From: Paragordius varius
Taxonomy: Eukaryota; Animalia; Nematomorpha
Assembly (NCBI GenBank): GCA_964247055.1
Contig: OZ176057.1
Span: 744,001-808,000, forward strand
DNA length: 64,000 bases
Direction of reading: 5' to 3'
Part shown: positions 1 through 64,000 of the stretch, in pieces
How the letters are laid out: each line of letters begins with the position of its first letter
Numbering within the stretch: the first letter of the stretch is position 1
The notes under the pieces: model-generated
Told to the model about the DNA's origin: nothing
The model's database searches: none
What the model saw: the letters and a program-made list of their open reading frames with translations, nothing else
Program-made: the position numbers and the translations under genes

Positions 1-279
1 ACCAAAAGATAAATTCTATAAGTTTAATCTTATTGAAAAAAAATAATATGATTATGAAATTATGATTTTATATAAACAAATAATTGTGACCCAATCCGAT
101 TTTTAGCTTTGATGAGCTATCATTATATTTGTATTTAAACTTAAATTTGTGTAAACCTTTGCAGTTTTTAATTGCCAAAGCCGTACTATTTGGAAAATAC
201 CAAATATATTGTATTCATTAAATAATACCACACTAAATATATATCATAACGCTTAGATAATTTAAATGCTGCTTGCAGA

Positions 280-302
280 GGCATTTGTGTCGGACACCCC
301 TG
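280..302. mobile_element. Isolated right end of a hAT-type MITE
   Basis: GTCGGACACCCCTG resembles the reverse complement of the CAGGG(G)TGTCCAAC terminus seen at 50791 and 55642. The partner end was not located. Confidence 0.35.
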
Positions 303-1051
303 ATATTAGACATTTTAAATAAAAATCAACTTTTTTTGGATATTTAATTTTTAATGTATAATTTGGTATAATATATTGTAATGATGACCAACTTGAGTTT
401 TTGACATTTATTCATTGTGCATATTATGTATAAATATATATATATGAAGAATCTCAAGATTTAAATAGCAAAACTTATGAAAGTGTTTATATCAAAACTT
501 ATGAGACAATAGGGAATCATGAATATTTATACAAAGATAACTTGAAAATTTAAAAATTTCCATATCTATTAAAACATAAGTAGACAGAATAATTATTTTA
601 TCCTTCTCGCGTTCTTATGGCGTAATCTCTAACCTTGATGGCAAACAATGGCTTATTTCTTATAACAAATAATTTTATGTCTTAAAGTCAAAATTAACAA
701 TCCATTAACTTTTGGGGTAGTTTTATATCATAGAGCGATTTAAACTTTGAACATCTTAAAAAGTATTTAGAAAATAATATAATTAACTTAAAAAAGCTTT
801 CAGGCTACATTTTACCAGCAAAAACATGATATACTTTTATTTTAATATTGGCTATTCGTTTCAATCGTGTTTTCAAGGTGTATTAATTTTAGTCTCTAGA
901 AGTCTTAAAACTGTAAAAAATATAATTTTTTAAGGTGAACTAACAAAAAGTAAAAAGATAATAAAGTGTTAAAGGTGTATATAATATGCGTATCCGCATC
1001 AATACCTGAATATTTCTATTTATTTTTACTAAAATTAGTTTTTTATTATAA

Positions 1052-2950
1052 TCTATATATTTATAAAAATGGAAAGTGGTGGCTTTGTGATCTGTTTCCG
1101 GAAAACCGGTAGACCCTTTCAAATCCAAATGTCGAAAAAATATAATCATTAATGAATGCCCCGACAATAGCTTCGCCCTTTTTTTAATTAGGCCCCCAGT
1201 TCGGGTCCACCCCGTGTAAAAAACGGTTTTTTTTGAAAATACAAGTGCACAAAAATCGTGTCTTTAAGACAATTTTCTGGGAAACGTGTTGGACCTATCG
1301 ATATCAAATATGATTTTTTTTAACTTATTTTTGATTGCGCCGAACATGGTTGGGTCACTTTTTCAATTTAGGCCCTACCGCTCCGTAAAATGGCACTTTT
1401 TTAAAAAAAATATCCACAAAAATAATTTTTTGAATCTATTTTTTGCCCAAAATATGACACCGTAAAAATTCAATCAAGATTCCAGGTTTTCCCGGTTAAA
1501 AGGCAAAAATTTTAGTCAAGCGTTTCTATAATGATAGCTGTTGGGTAAGGAGATACCCGCTAAAAACTGACTCGTGTTATCGAAATAGCGTGCCTTTGGG
1601 GCCAAATCTCAGAAAACCTATCAGGCCATAAGAGTTCAATCCGTGATTTAAATATTACCCGTAAAAAGTCAAAAATTTATGTCGTAGGATTTTTATAGCG
1701 GTTAAATAGGCCCTTTACGCCCTAAAAAATGCGCCACCATAGAATAATTTTTTTGAGGCCATTCCGAAAACTAATGAGAGCATATGGAATCAATAATGAT
1801 TCCAGGTATTCTCCGTAAAAAGGCAAATTAATCAAGCGCTTTTTTGTATCAGCCTTTGGGTATGGAGCTACCCGCCTAAAACTGTGCCACCATATCGAAA
1901 TTGCGTTGTTTAGGAATTATTTTTCAGAAAACTTATCAGGCCATATAACTTTAATAAGGGCCTGAAATATTACTTGTAAAAAGGGAAAAAGTTAAGTTGT
2001 AGTTTTTTAAAATTAGCTGTTAATTAGGCCCTTTATGCCCTAAAATATGCGCTATCATTGAACTATTATTTAGTTTTGAAGCCATTCTTCCACAAATCGT
2101 TAAAAAGATATGGAATGAATGATGATTTCAGGTATTCCCCTATAAAAGCAAAAATTTTTATCGAACTTTTTTATATTGTGGGTAGCGGGCTACCCGCCTA
2201 CAATTACGCCAGCATATCGATACAGCCTGACTTTCGAGGCAAATTTAAAAAAACTTATCAGGCCATATGAGTTCAAGCAGGGATTTAAATATTACCCGTA
2301 AAAAGGTAAAAATTTAAGTGGAGCTGTTTTATTACATTACCTACTAATTAGGCCCTTGCCCTGAAAAATGCGCCACTATATGACTTTTTGGTTTTAAGGC
2401 AATTTTTCGAAAATCGAGCATATGGAATCATCCAGGTATTCTTCTGATTAAGGCAAAAATTTTAATCAAGTGTTGTTTCCCCCCAGGTTAGGGGGCTATC
2501 CGCGTAAAACTGCGTCACTATATCGATACATCATGCCTTTAGAGCCAAATTTCAGAAACTAAGGGAGGAATCCAGAAATCCAGATATTCCCCTTATAAAG
2601 GCAAAAATTTTGCCTAATGCTTTTTTTATACCTGCTCCTGTCAAGGAGCTACCCGCCAAAAACTGCTCCACTATAGAGAAATGGCTTTGTTTTTTGGCTA
2701 ATTTACAGAAAATTTATAAAGCTATATGAACTCATTAAAAGGCTGAAATATTACACAACTAGGTAAAAATTAAGGTCATGCGTTTTTTATTAGCCGCTAA
2801 TTTGGGGCCTTTATGCCCTAAAAATACGCCATCAATACGATTATTTAGTATTGACGTATTTTTCAAAAACAAATATTTGCCCTATAAAGGCAAAGAATTT
2901 AACTCAGCACTTTTTCCATATAGGTTTTTGGGTAGGGGTCTACCGGTTTA
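1052..2950 (+). mobile_element. Non-autonomous Helitron, long form, 3'-truncated (copy A)
   Basis: Starts A|TCTATATATTTATAAAAATGGAAA at 1052, the same 5' end as at 27473, 53382 and (reversed) 42008/42568/43085. It is collinear with the copy at 27473, which has a hairpin+CTAG end. Internal units of about 320 bp (GGCCC landmark at 1371, 1709, 2027, 2351). Homology fades near 2950 with no CTAG/hairpin terminus, so the right boundary is approximate. Confidence 0.7.
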
Positions 2951-3557
2951 GTATATTATATTTATCTAGCACATATATTTTTAATATGAAAATTAAATTA
3001 TTTTGGCTCATCTTGAGAGTCGTACCAAAAATAGGGATTATATACCTATAATCATATGCAGATTAGAAAATTCATAATGATTAGCAAGATTTATTTATTT
3101 CATAGGTACTATTTTTAAAGTTTACCTAGATCGTGACATTTTATGATAACAATTAAATATTTTATTTTTATTCTGACATAAACGGATTAACAAAAATCGA
3201 TTCGGTTGAAAGTGGTTATTTATAAATGACTGAAAAAATCATTGGTCAGAGATTAGTGAAATTATATTATAGGGCAATATTTTTTAACAGAACAAAGGAT
3301 GGGATATAAAACTAGTCAAAGCTAAGACTTTTGCGGTATAAAGAAATTAGTTAAAAAATGCGCCATACATTTGCCAGCTGTTTGTTACATGCTTTGGCAT
3401 TTATTTTTCTCATATAGTGTTTTGATCCCAAAATTTTTTCGTATTCTAAAAGCCCATTACCTAATATATATACCTCGAAATAAAAACTGTAAGCCTAAAA
3501 TGGAAAATTAATATTAATGCTGTCCAATTTTTTTGTATGTATTAGTTATATATATAG

Positions 3558-6500
3558 TCATTTTTGCTATTTAGATATACACCGGCTTATTGCTCAGTGG
3601 CCATATGTCTGATATGGTTATCCTCATTCTTGATCTCAAGTGCCTTTTTTGTTATGGTAGAATCAAAAAATGATGTATCCCTACTTAAACCTGGTAAAAG
3701 TGATACAATCTTTTCGCAAAGTAATAATGAGAACAAAATTTTCAAATACCCACCCAACTCATTTTTAAATGATGGGCCAGCCCAATTTATTACAATCATA
3801 AATGGCAATATGACATACCGTTATTTTATTCCTAAAGACACAGCTAAAACTGACCTAAAGCATAAAATATTTATACGACCATTAAAAGTGTCTCAGAAAT
3901 CAATGGGCTTAATACCAAATTATTCGATACCAATGATGAATTTAGATATAACTAAATATAAGATAAATAATATAACTTTTTACCCTCCTTGGATACCTAG
4001 ACACATTTATGTTAAATCTGATGATATTGGTTGGTATCCTGATTACTTCAAACCCAATCAAGAATATGATGTATTCACTAATCAATTCTCTGACCAATAC
4101 TCAGGTAATACACAATATTTATCTTAAAACACTTAAAGCTTGTTGGTTTGAATATCAGTTTTTAACTGGTGGATATATTAATCACGCAGTTCTGTTCCTT
4201 ATTATTTAAAAACTATATTTTATATCATAAAACCACTTTGTTCACTAACAAAATTATGAGAAATCAATAATTTTTACTCAACAATGGTTAATATTCGTGA
4301 ATTTTAATAAAAATTTAAAATAAAATCACCAATAGATTAACTATCTAAAAGACTGAATAAGTTACCAAAGTTTGGCGCTAATTGTCTCTGTTGACCTTTA
4401 AAATTTTAATTTTTTATCGATGATGTTTTAGAAATAGCAGAATATATTTTATCGAAACAGTGGTACCAATAATATATGTTAAAAATCATATTGTATATTT
4501 TATTAAATATATATTCTATCCCTCCAAAATTTTGCTATTATATTTTAAATAGTGTTTAAGATAATTAGATGTAGTTTAAGCGTTGAGTTAAATTTATGTA
4601 AAGTTATTACAGGCCTGGAAAGCGGTAAATTAGATCTTTCCCAAAGCGCAGAAAAATATATTTCGCATAAATATAATCTATTTATTTTGTTAAACAGAAT
4701 ACGAAAACATAGAACCACAAGATACTTCTATGTTTATTGGTAACCCACATAAAAATTGGGAGAACAACAAAAATATATTGAAGAAATCTAACATAAATAG
4801 TGTAATCAGCCATGTTCTACCATATCTTACAAATTTCTCGGGCCCGAATTTCATAAATGAATACGTATCTCACATTAATAATAATTCTACTTTTACGCCA
4901 TTAAATGGTTCCGAATATATATTTGAATCAGATGGAAATAACACTCAACCGCAGCTTGCTAAACCGGCAACTCAAATCAATTTTATTGATAATAAAATAA
5001 AAATTATTTCAAACGTGGTATATAACCGTAATACTTTACCATTAGGACAACAACGCATTCGCATTCCGATGGGTAATGCGGAGTTTTGCGCTTTTTCTGT
5101 CATACAAAATATTTTCTACCTGGTGTTTCAATTAACACTTGGGTGTACCTTACCCCTGATAACTGCTATGGGCCTTTACTTTTCCATGATTAAGACTTTG
5201 TGGAGAACTCGTGATGACATAAAAAGGGGAACCGCTGATTATCATCAGAATGGAGATTTCCATATTTTGGGATACGTTCATCGGAAAGCTAGGAATGATT
5301 TTTCAAGTGATGGAAAACCAAACCATAGTTATCCAGGTAAAGTGGAATCAAAAAGATTTACCATAGCAATTCCCTTTTTGACGGCTCATCATATTCCACA
5401 AATTCAGAATCTTGAAAATGCGTTTCAATACCACACAGCTACAAAACCTTTGTATCAAAAAACGGAAATTGGCCAACATGCTACTACCATGCCCACTGTA
5501 TTACCTTTAATCGAAAAAAGTTTGGATAGTACCGAGGAGTTGTCTAAACCAGATCTAACATCATCAATGGGTTCATCGCATTTAAGTTACAAAGAAAAAA
5601 CTAGTCGCATTGATGGGTTAAGTAAGCTTCAATCATGCCAAAAATCAATCTATATGAATGCGCTTACAAAATCCCACACAGGCTCACAAAATATTCTTCT
5701 TCACCAAATTAATGATCCACCACCTCTACTTCAAAAAGAAGGGTTTCCCAAATTGAAGGATGATATCCATTTACGAACACAGAGTTGCGGTGAAATTGAA
5801 TTAGCCAAAGCTAGAAAAAAATTTATACAAAGTAAACAACAACACAGCGTGCAGAAAGATTGGGAAGATTTGCCCAAAGAGCAAAGAAATGGGCACATAA
5901 GTGTCAAAAAATTGTGGGTTAAGCAAAACTCAGTAGAAAGTATATTAAATGATACGGAAAAAAGTGACATCCAAACACAAAACACATCCAAAAACAGAGA
6001 TAAAAATTTAATTCCCTCCCCATTAGTCATTTCTTCTGATGGTTTAAACCATTTCGGGTTATTTAACAGTCCAACGTTATCGCATCATCATAATAAAAAT
6101 ATTATACCAGCATCTCCAAATTATTCTGGTACAGGTCGTCACCAATCCGAACTAAATAAAATTAGGCGAGAATCTATCACTAATCGAAAGAATAAAAAAG
6201 CGGTTAAAATGTTGGTAACTATTATGGGTATGTACATGTTTTGTTTCATCCCCTTCTACATTCTAAGTTTGGTGGAGTTTTTACAGAATGTCAGTATACC
6301 CAAATATGTATATTACTTACACAACTTTTTAACACTCACGAGTCATTGGGCAAATTTATTGATTTACATAGCGTATTCCAAGAGTTTTCGAAAGGGTCTG
6401 GCATGCGTTCTCAGATGCCAATGTAAAAGGGTTCGATTAGGGAGTACTAGGGTTCAAAGTCCCTTACATCCTTTACATCGACACACGAAAGATTTGGGCA

Positions 6501-6793
6501 AAGTTAATGAGCAAAAAATAATAAATTATACAGTAACGAAATCGGGGAAAAAAATACCCGTCGTTTTATCTGATAATTATGGGATATTAAACCATCAAAA
6601 GTATCAACAATATACATCAAATAGGCGACATCATCATCATCCTCATTTTAACAATATATTAGTGCATGACAAAAACACCCCTAAACATTTGCTGTTTGAT
6701 AATCATAGATTTTTCAATTCAAGTACCAATGACAGTACAAGTTCTGGAAAATTTAGCATTGCCACCAAACATAACTCAGAAAAGCAAAATTAA
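3558..6793 (+). CDS. Class A (rhodopsin-like) GPCR, TM4-TM7 and C-tail; 5' exons not located
   Basis: Exon 3558 (or 3575)-4104 encodes TM4 (YCSVAICLIWLSSFLISSAFF). A phase-1 GT-AG intron 4105-4697 (TCAG|GTAATA ... TAAACAG|AA) joins in frame to exon 4698-6793. That exon encodes TM5 (FQLTLGCTLPLITAMGLY), a long ICL3, TM6 (KKAVKMLVTIMGMYMFCFIPF), TM7 (LTSHWANLLIY) and helix 8 (SKSFRKGL). Peptide-receptor-like; the ligand class cannot be assigned. Confidence 0.85.
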
Positions 6794-7249
6794 TTATTTT
6801 TATAGATAATATGAAAAAAATAAATCTAGTCAAGTGTGTCTTTTTTTTAATTATTTTAAACGTTGTTCATGCATGTGTAAGTGACATTTTAAGTAGCCAC
6901 TGAACTAATTTATTAAATAAAAAAACTATTATAATGAATTTTGCTTGAAAAGAAAGATAGAGATTCTTCTTGGTATATAAGAATTCCGTATAATGTTTAA
7001 TTATTTTAACGTTTCCATTTTGTTTTTCTAAGTGATAAAATTCGATCCTTAGGGGTTTTTTAACTTAGAGATAAATATTTAGTGTGATTTCGGGATTTCC
7101 TTGCCTAACATAATGTGACCAGATATTTTGAATTTTGACGCGATACTTTGCCTGTTTTTAACCATCGGTGTGGTATATAACAGAGTTTCCACAAAAAATA
7201 TTCAGATGAAATTATAGAAATATATCAGGATTATTATAATGCTTTTAGT

Positions 7250-7520
7250 TTTAACCTTTACCAGTTATTAAAGAAAGTTATTTACACTTTTGTAGAAAGT
7301 GATCAGCATAAAAGTACAAAAGGGCGCAATTTTTTCAAATATGCTTTATAACAAAAAATATCACTAAAATATAACACAAAAAACATATAAAAAGCAAAAC
7401 AATATTTTTAAAAATTTTAAATTTTTATACGTGGGCTCTGAAAGTCCCAATTTTTTGGCTCTTTTAAAATGGACTGTTCTCTTAAAAAACGCAAAAATTC
7501 CGACATTGTGCAATAATTTA
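7250..7520. repeat. Dispersed repeat, homologous to 57620-57890 in opposite orientation
   Basis: Shared blocks AAAATATCACT(A/T)AAATAT, CATATAAAAAGCA and GGCTC(T/C)GAAAGTCCC(A/T)ATTTTT, in the same order as the reverse complement of 57620-57890. Boundaries approximate. Confidence 0.5.
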
Positions 7521-7594
7521 TATATACTTAATTTTGATATCAACTATATATATTTTTAAAAAAATGCATGCTTTCATAAATTTAATTTTTAGCC

Positions 7595-7940
7595 AAATTT
7601 TGTTGAAGCGTACTTCATATTATTTCAGCATGGTGGAAACGATATTAACGGTTAAGATGTTATAACACTATATATATATAATTCGATAATGCTCAACATT
7701 TTTCACACTCAGAATTTTGATTATATTCGTTTGTTTTCAAATTTATGTCAAATCAAATTGTGTTTTTACAAAAATTCACCAAAATTTGCAACCAAGCAGA
7801 CTTTTAATTTAAAATTCTGAACCTATAGTAATGTGGAACATCATCAAATTATTTAGAAAAAGGGTTTTATTATATCTTAAAGCGTATGCCGTTTCCAGCA
7901 TGAAAATAGTTTGTAGTACGCTTCAACGAAATATTCAAAT
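7595..7940. mobile_element. MITE-like element with about 70 bp imperfect inverted repeats
   Basis: GTTGAAGCGTACT...CAGCATGGTGGAAACG...TTAAGAT (about 7602-7660) is mirrored by ATCTTAA...CGTTTCCAGCATG...AGTACGCTTCAAC (about 7873-7927). Confidence 0.5.
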
Positions 7941-8760
7941 TTGTTTATGCAAAAAAATAGGAAAACTAATAAAAATTAAAGTTTAGGAATAAAATTAAGA
8001 AATATCATACCTCCCACCTAATGAGTATAGAAAACATAAAAACTCTTAATTTTTTAATCCGAAATAATAGGTTATTTCGAAATCAAATTCCATATATAAT
8101 AAATTTTATATAATATGTTATATCATAAATTTATTTTGTTTATTTTAAATTTTGAGGCACCTCTTTTTGCGGAAGCCCTGAGAGAAAGAGCCATTGGCCT
8201 GAATATTACGGTGGAGTGGGATTGTTTCCACTGCGCGAAAGGCTCCAATCCTAAGTTTGTATAATTCGAGCAGAAAATAAAATATTAACCAATTAAAAAT
8301 AGGCCTATCTAAGTTTTTTACCGTAAAATAAACCATTTCTATACAAATTATGGGGTTATTTTGACAGAGGATACTATATTAAATTCTAAAATATTTTTTA
8401 GAATAAAACGTAATTAATATATATTTATAAAAAATAAATTTAATTTCAAAAGCAGTACAAAAGTGGGCGCAGTACAGGCGCAGTTTTATTGAAAACCCAG
8501 TACTGTACTGCGAAAAACAGCCTATCTGGTCACATTCGCCTAACATATTCATTCACCAAATCTTTCATAAACACACACCCTTATTTAGTTAGTTAATTAT
8601 TAGTTTAATTGAATATTCTGCATTACTAGTTTCATTTAACATCTTATCTACTTTTTTAGGTAAAGCTTACCCTAAATCCATTATAAAATATCTTTTATTA
8701 ATTTTATAATGTGCCAAATATTGTAAGTATGAAATCCAAAAACCCTACCTAACTCTCCGC

Positions 8761-8763
<3 letters not shown>

Positions 8764-8802
<39 letters not shown>
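8764..8802. repeat. (TA)n microsatellite
   Basis: Uninterrupted TA run. Similar runs lie near 25691, 37260, 39075, 43088, 48897, 49860 and 61906. Confidence 0.95.
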
Positions 8803-8807
<5 letters not shown>

Positions 8808-9624
8808 TCTTTGATGAGAAGATCAGATATGAAACGGTTCCGGCATAAATTCATTCATTAGTGCTATTATAACCGAAAGACTGTCTTTAATCACAACTGA
8901 TATAGAAATTTTTTTGACAACATATACTTCCTAGAGATTAGTTTTAAACCATAAATAACTGCATTCATAAGCAAAATCGATTTTTATTTTGCTCTCGTCA
9001 AGTTACTGTTTTCTGCGAAATTACTAATCAAAAAATGTTAACCCACTCTATTGATTAGTTTTAATACGATTAAAAATCTCAAAATATCTTGTAATATTTA
9101 TATGCTTAAACTATTTATTTCGATGATTTTTATCAGGTTAAAATTTAAAGTTACCGTGGGCATAAAAAATGAGCAATTTTCGCAGGTAATTCGTCCGAAA
9201 TTTGGTCAACAGATAATTTTGTTTAAAATAATTTAGTATTGATAATTTATTGTAATAATATCAAAATGGTAAAATTAAATAATCTAAATTAGTGATAAAT
9301 ATACAATTTTTACATAATTTAAAGTTGTTTGGCTTGTGAAAAAAGGCTGTTAGATATTAAAGAAAATATATATACATACATATCAAATTGTGATTTAAAA
9401 ATACATTGTAAAATAAATAATTTTTTACACCAATATCAAATTTTTAACAAATTATTTTTTTCCAAGCATGAGGGGTGGCATAGGGGCCATAGTACTGTGT
9501 TTTCCTTTAATGTTGTACACAAACGGAAGTAAGAATTGCAATGGATCAATAGTCACCTATATAATAGATAATATTACAATTTTAAAATATTAAGTCCAAC
9601 GAATCTTAAAAATCTTTCAAAGTT

Positions 9625-12600
9625 CTAAAAAAATGTTAAATGTACAGGTTTTTCAGTTGGTTTAGGTAATCCAAAAGCAGTGTTTGCGTCGTTACTGTTT
9701 CCGTTTGATTTTGATATTTTTTGACCGATTTCATCATACTCACCTGATTGCATTCTTAATTCATTGGCTTTCATTTGCAGTTTAATGGGTAAAGGTTTAC
9801 CTAATTATATGGACATGGAAATTTTAGAGATATCAGAGTTACCATCATAATTAAAATAATATAAACACTATTTAACAGTTTTGGCTGCATATTTGTAAAA
9901 GTTTTAAATGCTCAAATATATCAAATACCCTTGTAGGCCCTTATGAGTTCCGCGGGATTAGATGGATAGTCATCCTCTGCCAAACTATCATCATAATCAT
10001 AGGATGTTGGGTACAATCCGACTGAATTGAGTCGATTGAGATATTGATCGACTTGCTCACTTTCACTCAAACCCCCTGGAAGACTAGGGTTCACGCCCCG
10101 ATATGGATTGTAATATGGATCAAAATACGGATTTCCAGATTGCCCACCATTTAAACCTGCGCCACCCGACAAACCACCGCCTCCTGTCTGGGAATCGGTA
10201 GAACCAGCATTCAGGTTTCCATTTGCACTGGGTTGAGCATCAGCTAAAGCTGACCCCAAACTCGCAACATCTGAGGGCGATAATCCTGTTTCTAGCATCC
10301 CCTTTGTTTCAACACGGATCGAATTGTCATCATCGGATTGCTAACAGGTTTATGATTATATATGTGGGAATAAATAATATATGTGGTTTAATAAATGTTA
10401 AGTAAGAACATTCATCTAATAAAATTTAAAAAATATAAATGGTAGTAGGACTTGTGATTACTCGCTTGCCCAGGGCTGACAGTGATAATGAATATGCCGT
10501 TTCGGGGTTCAAACTCTAACATTACACACACACAAACACACAGAGTAAGAATCCGGCGCCCTACCTACCCTACCATCACACCTTTAATTTTAATTGAAAT
10601 ATACCTTCCTTAATGTAAATTAACCTGAACATAAACGTAAATGGAAAACTCAATAACTATTATTTACCCTTCCACCATATAAAGCAGAAAGCCAATCTGG
10701 TTGATGGTTTGTTTTACGTCGACTAAGCTCATATCGTGATTGACCATTAACTATGGCGGCTTGATCGCCAGGAATAAAGATAGTCCCATCTGGCTGAGCA
10801 TTACCTGATTTCCTAAGCTCATCGCTTTGCGTTTTCCATTTTGAGGCTAAATCTAATGCCATGAGGTAGGCGGTTTGATCAAAATTCTTTTTTTCTGGTA
10901 ATATATAGAACATTTAATATAACGAACCAATTAACTGAATTTCAGATTTCTATAGCCAATATTTTATTTTCAATTGTATACTTGACCCTTCTTCGAAACC
11001 ATCAATGAAAGCGTCTCCAACCATTATGGGGTCCTGTGCAGTTTGTGGTGCTGTGTCCACTGAAGATAGTTGTTTTACAAGCCCTTCGCTATGATCTGTA
11101 TGCCCTACTTTTGATTCTTTACGCTTTTCAGCTGTATCAGAAGCTGGTAGGTGATTGCTATGTTCTGACTCTGTTTTAGATGGACTTTTTGTTTCAATGT
11201 TTCGTTTCTTTTTGTTAACTTTTTTGAGATAACTACGGAGCATGCGAGAAATGCGTGGGTCAAAATCATCTCCCCTCGAGGATTCTTGACCAAAACCAGC
11301 CGATTTCAGGCTTCTAGAAAGTGCCGGGTCAACGTAACCAGCATCAGCGGCCAAAGATACTGGAATACGATGGTGATCTAGGCCCTTCCCTTTTTTAGCA
11401 ATCTTTCTCCTATTACCGATAGAGCCACTGTTTATATCCTCATTATCTAATGCCTTCTCATAGAAACCCTCTAAAACGGGTACACCCTCCATAAAAGGAT
11501 CCATATTCAAATTGTGTGAGGAGGAGCTGAAATCATTCATTTCCTGACCTTTGAGCGCTTTAGCCACATGTTGGGAAAATGCTGAACTCAACGAATTTCC
11601 ATTCCTACTTTGACCTGGCGGAGACCGAATGTTGGCAATTGGGTCAGATAGCCCTGATACGTGAAGTGTTGGATCACGTGCACTTTGCATCAAATTTGGT
11701 GCGGTACACATTGGGCAACCGTTAGCACCTAGGGATTATTTATAACATACGAGCATTAATATATAAGGATAATTCAAATTTTGATCTTTCAATTGCCATT
11801 AGTTTTTAATAATTCCAATAAATAATAATATTAAAATTATCATTCGCCTATATTCAGAATAAATTATATTGAGCTCCGTATATCAAAATGGGTCAGGCTT
11901 ATTGTATCAAGATAACTTCTTAGAAATTGAAATGCTAGCTTTCTTTTGACAAATTAAAATACCAATGTAAAATAAAAAATTATATCTCATACTTAAGCAA
12001 CATTTCTGGCTTCCTGGACATGAGAAATCATGGAGACAAGAGCCCCCACAGTTGGGTATGGGTATAGTGTAGGCAACCACGTTGATCAATGGGGAAGCTG
12101 TTGCTATTGGCTGTAATGGAATACTGTAATTTAGCGTTGAGGTAAATTGATCTTGCAATGTAACACTGGGGCATGTACCAGGTTTGATAGCTGTTTAAAA
12201 AAGCACATTAAAAATGTCATATTAATAAAACGTAATAACTAATATTTTAATCTAAAAACAATATTTTATCCTTAATACTTTATCTTATTATAATAATTAC
12301 GATTGTGAAATACATATTTGAGTTTTACCAATTTAGAGTTCTATTCATCGTTTTTCAACCCAAAACAATAAGGGATATAAAAGAAAATAAAGCTTTATGA
12401 AATAAAGTTGCCTTTAATAAAATAACTTTATCTTCTAGTTTTTACACCTTTTTTTCTTTATAACTTCAATTTAAAAAGTTAAATGCAATACCATTACAAC
12501 ATTGGTTAACGATTCCATTGTTAAGTCTGATGGGGACACAACGGAAACCTGAGCCACAGTCATTGAAAGATGTATTAGTGCGGCATGTAAGTCCAGCAAT

Positions 12601-15600
12601 GGCAAATGTAAAATCAGGGCATAAATCCACTAAAATCAAATCAATTATATGTAACAGTCAGTAAAAATTGGAATTATACAGACATTAAAACATAAAGACA
12701 AATATTTTGTTAACACAAAGACCGCTATATACTCTTTTAGAGTTGAGTTTTTAAAATAAATAATTTAATTTAATATATTCTACCAATTTGAAAAACAAAA
12801 AATTAAATCTAATAATAATTTGAAAACATTCAGCGGTTTTTTGATAAAAATTTATCAAATTTCAATTTGAATGTATAATCTTACTTAATTCAAAATTGAA
12901 TTTAAAACCAATACCTCTTATACAACATTTTCCAAATTGATCAATGCCTCGCCTAACGTCGCATTCGTGCGTTAATGGACAAGGGGGTTCGCTTGGTCCA
13001 CACACTCGATTTAGTATGGGATCTCCTCGGCTACATAAATGTCCTGGATCTAAATCTAACATCCAAATAAATTAAGTGTTTTTTCGGAAAAAGTTTATAT
13101 ACAGAGATAAGTTTTTTAAATATTGCCAAATATCATATATAGCAATGAGCATTATCATTGAGTAATAATAGTAAAAAGTGAAAAAATAACATAAGGCCAA
13201 TAATTACTATTTATAAGATAGGCTATCTGGCAAAACTCATATCAGTATATACTTACTTATACTCATATAGATACGGCCCCATAAACAGTTTACATACATA
13301 ATATCCATAAAAATTATAATTTATAGAAAAAATGGTTACTTCAATATTAAAAATAATTACTGTCAAATGGTTGCAGTCTAGCGCCCGGAATATTGCTTGG
13401 TAGTGTTCTAGGTCCATAGGTACGTAACGAGCGAACTGTCGTTGATTGATAAGATTTTTTGGAGGGTTGCGTAGATTTTTTTGGTTTTCGAGTAACTTGT
13501 TGTTTTTTCGGTTTTACCGTTGTTTTTTTCTTAGATGGTTGAGTTACTTTTTTACTTGAGCCTCCACCAGTTCCGCTCCCACCTCCATACCCTCCATATC
13601 CACCGCCTAATATTGGTTAAGTGTAGTATATAAAATAAAAATTGAAAATATACGGGTAAAACGTAAAGTGATATTTTTTTGCAAAAGACAACCATGCTTT
13701 TGTATACCATCCTTTTTAAATTGTAGGAAAAATCGATTAAAAAAGTATGGTTGTCTTTTGAAAAAAAAAACATTTGTCTTATTGTTTTTTTGTTATGTCT
13801 ATATAAATTCAAATTTTACTGTATCAAATTTCAAATTTTCTTTAATTTGCAATCTCAAATTTTTTAATACGCTCTTATTTATGTGACCAAAAAAACATCT
13901 TATTGGATATCCTATTAAAACTTTGCCTAAAACCACTGGGCACTTTAAGCGAAATTGAGCATAAAACGCAAAATAGTGAATTCCATAAATTCCAAGGTGC
14001 CTACCATGACCAATTATATAAAAAAATAAAATAAATAACGCTATCTCCATAATTATATAAATAATCGCATGCTAACCCCAAAATTTATTTTAACCCATTT
14101 ATAAATGTGAAAATTATTTCACTAAGTTTTTAATTTTATAAATTAGTATTTTAAGGTGTAGGCTTACCATAACCCCCATATCCGCCTCCACCTCCACCGC
14201 CACCGCCATAACCCCCGTAACCGCCATAGGCACCGCCAGAGAGAGCGGCAAATATCGGGGCTTGATCATTGTAAGCCGCTATATTTGAACCATCCAAGAC
14301 CGGAGAAACGCCCCCATAATATGGAGCAGGGTAACCAGCTGAATTGCTGCTACTGCTTCCTATTGATTTATCAGGCAAGCCCGGACTTCCCATACCCAAA
14401 CCGGCATTTATGTAGGGCGAAGCGGCTCCTTGACTCGCTACATAGTCATAACGGGCTGATCGCCAGGCCGGCGCATAATACCCTGCTCCGTTGTTTCTAC
14501 CTCGGGACGACCCTGAAGAAGATGCCAATTTTTTACCGCTGTGACTTCTGGGGTCAGCAATTGTTTCTCCTTTTCTTTGTTTTCCACTTTTTTCATTAAG
14601 TTGCTGTTGTTGTTTCTTTCCATCTCTGGAACCGGATATTTTGGCTTTTTTGTTGGTGCTAACATCAGAAGGAGGTCTACCACCCCTTACATCAGATTGT
14701 CCACTTGCTGGGTATTGTTTCCAAGCCACGACAGATTCTTGAGGCGCATTATCAGGGCGTCGTAAAAAGTATTGATTGTTTTGTGAGGGTTGAGCTTAAT
14801 AAATAAAATTTTAATTATATATATTTAGGTAAATCCATCATATTTTGAGACATTTTCCCCTAACAATGATATTCCTATGCATATTGTCGACGAACTCCCA
14901 AACTGTCACAACAATATTAATCTTTAAAAAAAACTACCTTAAGTCTAAGTCGTAAGTTTCAAAAGTTATATTTCATAAAGAGTAAACGCCATTTAAGTGA
15001 ATTATTTATAATTAAAATGTGTTTTAGAAGTTATTTTTATAATACTATTTAAATATACTTGCAGGAATTTGTAATGCAAATTATATTGTTCGTATATATT
15101 ATTTTTTCATTACTGATAATTTTCGGATATCTAGTGAATGAAATATTATAATTTTTGATCCATAATTTTTATTTTATATTAGTAATTAATACATTAGATC
15201 CTTGGCCGCCTTTTTTAAAAAAATTTTTAACCAATTATATTTGTTTCATTAATATTCAAATTTTTAAATAATGAAACTGTTCTATTTGCAATAGGACCCG
15301 GTACCCAGTCGGTAGAGCAGTGGTTCCCAACCTTTTTTTTGTTCACAACCCACTAAATTAAAAACTCCGATCAAAAAACCTAAAATAAAAATGTAAAATT
15401 CATTTTAATATTATAAAAATCCCAATCAATGAGATCCATTTCTAATTTTTGAAATATTTTTTTATATTGATGAGAAATCTTGATAACTTGCATCTGAAAT
15501 CCTTTAATTCATTTTTGGTTTTATTTTTAAATTGAATTCTTCAAAATTTTCGCGCCCCTCCTTAAATTCCCCTCCCCCTGGGGAGAGTTACCTCCCTTTT

Positions 15601-16087
15601 GAGAACCACTGCCACAGAGGATATATACAAAAATAATTTTTCAAAAGTAGAAAATTTATACATTTTTTTCCCTTAAAATTCATAATTAAAAATTATATAT
15701 TACAGTTATTTTACCTCCAGAATGAATGGCTTTATCAAATTTTATTTCGGATCTGGATGATAATGAATCTTGAATATTGCGACTAGCGTCCACCTCCTTG
15801 GAACTTTGTTCTTCTTTTGTACTTTGGGAAGAACCGGTTAACAGTTTTTCTCCCGGGCTTTTTTGTGGCGATGAACCAGTTTCCCTAGCTATGCTCTGAG
15901 CATTGGTGTATGGAATTACAGGTATCAAACTTAATAACACAATTGTGATAGTAAAAATCAAGGGAAAAGTAAAGGAAAATGCACCGTTTGCATAATTTTT
16001 TGCCGAAATTCTAACCATTTTAGGTGGGCTTAATGGATCAATGTTTTTACGGTCACTGTGGAGAAATGTCTTATGAGGATCCAACAT
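9625..16087 (-). CDS. Secreted modular protein: Gly/Tyr-rich and Lys-rich regions, two lustrin-type Cys-rich domains, WAP domain, low-complexity tail (about 1094 aa)
   Basis: In-frame GT-AG chain: 16087-15715, 14794-14168, 13606-13361, 13055-12915, 12629-12492, 12190-11993, 11728-10982, 10894-10668, 10340-9929, 9800-9625 (3285 nt). Hydrophobic leader FTFPLIFTITIVLLSLIPVIPYTNA|QS. Domains: CSRGDP...CGPSEPPCPLTHEC...CC; CPDFTF...CRTNTSFNDCGSGFRC...CC; WAP KPGTCP...CGGSCLHDFSCPGSQKCCLSANGCPMC. The start codon (M1 vs M24) and the last exon are uncertain. Confidence 0.85.
13633..13821. mobile_element. Tc1/mariner-type MITE (CAGTAAAAATTG family), degenerate, in an intron
   Basis: AAAAATTGAAAATATACGGGTAAAACGTAAA...AAAAGACAACCAT is mirrored by ATGGTTGTCTTTTG...TTTTACTG|TA. 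Confidence 0.6.
15318..15611. mobile_element. hAT-type MITE (CAGTGGTTCCCAA family) in an intron
   Basis: TIRs CAGTGGTTCCCAA / TTGAGAACCACTG. Degenerate 8-bp flanks CGGTAGAG / CCACAGAG. The interior is similar to 21102-21328. Confidence 0.75.
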
Positions 16088-19000
16088 GCATAAAATGTTA
16101 AAAATTAAATGAGAAAGGAAGGTGAGAAAAAATATTACGTGTTCTTTATCAAGTTAAACGTTATATTGTGTCAGCAATTAAACATAACTATTCTAACACT
16201 ATTTGAAAAAAAAATTAATTTAAAAGCACAGCATAATATTTAAAACAGGATCAAAGCATTCCAAACATGAAATTCAATTAGTTTAAAACACTTAGAGAGC
16301 GTTAAGCTATAATCTATTTTTTTCATGTGATAACCATTTTTAATTGATTTCATAATTTCTATGGTTAAAACTTTTTATTTTTTTAACTCATTAAACTAAT
16401 TTTCATAAATCGATTAAAAATATTTTTGCGCGTTACTATAAATTATAATCAGTTAAAAATGTTATCTTTAAAATAATTCCTCTTAGTTTAAATTAATTAA
16501 GCGTACGTTGACTTTTGTCATCTCACAGAAGTAGGTATTTTCAATTCAATAAGATTATATTAAAATGTTTTGCGCGCAAGTAAAGAACAAATGTACATCT
16601 TCAAAAGCTTAACTAATTAGTTTTACTATTTAAATTATCACATAAATTAAAGGTGGTTTACATCATATTTTATCTCATAAAAATGATAAAAATATATAAT
16701 TTCAGAAACTTAATACCTACCTATCTATTACTTTTCATTTGCCATGTGAAATCTTTTAATTGCACCATAAAATATGTTCATATGTGTTAAATCTTAAATG
16801 TTGGCCGACGTTATGTTTTTTTCTAAGCGTTTCAAATGTCGGCTAAAAATACATCAGCGATGTTATATCGTTATAATAACCAACACATCTGCCGTGAAAG
16901 CCATTTTCTAAAAATATTAATTCCAATATTTGTTGATAACAAAGGAATTATATATTTTTTGCCGTAACATTTTAATTATAATGAATAACATTTAATATCT
17001 TTGGATTTGTTTTTTTAGGTTTTTGATTAGTTTTTTTAATGTGGCAAACGGACATGGTCAGAAATACATTCTTAATATCCAATACTGCTAAAAACTATAA
17101 AAGAAACAATTATCATAGTAAAATTGTATCAAGTGATTTCCCATTTCCGATTCCTTGATTCGCAACCCAATAAAAAAATTAAGTTAAACAGCTGTCTTAG
17201 CTTGTTATTTTATGATATATGAATTTTAAATTATAAACATATTTTTAACATTTATTTATACATTTAAAAGACTCCTTTAAGGTGGTATTAAAAGTAAATA
17301 ATATTGTTGTTAAAACACATTCTTTACTGATATAGACTGTAATAATTTTCATATTTGTGTTAGGAAGAGAAATTTCCTTTCCTCCTTATAGACAGCCCTC
17401 ATAAACTAATGAGCTCAGCTGATCATCGTGCGATTCTCAGATGTAAAAACAATGTCCAGTTTTTATACAACCGTATTAATTTAGATTACTTTGTAGAGAG
17501 ACAAACTCCTTTTTCGATATAAAATTTTGAACCTTAAACCTAATTTAAAAAGGGGACAGTGAATATGAACCGTAATACTTATTTTAAAAATTTCTTGATG
17601 ATGCCATGATCGGGGGTATCGTTCGTATAAAAACCTAATAATTTTACATTGAACTTTAATTATCCATCCTTGATAGCTCAAAGGCCCAAAATGGACTAAG
17701 TAATTGCAAACGTTTGCTTAGTCGGTAAAAGTATATTTTAAATAAATATGAAACATCAGTCAAGCTAAAATTCGATTTTGATCTATTTGGAATTAGCTTT
17801 AAGTTTGAAAATCAGATATGAAAGAGTTTGTCAATTTGAAATAAAGGACCGTTATTTTGTAACTTATAATTGATATTTGTTAAATTAATAGTTTATTCTA
17901 TATAGAGGTTGTTAAATAATTATTGGAAAAATATATGTAAGTTTATAAGAAATATTTAATTATATAATATGCTTTCCATGTTTTAACTAATCCGCACTAC
18001 AAAGTTGTGTGTGACTGAGGTCTTTTTCCAAAATTTTACCATAATTTTAAATGACATATAATTTTATTTTATAAAACGACGTCTGAAAGTTTAAAATGTA
18101 GTACACTAAAATTTTAATTAGTTTAGCTCGTTGCCCGGTCAATATCCAACCCCTATTTATAGAAATTAATTAAACAAACTTAAATTGATTCAAATATTAA
18201 TTAAAAAAAACAGAGTTGTGTAAAAATTGGATAACTTTAACCTTTAGGATCATATTAACACCAAAATATATCATTGCAGAACGTTTTAGCCTAAGATGAC
18301 TTATGGGTAAAATATGCAGATTTTAAAGCAAGATTTTTATAAATTTATTTTTTTACATGACACTCTTTTATAGAAAAATACTTATGAAATCAATGATTAA
18401 ATGTGGCAAAAAAGGTATAAATTAATGCTTTCGTTTGAACTTGTCACCTTTTACATCTTTAATTAAAAAAATAATAATTTCTTGGATGGCAAAAGTTACG
18501 TGAATATTTTATTGGTGTTAACCGATATTCATATTCTGACCTAATTTTTGCTAATCGATAATTAACTTTATGAGATAAAAAATAAACTTTGCATGAAAAT
18601 AATAATTTTTTAATCAGAATATCAGAAATATGCTTCGAATTTTAAAATTCTACCGAGATGAAAATTTCAATTGCAAAAGGAATAATTTAGAAAACGCTTG
18701 TTTCTTCAAGATTTTTAGCTTATATTTTGATCCGTTTTTTCAACAAATATTTCCCTGGGCCACGCAAAAAAAAGGTGTAATAAAAATATGATTGTGTGTA
18801 GACGATTTTTTGAAAGATTTATATTTATTGCCGTAATAACCTGGGCAAATAAGTTTTCTTTTATCTCATAAACCCTAAAAGATTAAATTTTCATGTTCAA
18901 TTTTAAATAATAATCCTGATTTTCATAAAATTTTAGAAGCAATGTATTATACCCGTTTTAGGATTCGAAAAAAATACTTATTACACAATTAAAAATCTAG

Positions 19001-19767
19001 CTAAAATTCAAAATTTAAATTTTATTAAACTGTTGTTTTTCATTTTTTATTAAATCTGTCACCTTGTACCTCGTTGCATTTCTGTATTTGAAATAACTCA
19101 TATGCATTTATCCATATAAGTACCAAATAAAATAAATAATAAAATATTATTAAAATATTATATGTAAAAACTTGTTCAGAACATTACAATCAGATTTATA
19201 AGATATATTATATGTGCTTAAATTCTAAGATTAGATGTAATTTAAATATATAGGTCTCGCTTCAAGATAAAAATGTTAAATAGAAATAATAGCAATAATA
19301 CCATATATGTCATATATTTACAACATAACTTGAGTTTAACAATAAGATGATAAAATCTCTTCATAAGGGGTGAATTAAAAACTTATATTGTTATCAAATA
19401 ATATTTTTAAAGTATGTTGCCGCTATACTTTATAGAATGATGAAAAAATAACCTAATTAGTTATTATTTTTTGCAATAGTTTTTTTTCTTCAATTATTAG
19501 TCAGAATGAAAAAATATTTTATAATTAAAAAGGTATGAGATAAATGTCGATAGTTAGTTATATGATAACATAGGTCGAAGCATACTAAATATACTAAGGT
19601 TAATTCACATTTTTATAACACTAATGCTTTCTATCATGCGTGAAAACGTTTAAAACAGAGAAACACTCTAATCCGTTTAATTATAGGAAAATATTAATTA
19701 TAATCCTTCTCTAGCATAATATATATAACATTAAAAAAGTTACATTTCACTTATACCCGTATATAAA

Positions 19768-22700
19768 ATGAAGCAGGGTGGTAAATTTATCATTCGACCT
19801 CTACGAAGATTTTTGGGGAATAGTGCAAAGCTATGGTCGTTGTCCCTAACAACTCGTTTTACAACTATTGCAACATATATTCTTATCCTTACCACCTTGA
19901 TATGTTTACTAAGCAACCCTGTACATGGACAAAGTGATAATGATAACGTACATATTGATCCTTCCCACAGAAATTCTGGTGCCAGTAAGCACAGGAAAAC
20001 GCATGGCACTGGAGGGGGAAATAGCAATTCCGAGCTAGAGAAAAAACGATTGTATGAGGAAGCCAAATTAGTCATCGATTGGAATGAAGATGATGGACAA
20101 CATTATGCTTTCAAAGATCTTGCACAAGAAGAAATGGATTTGCCGCAAAACCGAGCAAAGCGTCAAATTCAACGCCGAGCCGTGGGAGACAGTTTACGCG
20201 GAAACGTTGGAGGCCAGAAGAAAGTTATAGCGCCCCGATTTTATCGAGACCGAAAAAGTGCCATTGACAGTACAGCTTGGTTGGCCAAAGGACCAACCAA
20301 AGGTCAAATTCCTGAAACGTTTGGTGTTGTGGATGAGGCGTATGGAGCCAAAGACCCGTTTCTAATGACAAATGTTGAACCACGCTTGTATGCATATCGT
20401 AAGAGCAAAGAAACCCCTGTACCTCCCAGACTTAACCCACCCAAAGTCGAACGTAAGTCATATAAATACTATATATATATATAATATAGCATTTTTATTA
20501 ATTCGTAATTCAAAAGATATATTTGACTATTTTTTTGCACAAATAATAAAATACTGTAAGAGTAAATATACATTGCTAATTTCTCATTTAACATGCCAGA
20601 GAGTGTATTCAGAGCGAAAAGTATTCTTATTGTCTTGTGGTAAAATAATAACTATGAATTAAAAATATAGCCCTTTGTTGTAAAATCTGGCAAATAATAA
20701 ATAAAAAATTAGTTATCTATACTTAGTATATTTATTTATATTTAGCGTATTTTGAAATTTATTTTTAATATAAACAAAATGTAAGGTAAAACCAAAAATT
20801 AGCTACTGAACTTTAGATTAGATCATATATATATCACAACATTTTGTGAATGTCTAATCAATATTCTTTAAAATAATCTAGCCATAATTTCCTATTGTGA
20901 AATTGGAAGAGCTCTGCATCAAAGATGCGGGCCCAAGGATGGCCCCTGCCCCAGTCTTTATCGTTGTGACATTGAACGAGAATGGGAAGACTATGGATAC
21001 TGTTGTCCTAGAAGTAATAATAATTCTAAAATATTTCATAATTGCAATTTATATATCTCAATTTTATATTTTATTTTTGTGTAAAATTGAATAAGTTAGA
21101 TCAGTGGTTCCCAACTTTTTTTCTTCACACCCCAATTTGTATTCTTTCACCCCCCTTGCCTCTTAAAAAAATCCAAGATACAATAAAATGATCAATCGAT
21201 GATCTACATTTTTTGAAATATATTTCCATATCGATGGAAATCTTGATAATTCGCACATTAAATTTGTTTCTCGTCCTATTTTTAATTTAATTCCTTAATT
21301 TGGGGGGCGTTGTTCTTCGGAAACACTGAGTTAGATGCATCTAAAATTTATCAATAAATTTATTTATTAATATTGCTGATGGTTGATTATAAAATTTTTT
21401 TTAATACATATATTTTATTTTTATTATATAGGTGATTTAATTTTAATTTTTTATTAAAAATTGAAATTATACGGATAAAAGATTAAGACTTTTTACCCTA
21501 GAAATAATACATTTTTAAAATAAGTATTTTTCAAAGTATAAGCCAAAAAAGGGTATGTTGTTTTAGTGTTTTTATAAAAAATAATCCTTACATAAGTTCG
21601 ATATTTCTTGTACAAGTTTTATCAGATTATAAAAAAATGTATTATTTTATATTTTTACACATTCACACCTAAGCCTTAAATTTTGTAAATATACAAAGAC
21701 AGATATTTTTTGCCAAAATACAATAATAATTTTTAAATCTTGATTTTTTAAATATAACTCATTTTTCGAAATGGCAAAGTGTTTTATAGAGATATTAATT
21801 AAATAGCTTATATAGGAAACATTAAGTATTGATAAAGATGCTTGTGTTTTGAAAAAAAATATTTGTCTTTATATTTTTACGTTTGTCCGTATAATATATA
21901 AATCATTTATTACTGATGTAAAATATATTATTGCTTTTGTTACCAATTTGCATCCCTGCTTTATACTCCGTTTAAAACAAAGAGAGTAGTTATATTGAAA
22001 TAAATTAAGATTTAAAAAGTATATACCGGTTATTTACAAAAATAATATTTGTTTTTATATTTGTACGTTTCACCTGGATAATTTCCATTTTTACTGGATA
22101 ATATATGTATAATTGATTTAAATATATATTTGCACAAATAAAATATTTTTATGTTTTTTATTTTTTCTGTAGCTGATATATGTGCGGATAGATCTATAGC
22201 ACTTCCCTTTAATTGCGGAAGTGGGATTCGATGTCCAACCGACTTCTATTGTACAGTTTCTTTCTTGGGTGTAACACGTAACAACAGTGGAATATGTTGT
22301 CCAAGTATAATATAGTTTTTAAAAAAATATATATAAATTATGATATTTTAAGTCACTGAGTAAATAAAATGGACTAGTTTCGGTACCAAAATACCCGCCG
22401 TTGTCAATAATTTTTAAAAGATTAATTTTTATGTGTTAGTATATTTTTATTCTTTGCTCTAAAAAATGATATTAAATAAATTTCAGTCAATGCAAATATA
22501 TAAATGTTACATTGGATTATTTTAGCAATGTGTGTTAACCAATTAATATTTATGTTGTTACTTAAGGTCAAAAAACTGGGTTCTGTCCCGCATCTACCAT
22601 CGTGCAAAATACGATAGATCTTACTATGCCAATTATATTGCCTGTATCTGGTTCTGGGACTTGTGTTGGCAGTTGTGTAACCGATTTTGATTGCCCCAAC

Positions 22701-24196
22701 ACCCAAAAATGCTGCAGTGATTCCCGGGGTTGTCGAGTGTGCACGGCTGCCCAAATATTTGTTGTGGAGAGTTTGATTCAAACCGGTAATTTATTTTTTC
22801 TGGCATGCCTGAAAATCTCATTTAATATGGAGGGGGATTTTTTGGAAAATAACTTTTTGATAAAACTGTTTTAATTTGCTATATGAAACATCTATTATAG
22901 CAAATTTAACAATATAGTATCACAATATTACTACAGTTCCAAAACAAGGGGGATTCATGTTGAAGTCGATTATATATGATGAGTTAAAATAATCTGTATA
23001 TACCACTGTAAAAATATTTAATTAAAAAAACTCCCAATAGAGCATACTTTTTGCTAAGATACATTTTTAGCATTCTATATGTAATATTTAATCGTACGCT
23101 AATTCTATAAACTATTTATGTTTAAGGCAATCTGACGCTAACCATAACGAATCCGGTCGGAATTCCGCTTGCAACTCTAACCGGAGGGGCCGCCGGGGCT
23201 CCCGGGGCTCCCCGTTTCAATTTAAATCAAATTCAAGCGAATCTTAGATCCCGGGCTCTATTTATGGCTCAACGACAAAGACTTGCCCGACGTCGGCAAC
23301 AACAGGCAGCGGCTGAACGGGTTAGAGGCGGTTCATCTGATGCAAATCAAAGGAGAGAGCCAATTAATAACACGGTTAATAGAAGGATTGTCCAACAACA
23401 ACAACCTACAGGTCCCACGGGTGGGGTATTAAACCCGGCTAAGGCCTTGGAACAAATTAAGCGTCTGGTCGACCTGAATCCATCCCTGAAACCTTTGTTT
23501 AGGACCTATCTTGAAAAAGATAATTCTGCTGCTGGTGAAGAAAACTCCTTAAGCCCCTCCTCAAATTTGGTTGAACCTGATCAAGGTGATATTAGTAAAA
23601 TACAAACGGCGAATTCGGCCCCCTCAGCAGCAGCGTCTAGTAGCTCAAGATTAGTGGAACAAAAATCGGACACAGCCGGTAATGATCTTTCTAAAGCGTT
23701 GCTACAAGCACGGCTACTGGCATTTTCTTCGCTTTTTGGTCTTACCAATACAGAATCGGCCGAAAAAACAGCTGAACTCCTACGGAGCATTGGAAGTGGA
23801 TCAACTGGAAATGAGGAATCCTCTAATGGTAACTCGCTTAATGCCTTACTCCTGCCCTTTTTAGCAGGTGCCGTGGGTAATAAGAAGGATATATCAAGTG
23901 GTACAAGCAATGCTAGTGCCTTAAAAAATGGCGTGGGAAAAAAGGTTGAAAACCTGATTGCCTCAAATTCGTTAGCTGAAAGCAACTCTCCAAACAAAGT
24001 AGCGAAAAATGCAGCATCGGCCCCAAAAGCTAAAGAACCATCAAAATTGTCACAACTGCCAGTTGAAAAGAGTAAAAAAATTGTGGCAGGCAAAAAGGGT
24101 ATAGCTATCGCGTCAGTCAGTGCAAATAATAAAAAATTGGTAGTGTCAAGCCCACAAAAACGATTTGGTTCTAGCAACCCTTTTAATTTAGTGTAA
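19768..24196 (+). CDS. Secreted modular protein, paralog of 9625-16087: two lustrin-type Cys-rich domains, WAP domain, Ser/Ala/Lys-rich tail (745 aa)
   Basis: Exons 19768-20452, 20882-21013, 22173-22304, 22567-22785, 23127-24196. All introns are phase-1 GT-AG (2238 nt total). Leader IATYILILTTLICLLSNPVHG|QS; furin-type RAKR. Domains: CEIGRALHQRCGPKDGPCPSLYRC...CC; CADRSIALPFNCGSGIRCPTDFYC...CC; WAP KTGFCP...CVGSCVTDFDCPNTQKCCSDSRGCRVC. Confidence 0.9.
21102..21328. mobile_element. hAT-type MITE in intron 2
   Basis: TIRs CAGTGGTTCCCAA / TTCGGAAACACTG with a perfect 8-bp target-site duplication AGTTAGAT (21094-21101, 21329-21336). Confidence 0.85.
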
Positions 24197-25552
24197 TGTA
24201 TATATGGCATTTAAGCATGCACAGTATTTTTAATTCTTTTCGTTTTCATACTAATTATAATTAATTTTAGACTTTAAATTCATTTCTGTATTTTTGTAAA
24301 TATTAGCCATATATGTATCATGTGTCTCTCTCATACATTATGTATATCACACCTGACAAACTCAATACTTTGTATTATTCATAATCTAATTAATTATAAA
24401 ATCTCTAATGGTTATATCATTTTCTCATACACATAAATAAAAATTAAATATATTTAGATGTTTCAAACATAATAAAAAACTTTAAATGGAATCTTATATG
24501 TCACGGGCAGTTAAATTTATGCGATAATATCAGAATGAGTCAAAAAAATAATTGATTTTTAATAAGCTGATAAGCAAATATTCCACAATTTTCAAAGTAT
24601 TTTGCTACCCATTTTTATCGAACGATATCGAAATTATAGATTATCATATAGTAAAATATTCTTATTTTAAACATTTTTCCAACAAAAGTATTATCCTTTT
24701 TAGAGCTAATAAATACAGAAACAACAAAAATATTTTTTAAGGAAAATATTTATTCATGGAATAAACAGTTAGTCAATCACACATATCATAAGTAAAAATT
24801 AACAAATAATGTTTTGTACGTTCACATAGCGTTTTTAAAATCAAACTAATTTTTACTGTATAAAATAACAGTCTCTTATGATTTCAAGACTTGACTTGTA
24901 CCACGCCTTTTATCTATATACATACTATTACTAAAAATTTTCAATATTGTCTGTGAAACATTTTCCAAAAAACCCGTAGAACTTAAGTTTTGGAATTTAT
25001 GGAATTTTTTGTGCCAGAAAAATGGCGTCTATACTATATTACAGCTTCCTTCACTGAAAATTCTATCCTTTGTGCTTAAATATATATATGGTTTCAAAGT
25101 AGAAATGCTTGTTGATAAAATTAGAGCCTTAACTAACTTGTAGGATTAAAATTTTTATTTGATTATTTTTTAACTCAGAAAAAATGGCATCTGACATTTT
25201 GAGTTAATAATTTTTTAAATCTTATCTACAAAAATGTTATTTAATTATACGCCTAAAAGGACAATGGACATCATATTTTAAACGTTAAAGATAATTTAAA
25301 ATAGGTAAAAAAATTTCACAGAGATTGTAATGAGTTTTAGTTAGGTTTAAAAAAACATATCAGTACCGTGATCAGATCTGCCAAACAAAAATATCTCATA
25401 ATAGGAAGAATTTGATAGGCTGTGTAAAGTGCACACTTTAAAATATAATAAATATAAAATTTGATGTATACGAATTAAAGGCCAAGAAAATAAAACAAAA
25501 TTTTTGCCATTTTACCGGTATTATAACATACCAAACTATTAAATGTCTAGGT

Positions 25553-27229
25553 CAGGGGTTCTTAAACTATGGGTCGCGACCCCATTTGGGGTCGCGTAAC
25601 AAAATTATGGGGTCGCGAGTGATAAAAATACAATTTAACAATAAACGTTTTTTAACTTGTAAAATTATTGTTATAAAACAATTATAATTTATATATATAT
25701 ATATATATATATCATCTGGTTCCGAAAAACTGTTTATGCCAGCATTTCTCTTCCGAACATAGCTAATTCACATGTTTTAATGACGATTGAAGAAAAGATT
25801 GTCTTTGGGAACGTCTTTTGTGAAAAAACAATTATATTTGCTCTTTTAATTTGTCAGTGCCCTCTGTAACAAGATTTTAGTTTTCTTTTTATTCGGTAAT
25901 TAATAATCATATATAATCTGCAATATGTTTTTTTTATATATTTATTGTATTTTAGAATAAAAATAATTTTTGCCCATGGATAAATGGCTCTTAAATAAGA
26001 ATTGTAATGACGCAGATATTAATCCAACAAATTCTTCTCAGTCAGAACAAAGTATTGGAAAAGAGACATCTAATGTGCGAAAAAGAAAATATGATGAGTC
26101 TTTTCTTCAATTTGGCTTCATATTTCAAAATTGTAATGGTAATGAACACCTCTTTGTTTGATATGCAATGAATTATTGGCTTCGGAGAGTATGAAACCAT
26201 CAACATATTTTGAATCAAAGCATGTTTTTTCATATGTCAATAAACCTAAAGAATATTTTGAAGGACTGTAATCTTGGTGTAATGTTTGAAACTAGGTAAA
26301 ACCTCTAAACATTTTTTATCACTGAACGATATTGGGATTTAATGTTTCTTAAAGCTGAGAAAGTAACTTCACATAAATATGTGGTGTTAAATGGCAGAAG
26401 TACATTCATGTCGGCGATTGATTCATCCAGAATTCATTCAAAATTTTGGAATTGTAGTTTTAAGTTTGAGTCACACGAAAGCTTACAAATTCCTCTTGAG
26501 TTTTAAGTGGCAGATGATCAATCTTACTTAAGCCAATCCAAGGCTTTTGAATCCAAATAATTTTTTTAATAATATTTAATATAAAATATGTCAGGAAATG
26601 TATTTCTAGCATTTTTATTGATCTACAATAGTTTTTCAATATAAGTTTTACAATCAAATTTCTCAATTACGAAATTGTAGACACTAAAATATTTCAAACG
26701 AATTTTATTCAACTCTACTTTTCCAAATGATCTTTTTAATAAAACTTGCAATTTTATCGCTTGAAGTATATATATGCATATTTTTCAGTGAAGATACAGG
26801 GGATCGTTTACTTCGCAAAAATATCCGACAAATAACACTTGGATAGCCACAAGTCATTTTGAAAAAAAGCAGCGAATTCTCATTTTTATTTAGTTAAAAA
26901 TATTTCGATCTCCTTCAATAACAATAATTATTTCGGTTTTAAGAGATTGGCAAAAATATGTATTTTTTATAGATTTCTATAACATCTTCTGATTCATAGT
27001 AAATTGATACAATATATAATAATCGGAATATTTGTGCAAATTTTAATTGATTTTTTATGTTTCAAAACGAATTCTAAATTTATATATTTTCATATGCATA
27101 TGTATATTGTTTCTTGATAAATATATCATCAAAAAATATTAATTTATTTTTCTTTTATATTTATTGGGGTCGCCAAGAAATTTGCGATCATAAATGGGGT
27201 TGCGACTCACAAAAGTTTAAGAAGCCCTG
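25553..27229 (+). mobile_element. hAT (Buster/Charlie subfamily) internal-deletion derivative, 1677 bp
   Basis: TIRs CAGGGGTTCTTAAACT / AGTTTAAGAAGCCCTG, subterminal GGGGTCGCGA repeats, and a perfect 8-bp TSD GTCTAGGT with central TA, typical of Buster elements. Confidence 0.9.
25976..26215 (+). pseudogene. Remnant of a Buster-type transposase N-terminus (BED zinc-finger region)
   Basis: MDKWL...RKRKYDESFLQFGF, then after a frameshift CLICNELLASESMKPS, matching the start of Buster/ZBED5-ZBED8-like transposases. No catalytic domain was seen. Confidence 0.75.
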
Positions 27230-28732
27230 GTCTAGGTCATGTAGTAGTATTTCAGTAATTCAAAAATATAACGACATAACATAAAAATTAAACATTTTAT
27301 GTTTAATATATAGCCAAAATAAAATTGTAATATTTATTTTTTATTTTGTTACCAATTTACATTTCTATTTCTAATGTTGCACGAAAAAACCAGATAGAGA
27401 TTTAATCAGTTGTTTTAATATATGACTGTTGTTATTTTCATAAATATAGACGTTAAAAAACTAAAATACAAATCTATATATATTAAAAAAATTGGAATAA
27501 TCTGGCCTTGTGATCTGTTTGTAAAACCGGTAGACTCATCCAAATCCTAATGTTGAAAAAATATAATCATTAATGAATGCTCCGGCAATAGCTTCACCCT
27601 TTTTCATATTAGGACCCCAGTTCGGGCCCACCCCGTATAAAAACGGATTTTTCTTGAAAACAAATCCAAAATCGTGTCTTTGACACAAATTTCCCGGAAA
27701 ACGTGTTGGACCATTTGATTTCAAATGATTTTTACTTTTTTTCAACTGCGTCGAACATAGTCGGCTCGCTTTTTTAATTTAGGCCCTCTTACCCGCTCCC
27801 CCCGTAAAATGCAATTTTTTCAAAAAAGACGTCCACAAAAATAATTTTTTTCGCCTAAGGTATGAGACCAAAAAAATTCAATGAGGATTATTAGTTTTCC
27901 CTGTTAAAAGGTAAAAACTTAAGTCGTCCACCTTTTTATATTGGCTGTTTGGTGAGTAGATACCCGCGAAAAACTGCCCCGTCATATCGAAAAGCGTGCT
28001 TTTGGGGCAAAATTTCAGAAAACCTATCAGGCTATAATTTCAATAGGTGCTTAAAATACTACCCCTAAAGGGAAAAAATTAGGTCGTCGGGTTTTTCGAA
28101 ATGAGCTGTTAATTAGGCCCTTCACGCCCTGAAAAATTCGCCACCATAGAATTTTTTAGTTTTGATGCAATTTTTCCAAAAACTAATGAGAGCTTTAACA
28201 ATCATTCTTCAAAGTGTTCTCTGCAAAAAGGAAAAAATTTAAATCAAGCGCTTTTTTGGTATTAGCCTCTGGGTAGGGAGCTACCCGCCTAACTGCGTTT
28301 CCATATCGAAATTGCGTTGTTTAGGAGTTAATTTTCAAAATATCAAGCCACATAAGTTTTATAAGGGCATGAAATTTTACGCTTAAATAGTCAAAAATTT
28401 AAGTTGAGCGGTTTTTTTAAATTAACCGTTAATTAGGCCCTTTACGCCCTAAAACATGAGCTGTCATTGAAATAATATTTAGTTTTGAAGCCATTATGAC
28501 AAAAACTGATCAGAACATAAGGAATGAATGATGATTCCAGGTATTCCCCTCAAAAATTTCTATCAAACGTCTTTTTTATATCCTCTGGGTAGGAGGCTAC
28601 CCGCCTACAACTGCGCCATCATATCCATACAGCATGCCTTTAGAGGCAAATTTTAGAAAACTTATCAGGCCATTTGAGTTCAATAAGGGCTTGAAATATT
28701 ACCGTAAAAAGGTAAAAATTAAAGTAGAGCGG

Positions 28733-28997
28733 TGTAGTAAATCGAGAAACCGTAAAACAATAAGATTTATTGAGATAAAATGCAAAAAACTAAATTATAT
28801 ACAGTTTGCGATGTTTATATACTTTTTGTGAATATAATATTTACATGTTAAACCAAGGTAAAATAACATGTGCAGGTTAAATACAAAATTGATAATACAA
28901 TAGTTTAACTCATATATATAAGGTGAAATATATTCAAACCTAATATATAAATTGGTCTCGTCTAAGGTTAGCTAACTTGATGTATTCTAATCTATCA
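28733..28997 (-). repeat. 3' LTR (265 bp)
   Basis: Direct repeat of 32767-33028; reads TGATAGATTAG...TTTACTACA on the - strand. Confidence 0.95.
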
Positions 28998-31900
28998 TAT
29001 CTCCTAATCCAAATCCCAGCCGATCTGGTGCTTTTCTCTCCCTAAGAGGATATCTCCTTTCAGGTTCTTTCTCAGTTGTCTTTTCCGTCCTTATTTCAAC
29101 CTGGGTGTCTTTCTCGTTTTCTTTTTCTATGCTTGGTTCCTCCCCCACCTCCCGATAATTGCTTGTAATCTCATCATCTGTTTGGTTTATCGTTAAATTA
29201 TCATCCTCCTCTCCGCCGTCCTCGACTCCGGTCGGCCGTAATTGATCCGCATGCTTGCGAAGTGTTCGATTTCCATCTTTAACCGTGTACGAGAGTACCA
29301 CTGTTCTCTCCAAAACTGAACCTTTTCTCCACCCTGAATTGATTTAATTCTTTATGTGCACTTCTTCGTCCGGTCTAAAAACTTGATTGGGTATTATGTC
29401 GTCCTCTAATTGTTGTGCGGGTGTTTCCCTAACCCAAGAGAAGGGGGTATTAATATGTCTTTTCAGAAATAAGTTATACGGGCACTCTTTTGTGGCGCTA
29501 TGTACGGCGGAGCGATAACCCCATAACACTTGATTTATATTTTTGTCAGGAGTCAGCGTAGAATCCGTTAGCGATTTATAGTGTGCTTTTAAGGTGTAAA
29601 TGACCCGTTCCACCAGCCCATTTGTTCGTGGATGATAGGGGGCACTAGTGACATGTTTGATGTTTCTCGTTGCAGGGTATCTTTAAAATCCTTCGATGCA
29701 AAATATGATGCATTATCGGTAACTATCATTCGAGGAAACCCGTACCTTACACACCAAATTTCTTACCAATGTAGTATGTTTGCAGAATTAACAGTTCTTA
29801 GCAATTCGACTTCAACCCATCTGGAGCTACTATCGATAGCTACTAACCAATACAACCCATCTATAGGACCGGCAATATCAAGATGTATCCTTTCCCAGAT
29901 ACCCGTATTAAAATTCCATTTGTACGTTGGATTCCTTTTTATGTTACTCCGGTTTAACTGACACCCCATACAAGATCTCACATAACTTTCAATATCTTGG
30001 TTTATACCTGGCCAATAAACCCTAGCCTTGGCAGACTCTTTCATTCCATTAGCCCCCGAATGTCCAACATGCAAAAATTTTAACGTTTCGTTTCGCAACG
30101 CCCTGGGAATAAACAGACGATCGCCCCAATACAACAAACCATATGATTCTTTGTTACTTATACTCAATATCGAATTTAAAATTGGAGCTGACCAATCAAT
30201 ATGATGTAGAGCTTTTAATGTCATCAAAAATTCATCCCGTAAAGTATTTTCTTTCATTGGCTGTACGCTTAAGTTGTCAGTTGTTAGAAAGTTGATTTGC
30301 CTGGGTTGCTCCTCAACTTCCTCAGTCGGTTCTTCTTACGGTAGACGAGATAACCAATCCGCTAAATTTTCCGAACCATTAATATATTGTATAGTAAAAT
30401 TATAATCGGCTGTTCTGAGTATCCATCATACTAATCTACTATTGTTAATATTACTTAGATCTCTCTTAAAGCCAAACAACTTGATCAGGGGTTTATGATC
30501 GGTTAATAATACGAACTTTCTGCCATACACAAACATTTTAAATTTTTCTAGCGCATATAAAATTGCCTTTGCTTCTTTTTCAATTACCGAGAAATGTTGT
30601 TCTGCCTTCGAACATTTTCGAGACGCAAAAGCTATCGGCCGTTTTCCCTCACTTGTCATATGCGATAAGACTGCTCCGAATCCGTCATTCGATGCATCTG
30701 TTTCCAAGACTAACGGAAGGTTCGGGTTAAACGGTATTAAATATAATGCATTACTCACCAACAGTTTAGCTTTATCAAAAACCCTCTCTTCTTTTGTCGA
30801 CCAACACTATTTCTTAGAACCTGTGAGCGCATGTAAACCGCGATTGTAGCATGCAAAGATGGAATAAAACGAGCGTGAAAATTTAACATTCCCAAAAAAG
30901 ACCGAAGTGATGTTTTATTGGTAGGTGTAGGACAATTCAAAATTGCTTTTACTTTTTCGTTATCAGGTTTAATTCCTTTGTCTGAAGTTATATATCCTAA
31001 GTATGACACTGAGAAACGAGCTAATTGGATTTTATCCTTTTTAAATTTCAAACCCGCAGCAGCTAATTTGTTCAACACTTTTTTTAAATTATCCTTATGC
31101 TCCATTACCGTTGTTCCACTAACAATATCATCTAAGTAAACCGCTGTACCTGGACAATCTTTTAATAACTCATCCATAATTTGTCGAAATATCGTGGGTG
31201 CACCAGATATTCCAAATGGCAGTCTCTTAAATCGAAAAAGGCCTATATGTGAACTAAATGTGAGTAAATGTTGATAATCTTGGTGTATCGGCATTTGCTA
31301 GTAAGATTCTTTTAGATCTAAGGTCGTAAAAACTTTTTCTGCCCGATTTTAAACACTAACTGATCAAACGTTGGAATCAGATGATCTACAGGAACCAGAC
31401 TTGGGTTTAATGTAACTCCAAAATCACCACATATGCGAATATCATTATCATTCTTTTTAACTATCACCAACGGAGTTACCCAGCAAATTCGTGTTTGCGA
31501 GGGGTTTATGGACTCTATAATACCCAGACTTTCAAGCCTCTTTAATTCACTCTCCACCTTAGACTGAAGCGGAATAGGTACCCTCCTGGCTGCAAATCTT
31601 TTGGGGATACTCCCTTTTTGAGAAAAACTTGATGGGTGGTCCCGTGTAACACCCCATACCTTCACAAAACAAATCCTTAAATTTATTTAAATCCACGTAA
31701 TTAACATTTTTTACACATACAGCCTCTGGAAATCTGCATTCAAAACTTTTCATCCATGGTAACCCAAAAATGTTACTCCAATCAACCCTAGTAACCATAC
31801 ATTCCAACTGTTTGACCATACCATTCCATTTCAAATCTACCACGCATTGTCCCATCACCTCTACACCTTGATAGTTGAACCCAATTATTAGACCCGCGGG

Positions 31901-32726
31901 TGCTAAGGTCGGCCTTCCAATCTCCATCCACGTGCTTTTCCCAATCAATGATATTTGAGCTCCGGTATCGTACAACATCCTCACCCAATGGCCATTCAGA
32001 CTTGCTTGCGTTCGGGCTTCATTATTATTATTGTTACCACTCAGTATATTAACGCGCCGGTAACACCTGCCAAAATGACCACGTCCTTTGCATCGGTATC
32101 ACCTTGTTTGAAGCGGGACACCAGTTGTTCGCATGCACGTATCCACATTTTCCACATTTTTATCTTTTCATCATAACCTGCCTATTGTCGGGACCCTGAT
32201 CAATCAAACAACTGTCCGCCTTTTGGTACGCCATTGCCATTTCTACCACCATCTCCAACGTAACCGGTTTCCCATCAGCCATTGCATCTGGAAACTTTGT
32301 GAACAGATCTATTTCCAATCTTTTGAGTTGTAACCCTCCCACAAACCCATCTCTGATTCTTAGCCTTGCATCATGCCCAAAGTTGTACCGGGCAGCACAT
32401 TCCTTTACTCGAATTAAAAAATCCATCACTGATTCCGTGGCTTCCCTCTGGAGTTGCGTAAACTGGAACCTGGCTGCAAACACATTGAGCAAATATTTTT
32501 TCCCAGCTGCTACCAAAGCATCACAGCCCACTTTCTCTAACAGTACGGGATAAAAGAATTTCTTCAACTTTGGAATATGGGATAGACCAATGTAGGCCAA
32601 TAATAAGTTTTTTTTTGTTTCGTCATCTTCTGAAATTAATTTCACTTTTAACATTCTCTTTATATAATCGATATAATCATTAAAGCTAGTTGCGGGATCA
32701 TAGGTTTCCAGACTTAATTTCTCCAT
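28987..32726 (-). pseudogene. Frameshifted gag-pol
   Basis: gag MEKLSLETYDP... with CGKCGYVH..CPA and RCKGRGHFGRC knuckles; protease LYDTGAQISLI; RT WVTPLVIVKK...RICGDF and YLDD; RNase H LETDASNDGFGAVL, TDHKPL; integrase LHVGHSG...CMGCQ, WERIHLDIAGP. Broken into at least 8 ORF pieces. Confidence 0.93.
28998..29010 (-). promoter_or_regulatory. Polypurine tract
   Basis: GGATTAGGAGATA immediately precedes the TG of the 3' LTR. Confidence 0.7.
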
Positions 32727-32752
32727 GCGCGAATGTAATGATGTAAAAAAAA

Positions 32753-32764
32753 TCGACCGCGCCA
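32753..32764 (-). promoter_or_regulatory. Primer-binding site TGGCGCGGTCGA
   Basis: Lies 2 nt inside the 5' LTR and begins TGG. The implied G discriminator and GCGGTCG acceptor stem suggest tRNA-Ser (inference). Confidence 0.75.
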
Positions 32765-32766
32765 AA

Positions 32767-33028
32767 TGTAAATCGAGAAACCGTAAAACAATAAGATTTA
32801 TTGAGATAAAATGCAAAAACTAAACTATATACAGTTTGCGATGTTTATATACTTTTTGTGAATATAATATTTACATGTTAAACCAAGGTAAAATAACGTC
32901 AGGTTAAATACAAAATTGGTAATACAATAGTTTAACTCATATATAAAAGGTCATCAAAATGTATTCAAATCTAATATATAAATGGGTCTCGTCTAAGGTT
33001 AACTAACTTGATGTATTCTAATCTATCA
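32767..33028 (-). repeat. 5' LTR (262 bp)
   Basis: Direct repeat of 28733-28997, with several substitutions and three small indels. Confidence 0.95.
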
Positions 33029-34881
33029 AGCGGTTTTATTGAATTACCCCTTAATTAGGCCCCTGTCCTAAAAAATGCGCCGCCATAGAATGACTTTTTG
33101 GTTTAAAGGCGATTTTTTGAAAATCACACGAGAGCATATGGAATCAATCATGATTCCATACCCGAATTAAGGCAAAAATTTTAATCAAGCGTTTTTTGTT
33201 TCGCCCCTGGTTAAGGGTCTACCCGCGTAAAAATCTGTCAGCATATCGATACAGCATGCTTTTGGAGCCAAATTTTAGCCTATGAGACTATGTGAGTTCA
33301 AAAAGGGCGTAAAATATTTTTTACCCCTTAAAAAAACAAATATTTAGTATAGGGGTTAAGCCCCGAAAAATGCGCCGCCATAGAACAATTTAGTTTTGAA
33401 GCAATATTTCCAAGAATTTATAGGAACATATGGACATTAAAATTCCAGATATTCCCCATATAAAGATAAAAATTTTGCCCTACGCTTTTTTATACCTGCC
33501 TCTGGGTAGGAAGCTACCCGAAACTGCGCCACTATATAGAAATTGCGTTGTTTTGGAACTAATATAAAGAAAACTTATGCCATCTGAGCTCATCTAAAGT
33601 TCGAAATATTACCCATAACTAGGTAAAAATCAAGGTCAGACCTTTTTTTTATCAGCCGTTAATTTGAGGCTTTTATGCCCCAAAAACACGCCATCATATA
33701 ACGATTATTTAGTGTTGAAGTATTTTTTCAAATAACCCATGACACGATGATATCAAAGATGATTCCAAATATTTGCCCTAAGGCAAAGATTTTAACTCAG
33801 CGTTTTTTCCATATAGGTCTATGAGTGGGGCTACCGATTTAAAACTAATGTCATACATAAATGGCGTGGTTTTGGAGCTAATTTTTAAAAAAGTTAAGAA
33901 GTTATACGAGTTCAGTTATACACATTTCTAGGAAAATTTGTCTAATATCATTTTAAGACCACAAATGATTTACTTTTTACATCCCCTGATCTCAGCTGTG
34001 TCAAGACAATTTCAAAATAAAACTTTTAACCATGATTTCGTGAAACGAACTGATAGTTGAATATTAACTTTAATAAGGGACAGTTTAAATATGGTCAATT
34101 TCGAGTAAACAATATTTGAGCCCATGCAAAAACCCGTAAAAGAATAATTATAGACATTCTTTTTATTAAATATGTTTTTTTATTTTTTTTCCATTACCTC
34201 TATTTATTGCAAATTATTTATAATAATTTTCGGTGAGACTACGTCACAGCGAAGCGTGACAGGGCCAGCTAGTATATATATATATATATCTATAGGAATT
34301 TTACAAATGTGTGTATGTCACACCTCTTTACTCCATAAGGACAAAATTATACATGTCCGTCTTTTTATTATTTATATACCCGATGTCAAAAATAAAGCTT
34401 TTTTTGCACGTTTCACCCAATAATTGCTTATGTTTTTTTATATACTAAGATCCTTGCTGAATAAATATTTTTTTGTAAACATCGTATAAATTTGGTGTGC
34501 TTTTGGGGCCATCTTACCTTTAAACCCGCTCAAAAATAAGTTTTTGAGGCTATTATTCGCTAAAATAAGATAATACGCGTATAAAGGCAAAATATTTACC
34601 CTAGCATTATTTTATAAAAATGCAACAATGTTTTATAAAACCTTTTTTTATATAACTTAACGTTTTATGTTGAAAAATAGGAAAAATAGGAATTTCTATT
34701 GTTAGTACACTCAATTATATAAATTTTATCTATATTATATCAAGCTGTTGAAATGGCTGTATTTAAAAATTATTGTCCTGTATAGGTTTATCAGATAAAA
34801 AAGTATATTCCATGAATTTATTTTCTATTCATAAAAACATAAAAATATAAAAGAGGATTGACAATTATCATAAATGCTTTT

Positions 34882-37256
34882 TCAATCTTCATCTTGCGTT
34901 TCTATACAAATAAATAAATTTATATTATAATATATATTTTTCATTCAATAAAATTTTATAGTTAAAGTAAAATTAAAACGGACCAAATGTAAGGACAAAT
35001 AAAGGACAAACATATTTTTTTTCAAAAGACCATAGTCTATTTTTAAACTTAATTTTTTTAATATATATAACTTATTGTTTGAATTGCAAATTTATATTGA
35101 TAACACAATTATTTATGTATTTGTAATTAAATAATTAATAAAAAGTTCAAAGTCTTGTAGTTTTTACATTTTGTCATTTTAACTTTATGTTATTTATCAA
35201 AAATTTTATAAAATCAAATTTTTACCTGGTATAAAACAAGCTAAAAAATAGAAATATGAATATTAATTTTAAAAACAAATAAAACATTGGGTAATTAAGA
35301 TTTATGTTATATTACCTCTGACTAAATCTACAACACAAAAATATAATAATATAAGTTTAATATATATTTATATATGTAAAGTAATTATGGGTAATTTTTG
35401 ATCGGTTAAATATTGTTAGATAATAGTAAAAAATTTTTTTTTGATCCATCTATTTTACGAAAAAAAAAGTTTAAAACATATTTTTTATGGGGAACGAGAT
35501 TTAGTAGACGTTTAAAATGTGTCACACCAAACCCTGGTTGCATTTAAAATGTAAATTTAATTCTATGATTAGCTAAAAATAATCGGCAAAATATTTATAA
35601 TATGACTCAATTGAATGGAAGTATTATTACACTTTTTATCTAATATGAATTTTTTCAAATTTTAGTAATAGTTATATTAATTTCGAATTTATTTCTGCGG
35701 TTTTATTTGATAAATTTAGTCAAATACGCCGTAAACTCTTATTAAAATACCAAATGGCTGATATTAAACACTGTTTTCCTATATTCTTTATTATTATTTA
35801 TAAACAGTAAAAATTGAAATTATACGGACAAAATGTAAAAACAAATATTTCTTTTTAAAAGACAACCATACTTTTAAAACCTCAAATATTTTATATATAA
35901 CTCATTGTTTCGAACTCTACAACAAGGAATAGTGATGTAAATTGGTAAACAATCAATTATTCATTTTATAACTAATAGCATAGAAAAAATTAGGATTTAA
36001 AAATGTATGGTTGTTGTCTTTTAAATAAAAATTTTACATTTTGTCCGTATAATTTCGATTTTTACTGTAATAAGAAAATTTTTTTTTAAATCTTATACGC
36101 TAATGTAAAATGTATATTCTTAATTACGATTGACCCTCTTTTTATATATGAAATTATAATTTGTAAGGTAATCTAAAAAAAATATTTACCCATAAACCAT
36201 GCTAAAGATATCAACAAATAGAATATTAGATATTTTTTTAACATATATTTTATTTATTTTTTCCAAAAAAAGGATAATAAGTTTGAAAATATATACTCCA
36301 GGAGGTAACTACATACGATAAAAAATATATTATATTACAAATTTTTACTATATGGCTAAATTTTTTTAAAAAACTAAAAAAATTTAAAATTACCAATCAA
36401 TGGTCTTGGCCTACGTCTCCTATTATTGTCGCTATTAGATTTTTGAGAAGTATTGATTTGCATCGTGTTGATTTGGTCATGTAATTCTGCATAATACATA
36501 AAAATGTTTAAATTAATTTTTAGGTGTTTTAGCAACAAATTGTCCAATTGTATTTATATATGAGTTTTTTTTAGAATTTTATAATGGAAATATAGATATT
36601 CAATTAAAATAAACAATGATTATGAAAATTCGGGATATACAATATACTTTCAATGATGAGAGACAGCTTTTTCATTTAAAAGATAAAGAATTTTTTATAA
36701 TTTAATTTTATTTTATGACTATGTCCTCATATCGAATGATGAATATTTTTTTTCCACATAAAATTTTTACTTATAGATATCATTTTTTAAATTTTTTATG
36801 ACGCCATAACACGTAGTTTAAAAAATGTTAGCTACAAAGATCGAATTTATGACAATAAAGTATAATATATCCACAAATGGCATTTTGATCTCAAAGCTTA
36901 GTATATTTTTATCTGCGATTAACTTGAAGCCCAACAGTTAAAAGGTTTTTAAACTAATTTTAAAAAGATTTTTAATATTCTCTTTTTAAGCCAAAATTTA
37001 ATCAAAGATAAAATTGAATACAATTCACCCTTAAACTCTTAAAATTAACCCACCCTTGAACATTTAAAATTCCTCCTAAAAAAATTATTTTGGGCTTATT
37101 TAAAGTCCTTCCATATTGATATGAATATTTTTATAGATTACTTTTTCTGATGTTACTTTAAACAAAATTTCAATTTTATAAAAATATCAAAGAAAAACAT
37201 GAACTGTTGAGGGGTCAAATGGAATTGTTTAAGGGTGAAATTTAAAAATGTAAATG

Positions 37257-37296
<40 letters not shown>

Positions 37297-39070
37297 ATTA
37301 CCATGGATGTTATCTGCAAAAAGAGAATTATATATTTTATAAATGATATAATCAAAATAAAATTAATAATTTTTAAATGGGTAGTTGGTAATACCTTGCA
37401 TCATAATGATTCTTTGATTAAGAGCTACATGTTGCAATAATATACAGGTAAAATTAAAAGTTAAAAATTAAATTAATAGACACATAAAAAATGTTTATAA
37501 TTTTTTTTTTAAAATATCTCTGTAAGAAAATAGACTAAAATAAAATTTGGGTTAAAAAAATAAAAAATAATAATAAAAATCTTACTGGTCATAAGTGAGA
37601 TCATTTCTCCAAATTGATCTGTTGACAATCTTTGACGAGCTAATTTGAAAAATAAAAAAACGGTTAAAATTATATTTTATATTCTAATATTTTTTGGTAA
37701 TAAATAAATTGCGATAAATTTTTGTAAAATACTTTGTGGTGGTGATCTGCGGATTCTGAGTATTCGGTTTGAAATTTCTGATTTAATTGATTCCACTTTA
37801 TATGTTTGAAAATTATCAATTGATGAGTATACATGGATCTTGAGAGGTCCTGATAGAATAATAATATATTGATATATTTTACATATGTAAAGCGCTTAAT
37901 GAAAATTACTCATAATCAAAAAACAATGCTATATTATGAAGCAAAACGATAATTTTAAAAGTGAATCGCAGTTTATTTTAAACTTCAGTAAAAAGTGAAA
38001 TTAACTTCCCGAAAAAAGGTAAAAATATAAAGACAAATATTTTTTAATAAACAACCATACTTTTTTAAACTTAATTTTTTCCTTCATATTAATTGTGTTA
38101 TATAATTTCTAATTTTAAAAATGATTTTAATCTAAAAAAATCGCAATCAGTGTGGTGGCCTTTTGAAAAATCATATTTGTCTTTCTTTTTTTACATTTGT
38201 GAAATTTTAAAATTTTAAAACTATGTTATAACGGTGAATTGGAATAAAAAATGACCCAAAGTTTTTTGCTTAGCGATCAATTTATAAGCTTTTAATTTTA
38301 TCCGTTTTTTTCCAATTTGCTCTTTTATTTTACTATTGTGTTACGCCATATCTCCTAAAATTTACTGTTTAAGATTAAAATATTGGTGGAGACATTATAT
38401 TAAATTTACCTAAAGAGGTATTAGTTGCATTTGCGACAAATATCCAAGCTTTTGTATCGCCGAGCGATTTGAAAAAGTTGACATCTTTGCTAAACAATTT
38501 GCCATATACCACGGATTCATTATACTTTTCTAAAAAAAATTAAAATTAATATAAATACAACATTGGATATTATCTGTAAATGGTTAAATGCGTTATTAAA
38601 GAAATTCTTTCAAAATCTTAAATAAAGATAATAATAAAATATTTGTGTTGCAGATTTAAAAAATTGTTTTTAAATTTGATTATACCTCATGAGGTATTTG
38701 AAAAATAATCGGCCTATTAAAGTAAATACAATAAAAGATAATTAATAAAGGTAAGAAATGGCCAAGTTTAAAATTATTGGCTCTTAATTAAAAGATTTAT
38801 TAAGATATATATCGATTACATACTCCTTAAAGCAAATTATTACTTATTTAAGGTTAATTAAAATATGTGAAGTACGCTGAAAAATATTGGATAGAACTTT
38901 CTGTAAAATTACCCTATATATTTTAAATAACACATAAATGAAGCTTTAAAACTAAAAAAATAAAATAATTAAAACATAAGTTTACCATTTAGTGCTTGTT
39001 GGCTGGTTATACATATGATACCGAATGTTTGAGTTGTGTTTATTTCAAAGTTGATTTTATAACTGCAAGC

Positions 39071-39111
<41 letters not shown>

Positions 39112-39864
39112 CTATCAAAAAAACCTAGACTAAATGTTTTTAACTGGTTAAAGATCCTATATCAGAGTTTTCATATATTGGGATTTTAAATTTTAGTATT
39201 AATAGAGCGTTAATGCATGAAAATTATTTCAATAATTTTCTATAAATATTTAAAATTTTAATATATTTCATGGAAAAATTTAGAGAGTTTTTGTCAAAAA
39301 GCGGTTTTAAACAATAAAACTATTATGAATGATTATTTCGCTTATTTCAATGAATAAAAAATTGTTTTATTGTGTATAATTTTTTTTGATTTTTTGTATA
39401 AATTATTTAATCATAAAATTATTACATGATATAAAAAATAATTGTATAAATATCAAAAAAAATTAATTATACTTATATCTGCTTGTGTTGCATCCTGGGT
39501 GATTTTGGCTCTTTGTGATTCACTTACTATAAAAATGCAAATGATAAATACAGTAAAAATTGAAAAATATACCAAATAAATGTAAAAATTAAGTAGACCA
39601 AAAATATTTTTTCTAAAAGACATCCATATTTTTTAAACCATTTTTTGGGGGCGTCATAAAACATGAAATAGAGATCACACAATTAACAAATTAATTTTAT
39701 AGCCCTATTTTATACATTTTTAATTTTTACTGAATTAAAGGTAAATCAAAACCCTGAAAATTCAAAAAAACAAAATTTATCAACAAAATTAAAAAAATAT
39801 AATAAATACTTTTAGCTTGAATCAATCCAATACCAATCGAAAGAATCAAATATGACAATAACAT
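34882..39864 (-). CDS. Micro-exon-containing secreted protein, 14 exons, 229 aa, no family recognised
   Basis: Exons 39864-39810, 39526-39473, 39069-38986, 38529-38410, 37849-37733, 37639-37586, 37424-37395, 37313-37302, 36486-36394, 36308-36297, 36201-36190, 35327-35316, 35240-35226, 34901-34882. All introns are GT-AG phase 1; total 690 nt, stop-free. Protein: MLLSYLILSIGIGLIQAK ISESQRAKITQDATQADI TCSYKINFEINTTQTFGIICITSQQALN EKYNESVVYGKLFSKDVNFFKSLGDTKAWIFVANATNTSL GPLKIHVYSSIDNFQTYKVESIKSEISNRILRIRRSPPQ TRQRLSTDQFGEMISLMT TLNQRIIMMQ DNIH ELHDQINTMQINTSQKSNSDNNRRRRPRPLI VTSW TWFM DLVR ACFIP ETQDED*. Exons 1-9 are well supported; exons 10-14 are more tentative. Confidence 0.72.
35805..36067. 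mobile_element. Tc1/mariner-type MITE (CAGTAAAAATTG family), 263 bp
   Basis: About 70-bp TIRs CAGTAAAAATTGAAATTATACGGACAAAATGTAAAAA...AAAAGACAACCATAC and the mirror image ending TTTTTACTG|TA. Confidence 0.8.
37022..37242. mobile_element. Small MITE-like element in an intron
   Basis: AATTCACCCTTAAAC ... GTTTAAGGGTGAAATT inverted ends; no TSD confirmed. Confidence 0.4.
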
Positions 39865-41516
39865 TAGTGGGGAATTTTAAGGATGTTGATAAAATATTTT
39901 ATTCAAAAATCTAATATTTTTTTGATATTACAAAATATCCCAAATATATATAGATGTATAAGGCAATGTGCAAATATTAATTATTATGCAATAAGTAAAT
40001 AAGCAAATCTATTTTTAAAACATTGTTTGTTAATTAAATACAAAGTCGGCCGGATACATTAATATACATATAATTCAAATATTTGTTTTAGCTATTGGCA
40101 ATCAAGAAAATTTTTCTATTTGCATATAAAAGTTAAAAAGTCCCATTTGTATTTAATTAATTGGGTCAATATGTATACATAAGCAATCAGCAATATACCC
40201 TTAATTTAAACAAATAAACCTTGAGTATTATAAGATTCATTTAAACAAATAAATCTTAACAATGATTTTACCTTATTAATTTAATAAGTCTTGAAACCAT
40301 ATTTCAACGCCAAAAATAATAAATATTTTACTACGGTTGCCAATACAACTTTGGTGTAATAGATTACCTTTTGGGGTTTGGTCTAAAATTATCCACTTTC
40401 GTAGGACCTCTCATAAAATAATTGCTTTCGCTTTTATGGAAATCACAAGGTTTATTAAACGATAAATGTTTCATAAAAAATTATCTTAACTTAGATACAA
40501 TACAATATTAGTTTAATAACTATGCATCTAATTTGATGTGCATGTTATCCAAATATAAATGAATTCAGCAACAAACATATTATATGTCCAAATTAGGGAT
40601 CAAAAGACTATTTTTATTTTTTAAAATGAGTTCGAGCTCAATTCCGAAAAAATCTTGGGTCACTTTGCATATACAGAGATTACACTTAACTGATTACAAG
40701 TAATCAGCTGTTTTAAAAGATTTTATATTTTTGAAAATTTTAGCAATTAAAAATCTAGATATATTTGTAATCAGATGAGGGGTTTAGAAATAAATGGAGA
40801 GTCAGTATTTATACTTTGGTTTATGCTAATTTTTGAATAACACCTGTTTAGGGTCAAATGAAACATAATAGAGTTATGTCCCAAAAGCCAAATACTTTGG
40901 TTTTATCACAATAACTTTACCAACAAATTTTAAATATTTTTTTACTAGAGTTTCATATTTTAAATCCTATTCGCAGTTGTTTATACGCTTTGCTGCATAT
41001 ATGTCGAGGAGGTTTATTAAAACACAAACTTATAAATTTAATATTTATATCATAGTTATTTTGATTCCTAAATGTTTTTCAATTGAAGATGCCTTCAAAA
41101 CAACTGACTTGTTCAAATAGCTTTTCCAATTTATAATTCTAATAGCTAATATCTGTCTAAAAATATTAAAATCTAACTTTTTAAATTTGAGACACTATAA
41201 ATCAGGTAAAAAACCCAGTTATATCTTATAAGCGAGAGACATGATTTTACATGAAAATTTAGTCAATATATACATTCAAGGTATCATTGTTTTTACTTAT
41301 TTATATGTTAGAGTGCTAAACAATAAGATAACAACCAAATTTTTAGTTTTTCAAGTTGTTCGACCTTATTTATCTAGGGCAAAACGTACAAATATAAAGA
41401 CAAATATTTTTTTCTAATAGACACCCATACTTTTTGAATTTTAAGATAACTCATTTCAAACTATAAAGTGGTAATTAAAGATATAAAATTATAACATATG
41501 TAATTTATATATTAAA

Positions 41517-43085
41517 GTGATCCACATATGTGGAATATTTCGAAACATTATTTGATCTGATAGGAATTTTAAAAAGGTGCATACCATACTAATTTATTGT
41601 GTACTTGGGGGAAAAATCGATTTAAAAAATTATTTTTGCGGACTTTGTTTTGTAAAAGAATGGCATACGGGGCGAGCAGGTAAAAAGAGGGCCTAAATCA
41701 AAAAAGCGAGACGACTATGATCGGTTTCAATCGAAAATAACAAAACAAAAATCATATTTGATGCATAATCCAACACGTTCTCCAGAATATTGTCTCAAAC
41801 ACACGTTTGTGGACTTCTGTTTTTAAAAATCCCGTTTTTCACACGGGGTGGGCCCCAACTGGAGGCCTATTTCAAAAAAAGGGCGAAGCTATTGTCGGGG
41901 CATTCATTAATGATTATATTTTTTCCGAAGTTTGGATTTGAATGGTTCTACCGGTTTCCCAGTACTAGATCACAAAGCCAGCATTTTCCATTTTTATAAA
42001 TATATAGATTACCACAAATAATGTTTTATTATCCATATATTTACATCCTATACATATGATAGATACTCCTTACCCGCAGCTCATCAAAGAAACGCTTGAC
42101 TAAAATTTTTGCCTTTTAACGGGGAATACGTGGAATCCATATTGAATTTTTACGGTCTCACACCTAGGGCAAAAAATAGATTTAAAAAATTATTTTTGTG
42201 GACTTTGTTTTTTGAAAAAAAATGGCATTTTACGGGGGTAGCGGATAAAAAGAGGGCCTAAATCAAAAAAGTGAGTCGATGTTCGGCGCAAAAATAAGTA
42301 AACAAAAATCATATTTGAAATTGAATGGTCCATCACGTTCTCCAGAAAATTGTCTCAGAGACACGATTTTAGACTTCTGTTTTCAAAAAAACCCGTTTTT
42401 CACACGGGGTGGGCCCGAACTGGGGGCCTATTTCAAAAATCAGGCGAAGCTATTGTCGTGGCATTCATCAATGATTATATTTCTTCGAAGTTTGGATTTG
42501 AATGGTTCTACCGGTTTTTCGGTGCGAGATCACAAAGCTAGCATTTTCCATTTTTATAAATATATAGATTACCATAAATAATATTTTATTATCCATATAT
42601 TTTTTAACATCCTATACATATGATAGATACTCCTTACCCAGCAGCTATCATCAAAGAAACGCTTGACTAAAATTTTTGCCTTTTAACAGGGAATATGTGG
42701 AATCCATATTGAATGTTATTTTGAAAAAAATGGCATTTTACGGGGGGAGCGGGTAAAAAGAGGGCCTAAATCAAAAAAGCGAGACGACTATGTTCGGCGC
42801 AATCGAAAATAACTAAACAAATCATATTTGATATTGAATGGTCCAACACGTTCTCCAGAAAATTGTCTGAAAGACACGATTTTTGTGGACTTCTGTTTTC
42901 ACAAAAAAACCGTTTTTTACACGGGGTGGGCCCGAACTGGGGGCCTATTTCAAAAAACAAGCGAAGCTATTGTCGTGGCATTCATTAATGATTATATTTC
43001 TTCGAAGTTTGGATTTGAATGGGTCCACCGGTTTTCCGGTACCAGATCACAAAGCCAGCATTTTCCATTTTTTAAAATATATAGA
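41517..43085 (-). repeat. Three head-to-tail copies of the Helitron 5' end
   Basis: On the - strand, A|TCTATATATTT..AAAATGGAAAATGCT restarts at 43085, 42568 and 42008 (periods 517 and 560 bp). The last unit continues into sequence specific to the short Helitron form (compare 53780-53880). Confidence 0.85.
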
Positions 43086-43521
43086 TAATATATATATATA
43101 TATATATATATCATAACACACTTTGCCATTTCAAACAATGAGTTTAACTAAAAAAATCAAGATTTAAAAATTTTCATTGTGGTGAAAAATATTTGTCTTT
43201 ATATTTTTACGTTTTGTCTATATAATTTCAATTTTTACACTATATCTTGTGGTATCAAAATTCATTTTAATAAATTCATTCAATTATAGCTAGATAATTC
43301 CAATATTAATAAAATAACGTTTCAGCGTAAACAATATCCAATAATTTTCTTTATGTTTTTAACAATTTGTCTGTATAATTCTAATTTATACGTTGGGATG
43401 AAACACATCTCATCCTACTATTTGGGTTGTGCTGGTTTTCGAATGTAATTAAGAAATGGTAGATCTATTATCTACTTTAAACTCATTTCTGATTATTTTA
43501 AGTGTTTTTGTTATTTTTTAC

Positions 43522-43522
<1 letters not shown>

Positions 43523-43568
<46 letters not shown>
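43523..43568. repeat. (TAGA)n microsatellite
   Basis: About 11 perfect tetranucleotide units. Confidence 0.95.
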
Positions 43569-43569
<1 letters not shown>

Positions 43570-45477
43570 TATAATTTCGTTTTATGTTTCATCGGCGTTT
43601 TTTGTACAAATATTTTCTTTTATGTTCAATACTGAATTGTTAGATAATATTAAAGGTATATTATTGTTTGAACATCTATTTCTTAGCTAGCTGGCAATAA
43701 TATATTTACGTAAGTTACAACGCGAAATATCAAGATAAATATACAGTAGAGAAATAATATAGGCCATTTTGGTACCTTTATAATGGCTAAATAGATATTT
43801 AAATAATTGCAAACATGATAATTACGTTTATTCTACATTAGCAATTAAAATAAAAGCCCTTTAAGCCAATAAAAATTCCAAAATCACCAATAAAAATTCT
43901 CCTTACTTTGCGTTAAAAAATGAGCTTAATCAAATAAAACGATACTGATATATATCTCTAATTAATCAGAGAAAGGGGCTTATTTACGTTTTTTTGTTTA
44001 ATCTTTAAATAAAAAAGCCTTTTAAAATATTTTCACTTAGCAAAATTTGTTAATATGAACATTTTATTCTCTATAATAATTGCATTAGTGATTGGAGCAT
44101 ATTCCAGGGTTTCCACTTTAAAAAGTATGTATGCATATATATATATATATATTTCAAAAAATGTTTTTTAGTTATTTTTTGGATTTTAATTATATTTAAG
44201 GGTGATTAGCACAAAAGGCTTCGCGGGCCCCATTTTAAAATATGGGCATCCATAAAACAAATTTTTTTTGTGTAATTTAATAAGAAAAATTATTATAACA
44301 TTACATCTACTATTAAAATCAACAATCATTTGCACTTAAATTTTAAAAATATATTTTATAGTTATATTTTTTTTTTCGTGGACCTTATGCTGACACCCCC
44401 CTGAATTAAATCATTATATTATTATCAAAAGCCAATTCTAACTTTTTCGTAGCTAAGAATTTTAGCACCTATATGTAGTTGTGAATAATTTATATAACAA
44501 ATTATATTTTATTAGGTGGAAGTGGGAATGAACAATTGCCGGTGTCAAATATGGACGACGGAACAACTAATATGCAAGATAGAGTAAAAATTGAAATTAT
44601 ATAAAAGACAAAATCTTAAAAGATAAATTTTTAATTTTTTGAAAAAGACAGCTATAGTTTTAACCTTGTTTACCATGTATAAAATATATAAGTTAATTTT
44701 GAGATGATATAAGTGAAAATAATGCCAATTTACATCTCTATTTTCAATATTGAAACCCATATTAAATGAGTTTCCAAAAGCTTACTTTGTGAAAAAATAT
44801 TTACATTTTAGTTTTTACATTTTATCTGTATAATTTTACAATTTTTATTGTAATTATTAAAGTGTCAAGAATTTTCGCGAAGGTCGGTAAAACCACTCTG
44901 TAGAAAGAAGTAAATCATTTTTTAATATCACCAGATTTAATGACACCCAAAAAGAAACAATGAATTTGGCTTATCCTGTCCTAAAATCTGATGGTTTGTT
45001 TAATTTATTTTTTTATTTTTTTTTATTTAAATTTTTCAGTTCAATGAATATGCTATACTTTCTCATCCATAAATTAAGAAATTAAAACGCCAAAACTTAA
45101 AAAATAAAACAATATTTTTATAAAAAAAATTTTTCACCTTGGTTTTAACATAATTTTGTATTTAAATCTATGAATGGGGTCATTCAGTTAATATTTGTAT
45201 ATACATTTTATGTTTTTTTTAAATTTTTCTCTGGCCAATTAGATTAATAAAACGGAACGGCTTATAAGAGTTAGGCAGTGAAAATTGAAATTATTTAGAC
45301 AAAACCAAAATAATAACCATACTTTTTGAACTTTAATTTTTACCATACAAAACATAAATTATACATTTGAATATAATTGAGTGGGTGAACTAACATCTAT
45401 AACTCTTTTCGTTATTTTACAACTTAAAATAATTATTTTTATTTTTAAAAAAAATACTAAAAAATTAAAATTATTAA

Positions 45478-46034
45478 CACTTCGATTCAAATTAGGGTAT
45501 CTAAATACCCCAGACTAAATTTGAGTTAGAATTTTTAAAAAATTACTGAAGGAAACGGTCCCAATTTAAATTTATGCTTCTATCCTAATAAAAATTATAT
45601 AAAGATTCCAAAATATCTAAATAAAATTTTGTTTTGAAAAAAAAAGTTCCATGTCAAACTACTTTGACGCCATTTTTATTTTATGAAATATTGGCAAAAT
45701 ATCGTTTTCATTTAATTTAAAGGGTAAAATTAAAGCTAATTTTTTATTTAAATTTTTTTTAACATTGATAGAAATAAAAAAAGCGGTTTATTTTGTATAA
45801 TTTTTCAATTTTACCATTGCACACATGTCAAGTTGACTAAATTTTTCCCTTTCGGTTTTAGCTTAAAATATGTAATATCAAGTATTTTTGAATAAATTTT
45901 TTTATATATTTCGGTTTATTAATGTTGTATAAGTGCAAAATTTTCACATGGTTTTGATTCCTTCCATATCTTTGAAAAATTTAAATTTTAAACAGGCCTG
46001 GGGTATTTAACTACCCCAATTTGAATCGAAGGAC
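45478..46034. mobile_element. piggyBac-type MITE, degenerate
   Basis: TTAA|CACTTCGATTCAAATTAGGGTATCTAAATACCCCAG is mirrored by CTGGGGTATTTAACTACCCCAATTTGAATCGAAGG. A solo related end lies near 62129-62168. Confidence 0.6.
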
Positions 46035-46915
46035 TAAAATGAATGTGTTGTATCCAAGTGTTAAAACAGTAAAAACTAAAAAGATAACCATACATTCCCA
46101 TAGAACACATAAATTATAAATTTAATATGTATAATTGAGTGGGTGCAAAACTAACATCTCTCTTTATTTCTATTCATTTTGCAACTCTTAACAAAATTTC
46201 GAGAAAAAGGCATAGTAGTATTTGTTTAAAAATTTGTCTTTTTATTTTTTACGTTTTGTGTGTAAAATTTCAATTTTAAATCTGTTATATGAATATTTTG
46301 AGATATTGTTCATATAATTATGCGAAAAAACAAAATCCTTATTTTTCTTAAATGAAATTTCGGTAAAAACTTTTTTACAAAACCAAATAGCTACATTTAA
46401 TAGGTTAAAATGTAAATACCAGGCAAATATTTTTATTTAAAAAACCATATTGTCATGACCTTGTTTTTTTAATTATAACTCTAGGTTGCAAAAGGTGATT
46501 AGAGATGTTTTGTTTGAACACTCAAGTATATATATAACCTCAAAATTGTAATTATATAATTTCAAGGTTTAAAATACTATGCTTGTATTGTTAAAACATA
46601 TATTTGCCCAGTATTTACATTTGGGTTGGATAATTTATAAAAATTTTCTACTGTATATAGCTAACAAGTCATCTTTAATTAATTTTGTTAATTTTAATTA
46701 TGTTTATTAGGTGGGCTATCGCTTGTTACATGGATAAGAAATGAACCGAACGTATTAATCAATGAAACGTTATGGGTAAAATTTAAATTTTATTTTTTAC
46801 AAAGTATTAAATATCACTAAAATTCAAATAAACAGAAATATGCTTTTTTTAAAAAGGTGTTTTCTTTTAATCCGAGCATTGAAAATATATTCAATAACTT
46901 ATTACAAATTGAATA

Positions 46916-47185
46916 CAGTGAAATTTTAAATCATACGGATAAAACGGAAAACCAAAAGATAATATTTTATCAAAGGACAACCATGCTTTTTAGTACCGCT
47001 ATTTTTTTTACCTAAAAATTATGTAATTAAAATCGTTAAACTATTGTATTACCAATTTACACATCCATCTATTGGCAAAAATGAGTTATATTGATAAAAA
47101 GTTGTTATGATTGGAAAAATATGGTGTTGTCTTTTTTCCAAAATGTGATTTTTACGTTTTGTCCATATAATTTCAATTTTTATCT
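46916..47185. mobile_element. Tc1/mariner-type MITE (CAGTAAAAATTG family)
   Basis: TA|CAGTGAAATTTTAAATCATACGGATAAAACG...GACAACCATG is mirrored by ATGGTGTTGTC...ACGTTTTGTCCATATAATTTCAATTTTT. Confidence 0.7.
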
Positions 47186-47601
47186 AATTTTTCTATCTAT
47201 ACAATGTATGTCAGTTATGTCCCCAAAGTCCCATTCTTAAAATTTCAAAAACAATGTGTCAACTTCGTACACTATCAACCCTAAATACGAAAATGGAGAA
47301 AGCCGATATATTTACACTACATAAATTTCTTCCCACGTAAGCAGCAATTTTAAAAATAAAAACAAAATTAATAAGTATTTATATATTATACAAAAGAAAA
47401 ATGATATAATTTGATAAAAGCGTTAAAATAATAAGTCAAGTCGTTTATAAAGAAAAAAATCAATGTTTGTAAAATACTATATATTTTTGCAAAAAATTTT
47501 CTTTATTTTTACATAATTTTAACAAAATATGTACGTAAATTGCAATTTTAAGGCAAAAAATCCAAAATTTATAAATTTTAAACATTTAATATTTTTATAA
47601 G

Positions 47602-49857
47602 TTCGCACGGCTTCTGAAACCTTGAATAGTTGGGCGCGGACTCTTGAAGCTGAAAAATGTATATTCCAAACGTTCTAATATAACCAAAATCTAAGTTTGA
47701 TTATTGTATTTATTTAAACTTCTCTAAAAATTTGCCAAATTATGATAACACTGTTTAAGGCAAATTTGATTTTCTTTGTTCATTGGAAAAATGTTGGCCT
47801 GTAGCCAGCTTATCTTCTTTGAAAAAATGTAGCGGATATCTAATTTAACTAACTTTTATTTCGATTTAGAAATACATTGTTAATATGAATCAAATAAGAT
47901 TGAAATCCTTTATATTATTATACAGAGTTGCCATAATTTTCATTTAAAAAACATTAATGCTAAAAAAATAAACATTTTTTCAAAGTTTATTGGGCAAAAT
48001 ATTGTGATTTTTGGCACCCTATTATAGATCTGCGATGTGGGTTTCCAAACAATGTCAATTCAATTTTAATTTTTATATTAAATTTATGTAATTTAGATAT
48101 ATATTATATTATACTTGACTTTTTGACTAAAAAATTTTGAATTCTTTCTTTAACATTAAACCAGGGGCGGATTGCATTTTTGGGTTAAAAAATTTGACGG
48201 GCCGGACTTGCATATATGGGCCTTAACAAATATTTAATTAGATTATAAATATAGGACTGTAAAACTAGTATTTATTTTAACATTTTTTCCGCTAGATTTC
48301 AATGTCAAAATTTGGAAAGATTAATTAAGAAGTTTGTTAAACTAAATCAATCTTAATGAGATTTTGTAAAATTTTGTAACTAAAATCTCTTCTAGGCTAC
48401 AGAGATATTTTGGAGGGCCGCGTGTATCATACACCCCTGTTATCGACATAATCTCTCAAATTATATAAATTCTCAATATTAACCATTACGTCGAAGATTA
48501 AATCTGAATTGGAACCATTTTTAAACATAAGTTTTTAGGATTTTTTTGATTATATTATCTTTTTTGGCTGTTGGAAAATACAGTCCGCTAACTTGAAACA
48601 TAATTAAATGTAACAAACATATAAATAAAATGTATGGTTACATAAATTAGAAAAATATAACAATAAAAAGACAACCATTTTTTTAAAATGACAACTATAC
48701 TCTTTCAAACCTTGATTTTTGCCATATATAAATTTAACTAAATAAGAATTTCGAATTATATAATCGATTTAAATTTTTATTTTATACTGCAAAAACCGAA
48801 ATTTGAGTTATGTATGTTCAATGAAATTACGGTCTATAAAATATGGTTGCCTTTATTAATTTTTTTAATGTTTTCTTGTTTATCTGTATGAACTCTATAT
48901 ATATATATATATATATTAATATAGCCCAATAGGTATGTTACTTTAAAATTATCTAATTTTATATTTAGCTATCAATTACAAGGTTTATTCTAATTCGTAT
49001 TATTTACTTCAAACATGGAATTTATGATAATATTCTCTTAATTTTAGATTAGACATGCATGTCATGAAAACATCAAAGCTAATCCTTATCGGACCTGTGC
49101 CCAATCTGATCTTAAAAAGTATTTAATTTTTAATGTAAAAAAATTAGAGTACCTGTCATTAAACACTTTAAGTGGATTACTCCATTAAACATTATAAGTT
49201 GCTCTTTATATTTATTAAGTTAGTATTTTAAAATTTATTTAGCCCACAGTCTTAATAAATAATGTGGTTCATTCATATAACCTCCTCAAGACAAGCTCTT
49301 CTCAAATTTATAAATAATTATAATCTATAATTAATTTCGCATAAAAATATCTAATATAGGGATTATTTACAGTTCAAAATTATTAATTGAAAATATGATT
49401 GAGTATAGATATAATATAAAATAACAGATTTTTATGTGAAATTGTTTATTTAAAAAAGTTTGATTCTGTGATGATATATTAATACGTGTATCATAATTTA
49501 AATCTGAATTTAAGACTAACTTAAATTAAGAAATTCAATGTATTTAAGGAATCTACTAAAATATTTAAGGACTATACGTGTTAAAGGACACTCTCACAGT
49601 GCAAATGTTATATAATAGTTAGGATAATAATTATAAACCAGAATATTTTATAACTTTTAATAACCTAATATAAACCTTAAGATTCATTTAATATGCATAT
49701 ATATGATGTATATCATATGAAAACTCTCTTTTGTTTATATTTTACTAAGTAATTTATTGGAAGAGGAAAAATGCACATTTCGAAAGATATTATCCAAAAT
49801 AAATTTTATCCATACATATTTAATAAGCAATAAATTAGATTTAAAAACGTATACAAC

Positions 49858-49891
<34 letters not shown>

Positions 49892-52800
49892 CAGGATTTT
49901 ATGCCATTTATTTTTTAATTAATTATTTAGTTATAGTACCCTAAAAACTTAGAAATTATTTTTATTCAGATACCTTATTTACTAACATTAATGCCTTTTT
50001 AGACGATTCAATGCGTCAGATATATCACAAATCATAACTGATACTGTAACCATAGACGAATTAAGTATGATTGAATGTTAAATGCATTTTCATCTTTTAT
50101 AAATATTACGGTTATTTATATTACTGATCTATTAGCTTTAGGAGTTTTATTTATCGATATTTAAGTGCGATATTTGTGGTTTTATATCGAAAAGTCAAAA
50201 ATATCCATGAATTTAAATTATAAGTTTTGATATTTTTCTATAAATTTGATGGAAACATCTTACTATTTTTCAATCCAAATACGACAATCATCGAATGAAT
50301 AAAGCCATTTATAAAATTATTTATAAGATACTTTACTATAAAAAAAACTGAAGTTTGCATTTATGCAAATCAAACATAATTTAATATGATTACTAGATAA
50401 CAAGGAAAGGAATTCAATTATTTTGGAAGTTTAAGTTAATTTTCTCAACAGAAAAAAATAACTTTACACTGAAAAATTGAAAAAATTTAAAAGATTGGTT
50501 GTTTTCAGTATTATGTCAATCTTTTTTTTTAGTTTAAGGGACACTATCAACCAATCTGTATTTATTGTTGAAACATTAAAAAAGCCTGTGAAGTAAAATG
50601 GATCTTTTAATTTTGATTTTGTTAAAATGTAACATGTTTTAAAATCATCAATAAACATCCGTATATTTTCAAAACTAAATTGATTTACGATAAAACGTTT
50701 GTACTAGATTCTTAAATTAACACAAACAGCTCGATTAACTTTTTGAGTCAGCAGATGTACCGGGTGATGTAATGGAACTACATTCTAAATCAGGGTGTCC
50801 AACACAAATGGCTCGGGCCGCATTTTTTTATCAGAAAATTCGGCGGACCCGATTAGCAAAATATATGGGCATTAACAAATATTTTATTTAATTATTATAA
50901 GCATAAGAATGCAAAAGTACAATTTTAACATTTATTGCTAGTTTAATGAAATTTAGAAAGTTTTATTCATATAATTTGTTTGAAATCATCAATTTACATA
51001 GATTTCCTACAATTTTTGTATTTAAATTGCTCACGAGCTAAAATATTTTAGATGGCTTGTTGAACACCCTTGTCTAATCTAATTGCCTTAGAGATTAAAT
51101 ATTTATTAGATAAATAATTAACTTATATTTGTGATAGTACCTAAGTTTTAATTTCAACAATTAGTATCTTTTATATGTGCTTGCACATTAGCGAAGCTTT
51201 TTATTTTAACTTCTAAAAAAATTTAAATATATACTATTTATCTTTTTAATTTCATCCGGGATTTTTTAGATTCTTATACGAATGCCGCTTTATTCAATTA
51301 CTTTTAGCTTTTTGTATGTTTTATTTGGAAATCATACAGTACTGCGCTTTTTATTTTAATTTTTTTAGATTAGTTTACCCCATTTTTTAAGTTTCTTAAA
51401 ATATCCTTGTCTTTACAGTAAGTTTTAAATAATACTGACAAAACGTAAAAACATAAAGTATGATCGGTTATTTATATATTTTATGATTGTAATTAAATAA
51501 TTTCAATGTAAAAAATAAATGTTGAAAAAGTATGGTTGTATTTTATTATATCTTTTTATATTTAAGTTTGTATTCATAAGTTTTTACTGAAATTTTTAAC
51601 AATTTACATCTCCATTGCTAATTTTGTGAGCCGATATAAAATAGTATGGCTTTTTTATAAAAAAAGTATTTATTAATATTGCGGATTATAATTTAGTTAT
51701 ACGATTAAATGAATTTATTAAAGTGAATTTTTGTTACTACAAGTAATATCTTTGTTGAACGTAATAAAATTATTATAATGTCTCAACCAAAAAGTATTAT
51801 AAATGAGAAATAAAAGTAAAAAATACTAATATTTTTTTATATATTTTTTACGTTTAACAAAGATAGATTAAAAATTGGAATTGTACAGACAAAACGTAAA
51901 AATATAACACAAATACATACTTTTTCAATCCTTAATGTTTCCTATATAAGGTAAGATACTATTGTGATATATAAAAGTGTTAGTATATCTCTCTAAAACA
52001 CACTTCATTTCAAACTGAATATATTTGAAAATCAATATTTGAAAATTATCATTGTTTTTTTGACAAAAATATTTTTACGTTTTGTATACATACTTTTAAT
52101 TTTTACTGTATCCTTTGAAATATGTCGGATATAACGAAAACCCATAAATTCCATACAATACTTTTATAGGTTATATAAAAATGGTAAAATTTCAAAAAAT
52201 ACATTTTAACCTCTAAATTCTTTATATATTTTAGATAATACTCGACTTATCGGAAGCTTTCAATCCCTTAATACAAAGTATCCCTTCTACGTAAGTTACT
52301 ATTACAAACGCAAAATTTATTAATTTAAAACTAAATTAAATGGATTTATTAACGCAAAATTTCCGGGATTGCATAATAAAATTTTAATTATATGCTAGAT
52401 TATGACATTAAAAACAATTATTAAATGCACCCTTTAATCAAATTTAGTTTTTGAAATACTGTTGAATCGTATTTGGTATTTTAAGCCGGATGAAAACGGT
52501 AAAAATCATATTTTCACGCCTTCTGATATTAATTTGGGTCGTTGGTGGTGTGAAATTTAACATCTTAAGTTAAGAATAATTAATTTTTTTCAGTACTTTG
52601 CACTTTGAAAATAATATAAAGCTCAAAAATTTAGACAAATATGAGGGGAGCACAGGTGATAAAAATAAAATGATTCACAGTATGTGTAGATATACACATT
52701 GCTAATTTATTTATATATTCACCAAAGCGCTTTATAATTGGTTAATAACAATAAAAAGTGACAAAAATAGCTAAAATCCAATAAAACACCCTTTGTGATA

Positions 52801-55352
52801 TTAAAAACCTGCATTTTAATCTCATACTGTATCGCTTTTCTGTATTTTTTTTAAAAGCATTAACCTTAGATTTTATCGAAAAAATTTATTTGTCAATGTA
52901 TAATCTATTTTTTTTCAAAACGTTTATTTAATATTAAAATAATAAATATAAAACTTGAGTTATAAAAAATGTTCGGCATCATCAATTAAACAGAATCTTT
53001 TTTGTTATCTTAAATTATTTTTATCATTGTTCCACCATTCTTTATAATAATATAAAAAATTTTTTTTACATAACTTATTGTGGCCAAATCTTTGCATTTA
53101 CCTAAAATTTTTAAGTTCGCATATATTTTATATGCATTTTAATAGTTGCTTGTTTCAAACTATAATTGGGCAATTTGGATTACAATAGTGTTTGGAATCA
53201 CAACAAAATGTTGAAAAAACTATTTTTTTAAATGCCAAGTATCAAATAATATAAGCAACCATTAAAATCCATACTGTTATACCTTTTTATTCATAATATA
53301 TTTTGATAACAAAGCATACTTTTATCAAATATTTATATTTAGCCATATATTTAAAATGAGATTTATTTTCAAATATAAATATCTATATATTTATAAAAAT
53401 GGAAAATGCTGGCTTTGTGATCTGGTACCGGAAAACCGGTAGACCCATTCAAATCCAAACATCGAAAAAATATAATCATTAATGATTGCCCCGACAATAG
53501 CTTCGCCCTTTTTTGAAATAGGCCCCCAGTTCGGGCCCATCCCGTGTGAAAAACGGTTTTTTTGAAACAGCACAAAAATCGTGTCTTTGAGACAATATTT
53601 TGGAGAACGTGTTGGATAATTCATTTTCAAATATGATTTTTGTTTATTTATTTTCGATTTCGCCGAACATAGTCGTCTCGCTTATTTAATTCAGGCCCTC
53701 TTTTTACCCGCTCCCCCCGCAAAATGCCATTTTTTTCAAAAAAACAAAATCCACAAAAATAATCTTTTAAATCTATTTTCCCCGCAAGTACACAATAAAT
53801 TAGTTTGAATGCACCGTTTTAAAATCCCTATGAGATCATGGCTATTAAATGTTTCGAAATAATCCACATATGTGGATCATTTTATTGTCTCTTTTTTCAG
53901 ATAACCCCCCCCCCCCTCCCAACAAAAAGTCCGAAGGACTTCCTCGAGCTGCGTAGCAGCACGAGATTTACGCTAGTATATATATATATAATATCTTTAT
54001 ATATGTACATAATATATAGATTTGTGCCAATGCCAGATTTATTTCTTATCAGATACTTTGTGCAATCGGTGTTTCCAAAAACAGCAAACCACAATTGATT
54101 ACAGATAAATTTCAATACGAAAATATGTTTAACAATTCATATTCATCATTCAATAAAATATTAAAAGGAAATATTGTAATGCAAACCAATGCCTTTGAAA
54201 ATTTAACCAAATCGCTGGTTGGCAGATAATAATTTGAAATATTAACTATATCATTTTAGAATTACAATAAATGAATTATTTGCATTATGCATTTCGATAT
54301 TATATAGCTATTATTTTTGTTGGGTTGGGGTCTTTCAACCCTCTTATGAATGCAGTACAGTATAAATTAAATTATATGGACAAAACATAAAAATATATAA
54401 TTTTTTTTCAAAACGATATACAATTTTTAACTTTCAAGATATCCATGTTTTTGCAAAGTAATAAAGTGTTAAGTGGTAAATCAATATCAATTATATAATG
54501 TAAGTTGTAATTTAATAGTAATATAGAGAAAATTAAGGTTTAAAAAGTATGATTGTGTTTTGAAAAAATTTTCTCTTTTAGTTTTAAAGCTTTGCTACCA
54601 ATTTTTACTATAATGATATTATGATTTATGTTGGGTCCGGTTAATGCAAATAGTGTTTTCCAAAGGATGAGAATATCCACAAAAAATCTAAAATAATTTA
54701 ATGAAATAATAAAATTATCAATTGTTGGCTTTAAGACAATAATTTTAACAGCAGATAAAGTTTTGATTTCATATTCCAAAGCGTTGTAAAAACATTCAAA
54801 AATATACCAACTATAGTCTCACACCTTTTTTAGATAAGCATCTTAATTAATCCGGCCTGAGTGATATTGAAGATTTTCAAGGTTCCCGAAATTCGTGTAT
54901 TTTAATTCTGAAACATATGTTGGTTAATCCATAATCAATTATATTTAACATTTATAATGCGCCGAACGTAGTCACCTGTTTACGTTTTAATTAAGCTCCT
55001 GTCTTGTCTGTATTTAGACTAAGAAATTTTCTTATCTGATACACCATCAGAAAAAACTAAAGTGAGTGACTCTCTACCCTATTTTTCCGGAAATGGTACA
55101 AGATCTAGCGAATTTAATATTTACTATTTCAAAACAAAAATTTAGTCAAAGTTTTTTAAAATGGTAAGGGCCGAACCCATGTTGACATGCTTGATTAAAA
55201 TAACTAAGCCTTTATCTTTACCAATTAGGATCGCAAATGAAGTAAGTTAGATGCTGTATAAATTAATCAAACGCTTTTAAACTAATTTTTAAGTTAGTGC
55301 TAAACATTAGTCACGTCACCTATAATATTAACGTTACTGAGAACATTTCTTC
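47602..55352 (+). CDS. Candidate small-exon gene (or two genes), product unknown, model incomplete
   Basis: Phase-consistent chain A: 47602-47658, 47760-47828, 48969-48982, 49048-49118, 50003-50064, 52235-52290, 52486-52549, 52635-52655. Chain B: 54020-54175, 55018-55061, 55146-55163, 55229-55241, 55294-55352. Several donors are GTAAGT/GTGAGT/GTAAGG and the exons coincide with GC-richer islands. No start, stop or A-B junction was closed. Confidence 0.4.
48162..48439. mobile_element. hAT-type MITE, degenerate
   Basis: CAGGGG...ACACCCCTG ends. The interior (ATATGGGC.TTAACAAATATT...TTTTAACATTT..GCTAG) is shared with 50791-51072. Confidence 0.55.
50791..51072. mobile_element. hAT-type MITE, same family as 48162
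   Basis: CAGGGTGTCCAACA ... TGTTGAACACCCTTG inverted ends. Confidence 0.6.
53382..53976 (+). mobile_element. Complete non-autonomous Helitron, short form (595 bp)
   Basis: A|TCTATATATTTATAAAAATGG 5' end. 3' hairpin CTCGAGCTGCGTAGCAGCACGAG (53943-53965), then ATTTACG, CTAG (53973-53976) and |T(AT)n. Confidence 0.85.
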
Positions 55353-55641
55353 GTAAAGCTTCGAGTTAAAATACAAAATTTTAGTCAAACATTTTGTAAA
55401 ATATTTTTAGTCAAGGGCCTTTTTAATTTAGCATATGATTAGATAAACATAATAAAATAATCTATTAGATGACATTTTTTATTTATTCCAACTTTTATCA
55501 ATTTACAATATTTTGACTGAGCCACACTCTAAATAATAATAAAAAAGATATTAGAAATGAGTTGATGTAAAAACTGTACACAACATAAATATTATAAACG
55601 TAGAGTAAAAATCACGTATATAACATTTAAAAAAGCTAAGC

Positions 55642-55890
55642 CAGGTGTGTCCAACGTGCAGGCCTGCGAGACTTTGTGTGTGGTCCATGAAAAATTTGGA
55701 AATCCATAATTTTTAAAAACATACTCATAAAATTTTAATAAATTTTATATTTCCCAGACAATATTCATAAATGAATTTGTCCAATTGGCACTCATTTGAT
55801 AAAGTTGTTATACTGCCTTTATTCCTATGTACGCATAAATTATCTTTGATGCAGCTGGCCGTATTTTTTCAGTTAAATGCGGCCTGCGAA
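55642..55890. mobile_element. hAT-type MITE relic
   Basis: CAGGTGTGTCCAACGTGCAGGCCTGCG left end and internal GCGGCCTGCG; the right end was not identified. Confidence 0.35.
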
Positions 55891-57619
55891 GCTATTTGTG
55901 TTTCTGATCTAAACGATTAAACAAATATATAAAAGTATATTCTTTTTTTCAGATTATACAAACTAAAAACCTTGTCATTGTAAAATATTTATTACTAATG
56001 TTTGCTTAAAATAAACAATTATATAACCTTGGCAATGTCAAAAAAACGATACATCTTATTTCTGTGAAAATATTTTTAGATCAACCTTGATATATAGTAT
56101 CACGATGATTGTTCAATATATGATTTTATTAAAACTTTGTTCAAAAAAAGGCAATTTTTTCCCAAATATATATTGCAAAGTATTTTCATATAAATATTAA
56201 GCAGGGTAACACAGGCTTAGTGGGACGGTGTTGTTACTAGATTTAAACCGATAAACAAAATTAAGCAAAAAATATGTTTTTTTCCAAATGGATACTCATA
56301 TTCAAATAACTTTCTTAGAAGTATATCAATTTTACTAAGATTACATGATCATATTTTTGTCGATTGTGCTTTTCCATATAATTTGCAAGCCGTGCGTGTT
56401 AAGTGGGCCGCATACTGACACCATGCTTTATAGACTCTTTATTTTAATATTTTTATTTCTAATTTTGCAAATTTTCATAAAAACACGGTATAAAACAATT
56501 TAAATTATGTTTAACCTAAAATTCTAATATCCTCTAAAATATTTATTATTTGTGTTAGTTATAAAGCATAAAACTTCGTATTAAAATAAGATATTACCTA
56601 AACAAATAATTTTCATATTTGTGATACTCATGTTTGTTTTGACCCAAACAATCTATTTTTGGATGATAGTTCCATTTATGATGGGTTAAGTAAATTTAAA
56701 CAAATGTATAAGTACAGCGACTACACTTGTTAAAATATTTTTTTTTATTTATTTTAACAAATCTAAATTTTAAAAATGAATATTCTATTTATCCTATTGA
56801 TTGGAATAGCAATCCTCGCAAATGTCACCTCTTTGATATCAAGTATATTGCAGCAATTTTACTAATAGTGTTTTACAAGGTTCCATTTATAACAGTAAAA
56901 ATTGAAATTATAGAGACAGTTGTAAAAAACTAATTTAATATTTCAACTTAATTATTTAAACAAAACTTTTCGATTTGGGTTCGAAATAAGAATTAGATTT
57001 ATGAATTGGTAAACAGATATCATATCTTCTTTGTAATTTTATAAAAAAACTAAGGTTAAAAAAGTAAAGTATGGATCTTTAAAAATTGACTTTCGAGTTT
57101 AATTGTTTTTTGTATCATTTTATTTATTCACCAATTTTTTTAAATATATACTAAAATTTAATATTAACTAAAAGTATTTTTAAAAATGCATAGTTTTTTT
57201 CAAAAATTAAATTTTTAGCAAATATTACATACTGAGTCATGTTGAAAACGGTTTATAAACGCTATTAGATATTATAAAAAACACTCTATCTATATAATTC
57301 AATATTGCTGAACATTAATGTTGTTTCAGAATTTAATTAATATATTTTTATCTTCAAATTTTTTGAATAAAAATGAATATACAAAAATGCACCAAAATAT
57401 TTATGCAAACGAACATCTAATTTAAAATTTTGAGGCAAAAGAATTCTTCAACATATTTAGAAAATTTATATCATATTTGAAAGCGTTTTTCGGCCGTTTC
57501 CATCATGACTTATAATAGTATAAGCTTCAAATAATTTGCTAGAAATCGAATTTTGAAAAAAGTATGCATTCATTAAAATATTTTTAGTTGATATCAAAAT
57601 TTAGCGTTCATATAAAATT

Positions 57620-57890
57620 TATCGCGCAAATTGATTTTGCGCTTATTTTAAAATGAATAGCAAATTATAAGATCAAAAAAATAGGGACTTTCGGAGCCTA
57701 CAAATTATGATTTTTTGAATAATTTTTTTTGTGCTTTTTATATGTAGTTTATGAAATATTTAAGTGATATTTTTGGAATCAAGCCTCTAGCTTTCATCAA
57801 AAAAAATAATTAAAAAAATATGCGCAAATTTTGCCATTTTCTGATATGGACCACTAACCAGTAAACTGATAACTTTTTTAAGGGCCAAAA
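57620..57890. repeat. Dispersed repeat, homologous to 7250-7520
   Basis: Reverse-complement match of three sequence blocks (see 7250). Boundaries approximate. Confidence 0.5.
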
Positions 57891-58798
57891 CCGAGAGATA
57901 TATTGCAACTATTTAGTTTATAATTCGAAATTCCATTTTTAAAATAGGTTCCTTTCGAAATACCAATTTATATGTTTTACATATATATTAATTTGCACTT
58001 AGAGCCCATTACTAATGATCAACAATATAGAAGAAGTCGTTTCTTAAAATGTGAAACCAAACCAGGTTATTATAATGACTTATTTTACGAAAAAAATTAA
58101 AAGTTATTAATTTTAAAATTTTAAAACATTGGTTATTTTAATTATTTTACATATAAAAACACGTTTCCTAAACAACGTTAAACGTGCCAAGTTAGTATTT
58201 AATTTAAATTTTAATTAATGAATGTTTGCATAAAATTTACAAAAATACAACTTTTGTCATTCAAAATTCAACCGACTCAAAAATTATATCATACTTAACA
58301 TCTGAATACATTTTCTAAGGACAATCGTTTTCATATCTAATACTTTATTTTAATTTTAAAGGCATATTGAATGTATTTTTTGATTTAATTCTCAATGTTA
58401 CTGATATTTAATTATGTATAAAAATTTTCATTTGTAGGGATATTATTTTTCAATTAATTCCACTAATTTTTTGAATCAAAACTAATTATATTGCAATCTA
58501 ATAAATAAAGTAACTATGAAAAATTAATATTTTTTATTTATTTGCAACAATAAGAGTTAAATTGATATTGGATGTTAGTTTTAATAGATAAAAAGGTATA
58601 TGTTTTAAAAATTTAGCTTTCATATTAGGTCTTTAAAAACATTAGTTTAATCATATTATGTATTTACAGCTGAAATCGAATATACTCCCAAGCCATCTAA
58701 ACATCAAGAGTCATGTCAACAATTAACACAAAAGCTATTGGAAATTGAAACTTGCGAAAATATAACGTAAATAATTTTGCCAATTTTAATTTTATATA

Positions 58799-59086
58799 CA
58801 GTAAAACTTGAAAACTATATGGACAAAATGTAAAATATAAAGACAACATTTTTTTGCAAAAGACAACCATATTTTTTTAAACTTTAATTTATCCTATAGA
58901 AAACATTTAATTACAAGCGTAAAATACATAATTAATTGTTAAAAATTTCCATATCCATATTATACTTTGTCGCTTAAAACAATGAATTATATTTAATAAA
59001 ATTTAAAAAAAGTATGATTATTTTTTATAAAAAAATATTTGTATTTATATTATCACGTTTTGTCCGTATAATTTCAATTTTTACTG
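58799..59086. mobile_element. Tc1/mariner-type MITE (CAGTAAAAATTG family), 288 bp
   Basis: TA|CAGTAAAAC...TTTTTACTG|TA with long TIRs and TA on both sides. Confidence 0.85.
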
Positions 59087-59167
59087 TAACAATTATTTAA
59101 TTCAATTTGGCTTTTCACCTCAGAGTGATTTAATATTTAGGTAACAGTAAACAGTAATTAAATAGAC

Positions 59168-60269
59168 TAGGGGCGGGCAAACGGTAGTCCGCGGTCGACT
59201 TCATGATTGCTTAAAAATTTTTTACAATGTAAAAGACATTTTGCATAGATTTTTTTCCACCAATTTATAAATAATCTTTATTAACTTATTTTAATGTTGC
59301 GTTTGAAAAATTTTACTTATCAACAAAAATAAGCTAATACATTATTTTTTAAAATATTTATTTTATAAAAAAGTGAGCAGATTCAGAATAGTTTGATAGA
59401 CTTAATACCACCGTATATTATTCCAACTTTAAATCATTTGTTATCCTTAAAAGTAGTTTGAATTTAGCAAAAAACAGAATTAGGTATCCTTTAAACTTAT
59501 ATTATTTAATTAAATTAAAGCGAAAAATTGCTAATATTTTGTATAGAAATGATCGAGAAAAAGATTATTTTTTTATAATGAATAATAATATAGGCAAGTT
59601 TTCTAAAAAGCAAATGTCCAAAAACATTTTTCTACGCTTCACATAAATTATCAATAATTCATATTCGCAAATCAAAAATCAAGATAAAAGGGCAATTATA
59701 TGCTCACAAATAGTGCATAATCAAAAAATCCATAATTACATCTTACATATCAATCGCAACAAATCTTTTCAGAACAGGGAAAGAAACTTGGAAAGATGTT
59801 TATTAATTAAGCTCAAAGCTGTTCGCAAATTATGAAGACAAAAAGAATTTTATAGAATCAATAGAGAACTTATCTTCATTTAGCGGCACAATTATGCGGA
59901 GAGGTAAAGATCAGAATCTTACCGATATTTTGCATGAAAAGATTAAATCTTGTATTTTTTTCGCTTCAAATTGACGAATCCACCGATTATGTTTGGATTG
60001 CTTTATTATGCGTTTTTTGTACTGATTATGGCAACCAGAGGTCTTCTGAAACATTATTTATGCGTTTTGATAATATTAAGATTACCTATAAAAAAAACTG
60101 CTAAAATTATTTTAAAATAGCTTGTGCCAGTCAGCAGTGGAGACGTAAATGAAAATATTTGCATCATTTGTGTTGAAGTGATAAATGAATTTTTCATTAC
60201 TTAATATTCATACATGCTGCTCGAGTGCATCCCAAAAAAGTAGCTTGCTGTAAAAAATGGCCACCACTG
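59168..60269. mobile_element. Old hAT-type element, about 1.1 kb
   Basis: TAGGGGCGGGC / GGCCACCACTG imperfect TIRs with 8-bp flanks AAATAGAC / AAATAAAC (7 of 8 identical). Confidence 0.55.
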
Positions 60270-61338
60270 AAATAAACAAGACGGAAAAACAAAGTCACTT
60301 TTAAAAAGACAACATATTTCTTACATAAACTATATTATTTGTATATTTAATTTTTTTTATCATACATCTCTAATCCCCAGTTTTCATTAAACGATGAGAT
60401 ATTTTAAAACAGAATTATGTTTCAAAGTATAAGGAAGTTTAATAAAAAAATACGGTAAATAATCAAATTTACGGTCAAAAAGTAACATAAAGTCAAACAT
60501 ATTTTACCATGTTTATCTAAATATAATTCATTGTTTATGATTGCAAAGTGTATATTGGTAACATAATTAATTATTTATTTTCATATTGTAATTAAATACA
60601 ATGTATAGAGGAATGTGTAAGGTTGTCTTTTGAATAAAAACATGTGTCATTATATTTTAACGTTTTGTCCGTATGATTTTGATTTAAGTGCATGTTTTGT
60701 TTACGTTGTGTTTGTATAATTTTTTGTTTTATGGAAAAAAAGTAAAAACAGAATTCTATCATCTCAGATTACCAATTTTATACAGAATTTTCAAATTATA
60801 AATTGTTATAAACATTTTAAACCTTTATTCCGTATTTTTTTTAATTGCTTAAAATATTGGCAATATATATGATTAATAACCTAATTAACATATATCTCTA
60901 CAATTCATTTTGTAAGCAATTCGATGAATTTTATTATGTGTTAATTGTGATTTAAAAAATCTAAATTACAGATTTTAGAAGCTTTTTGTTTGAAGGGTGT
61001 TTTTAAATACATAAATCCGTGTTATTTTTTAGAATTTTTTTTAGTATATTATTATTTTAAATATTTATCCCAAAATATATATACCTTAAATTTTTCAATG
61101 ATTACATTATAATTCAGATTGACGGAATCACAAATGGCAACGATAAGTTTAGCCTACCCCGTAATACGATCTGATGGTATATAAAATTTATACAATTTGA
61201 AAATTTAACAAAAGGCCTATAATTAGCTATTAAGAGCTGTTTTAGAGAAGTTTATTATCAACTAATAATTTGATCTTGTTCAAGATATTTGTGCCAATAT
61301 GATAAATTAGTTATTTAACATTTTTTTAAAAAGAATTA

Positions 61339-61620
61339 CAGTAAAAATAGAAATCATACGGACAAAACGTGTAATATAAAAGACCTTATCATTTTTTAAA
61401 AAACAACTATATTTTTTAATCTTGTTTAAAAATATAACCCATTGTTAAACTACAAAGTATATAGAAATGTAAATTGGTAACACAACTAATTATGTATTTT
61501 ACGATTGTAATTAAATAATTTTTGTAGGATAAAATGAGGTTAAAAAAAGTATGGTTGTTTTTTGAAAAAAAAATATGTCTTTATATTTTTACATATTGTC
61601 CGTATAATTTCAATAATAGT
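61339..61620. mobile_element. Tc1/mariner-type MITE (CAGTAAAAATTG family)
   Basis: TA|CAGTAAAAATAGAAATCATACGGACAAAACG is mirrored by TTGTCCGTATAATTTCAAT. Confidence 0.75.
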
Positions 61621-61903
61621 AAAAACAAAACCTTAATATATATTCAAAAATTTTCAAAATTTAAATGACTAAATAATCAATATTCAAAAATATTTGATCA
61701 TATCACATGAAATATTTATTTTACTCTGTGATAATAAAAAAATGGTTTCGCTATAACCTATGTATTAAAATTTTATAATTTTATTAGATAATTTGATAAA
61801 TTTAATACGTGATACCAAAAATTACTTTATTTGAAAAAATATTGTTTTTGTAATAATATATTCGTTTAGGATACATATAAATTATATTAAAGTATCTAAA
61901 TTT

Positions 61904-61934
<31 letters not shown>

Positions 61935-62289
61935 AATCTAAAAAGGAAACATCTTTTATTAAATAATTTTTAATTTAAAATTAAAATATACATTAATATT
62001 TCCATCTGTTTACAGGTCAAACAAAGTTTGCTACATGGATTAGAAATCGTTTTTATATTGAAGATGGATTAAAAAATGAAACATTTTGGGTATTTTATTA
62101 ACACTTGGATAGAACACATTCATTTCATTCCTTTGATTTAAATTGGGATAGTTGGATACCCCCGGCCTGATTAAAATTAAATACTTAAAAAATATATAAT
62201 TGAAATATTACTTATTTTAAGGTATAATCCAAAGGTAGAAATTTATGATATATATGCATAAGTCTAAATAAAGTGGTTCTTATTCAAAG

Positions 62290-64000
62290 AGATTAAAAAG
62301 TATAAGGGAGAAATTATCCGAAAAAAGGCAGGCCTTTATAAATGAAATACGGTTATCCGAGGATGGTGGGTTAAATGGTGATTGGGATAAAGTAATTCAG
62401 TTAATCAAAAAGGCAGGAACTCTAGTTTGTGGATTAAAAGGCGGAAAATCTCAAGTATACAGAGAGGCTTGGCTTTACGATGAACGAATAATATTGATGT
62501 CACGAGAAAAAGGTAAGGCTTTTGACAAATGGAGACATACAAGGAATGATGATGATAGAGATAAGTATAAAAGTTTAAATAAGGAATTGAAAAAATTAGT
62601 CGGCCAGGTTAAAGAAAGAAAAGATGAATTTGTTTTATGATGAGTTAAATAGTAAGCAGGGTTTAAACAAAGTGTATAAAGTTGCGCAGCAAAGGAATAA
62701 ACGGAGAATGGATTGCCAGGTTATGCGACTGCAATAAAAGGAAAAGATGGAAGCTTGTTGTGCGAAAATGTAGAAATATTAAAAAGATGAAAAGAGTACT
62801 TTGTGAGTTTAGATGAAGGGGTAGGCGAGATATTTTTGCCAAATACAGTTGAAGCTACTGATAGACCAATAGAAGCAATTACACAAAAGGAAGTAGAATC
62901 CAATTTGTTAGAAATGGCAAACAACAAGGCTGTAGGATCGGACGACATAAATATAAATTGTTGAAAAGTGCTTGGAAACTCTGGATTAAATTTTTTGGAG
63001 CGTGTATTTAATAAAGTTGTTTCAGCTTATGAAATCCCGGTTGAATGGAAGGAAAGTTTAACTGTGCCTTTATTCAAAGGAAAATGTGATATAAATGAAT
63101 GTAGTAACGATAGAGGGATAAAACTAATGTCGCACATCATGAAATTTAAAGAAATAATTGAAAAGCGAATCAGGAAAATGATATCTGAAGGAAATCAATT
63201 TGGTTTCATGCCAGGAAAGTCAACAGTAGATCCTATGCATGCGGTTAGGAGGTTGATTGAAAAACACATTGAAAAAAGAAAAAATTACACGTTACACGGG
63301 GTTTTAATTAACATAGTGAAGGCGTTTGACAGAATTCCTAGATAAACTATTTGGTGGAGTCTCCGTCGTAAAAAGGTGCCAAAAGTTTATATTAAGTTGT
63401 TACAAATTATGTAGGAATCCCACACCTCCAGGATTAAAACCCCACAAGGTTTATCAGAGCCCTTTTCAATAGAGCATGGAGTCTACCAAGGCTCATCACT
63501 CAGCCCCTTATTGTTTATAATTTGTATGGACGAGGTAGCCAAGGTTGTTAATGTGCAGGATGGTACTTAATGTATGCAGATGACATAATCATCTTGTCTG
63601 ATTCAATAATTGAGTTAAAAACGGTAAACAGATGGGTTGTTATGCTGGATTAATATGGTCTGAAAGTAAACAAAGCAAAAACCAACTTATTACTTTTGGG
63701 GGTCCACAACATGAAATGGTAGTTGATGATAGTTGTTCTGAAGGGTAAAGAAAGTTGCAAATATCTGCAGATGGTTTGTTGACTGATGATATTAATTTAA
63801 GAATAAAGAGCAGCTGGGTAAATTGGAAGAAAATTTCGAGCATGTTATGCGATCGAAATATTGATGTTAGAGTGAAAGGTAAGATTTACAGTTCAGTTGT
63901 CCAGCTCTCAATGATGTATCATTCACAGACTTGGAGTGTCAAAATCCGAAGAAAGACATTTTAACGTAATGAAATGAAAATGCTCAGAATGATGTGTGTG
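62290..64000 (+). mobile_element. Decayed RTE-clade non-LTR retrotransposon (LINE), reverse-transcriptase region, running off the window
   Basis: KAVGSDDI; EWKESLTVPLFKGK...RGIKLMSH; QFGFMPGKSTVD; KAFDRIPR; GVYQGSSLSPLLF; YADD; WKKISSMLCDR. Many stops and frameshifts. The left boundary is approximate. Confidence 0.9.

Follow-up and report, generated by a model that had tools for sequence, protein, structure and literature searches.

We describe a probable protein-coding gene on the minus strand, running from 39864 down to 34882 of the window (the whole analysed stretch of DNA, 64,000 nucleotides long). In the reading we prefer, to which we assign a probability of roughly 0.6, this is a real, unannotated, single-copy and lineage-restricted gene, composed of a conventional body of ordinary exons and a tail of micro-exons. 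Its small exons hide it from ORF finding, because the longest of them is 120 nt and the introns that separate them are AT-rich (about 15–20% GC).

Gene model and coding signals of the body

The exon chain was rebuilt from AG/GT boundaries and the exon lengths given in the initial annotation, and a single chain was recovered. It reproduces the original proposal exactly: 14 exons, 690 nt, and 229 codons followed by a stop, with no internal stops. The strand, which that proposal did not give, is the minus strand. Lengths divisible by three in 12 of 12 internal exons and phase 1 in 13 of 13 introns were obtained again as well. Half of the internal exons are of ordinary size (6 of 12 are ≤ 36 nt), and the mean internal exon measures about 51 nt. 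Every exon ends in A or G and none in T. Given this and the uniform intron phase, any internal exon could be skipped without a frameshift or a stop codon at the new junction. Predicted exons of the body are the following:

39810..39864, minus strand: exon 1, 55 nt; ATG and signal-peptide-like hydrophobic stretch; phase-1 donor GTATTT
39473..39526, minus strand: exon 2, 54 nt; hydrophilic linker following the putative signal peptide
38986..39069, minus strand: exon 3, 84 nt; first part of an apparently beta-rich N-terminal domain, with two Cys and one N-glycosylation sequon
38410..38529, minus strand: exon 4, 120 nt; domain core with three N-glycosylation sequons; strong splice sites
37733..37849, minus strand: exon 5, 117 nt; domain end and RIRR furin-type site
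37586..37639, minus strand: exon 6, 54 nt, preceded by a 93-nt intron; first part of the coiled coil; only phase-1 junctions possible
37395..37424, minus strand: exon 7, 30-nt micro-exon; coiled-coil heptads; unique junction solution
37302..37313, minus strand: exon 8, 12-nt micro-exon; its four residues maintain the heptad register; strong acceptor, donor GTAATT
36394..36486, minus strand: exon 9, 93 nt; last part of the coiled coil, with one sequon and the RRRR site; phase-1 donor

The donor of exon 1 lies at the 90th percentile of decoys, and an in-frame stop is located five codons upstream of its ATG. A (TA)n run directly precedes the acceptor of exon 3, and another is situated just downstream of exon 8, which has an 81-nt intron upstream. 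Five introns of the model belong to a narrow length class of 75–95 nt (93, 81, 85, 95, and 75 nt). All five had been placed beside tiny exons; the lengths hold and four of the introns indeed adjoin exons of 12–15 nt, but the 93-nt intron adjoins an exon of 54 nt.

Coding character of exons 1–9 is indicated by base composition, codon usage, and splice junctions. The GC content is 0.27–0.39 in exons versus 0.13–0.22 in introns, and the main GC peaks coincide with exons 2–6 and 9, reaching 0.47 at exon 2 and 0.44 at exon 4. Codon log-odds summed over exons 1–9 amount to +68 in the frame of the model, compared with −1 and −28 in the other two frames. The long exons exceed length-matched intron segments by 3–4.5 sd; in the model frame, values are +15.1 for exon 2, +14.8 for exon 9, and +11 for exon 4, the latter against a null of −27 (sd 9). 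Enumeration of all frame-compatible GT/AG pairs placed the model junction as the best-scoring one at every intron, and phase 1 is the sole solution for introns 2, 5, 6, 7, and 8. Scored leave-one-out with matrices built from only 8–9 sites, most splice sites fall between the 87th and 98th percentile of decoys.

Absence of stop codons along the chain was rejected as a statistic, being uninformative and not beyond chance here. In Markov simulations of the sequence, open AG..GT segments of at least 80 nt form about 14 clusters per 5 kb. The suggestion of a hidden gene is nevertheless sustained by GC, codon, and junction signals, which agree with one another and with the heptad pattern of the predicted protein, and the gene looks real and is unannotated.

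The putative micro-exon tail and the end of the gene

Downstream of exon 9 the model continues with five tiny exons, listed here together with possible termination signals:

36297..36308, minus strand: exon 10, tentative, 12 nt; 85-nt intron upstream; acceptor at the 92nd percentile, weak donor GTATAT at the 46th
36190..36201, minus strand: exon 11, probable, 12 nt; 95-nt intron upstream; acceptor at the 99th percentile, donor at the 90th
35316..35327, minus strand: exon 12, probable, 12 nt; acceptor at the 91.5th percentile, donor at the 96th
35226..35240, minus strand: exon 13, probable, 15 nt; 75-nt intron upstream; acceptor at the 98.5th percentile, donor at the 98th
34882..34901, minus strand: exon 14, tentative terminal exon, 20 nt including TGA; acidic end; acceptor at the 98.5th percentile
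34817..34822, minus strand: AATAAA, possible poly(A) signal 59 nt past the TGA; the motif is common in AT-rich DNA
36377..36379, minus strand: alternative stop TAG, reached if the exon 9 donor is unspliced; adds six residues; open frame 36499-36377

These final four or five tiny exons can be considered plausible, not certain. The four of 12–15 nt match the confident exons in splice-site quality and exceed background in frequency. Tail acceptors range from the 91.5th to the 99th percentile, and three of the four donors from the 90th to the 98th. Symmetric YAG..GTA candidates number five in the 1.2 kb of the tail, whereas 37 GC-matched control chunks average 0.65 and never exceed 3, which corresponds to an 8-fold enrichment under these strict criteria. 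In a scan of both strands of the 64-kb window (128 kb), with a background of about 0.06 hits per kb, only 13 site pairs cleared the thresholds, exons 12 and 13 among them. In addition, tail introns of 85, 95, and 75 nt match in length the confident short introns of 81 and 93 nt. Near exon 14, short open frames also follow other strong acceptors downstream.

The likeliest alternative, which we still consider unlikely, is that the gene ends in exon 9. The donor at 36393 would then be unused and six more codons would lead to the TAG at 36379-36377, leaving nine exons, two of them micro-exons, and reducing the tail to chance pairs of sites. In accordance with such an ending, the open frame runs past exon 9 to this nearby stop, the donor of exon 10 is weak, the tail exons carry no usable codon signal, and AT-rich sequence will usually yield some chain of tiny symmetric exons when the criteria are loose (17 AG..GT candidates in the tail and 10 in controls). 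Opposed to it is the donor of exon 9, a perfect GTAATT at the 98th percentile of decoys, together with the enrichment of strict candidates, the rarity of site pairs such as those of exons 12 and 13, and the shared length class of short introns. We retain the 14-exon model, with the tail exons graded as above.

Predicted protein, searches for relatives, and genome context

The model predicts a protein of about 212–229 residues. Exon 1 encodes Met followed by a hydrophobic stretch of 16 residues with a mean Kyte-Doolittle hydropathy of 1.97 (residues 2–17) and small residues at −3 and −1, in keeping, as judged by simple hydropathy, with the initial description of a signal-peptide-like first exon. 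The putative signal peptide of 17 residues would be followed by a short hydrophilic linker and an N-terminal domain of about 100 residues, beta-rich in appearance, with two Cys and four sequons (exons 3–5), and then by RIRR. Next would come a coiled coil of five heptads (exons 6–9) with the fifth sequon near its end, RRRR, and a short C-terminal tail, mostly hydrophobic and then acidic. In total, the predicted sequence contains five N-glycosylation sequons, two RX[KR]R sites (RIRR and RRRR), and Cys at residues 38, 56, and 220 only, with no CYC motif. Reading the N-terminal domain as p24/GOLD-type or SEA-type was considered and dropped, as no profile supports it.

Ten consecutive hydrophobic a/d positions occupy residues 153–184 and continue through three exon junctions (exons 6–9), forming an unbroken series of five heptads that was reached by 0 of 5000 shuffles. 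This pattern exists when exons 7 (30 nt) and 8 (12 nt) are included and is absent otherwise: skipping exon 7 shortens the run from ten to seven positions, and skipping exon 8 collapses it. Exons 7 and 8 would thus be constitutive by design, since the heptad register requires them, and the four tail exons of 12–15 nt would be the sole region resembling the cassettes of micro-exon genes (MEGs). The product is likely a secreted glycoprotein that oligomerises through the coiled coil and is perhaps trimmed at the two basic sites. What the DNA shows directly is the arrangement of the exons, their coding signals, and the uninterrupted heptads; splicing, secretion, oligomerisation, processing, and any skipping of exons are inferred.

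Homology was searched exon by exon, and the initial statement that no homolog can be recognised was upheld. Pfam reported no domain on exons 3, 4, 5, and 9, and exon 5 had no match among PDB sequences at E up to 10. In a search of 1.84 billion representative proteins with exon 4, neither a homolog nor an annotated protein containing this exon was found, and ESM Atlas gave no usable match for it. Three matches of exon 4, each to a repeat protein (18 bacterial Ig-like domains; GNLIGTD-type repeats), were discarded as chance, their scores being sums of many weak repeat matches. Paralogs, envisaged at the outset, were not detected for exons 4, 5, and 9 or for the 5' region in the 110.6-Mb assembly, the sole match of the latter being 48 nt long and AT-rich; the gene is single-copy and has no family.

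Among sequencing runs on record as RNA, none contains the stretch. Three presumed transcriptome runs with the same species label gave only spurious AT-rich matches of 20–35 nt; the stage may be wrong, so the gene is not shown to be silent. Short contigs of organism B, used in a cross-sample comparison, are in part identical to the window even in introns and in part about 4% different. Over exons 2–4 they carry eight substitutions, six of them non-synonymous; this number is too small for a test of selection, and it gives no sign of purifying selection. Five substitutions, four of them amino-acid-changing, fall in exon 2, which differs at 5 of 54 nt compared with about 5 of 166 nt in the flanking introns (small numbers). 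Neither the organism B variants nor the window contain a stop or a frameshift.

Intron 11, 862 nt long, harbours a transposable-element-like sequence:

35804..36068, strand unassigned: MITE-like element with 37-nt terminal inverted repeats, 97% complementary

Partial copies of this element are present near 34970-35060, 38014-38220, and 39550-39640, and its depth in organism B contigs is very high. A 27-nt candidate exon at 36064-36038 was rejected because it sits in the terminal repeat of the element. The genome is AT-rich and probably that of a horsehair worm: its mitochondrial contig carries coding palindromes, as described for Nematomorpha (PMC6649704), in agreement with the initial view that the genome is not that of a schistosome.

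Comparison with known systems and significance

In Schistosoma, MEGs are defined by having most of their coding sequence in very small symmetric exons of about 6–36 nt (PMC4350168). The present gene resembles them in its signal-peptide-like first exon, internal exons in multiples of three, introns of the same phase, and runs of 12–15-nt exons, and also in being missed by ORF and standard gene callers, in residing in the genome of a probable parasite, and in having transposable-element copies in its introns (PMC4350168; bioRxiv 10.1101/2023.06.21.545858). It differs in the small share of its coding sequence that lies in exons ≤ 36 nt, in the absence of sequence similarity in exon-by-exon searches, and in the lack of a gene family. 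In addition, MEGs have been reported only from platyhelminths, and the present genome looks nematomorph.

The reading as a MEG-like variable protein, proposed in the initial annotation, was not supported. In its full form, this reading supposes regulated skipping of micro-exons that would generate a pool of variant secreted proteins at the host-parasite interface. Every skip would be safe for the frame and for stops, given symmetric phase-1 exons none of which ends in T; the start is signal-peptide-like, the organism is probably a parasite, and exon 2 varies more than its flanking introns in the small organism B sample. We nonetheless hold it to be improbable. Micro-exons hold only 93 of 690 nt (13% of the CDS), the body being built of ordinary exons of 54–120 nt, so the defining feature is lacking (PMC4350168). 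Loss of exons 7 and 8, needed for the coiled-coil register, would damage the protein instead of varying it, and neither a gene family nor an RNA run containing the locus was found.

The best architectural match is SmVAL6 (schistosome venom-allergen-like 6), which combines a conventional domain encoded by several exons with a run of very small symmetric ones (PMC4350168). Because micro-exons make up only about 13% of its coding sequence, the present gene is a composite of this kind, with a conventional body and a micro-exon tail, and not a full MEG. Unlike SmVAL6, it has no SCP/TAPS or other known domain (Pfam on exons 3, 4, 5, and 9).

Aphid bicycle and megacycle genes are also secreted and have many small internal exons, nearly all of which start at codon position 2 (phase-1 introns); bicycle genes evolve fast, have no detectable homologs, and need manual annotation (PMC9168663). 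The present gene shares with them predicted secretion, phase-1 introns throughout, and the absence of a detectable homolog. Bicycle genes differ by having about 17 exons on average, mostly micro-exons, as well as CYC motifs and large families, compared with three isolated Cys, no CYC motif, and a single copy here. Phase-1 introns are, moreover, a long-known bias of extracellular proteins (PMC8001218). A phase-1 intron beside the signal peptide and phase 1 throughout recall the class 1-1 symmetric modules of the exon-shuffling rule, but phase-1 introns of such modules bound whole folded domains. Here they cut one domain and a coiled coil every 4–40 residues, with no shuffled known module, and Pfam searches with exons 3, 4, 5, and 9 recognised no mobile domain bounded by phase-1 introns.

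We also considered a membrane-anchored product, in which a hydrophobic stretch of 18 residues (the end of exon 9 and exons 10–13) would act as a C-terminal anchor. The second-highest 19-residue hydropathy window of the protein (1.22) is indeed found at residues 204–222. The stretch is, however, short, moderately hydrophobic, and interrupted by Asp and Arg, and anchoring would leave the RRRR cluster luminal and the acidic end cytoplasmic, against the well-established positive-inside rule. Since it further depends wholly on putative tail exons, we judge an anchor very improbable.

The reading without any gene, by which open segments and splice-like sites of AT-rich non-coding DNA were assembled by chance or a pseudogene has decayed, can draw on the chance frequency of open AG..GT segments of at least 80 nt, on the lack of RNA, homologs, and paralogs, and on the mostly non-synonymous differences in organism B, but it is scarcely credible in view of the coincidence of GC peaks, frame-specific codon scores, best-scoring one-phase junctions, the signal-peptide-like start, and the heptad run, both window and variants being free of stops and frameshifts.

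The preferred reading of a composite gene concerns a single locus that is only partly MEG-like, and its own weight is modest. On the practical side, it indicates that genes for secreted proteins in this genome will escape ORF-based and standard gene callers. It also offers a concrete case in which inclusion of a 12-nt exon can be argued from protein geometry alone, by way of the heptad register. In the literature searched, such architecture is known only from the MEGs of flatworms and the bicycle genes of hemipterans, and no paper was found that connects hairworms and micro-exons. As a speculation to which we give little credence, a horsehair worm may have independently evolved micro-exon cassettes, with C-terminal exons of 4–5 residues (one helical turn) spliced combinatorially, so that an oligomeric secreted glycoprotein acting on the insect host would be made with different tails. 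If true, effector variation generated by splicing would have a third and convergent origin in a parasite lineage, beside those of flukes and aphids. If transcripts confirm the model, it would add a composite case in which a conventional body is joined to a micro-exon tail.

Gene model and coding signal of exons 1–9

The window consists of AT-rich eukaryotic DNA with a GC content of 21–39% (2-kb bins), ~22% across the gene region, where splice-like sites and open segments are carried by the minus strand. Rebuilding from AG/GT boundaries and the previously proposed exon lengths alone yielded one 14-exon chain, running from 39864 down to 34882.

39864-39810, 39526-39473, 39069-38986, 38529-38410, 37849-37733, 37639-37586, 37424-37395, 37313-37302, 36486-36394 (−): exons 1–9
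36308-36297, 36201-36190, 35327-35316, 35240-35226, 34901-34882 (−): tail, exons 10–14, ending in TGA

The chain comprises 690 nt, corresponding to 229 codons and TGA, with no internal stops (local script). Each of the 12 internal exons has a length that is a multiple of 3 and each of the 13 introns is in phase 1, so that the stop-free chain of 229 aa with symmetric exons described in the initial annotation is reproduced exactly, together with its five introns in the 75–95 nt class (measured 93, 81, 85, 95, and 75 nt). The signal-peptide-like character ascribed to the first exon is in keeping with Met and 16 hydrophobic residues (mean hydropathy 1.97), followed by small residues at −3/−1 ahead of Lys. 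Five codons before the ATG there is an in-frame stop.

The stop-free chain itself is uninformative with regard to chance, because clusters of open AG..GT segments of at least 80 nt are frequent in second-order Markov simulations of the gene-region sequence (~14 per 5 kb). Eleven such clusters occur on the plus strand of the gene region. Composition distinguishes exons (GC 0.27–0.39) from introns (0.13–0.22), and the main peaks of a 45-nt GC profile fall on exons 2–6 and 9, the rest corresponding to a MITE, to an inverted repeat and to sequence beyond the gene. A codon log-odds score, for which long ORFs from the rest of the window served as training set and the gene's own introns as background, totals +68 bits for the model frame (other frames: −1 and −28), and long exons exceed length-matched intron segments by 3–4.5 sd. 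GC content explains part of this signal but not the contrast between frames. When all GT/AG pairs compatible with flanking open frames were enumerated, the model junction had the top score at each intron, and introns 2, 5, 6, 7, and 8 admitted phase-1 solutions only. Introns in phase 1 are usually a minority, phase 0 being overrepresented (PMC8001218). By our own rough estimate, eight consecutive phase-1 introns would have a probability of ~0.3^8 (~7e-5) if phases were independent. We consider exons 1–9 to be a real coding unit with a probability of about 90%.

Predicted product and the tail exons

Five N-X-S/T sequons and three Cys occur in the predicted mature protein, which also contains the sites RIRR and RRRR and has a pI of 9.0. 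The gene would yield a secreted, N-glycosylated product of ~24 kDa. Exons 2–5 would account for a linker plus a domain that is compact and probably beta-rich, and exons 6–9 for a five-heptad coiled coil that should mediate dimer or trimer formation. The two RX[KR]R sites flanking the helical part are candidate proprotein-convertase cleavage sites, and a short tail would follow the helical part and the second of them.

Residues 153–184 contain ten consecutive hydrophobic a/d heptad positions across exon junctions 6/7, 7/8, and 8/9, a run matched by none of 5000 shuffles of the region. It is destroyed without the 12-nt exon 8 and falls to seven positions without the 30-nt exon 7. This check does not depend on splice-site reasoning, and no other tiny exons in the model are as well supported as these two. 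Because all exons end in A or G and all introns are in phase 1, skipping any exon is frame-safe and cannot produce a junction stop. The architecture permits cassette variation; skipping itself, like secretion, oligomerisation and processing, is an inference. Exons 7 and 8 are argued to be constitutive, since they are needed in the heptad analysis, which leaves the tail exons alone as plausible cassettes.

Codon scores are uninformative for exons of 12–15 nt. Strict candidates were required to have a YAG acceptor preceded by a pyrimidine-rich tract, to measure 6–33 nt in multiples of three, to be open in phase 1 and to end at a GTA donor. Five occur in the 1.2 kb after exon 9, vs a mean of 0.65 and a maximum of 3 in control chunks of the window (37 chunks, GC ≤ 26%); under loose AG..GT criteria the excess drops to 17 vs 10. 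With splice-site matrices trained on exons 1–9 only, the five tail acceptors lie at the 91.5th–99th percentile of decoys and the four tail donors at the 46th, 90th, 96th, and 98th, values resembling the leave-one-out percentiles of confident sites. Thresholds set at the tail values yield 13 site pairs on both strands of the whole 64-kb window, among them exons 7 and 8 from the training set and exons 12 and 13 from the tail, with exon 11 just below the donor threshold. Tail introns (85, 95, and 75 nt) resemble the confident short introns (81 and 93 nt), and the donor of exon 9 is a perfect GTAATT. Three features speak against the tail. Exon 10 has a weak donor, GTATAT, and the frame stops only six codons on (36379-36377) if the exon 9 donor is ignored. 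In addition, several of the 15 strong acceptors between 36393 and 33500 lead into short open frames, and the terminal exon is thus not unique. On balance we favour exons 11–13 as real, and put even odds on exon 10 and, separately, on the chosen last exon.

The matrices trained on the gene also detected very strong site pairs around symmetric segments of 9–15 nt elsewhere, possibly micro-exons of another minus-strand gene at 55–61 kb:

60086-60100 (−): acceptor/donor scores 8.3/9.2
55996-56004 (−): acceptor/donor scores 8.1/5.2

Repeats and genomic neighbourhood

Introns of the gene host several repeats:

35804-36068: MITE-like element of ~265 bp in intron 11, with 37-nt terminal inverted repeats (97% complementary)
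near 34970-35060, 38014-38220, 39550-39640: MITE-like fragments in three other introns
39071-39111: (TA)n microsatellite directly upstream of the exon 3 acceptor, at the polypyrimidine-tract position
37259-37293: (TA)n microsatellite beginning a few bases past the donor of the 12-nt exon 8
37020-37240: inverted-repeat element in the 815-nt intron 8, arms containing TTCACCCTTAAAC / GTTTAAGGGTGAA

The last accounts for the non-exon GC peak in intron 8. Length polymorphism of the (TA)n tracts beside both splice sites could alter splicing. MITE-like stretches reach depths in the thousands in a sequencing run with another organism label (organism B), whose short DNA contigs match the locus; the family is therefore very abundant there too.

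The surroundings seem rich in secreted-protein genes (the first five features below):

11907-12158 (−): WAP four-disulfide-core open segment (Pfam PF00095, E 5.5e-6)
22602-22874 (+): WAP four-disulfide-core open segment (PF00095, E 2.9e-6)
15686-16087 (−), 19768-20484 (+): signal-peptide-like ORFs
14151-14729 (−): Gly/Tyr-rich ORF
28987-32816 (−): Ty3/gypsy-like retroelement (reverse transcriptase PF00078, integrase zinc-binding domain PF17921)
62968-63345 (+): second reverse-transcriptase fragment, at the window end
940-1167 (−), 42279-42581 (+), 42828-43116 (+), 53391-53630 (−): repeated ORF family, four copies
4730-6793 (+): single-exon ORF of 687 codons, rhodopsin-type 7TM (PF00001, E 6e-11)

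The retroelement comprises several ORFs and lies 2 kb downstream of the gene. The four-copy family, sharing motifs such as SPENCL..DTI and SWHS..IIF and having no Pfam match, is probably an uncharacterised transposable element. The 7TM ORF has a very long third loop and no relative in a search of 5.8 billion protein clusters.

Homology, variation and relation to micro-exon genes

Homology was searched exon by exon. Pfam gave no match on exons 3, 4, 5, and 9, and single exons none in Atlas and PDB. Among 1.84 billion representative proteins, exon 4 had three matches, all to repeat proteins; these were dismissed as chance matches, their scores being sums of weak matches to bacterial Ig-like or beta-helix-type repeats, and no annotated or transcript-derived protein with exon 4 was present. 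The claim that no homolog is recognisable thus stands. The suggested genome search for paralogs found exons 4, 5, and 9 and the 5' region to be single-copy in the 110.6-Mb, 44-contig assembly. The locus was absent from all runs recorded as RNA, and three presumed transcriptome runs under the same species label matched only in AT-rich scraps of 20–35 nt, both being absence of evidence only.

Contig 44 is mitochondrial, as indicated by cox1 with TGA codons read as sense. It contains (5980-10320) zero-loop palindromes, their arms 131 and 97 nt long, and some ten 72-nt units in tandem, each with a 49–52-nt hairpin. Read with the invertebrate mitochondrial code, this hairpin array, which lies upstream of cox1, falls in one open frame continuous with cox1, and at least the palindrome with 97-nt arms also lies inside an open frame. 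Long inverted repeats within mitochondrial protein-coding genes are known in Nematomorpha (PMC6649704), and the coding palindromes are consistent with this phylum, without being proof of it; a schistosome origin of the genome is excluded.

Some organism B contigs are identical over exons 9, 10, and 11 and their introns, while others differ by ~4%. Exons 2–4 show eight substitutions (two synonymous, six non-synonymous), with no stop or indel. Exon 2 (39473-39526) has 5 changes in 54 nt vs ~5 in 166 nt of flanking intron, a density ~3 times higher, with four amino-acid changes in 17 codons. Although these numbers are too small for a test, they may hint that the linker after the signal peptide evolves fast.

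Micro-exon genes (MEGs) of Schistosoma are defined by very small symmetric exons holding most of the coding region, and are reported only from platyhelminths (PMC4350168; bioRxiv 10.1101/2023.06.21.545858); our literature search found no paper linking hairworms to them. The MEG-like nature initially proposed holds for the symmetric phase-1 exons and the partly micro-exonic structure, but micro-exons of ≤ 36 nt make up 13% of the coding sequence, and the gene therefore lacks the defining MEG feature. Aphid bicycle genes share with it a secreted product (predicted here), small exons and a common phase rule (“exon phase 2” in their case, with exons beginning at the second codon position; PMC9168663); unlike them, it has neither CYC motifs nor a large family. 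All-phase-1 introns behind a signal peptide recall the class 1-1 bias of extracellular proteins (PMC8001218), although here introns cut inside the domain and helix and not around modules. The closest architectural parallel is SmVAL6, in which a conventional gene is combined with a MEG-like part (PMC4350168). The gene is likewise composite and partly micro-exonic, not a full MEG, and the locus is probably a real, hidden orphan gene of uniform phase-1 structure.
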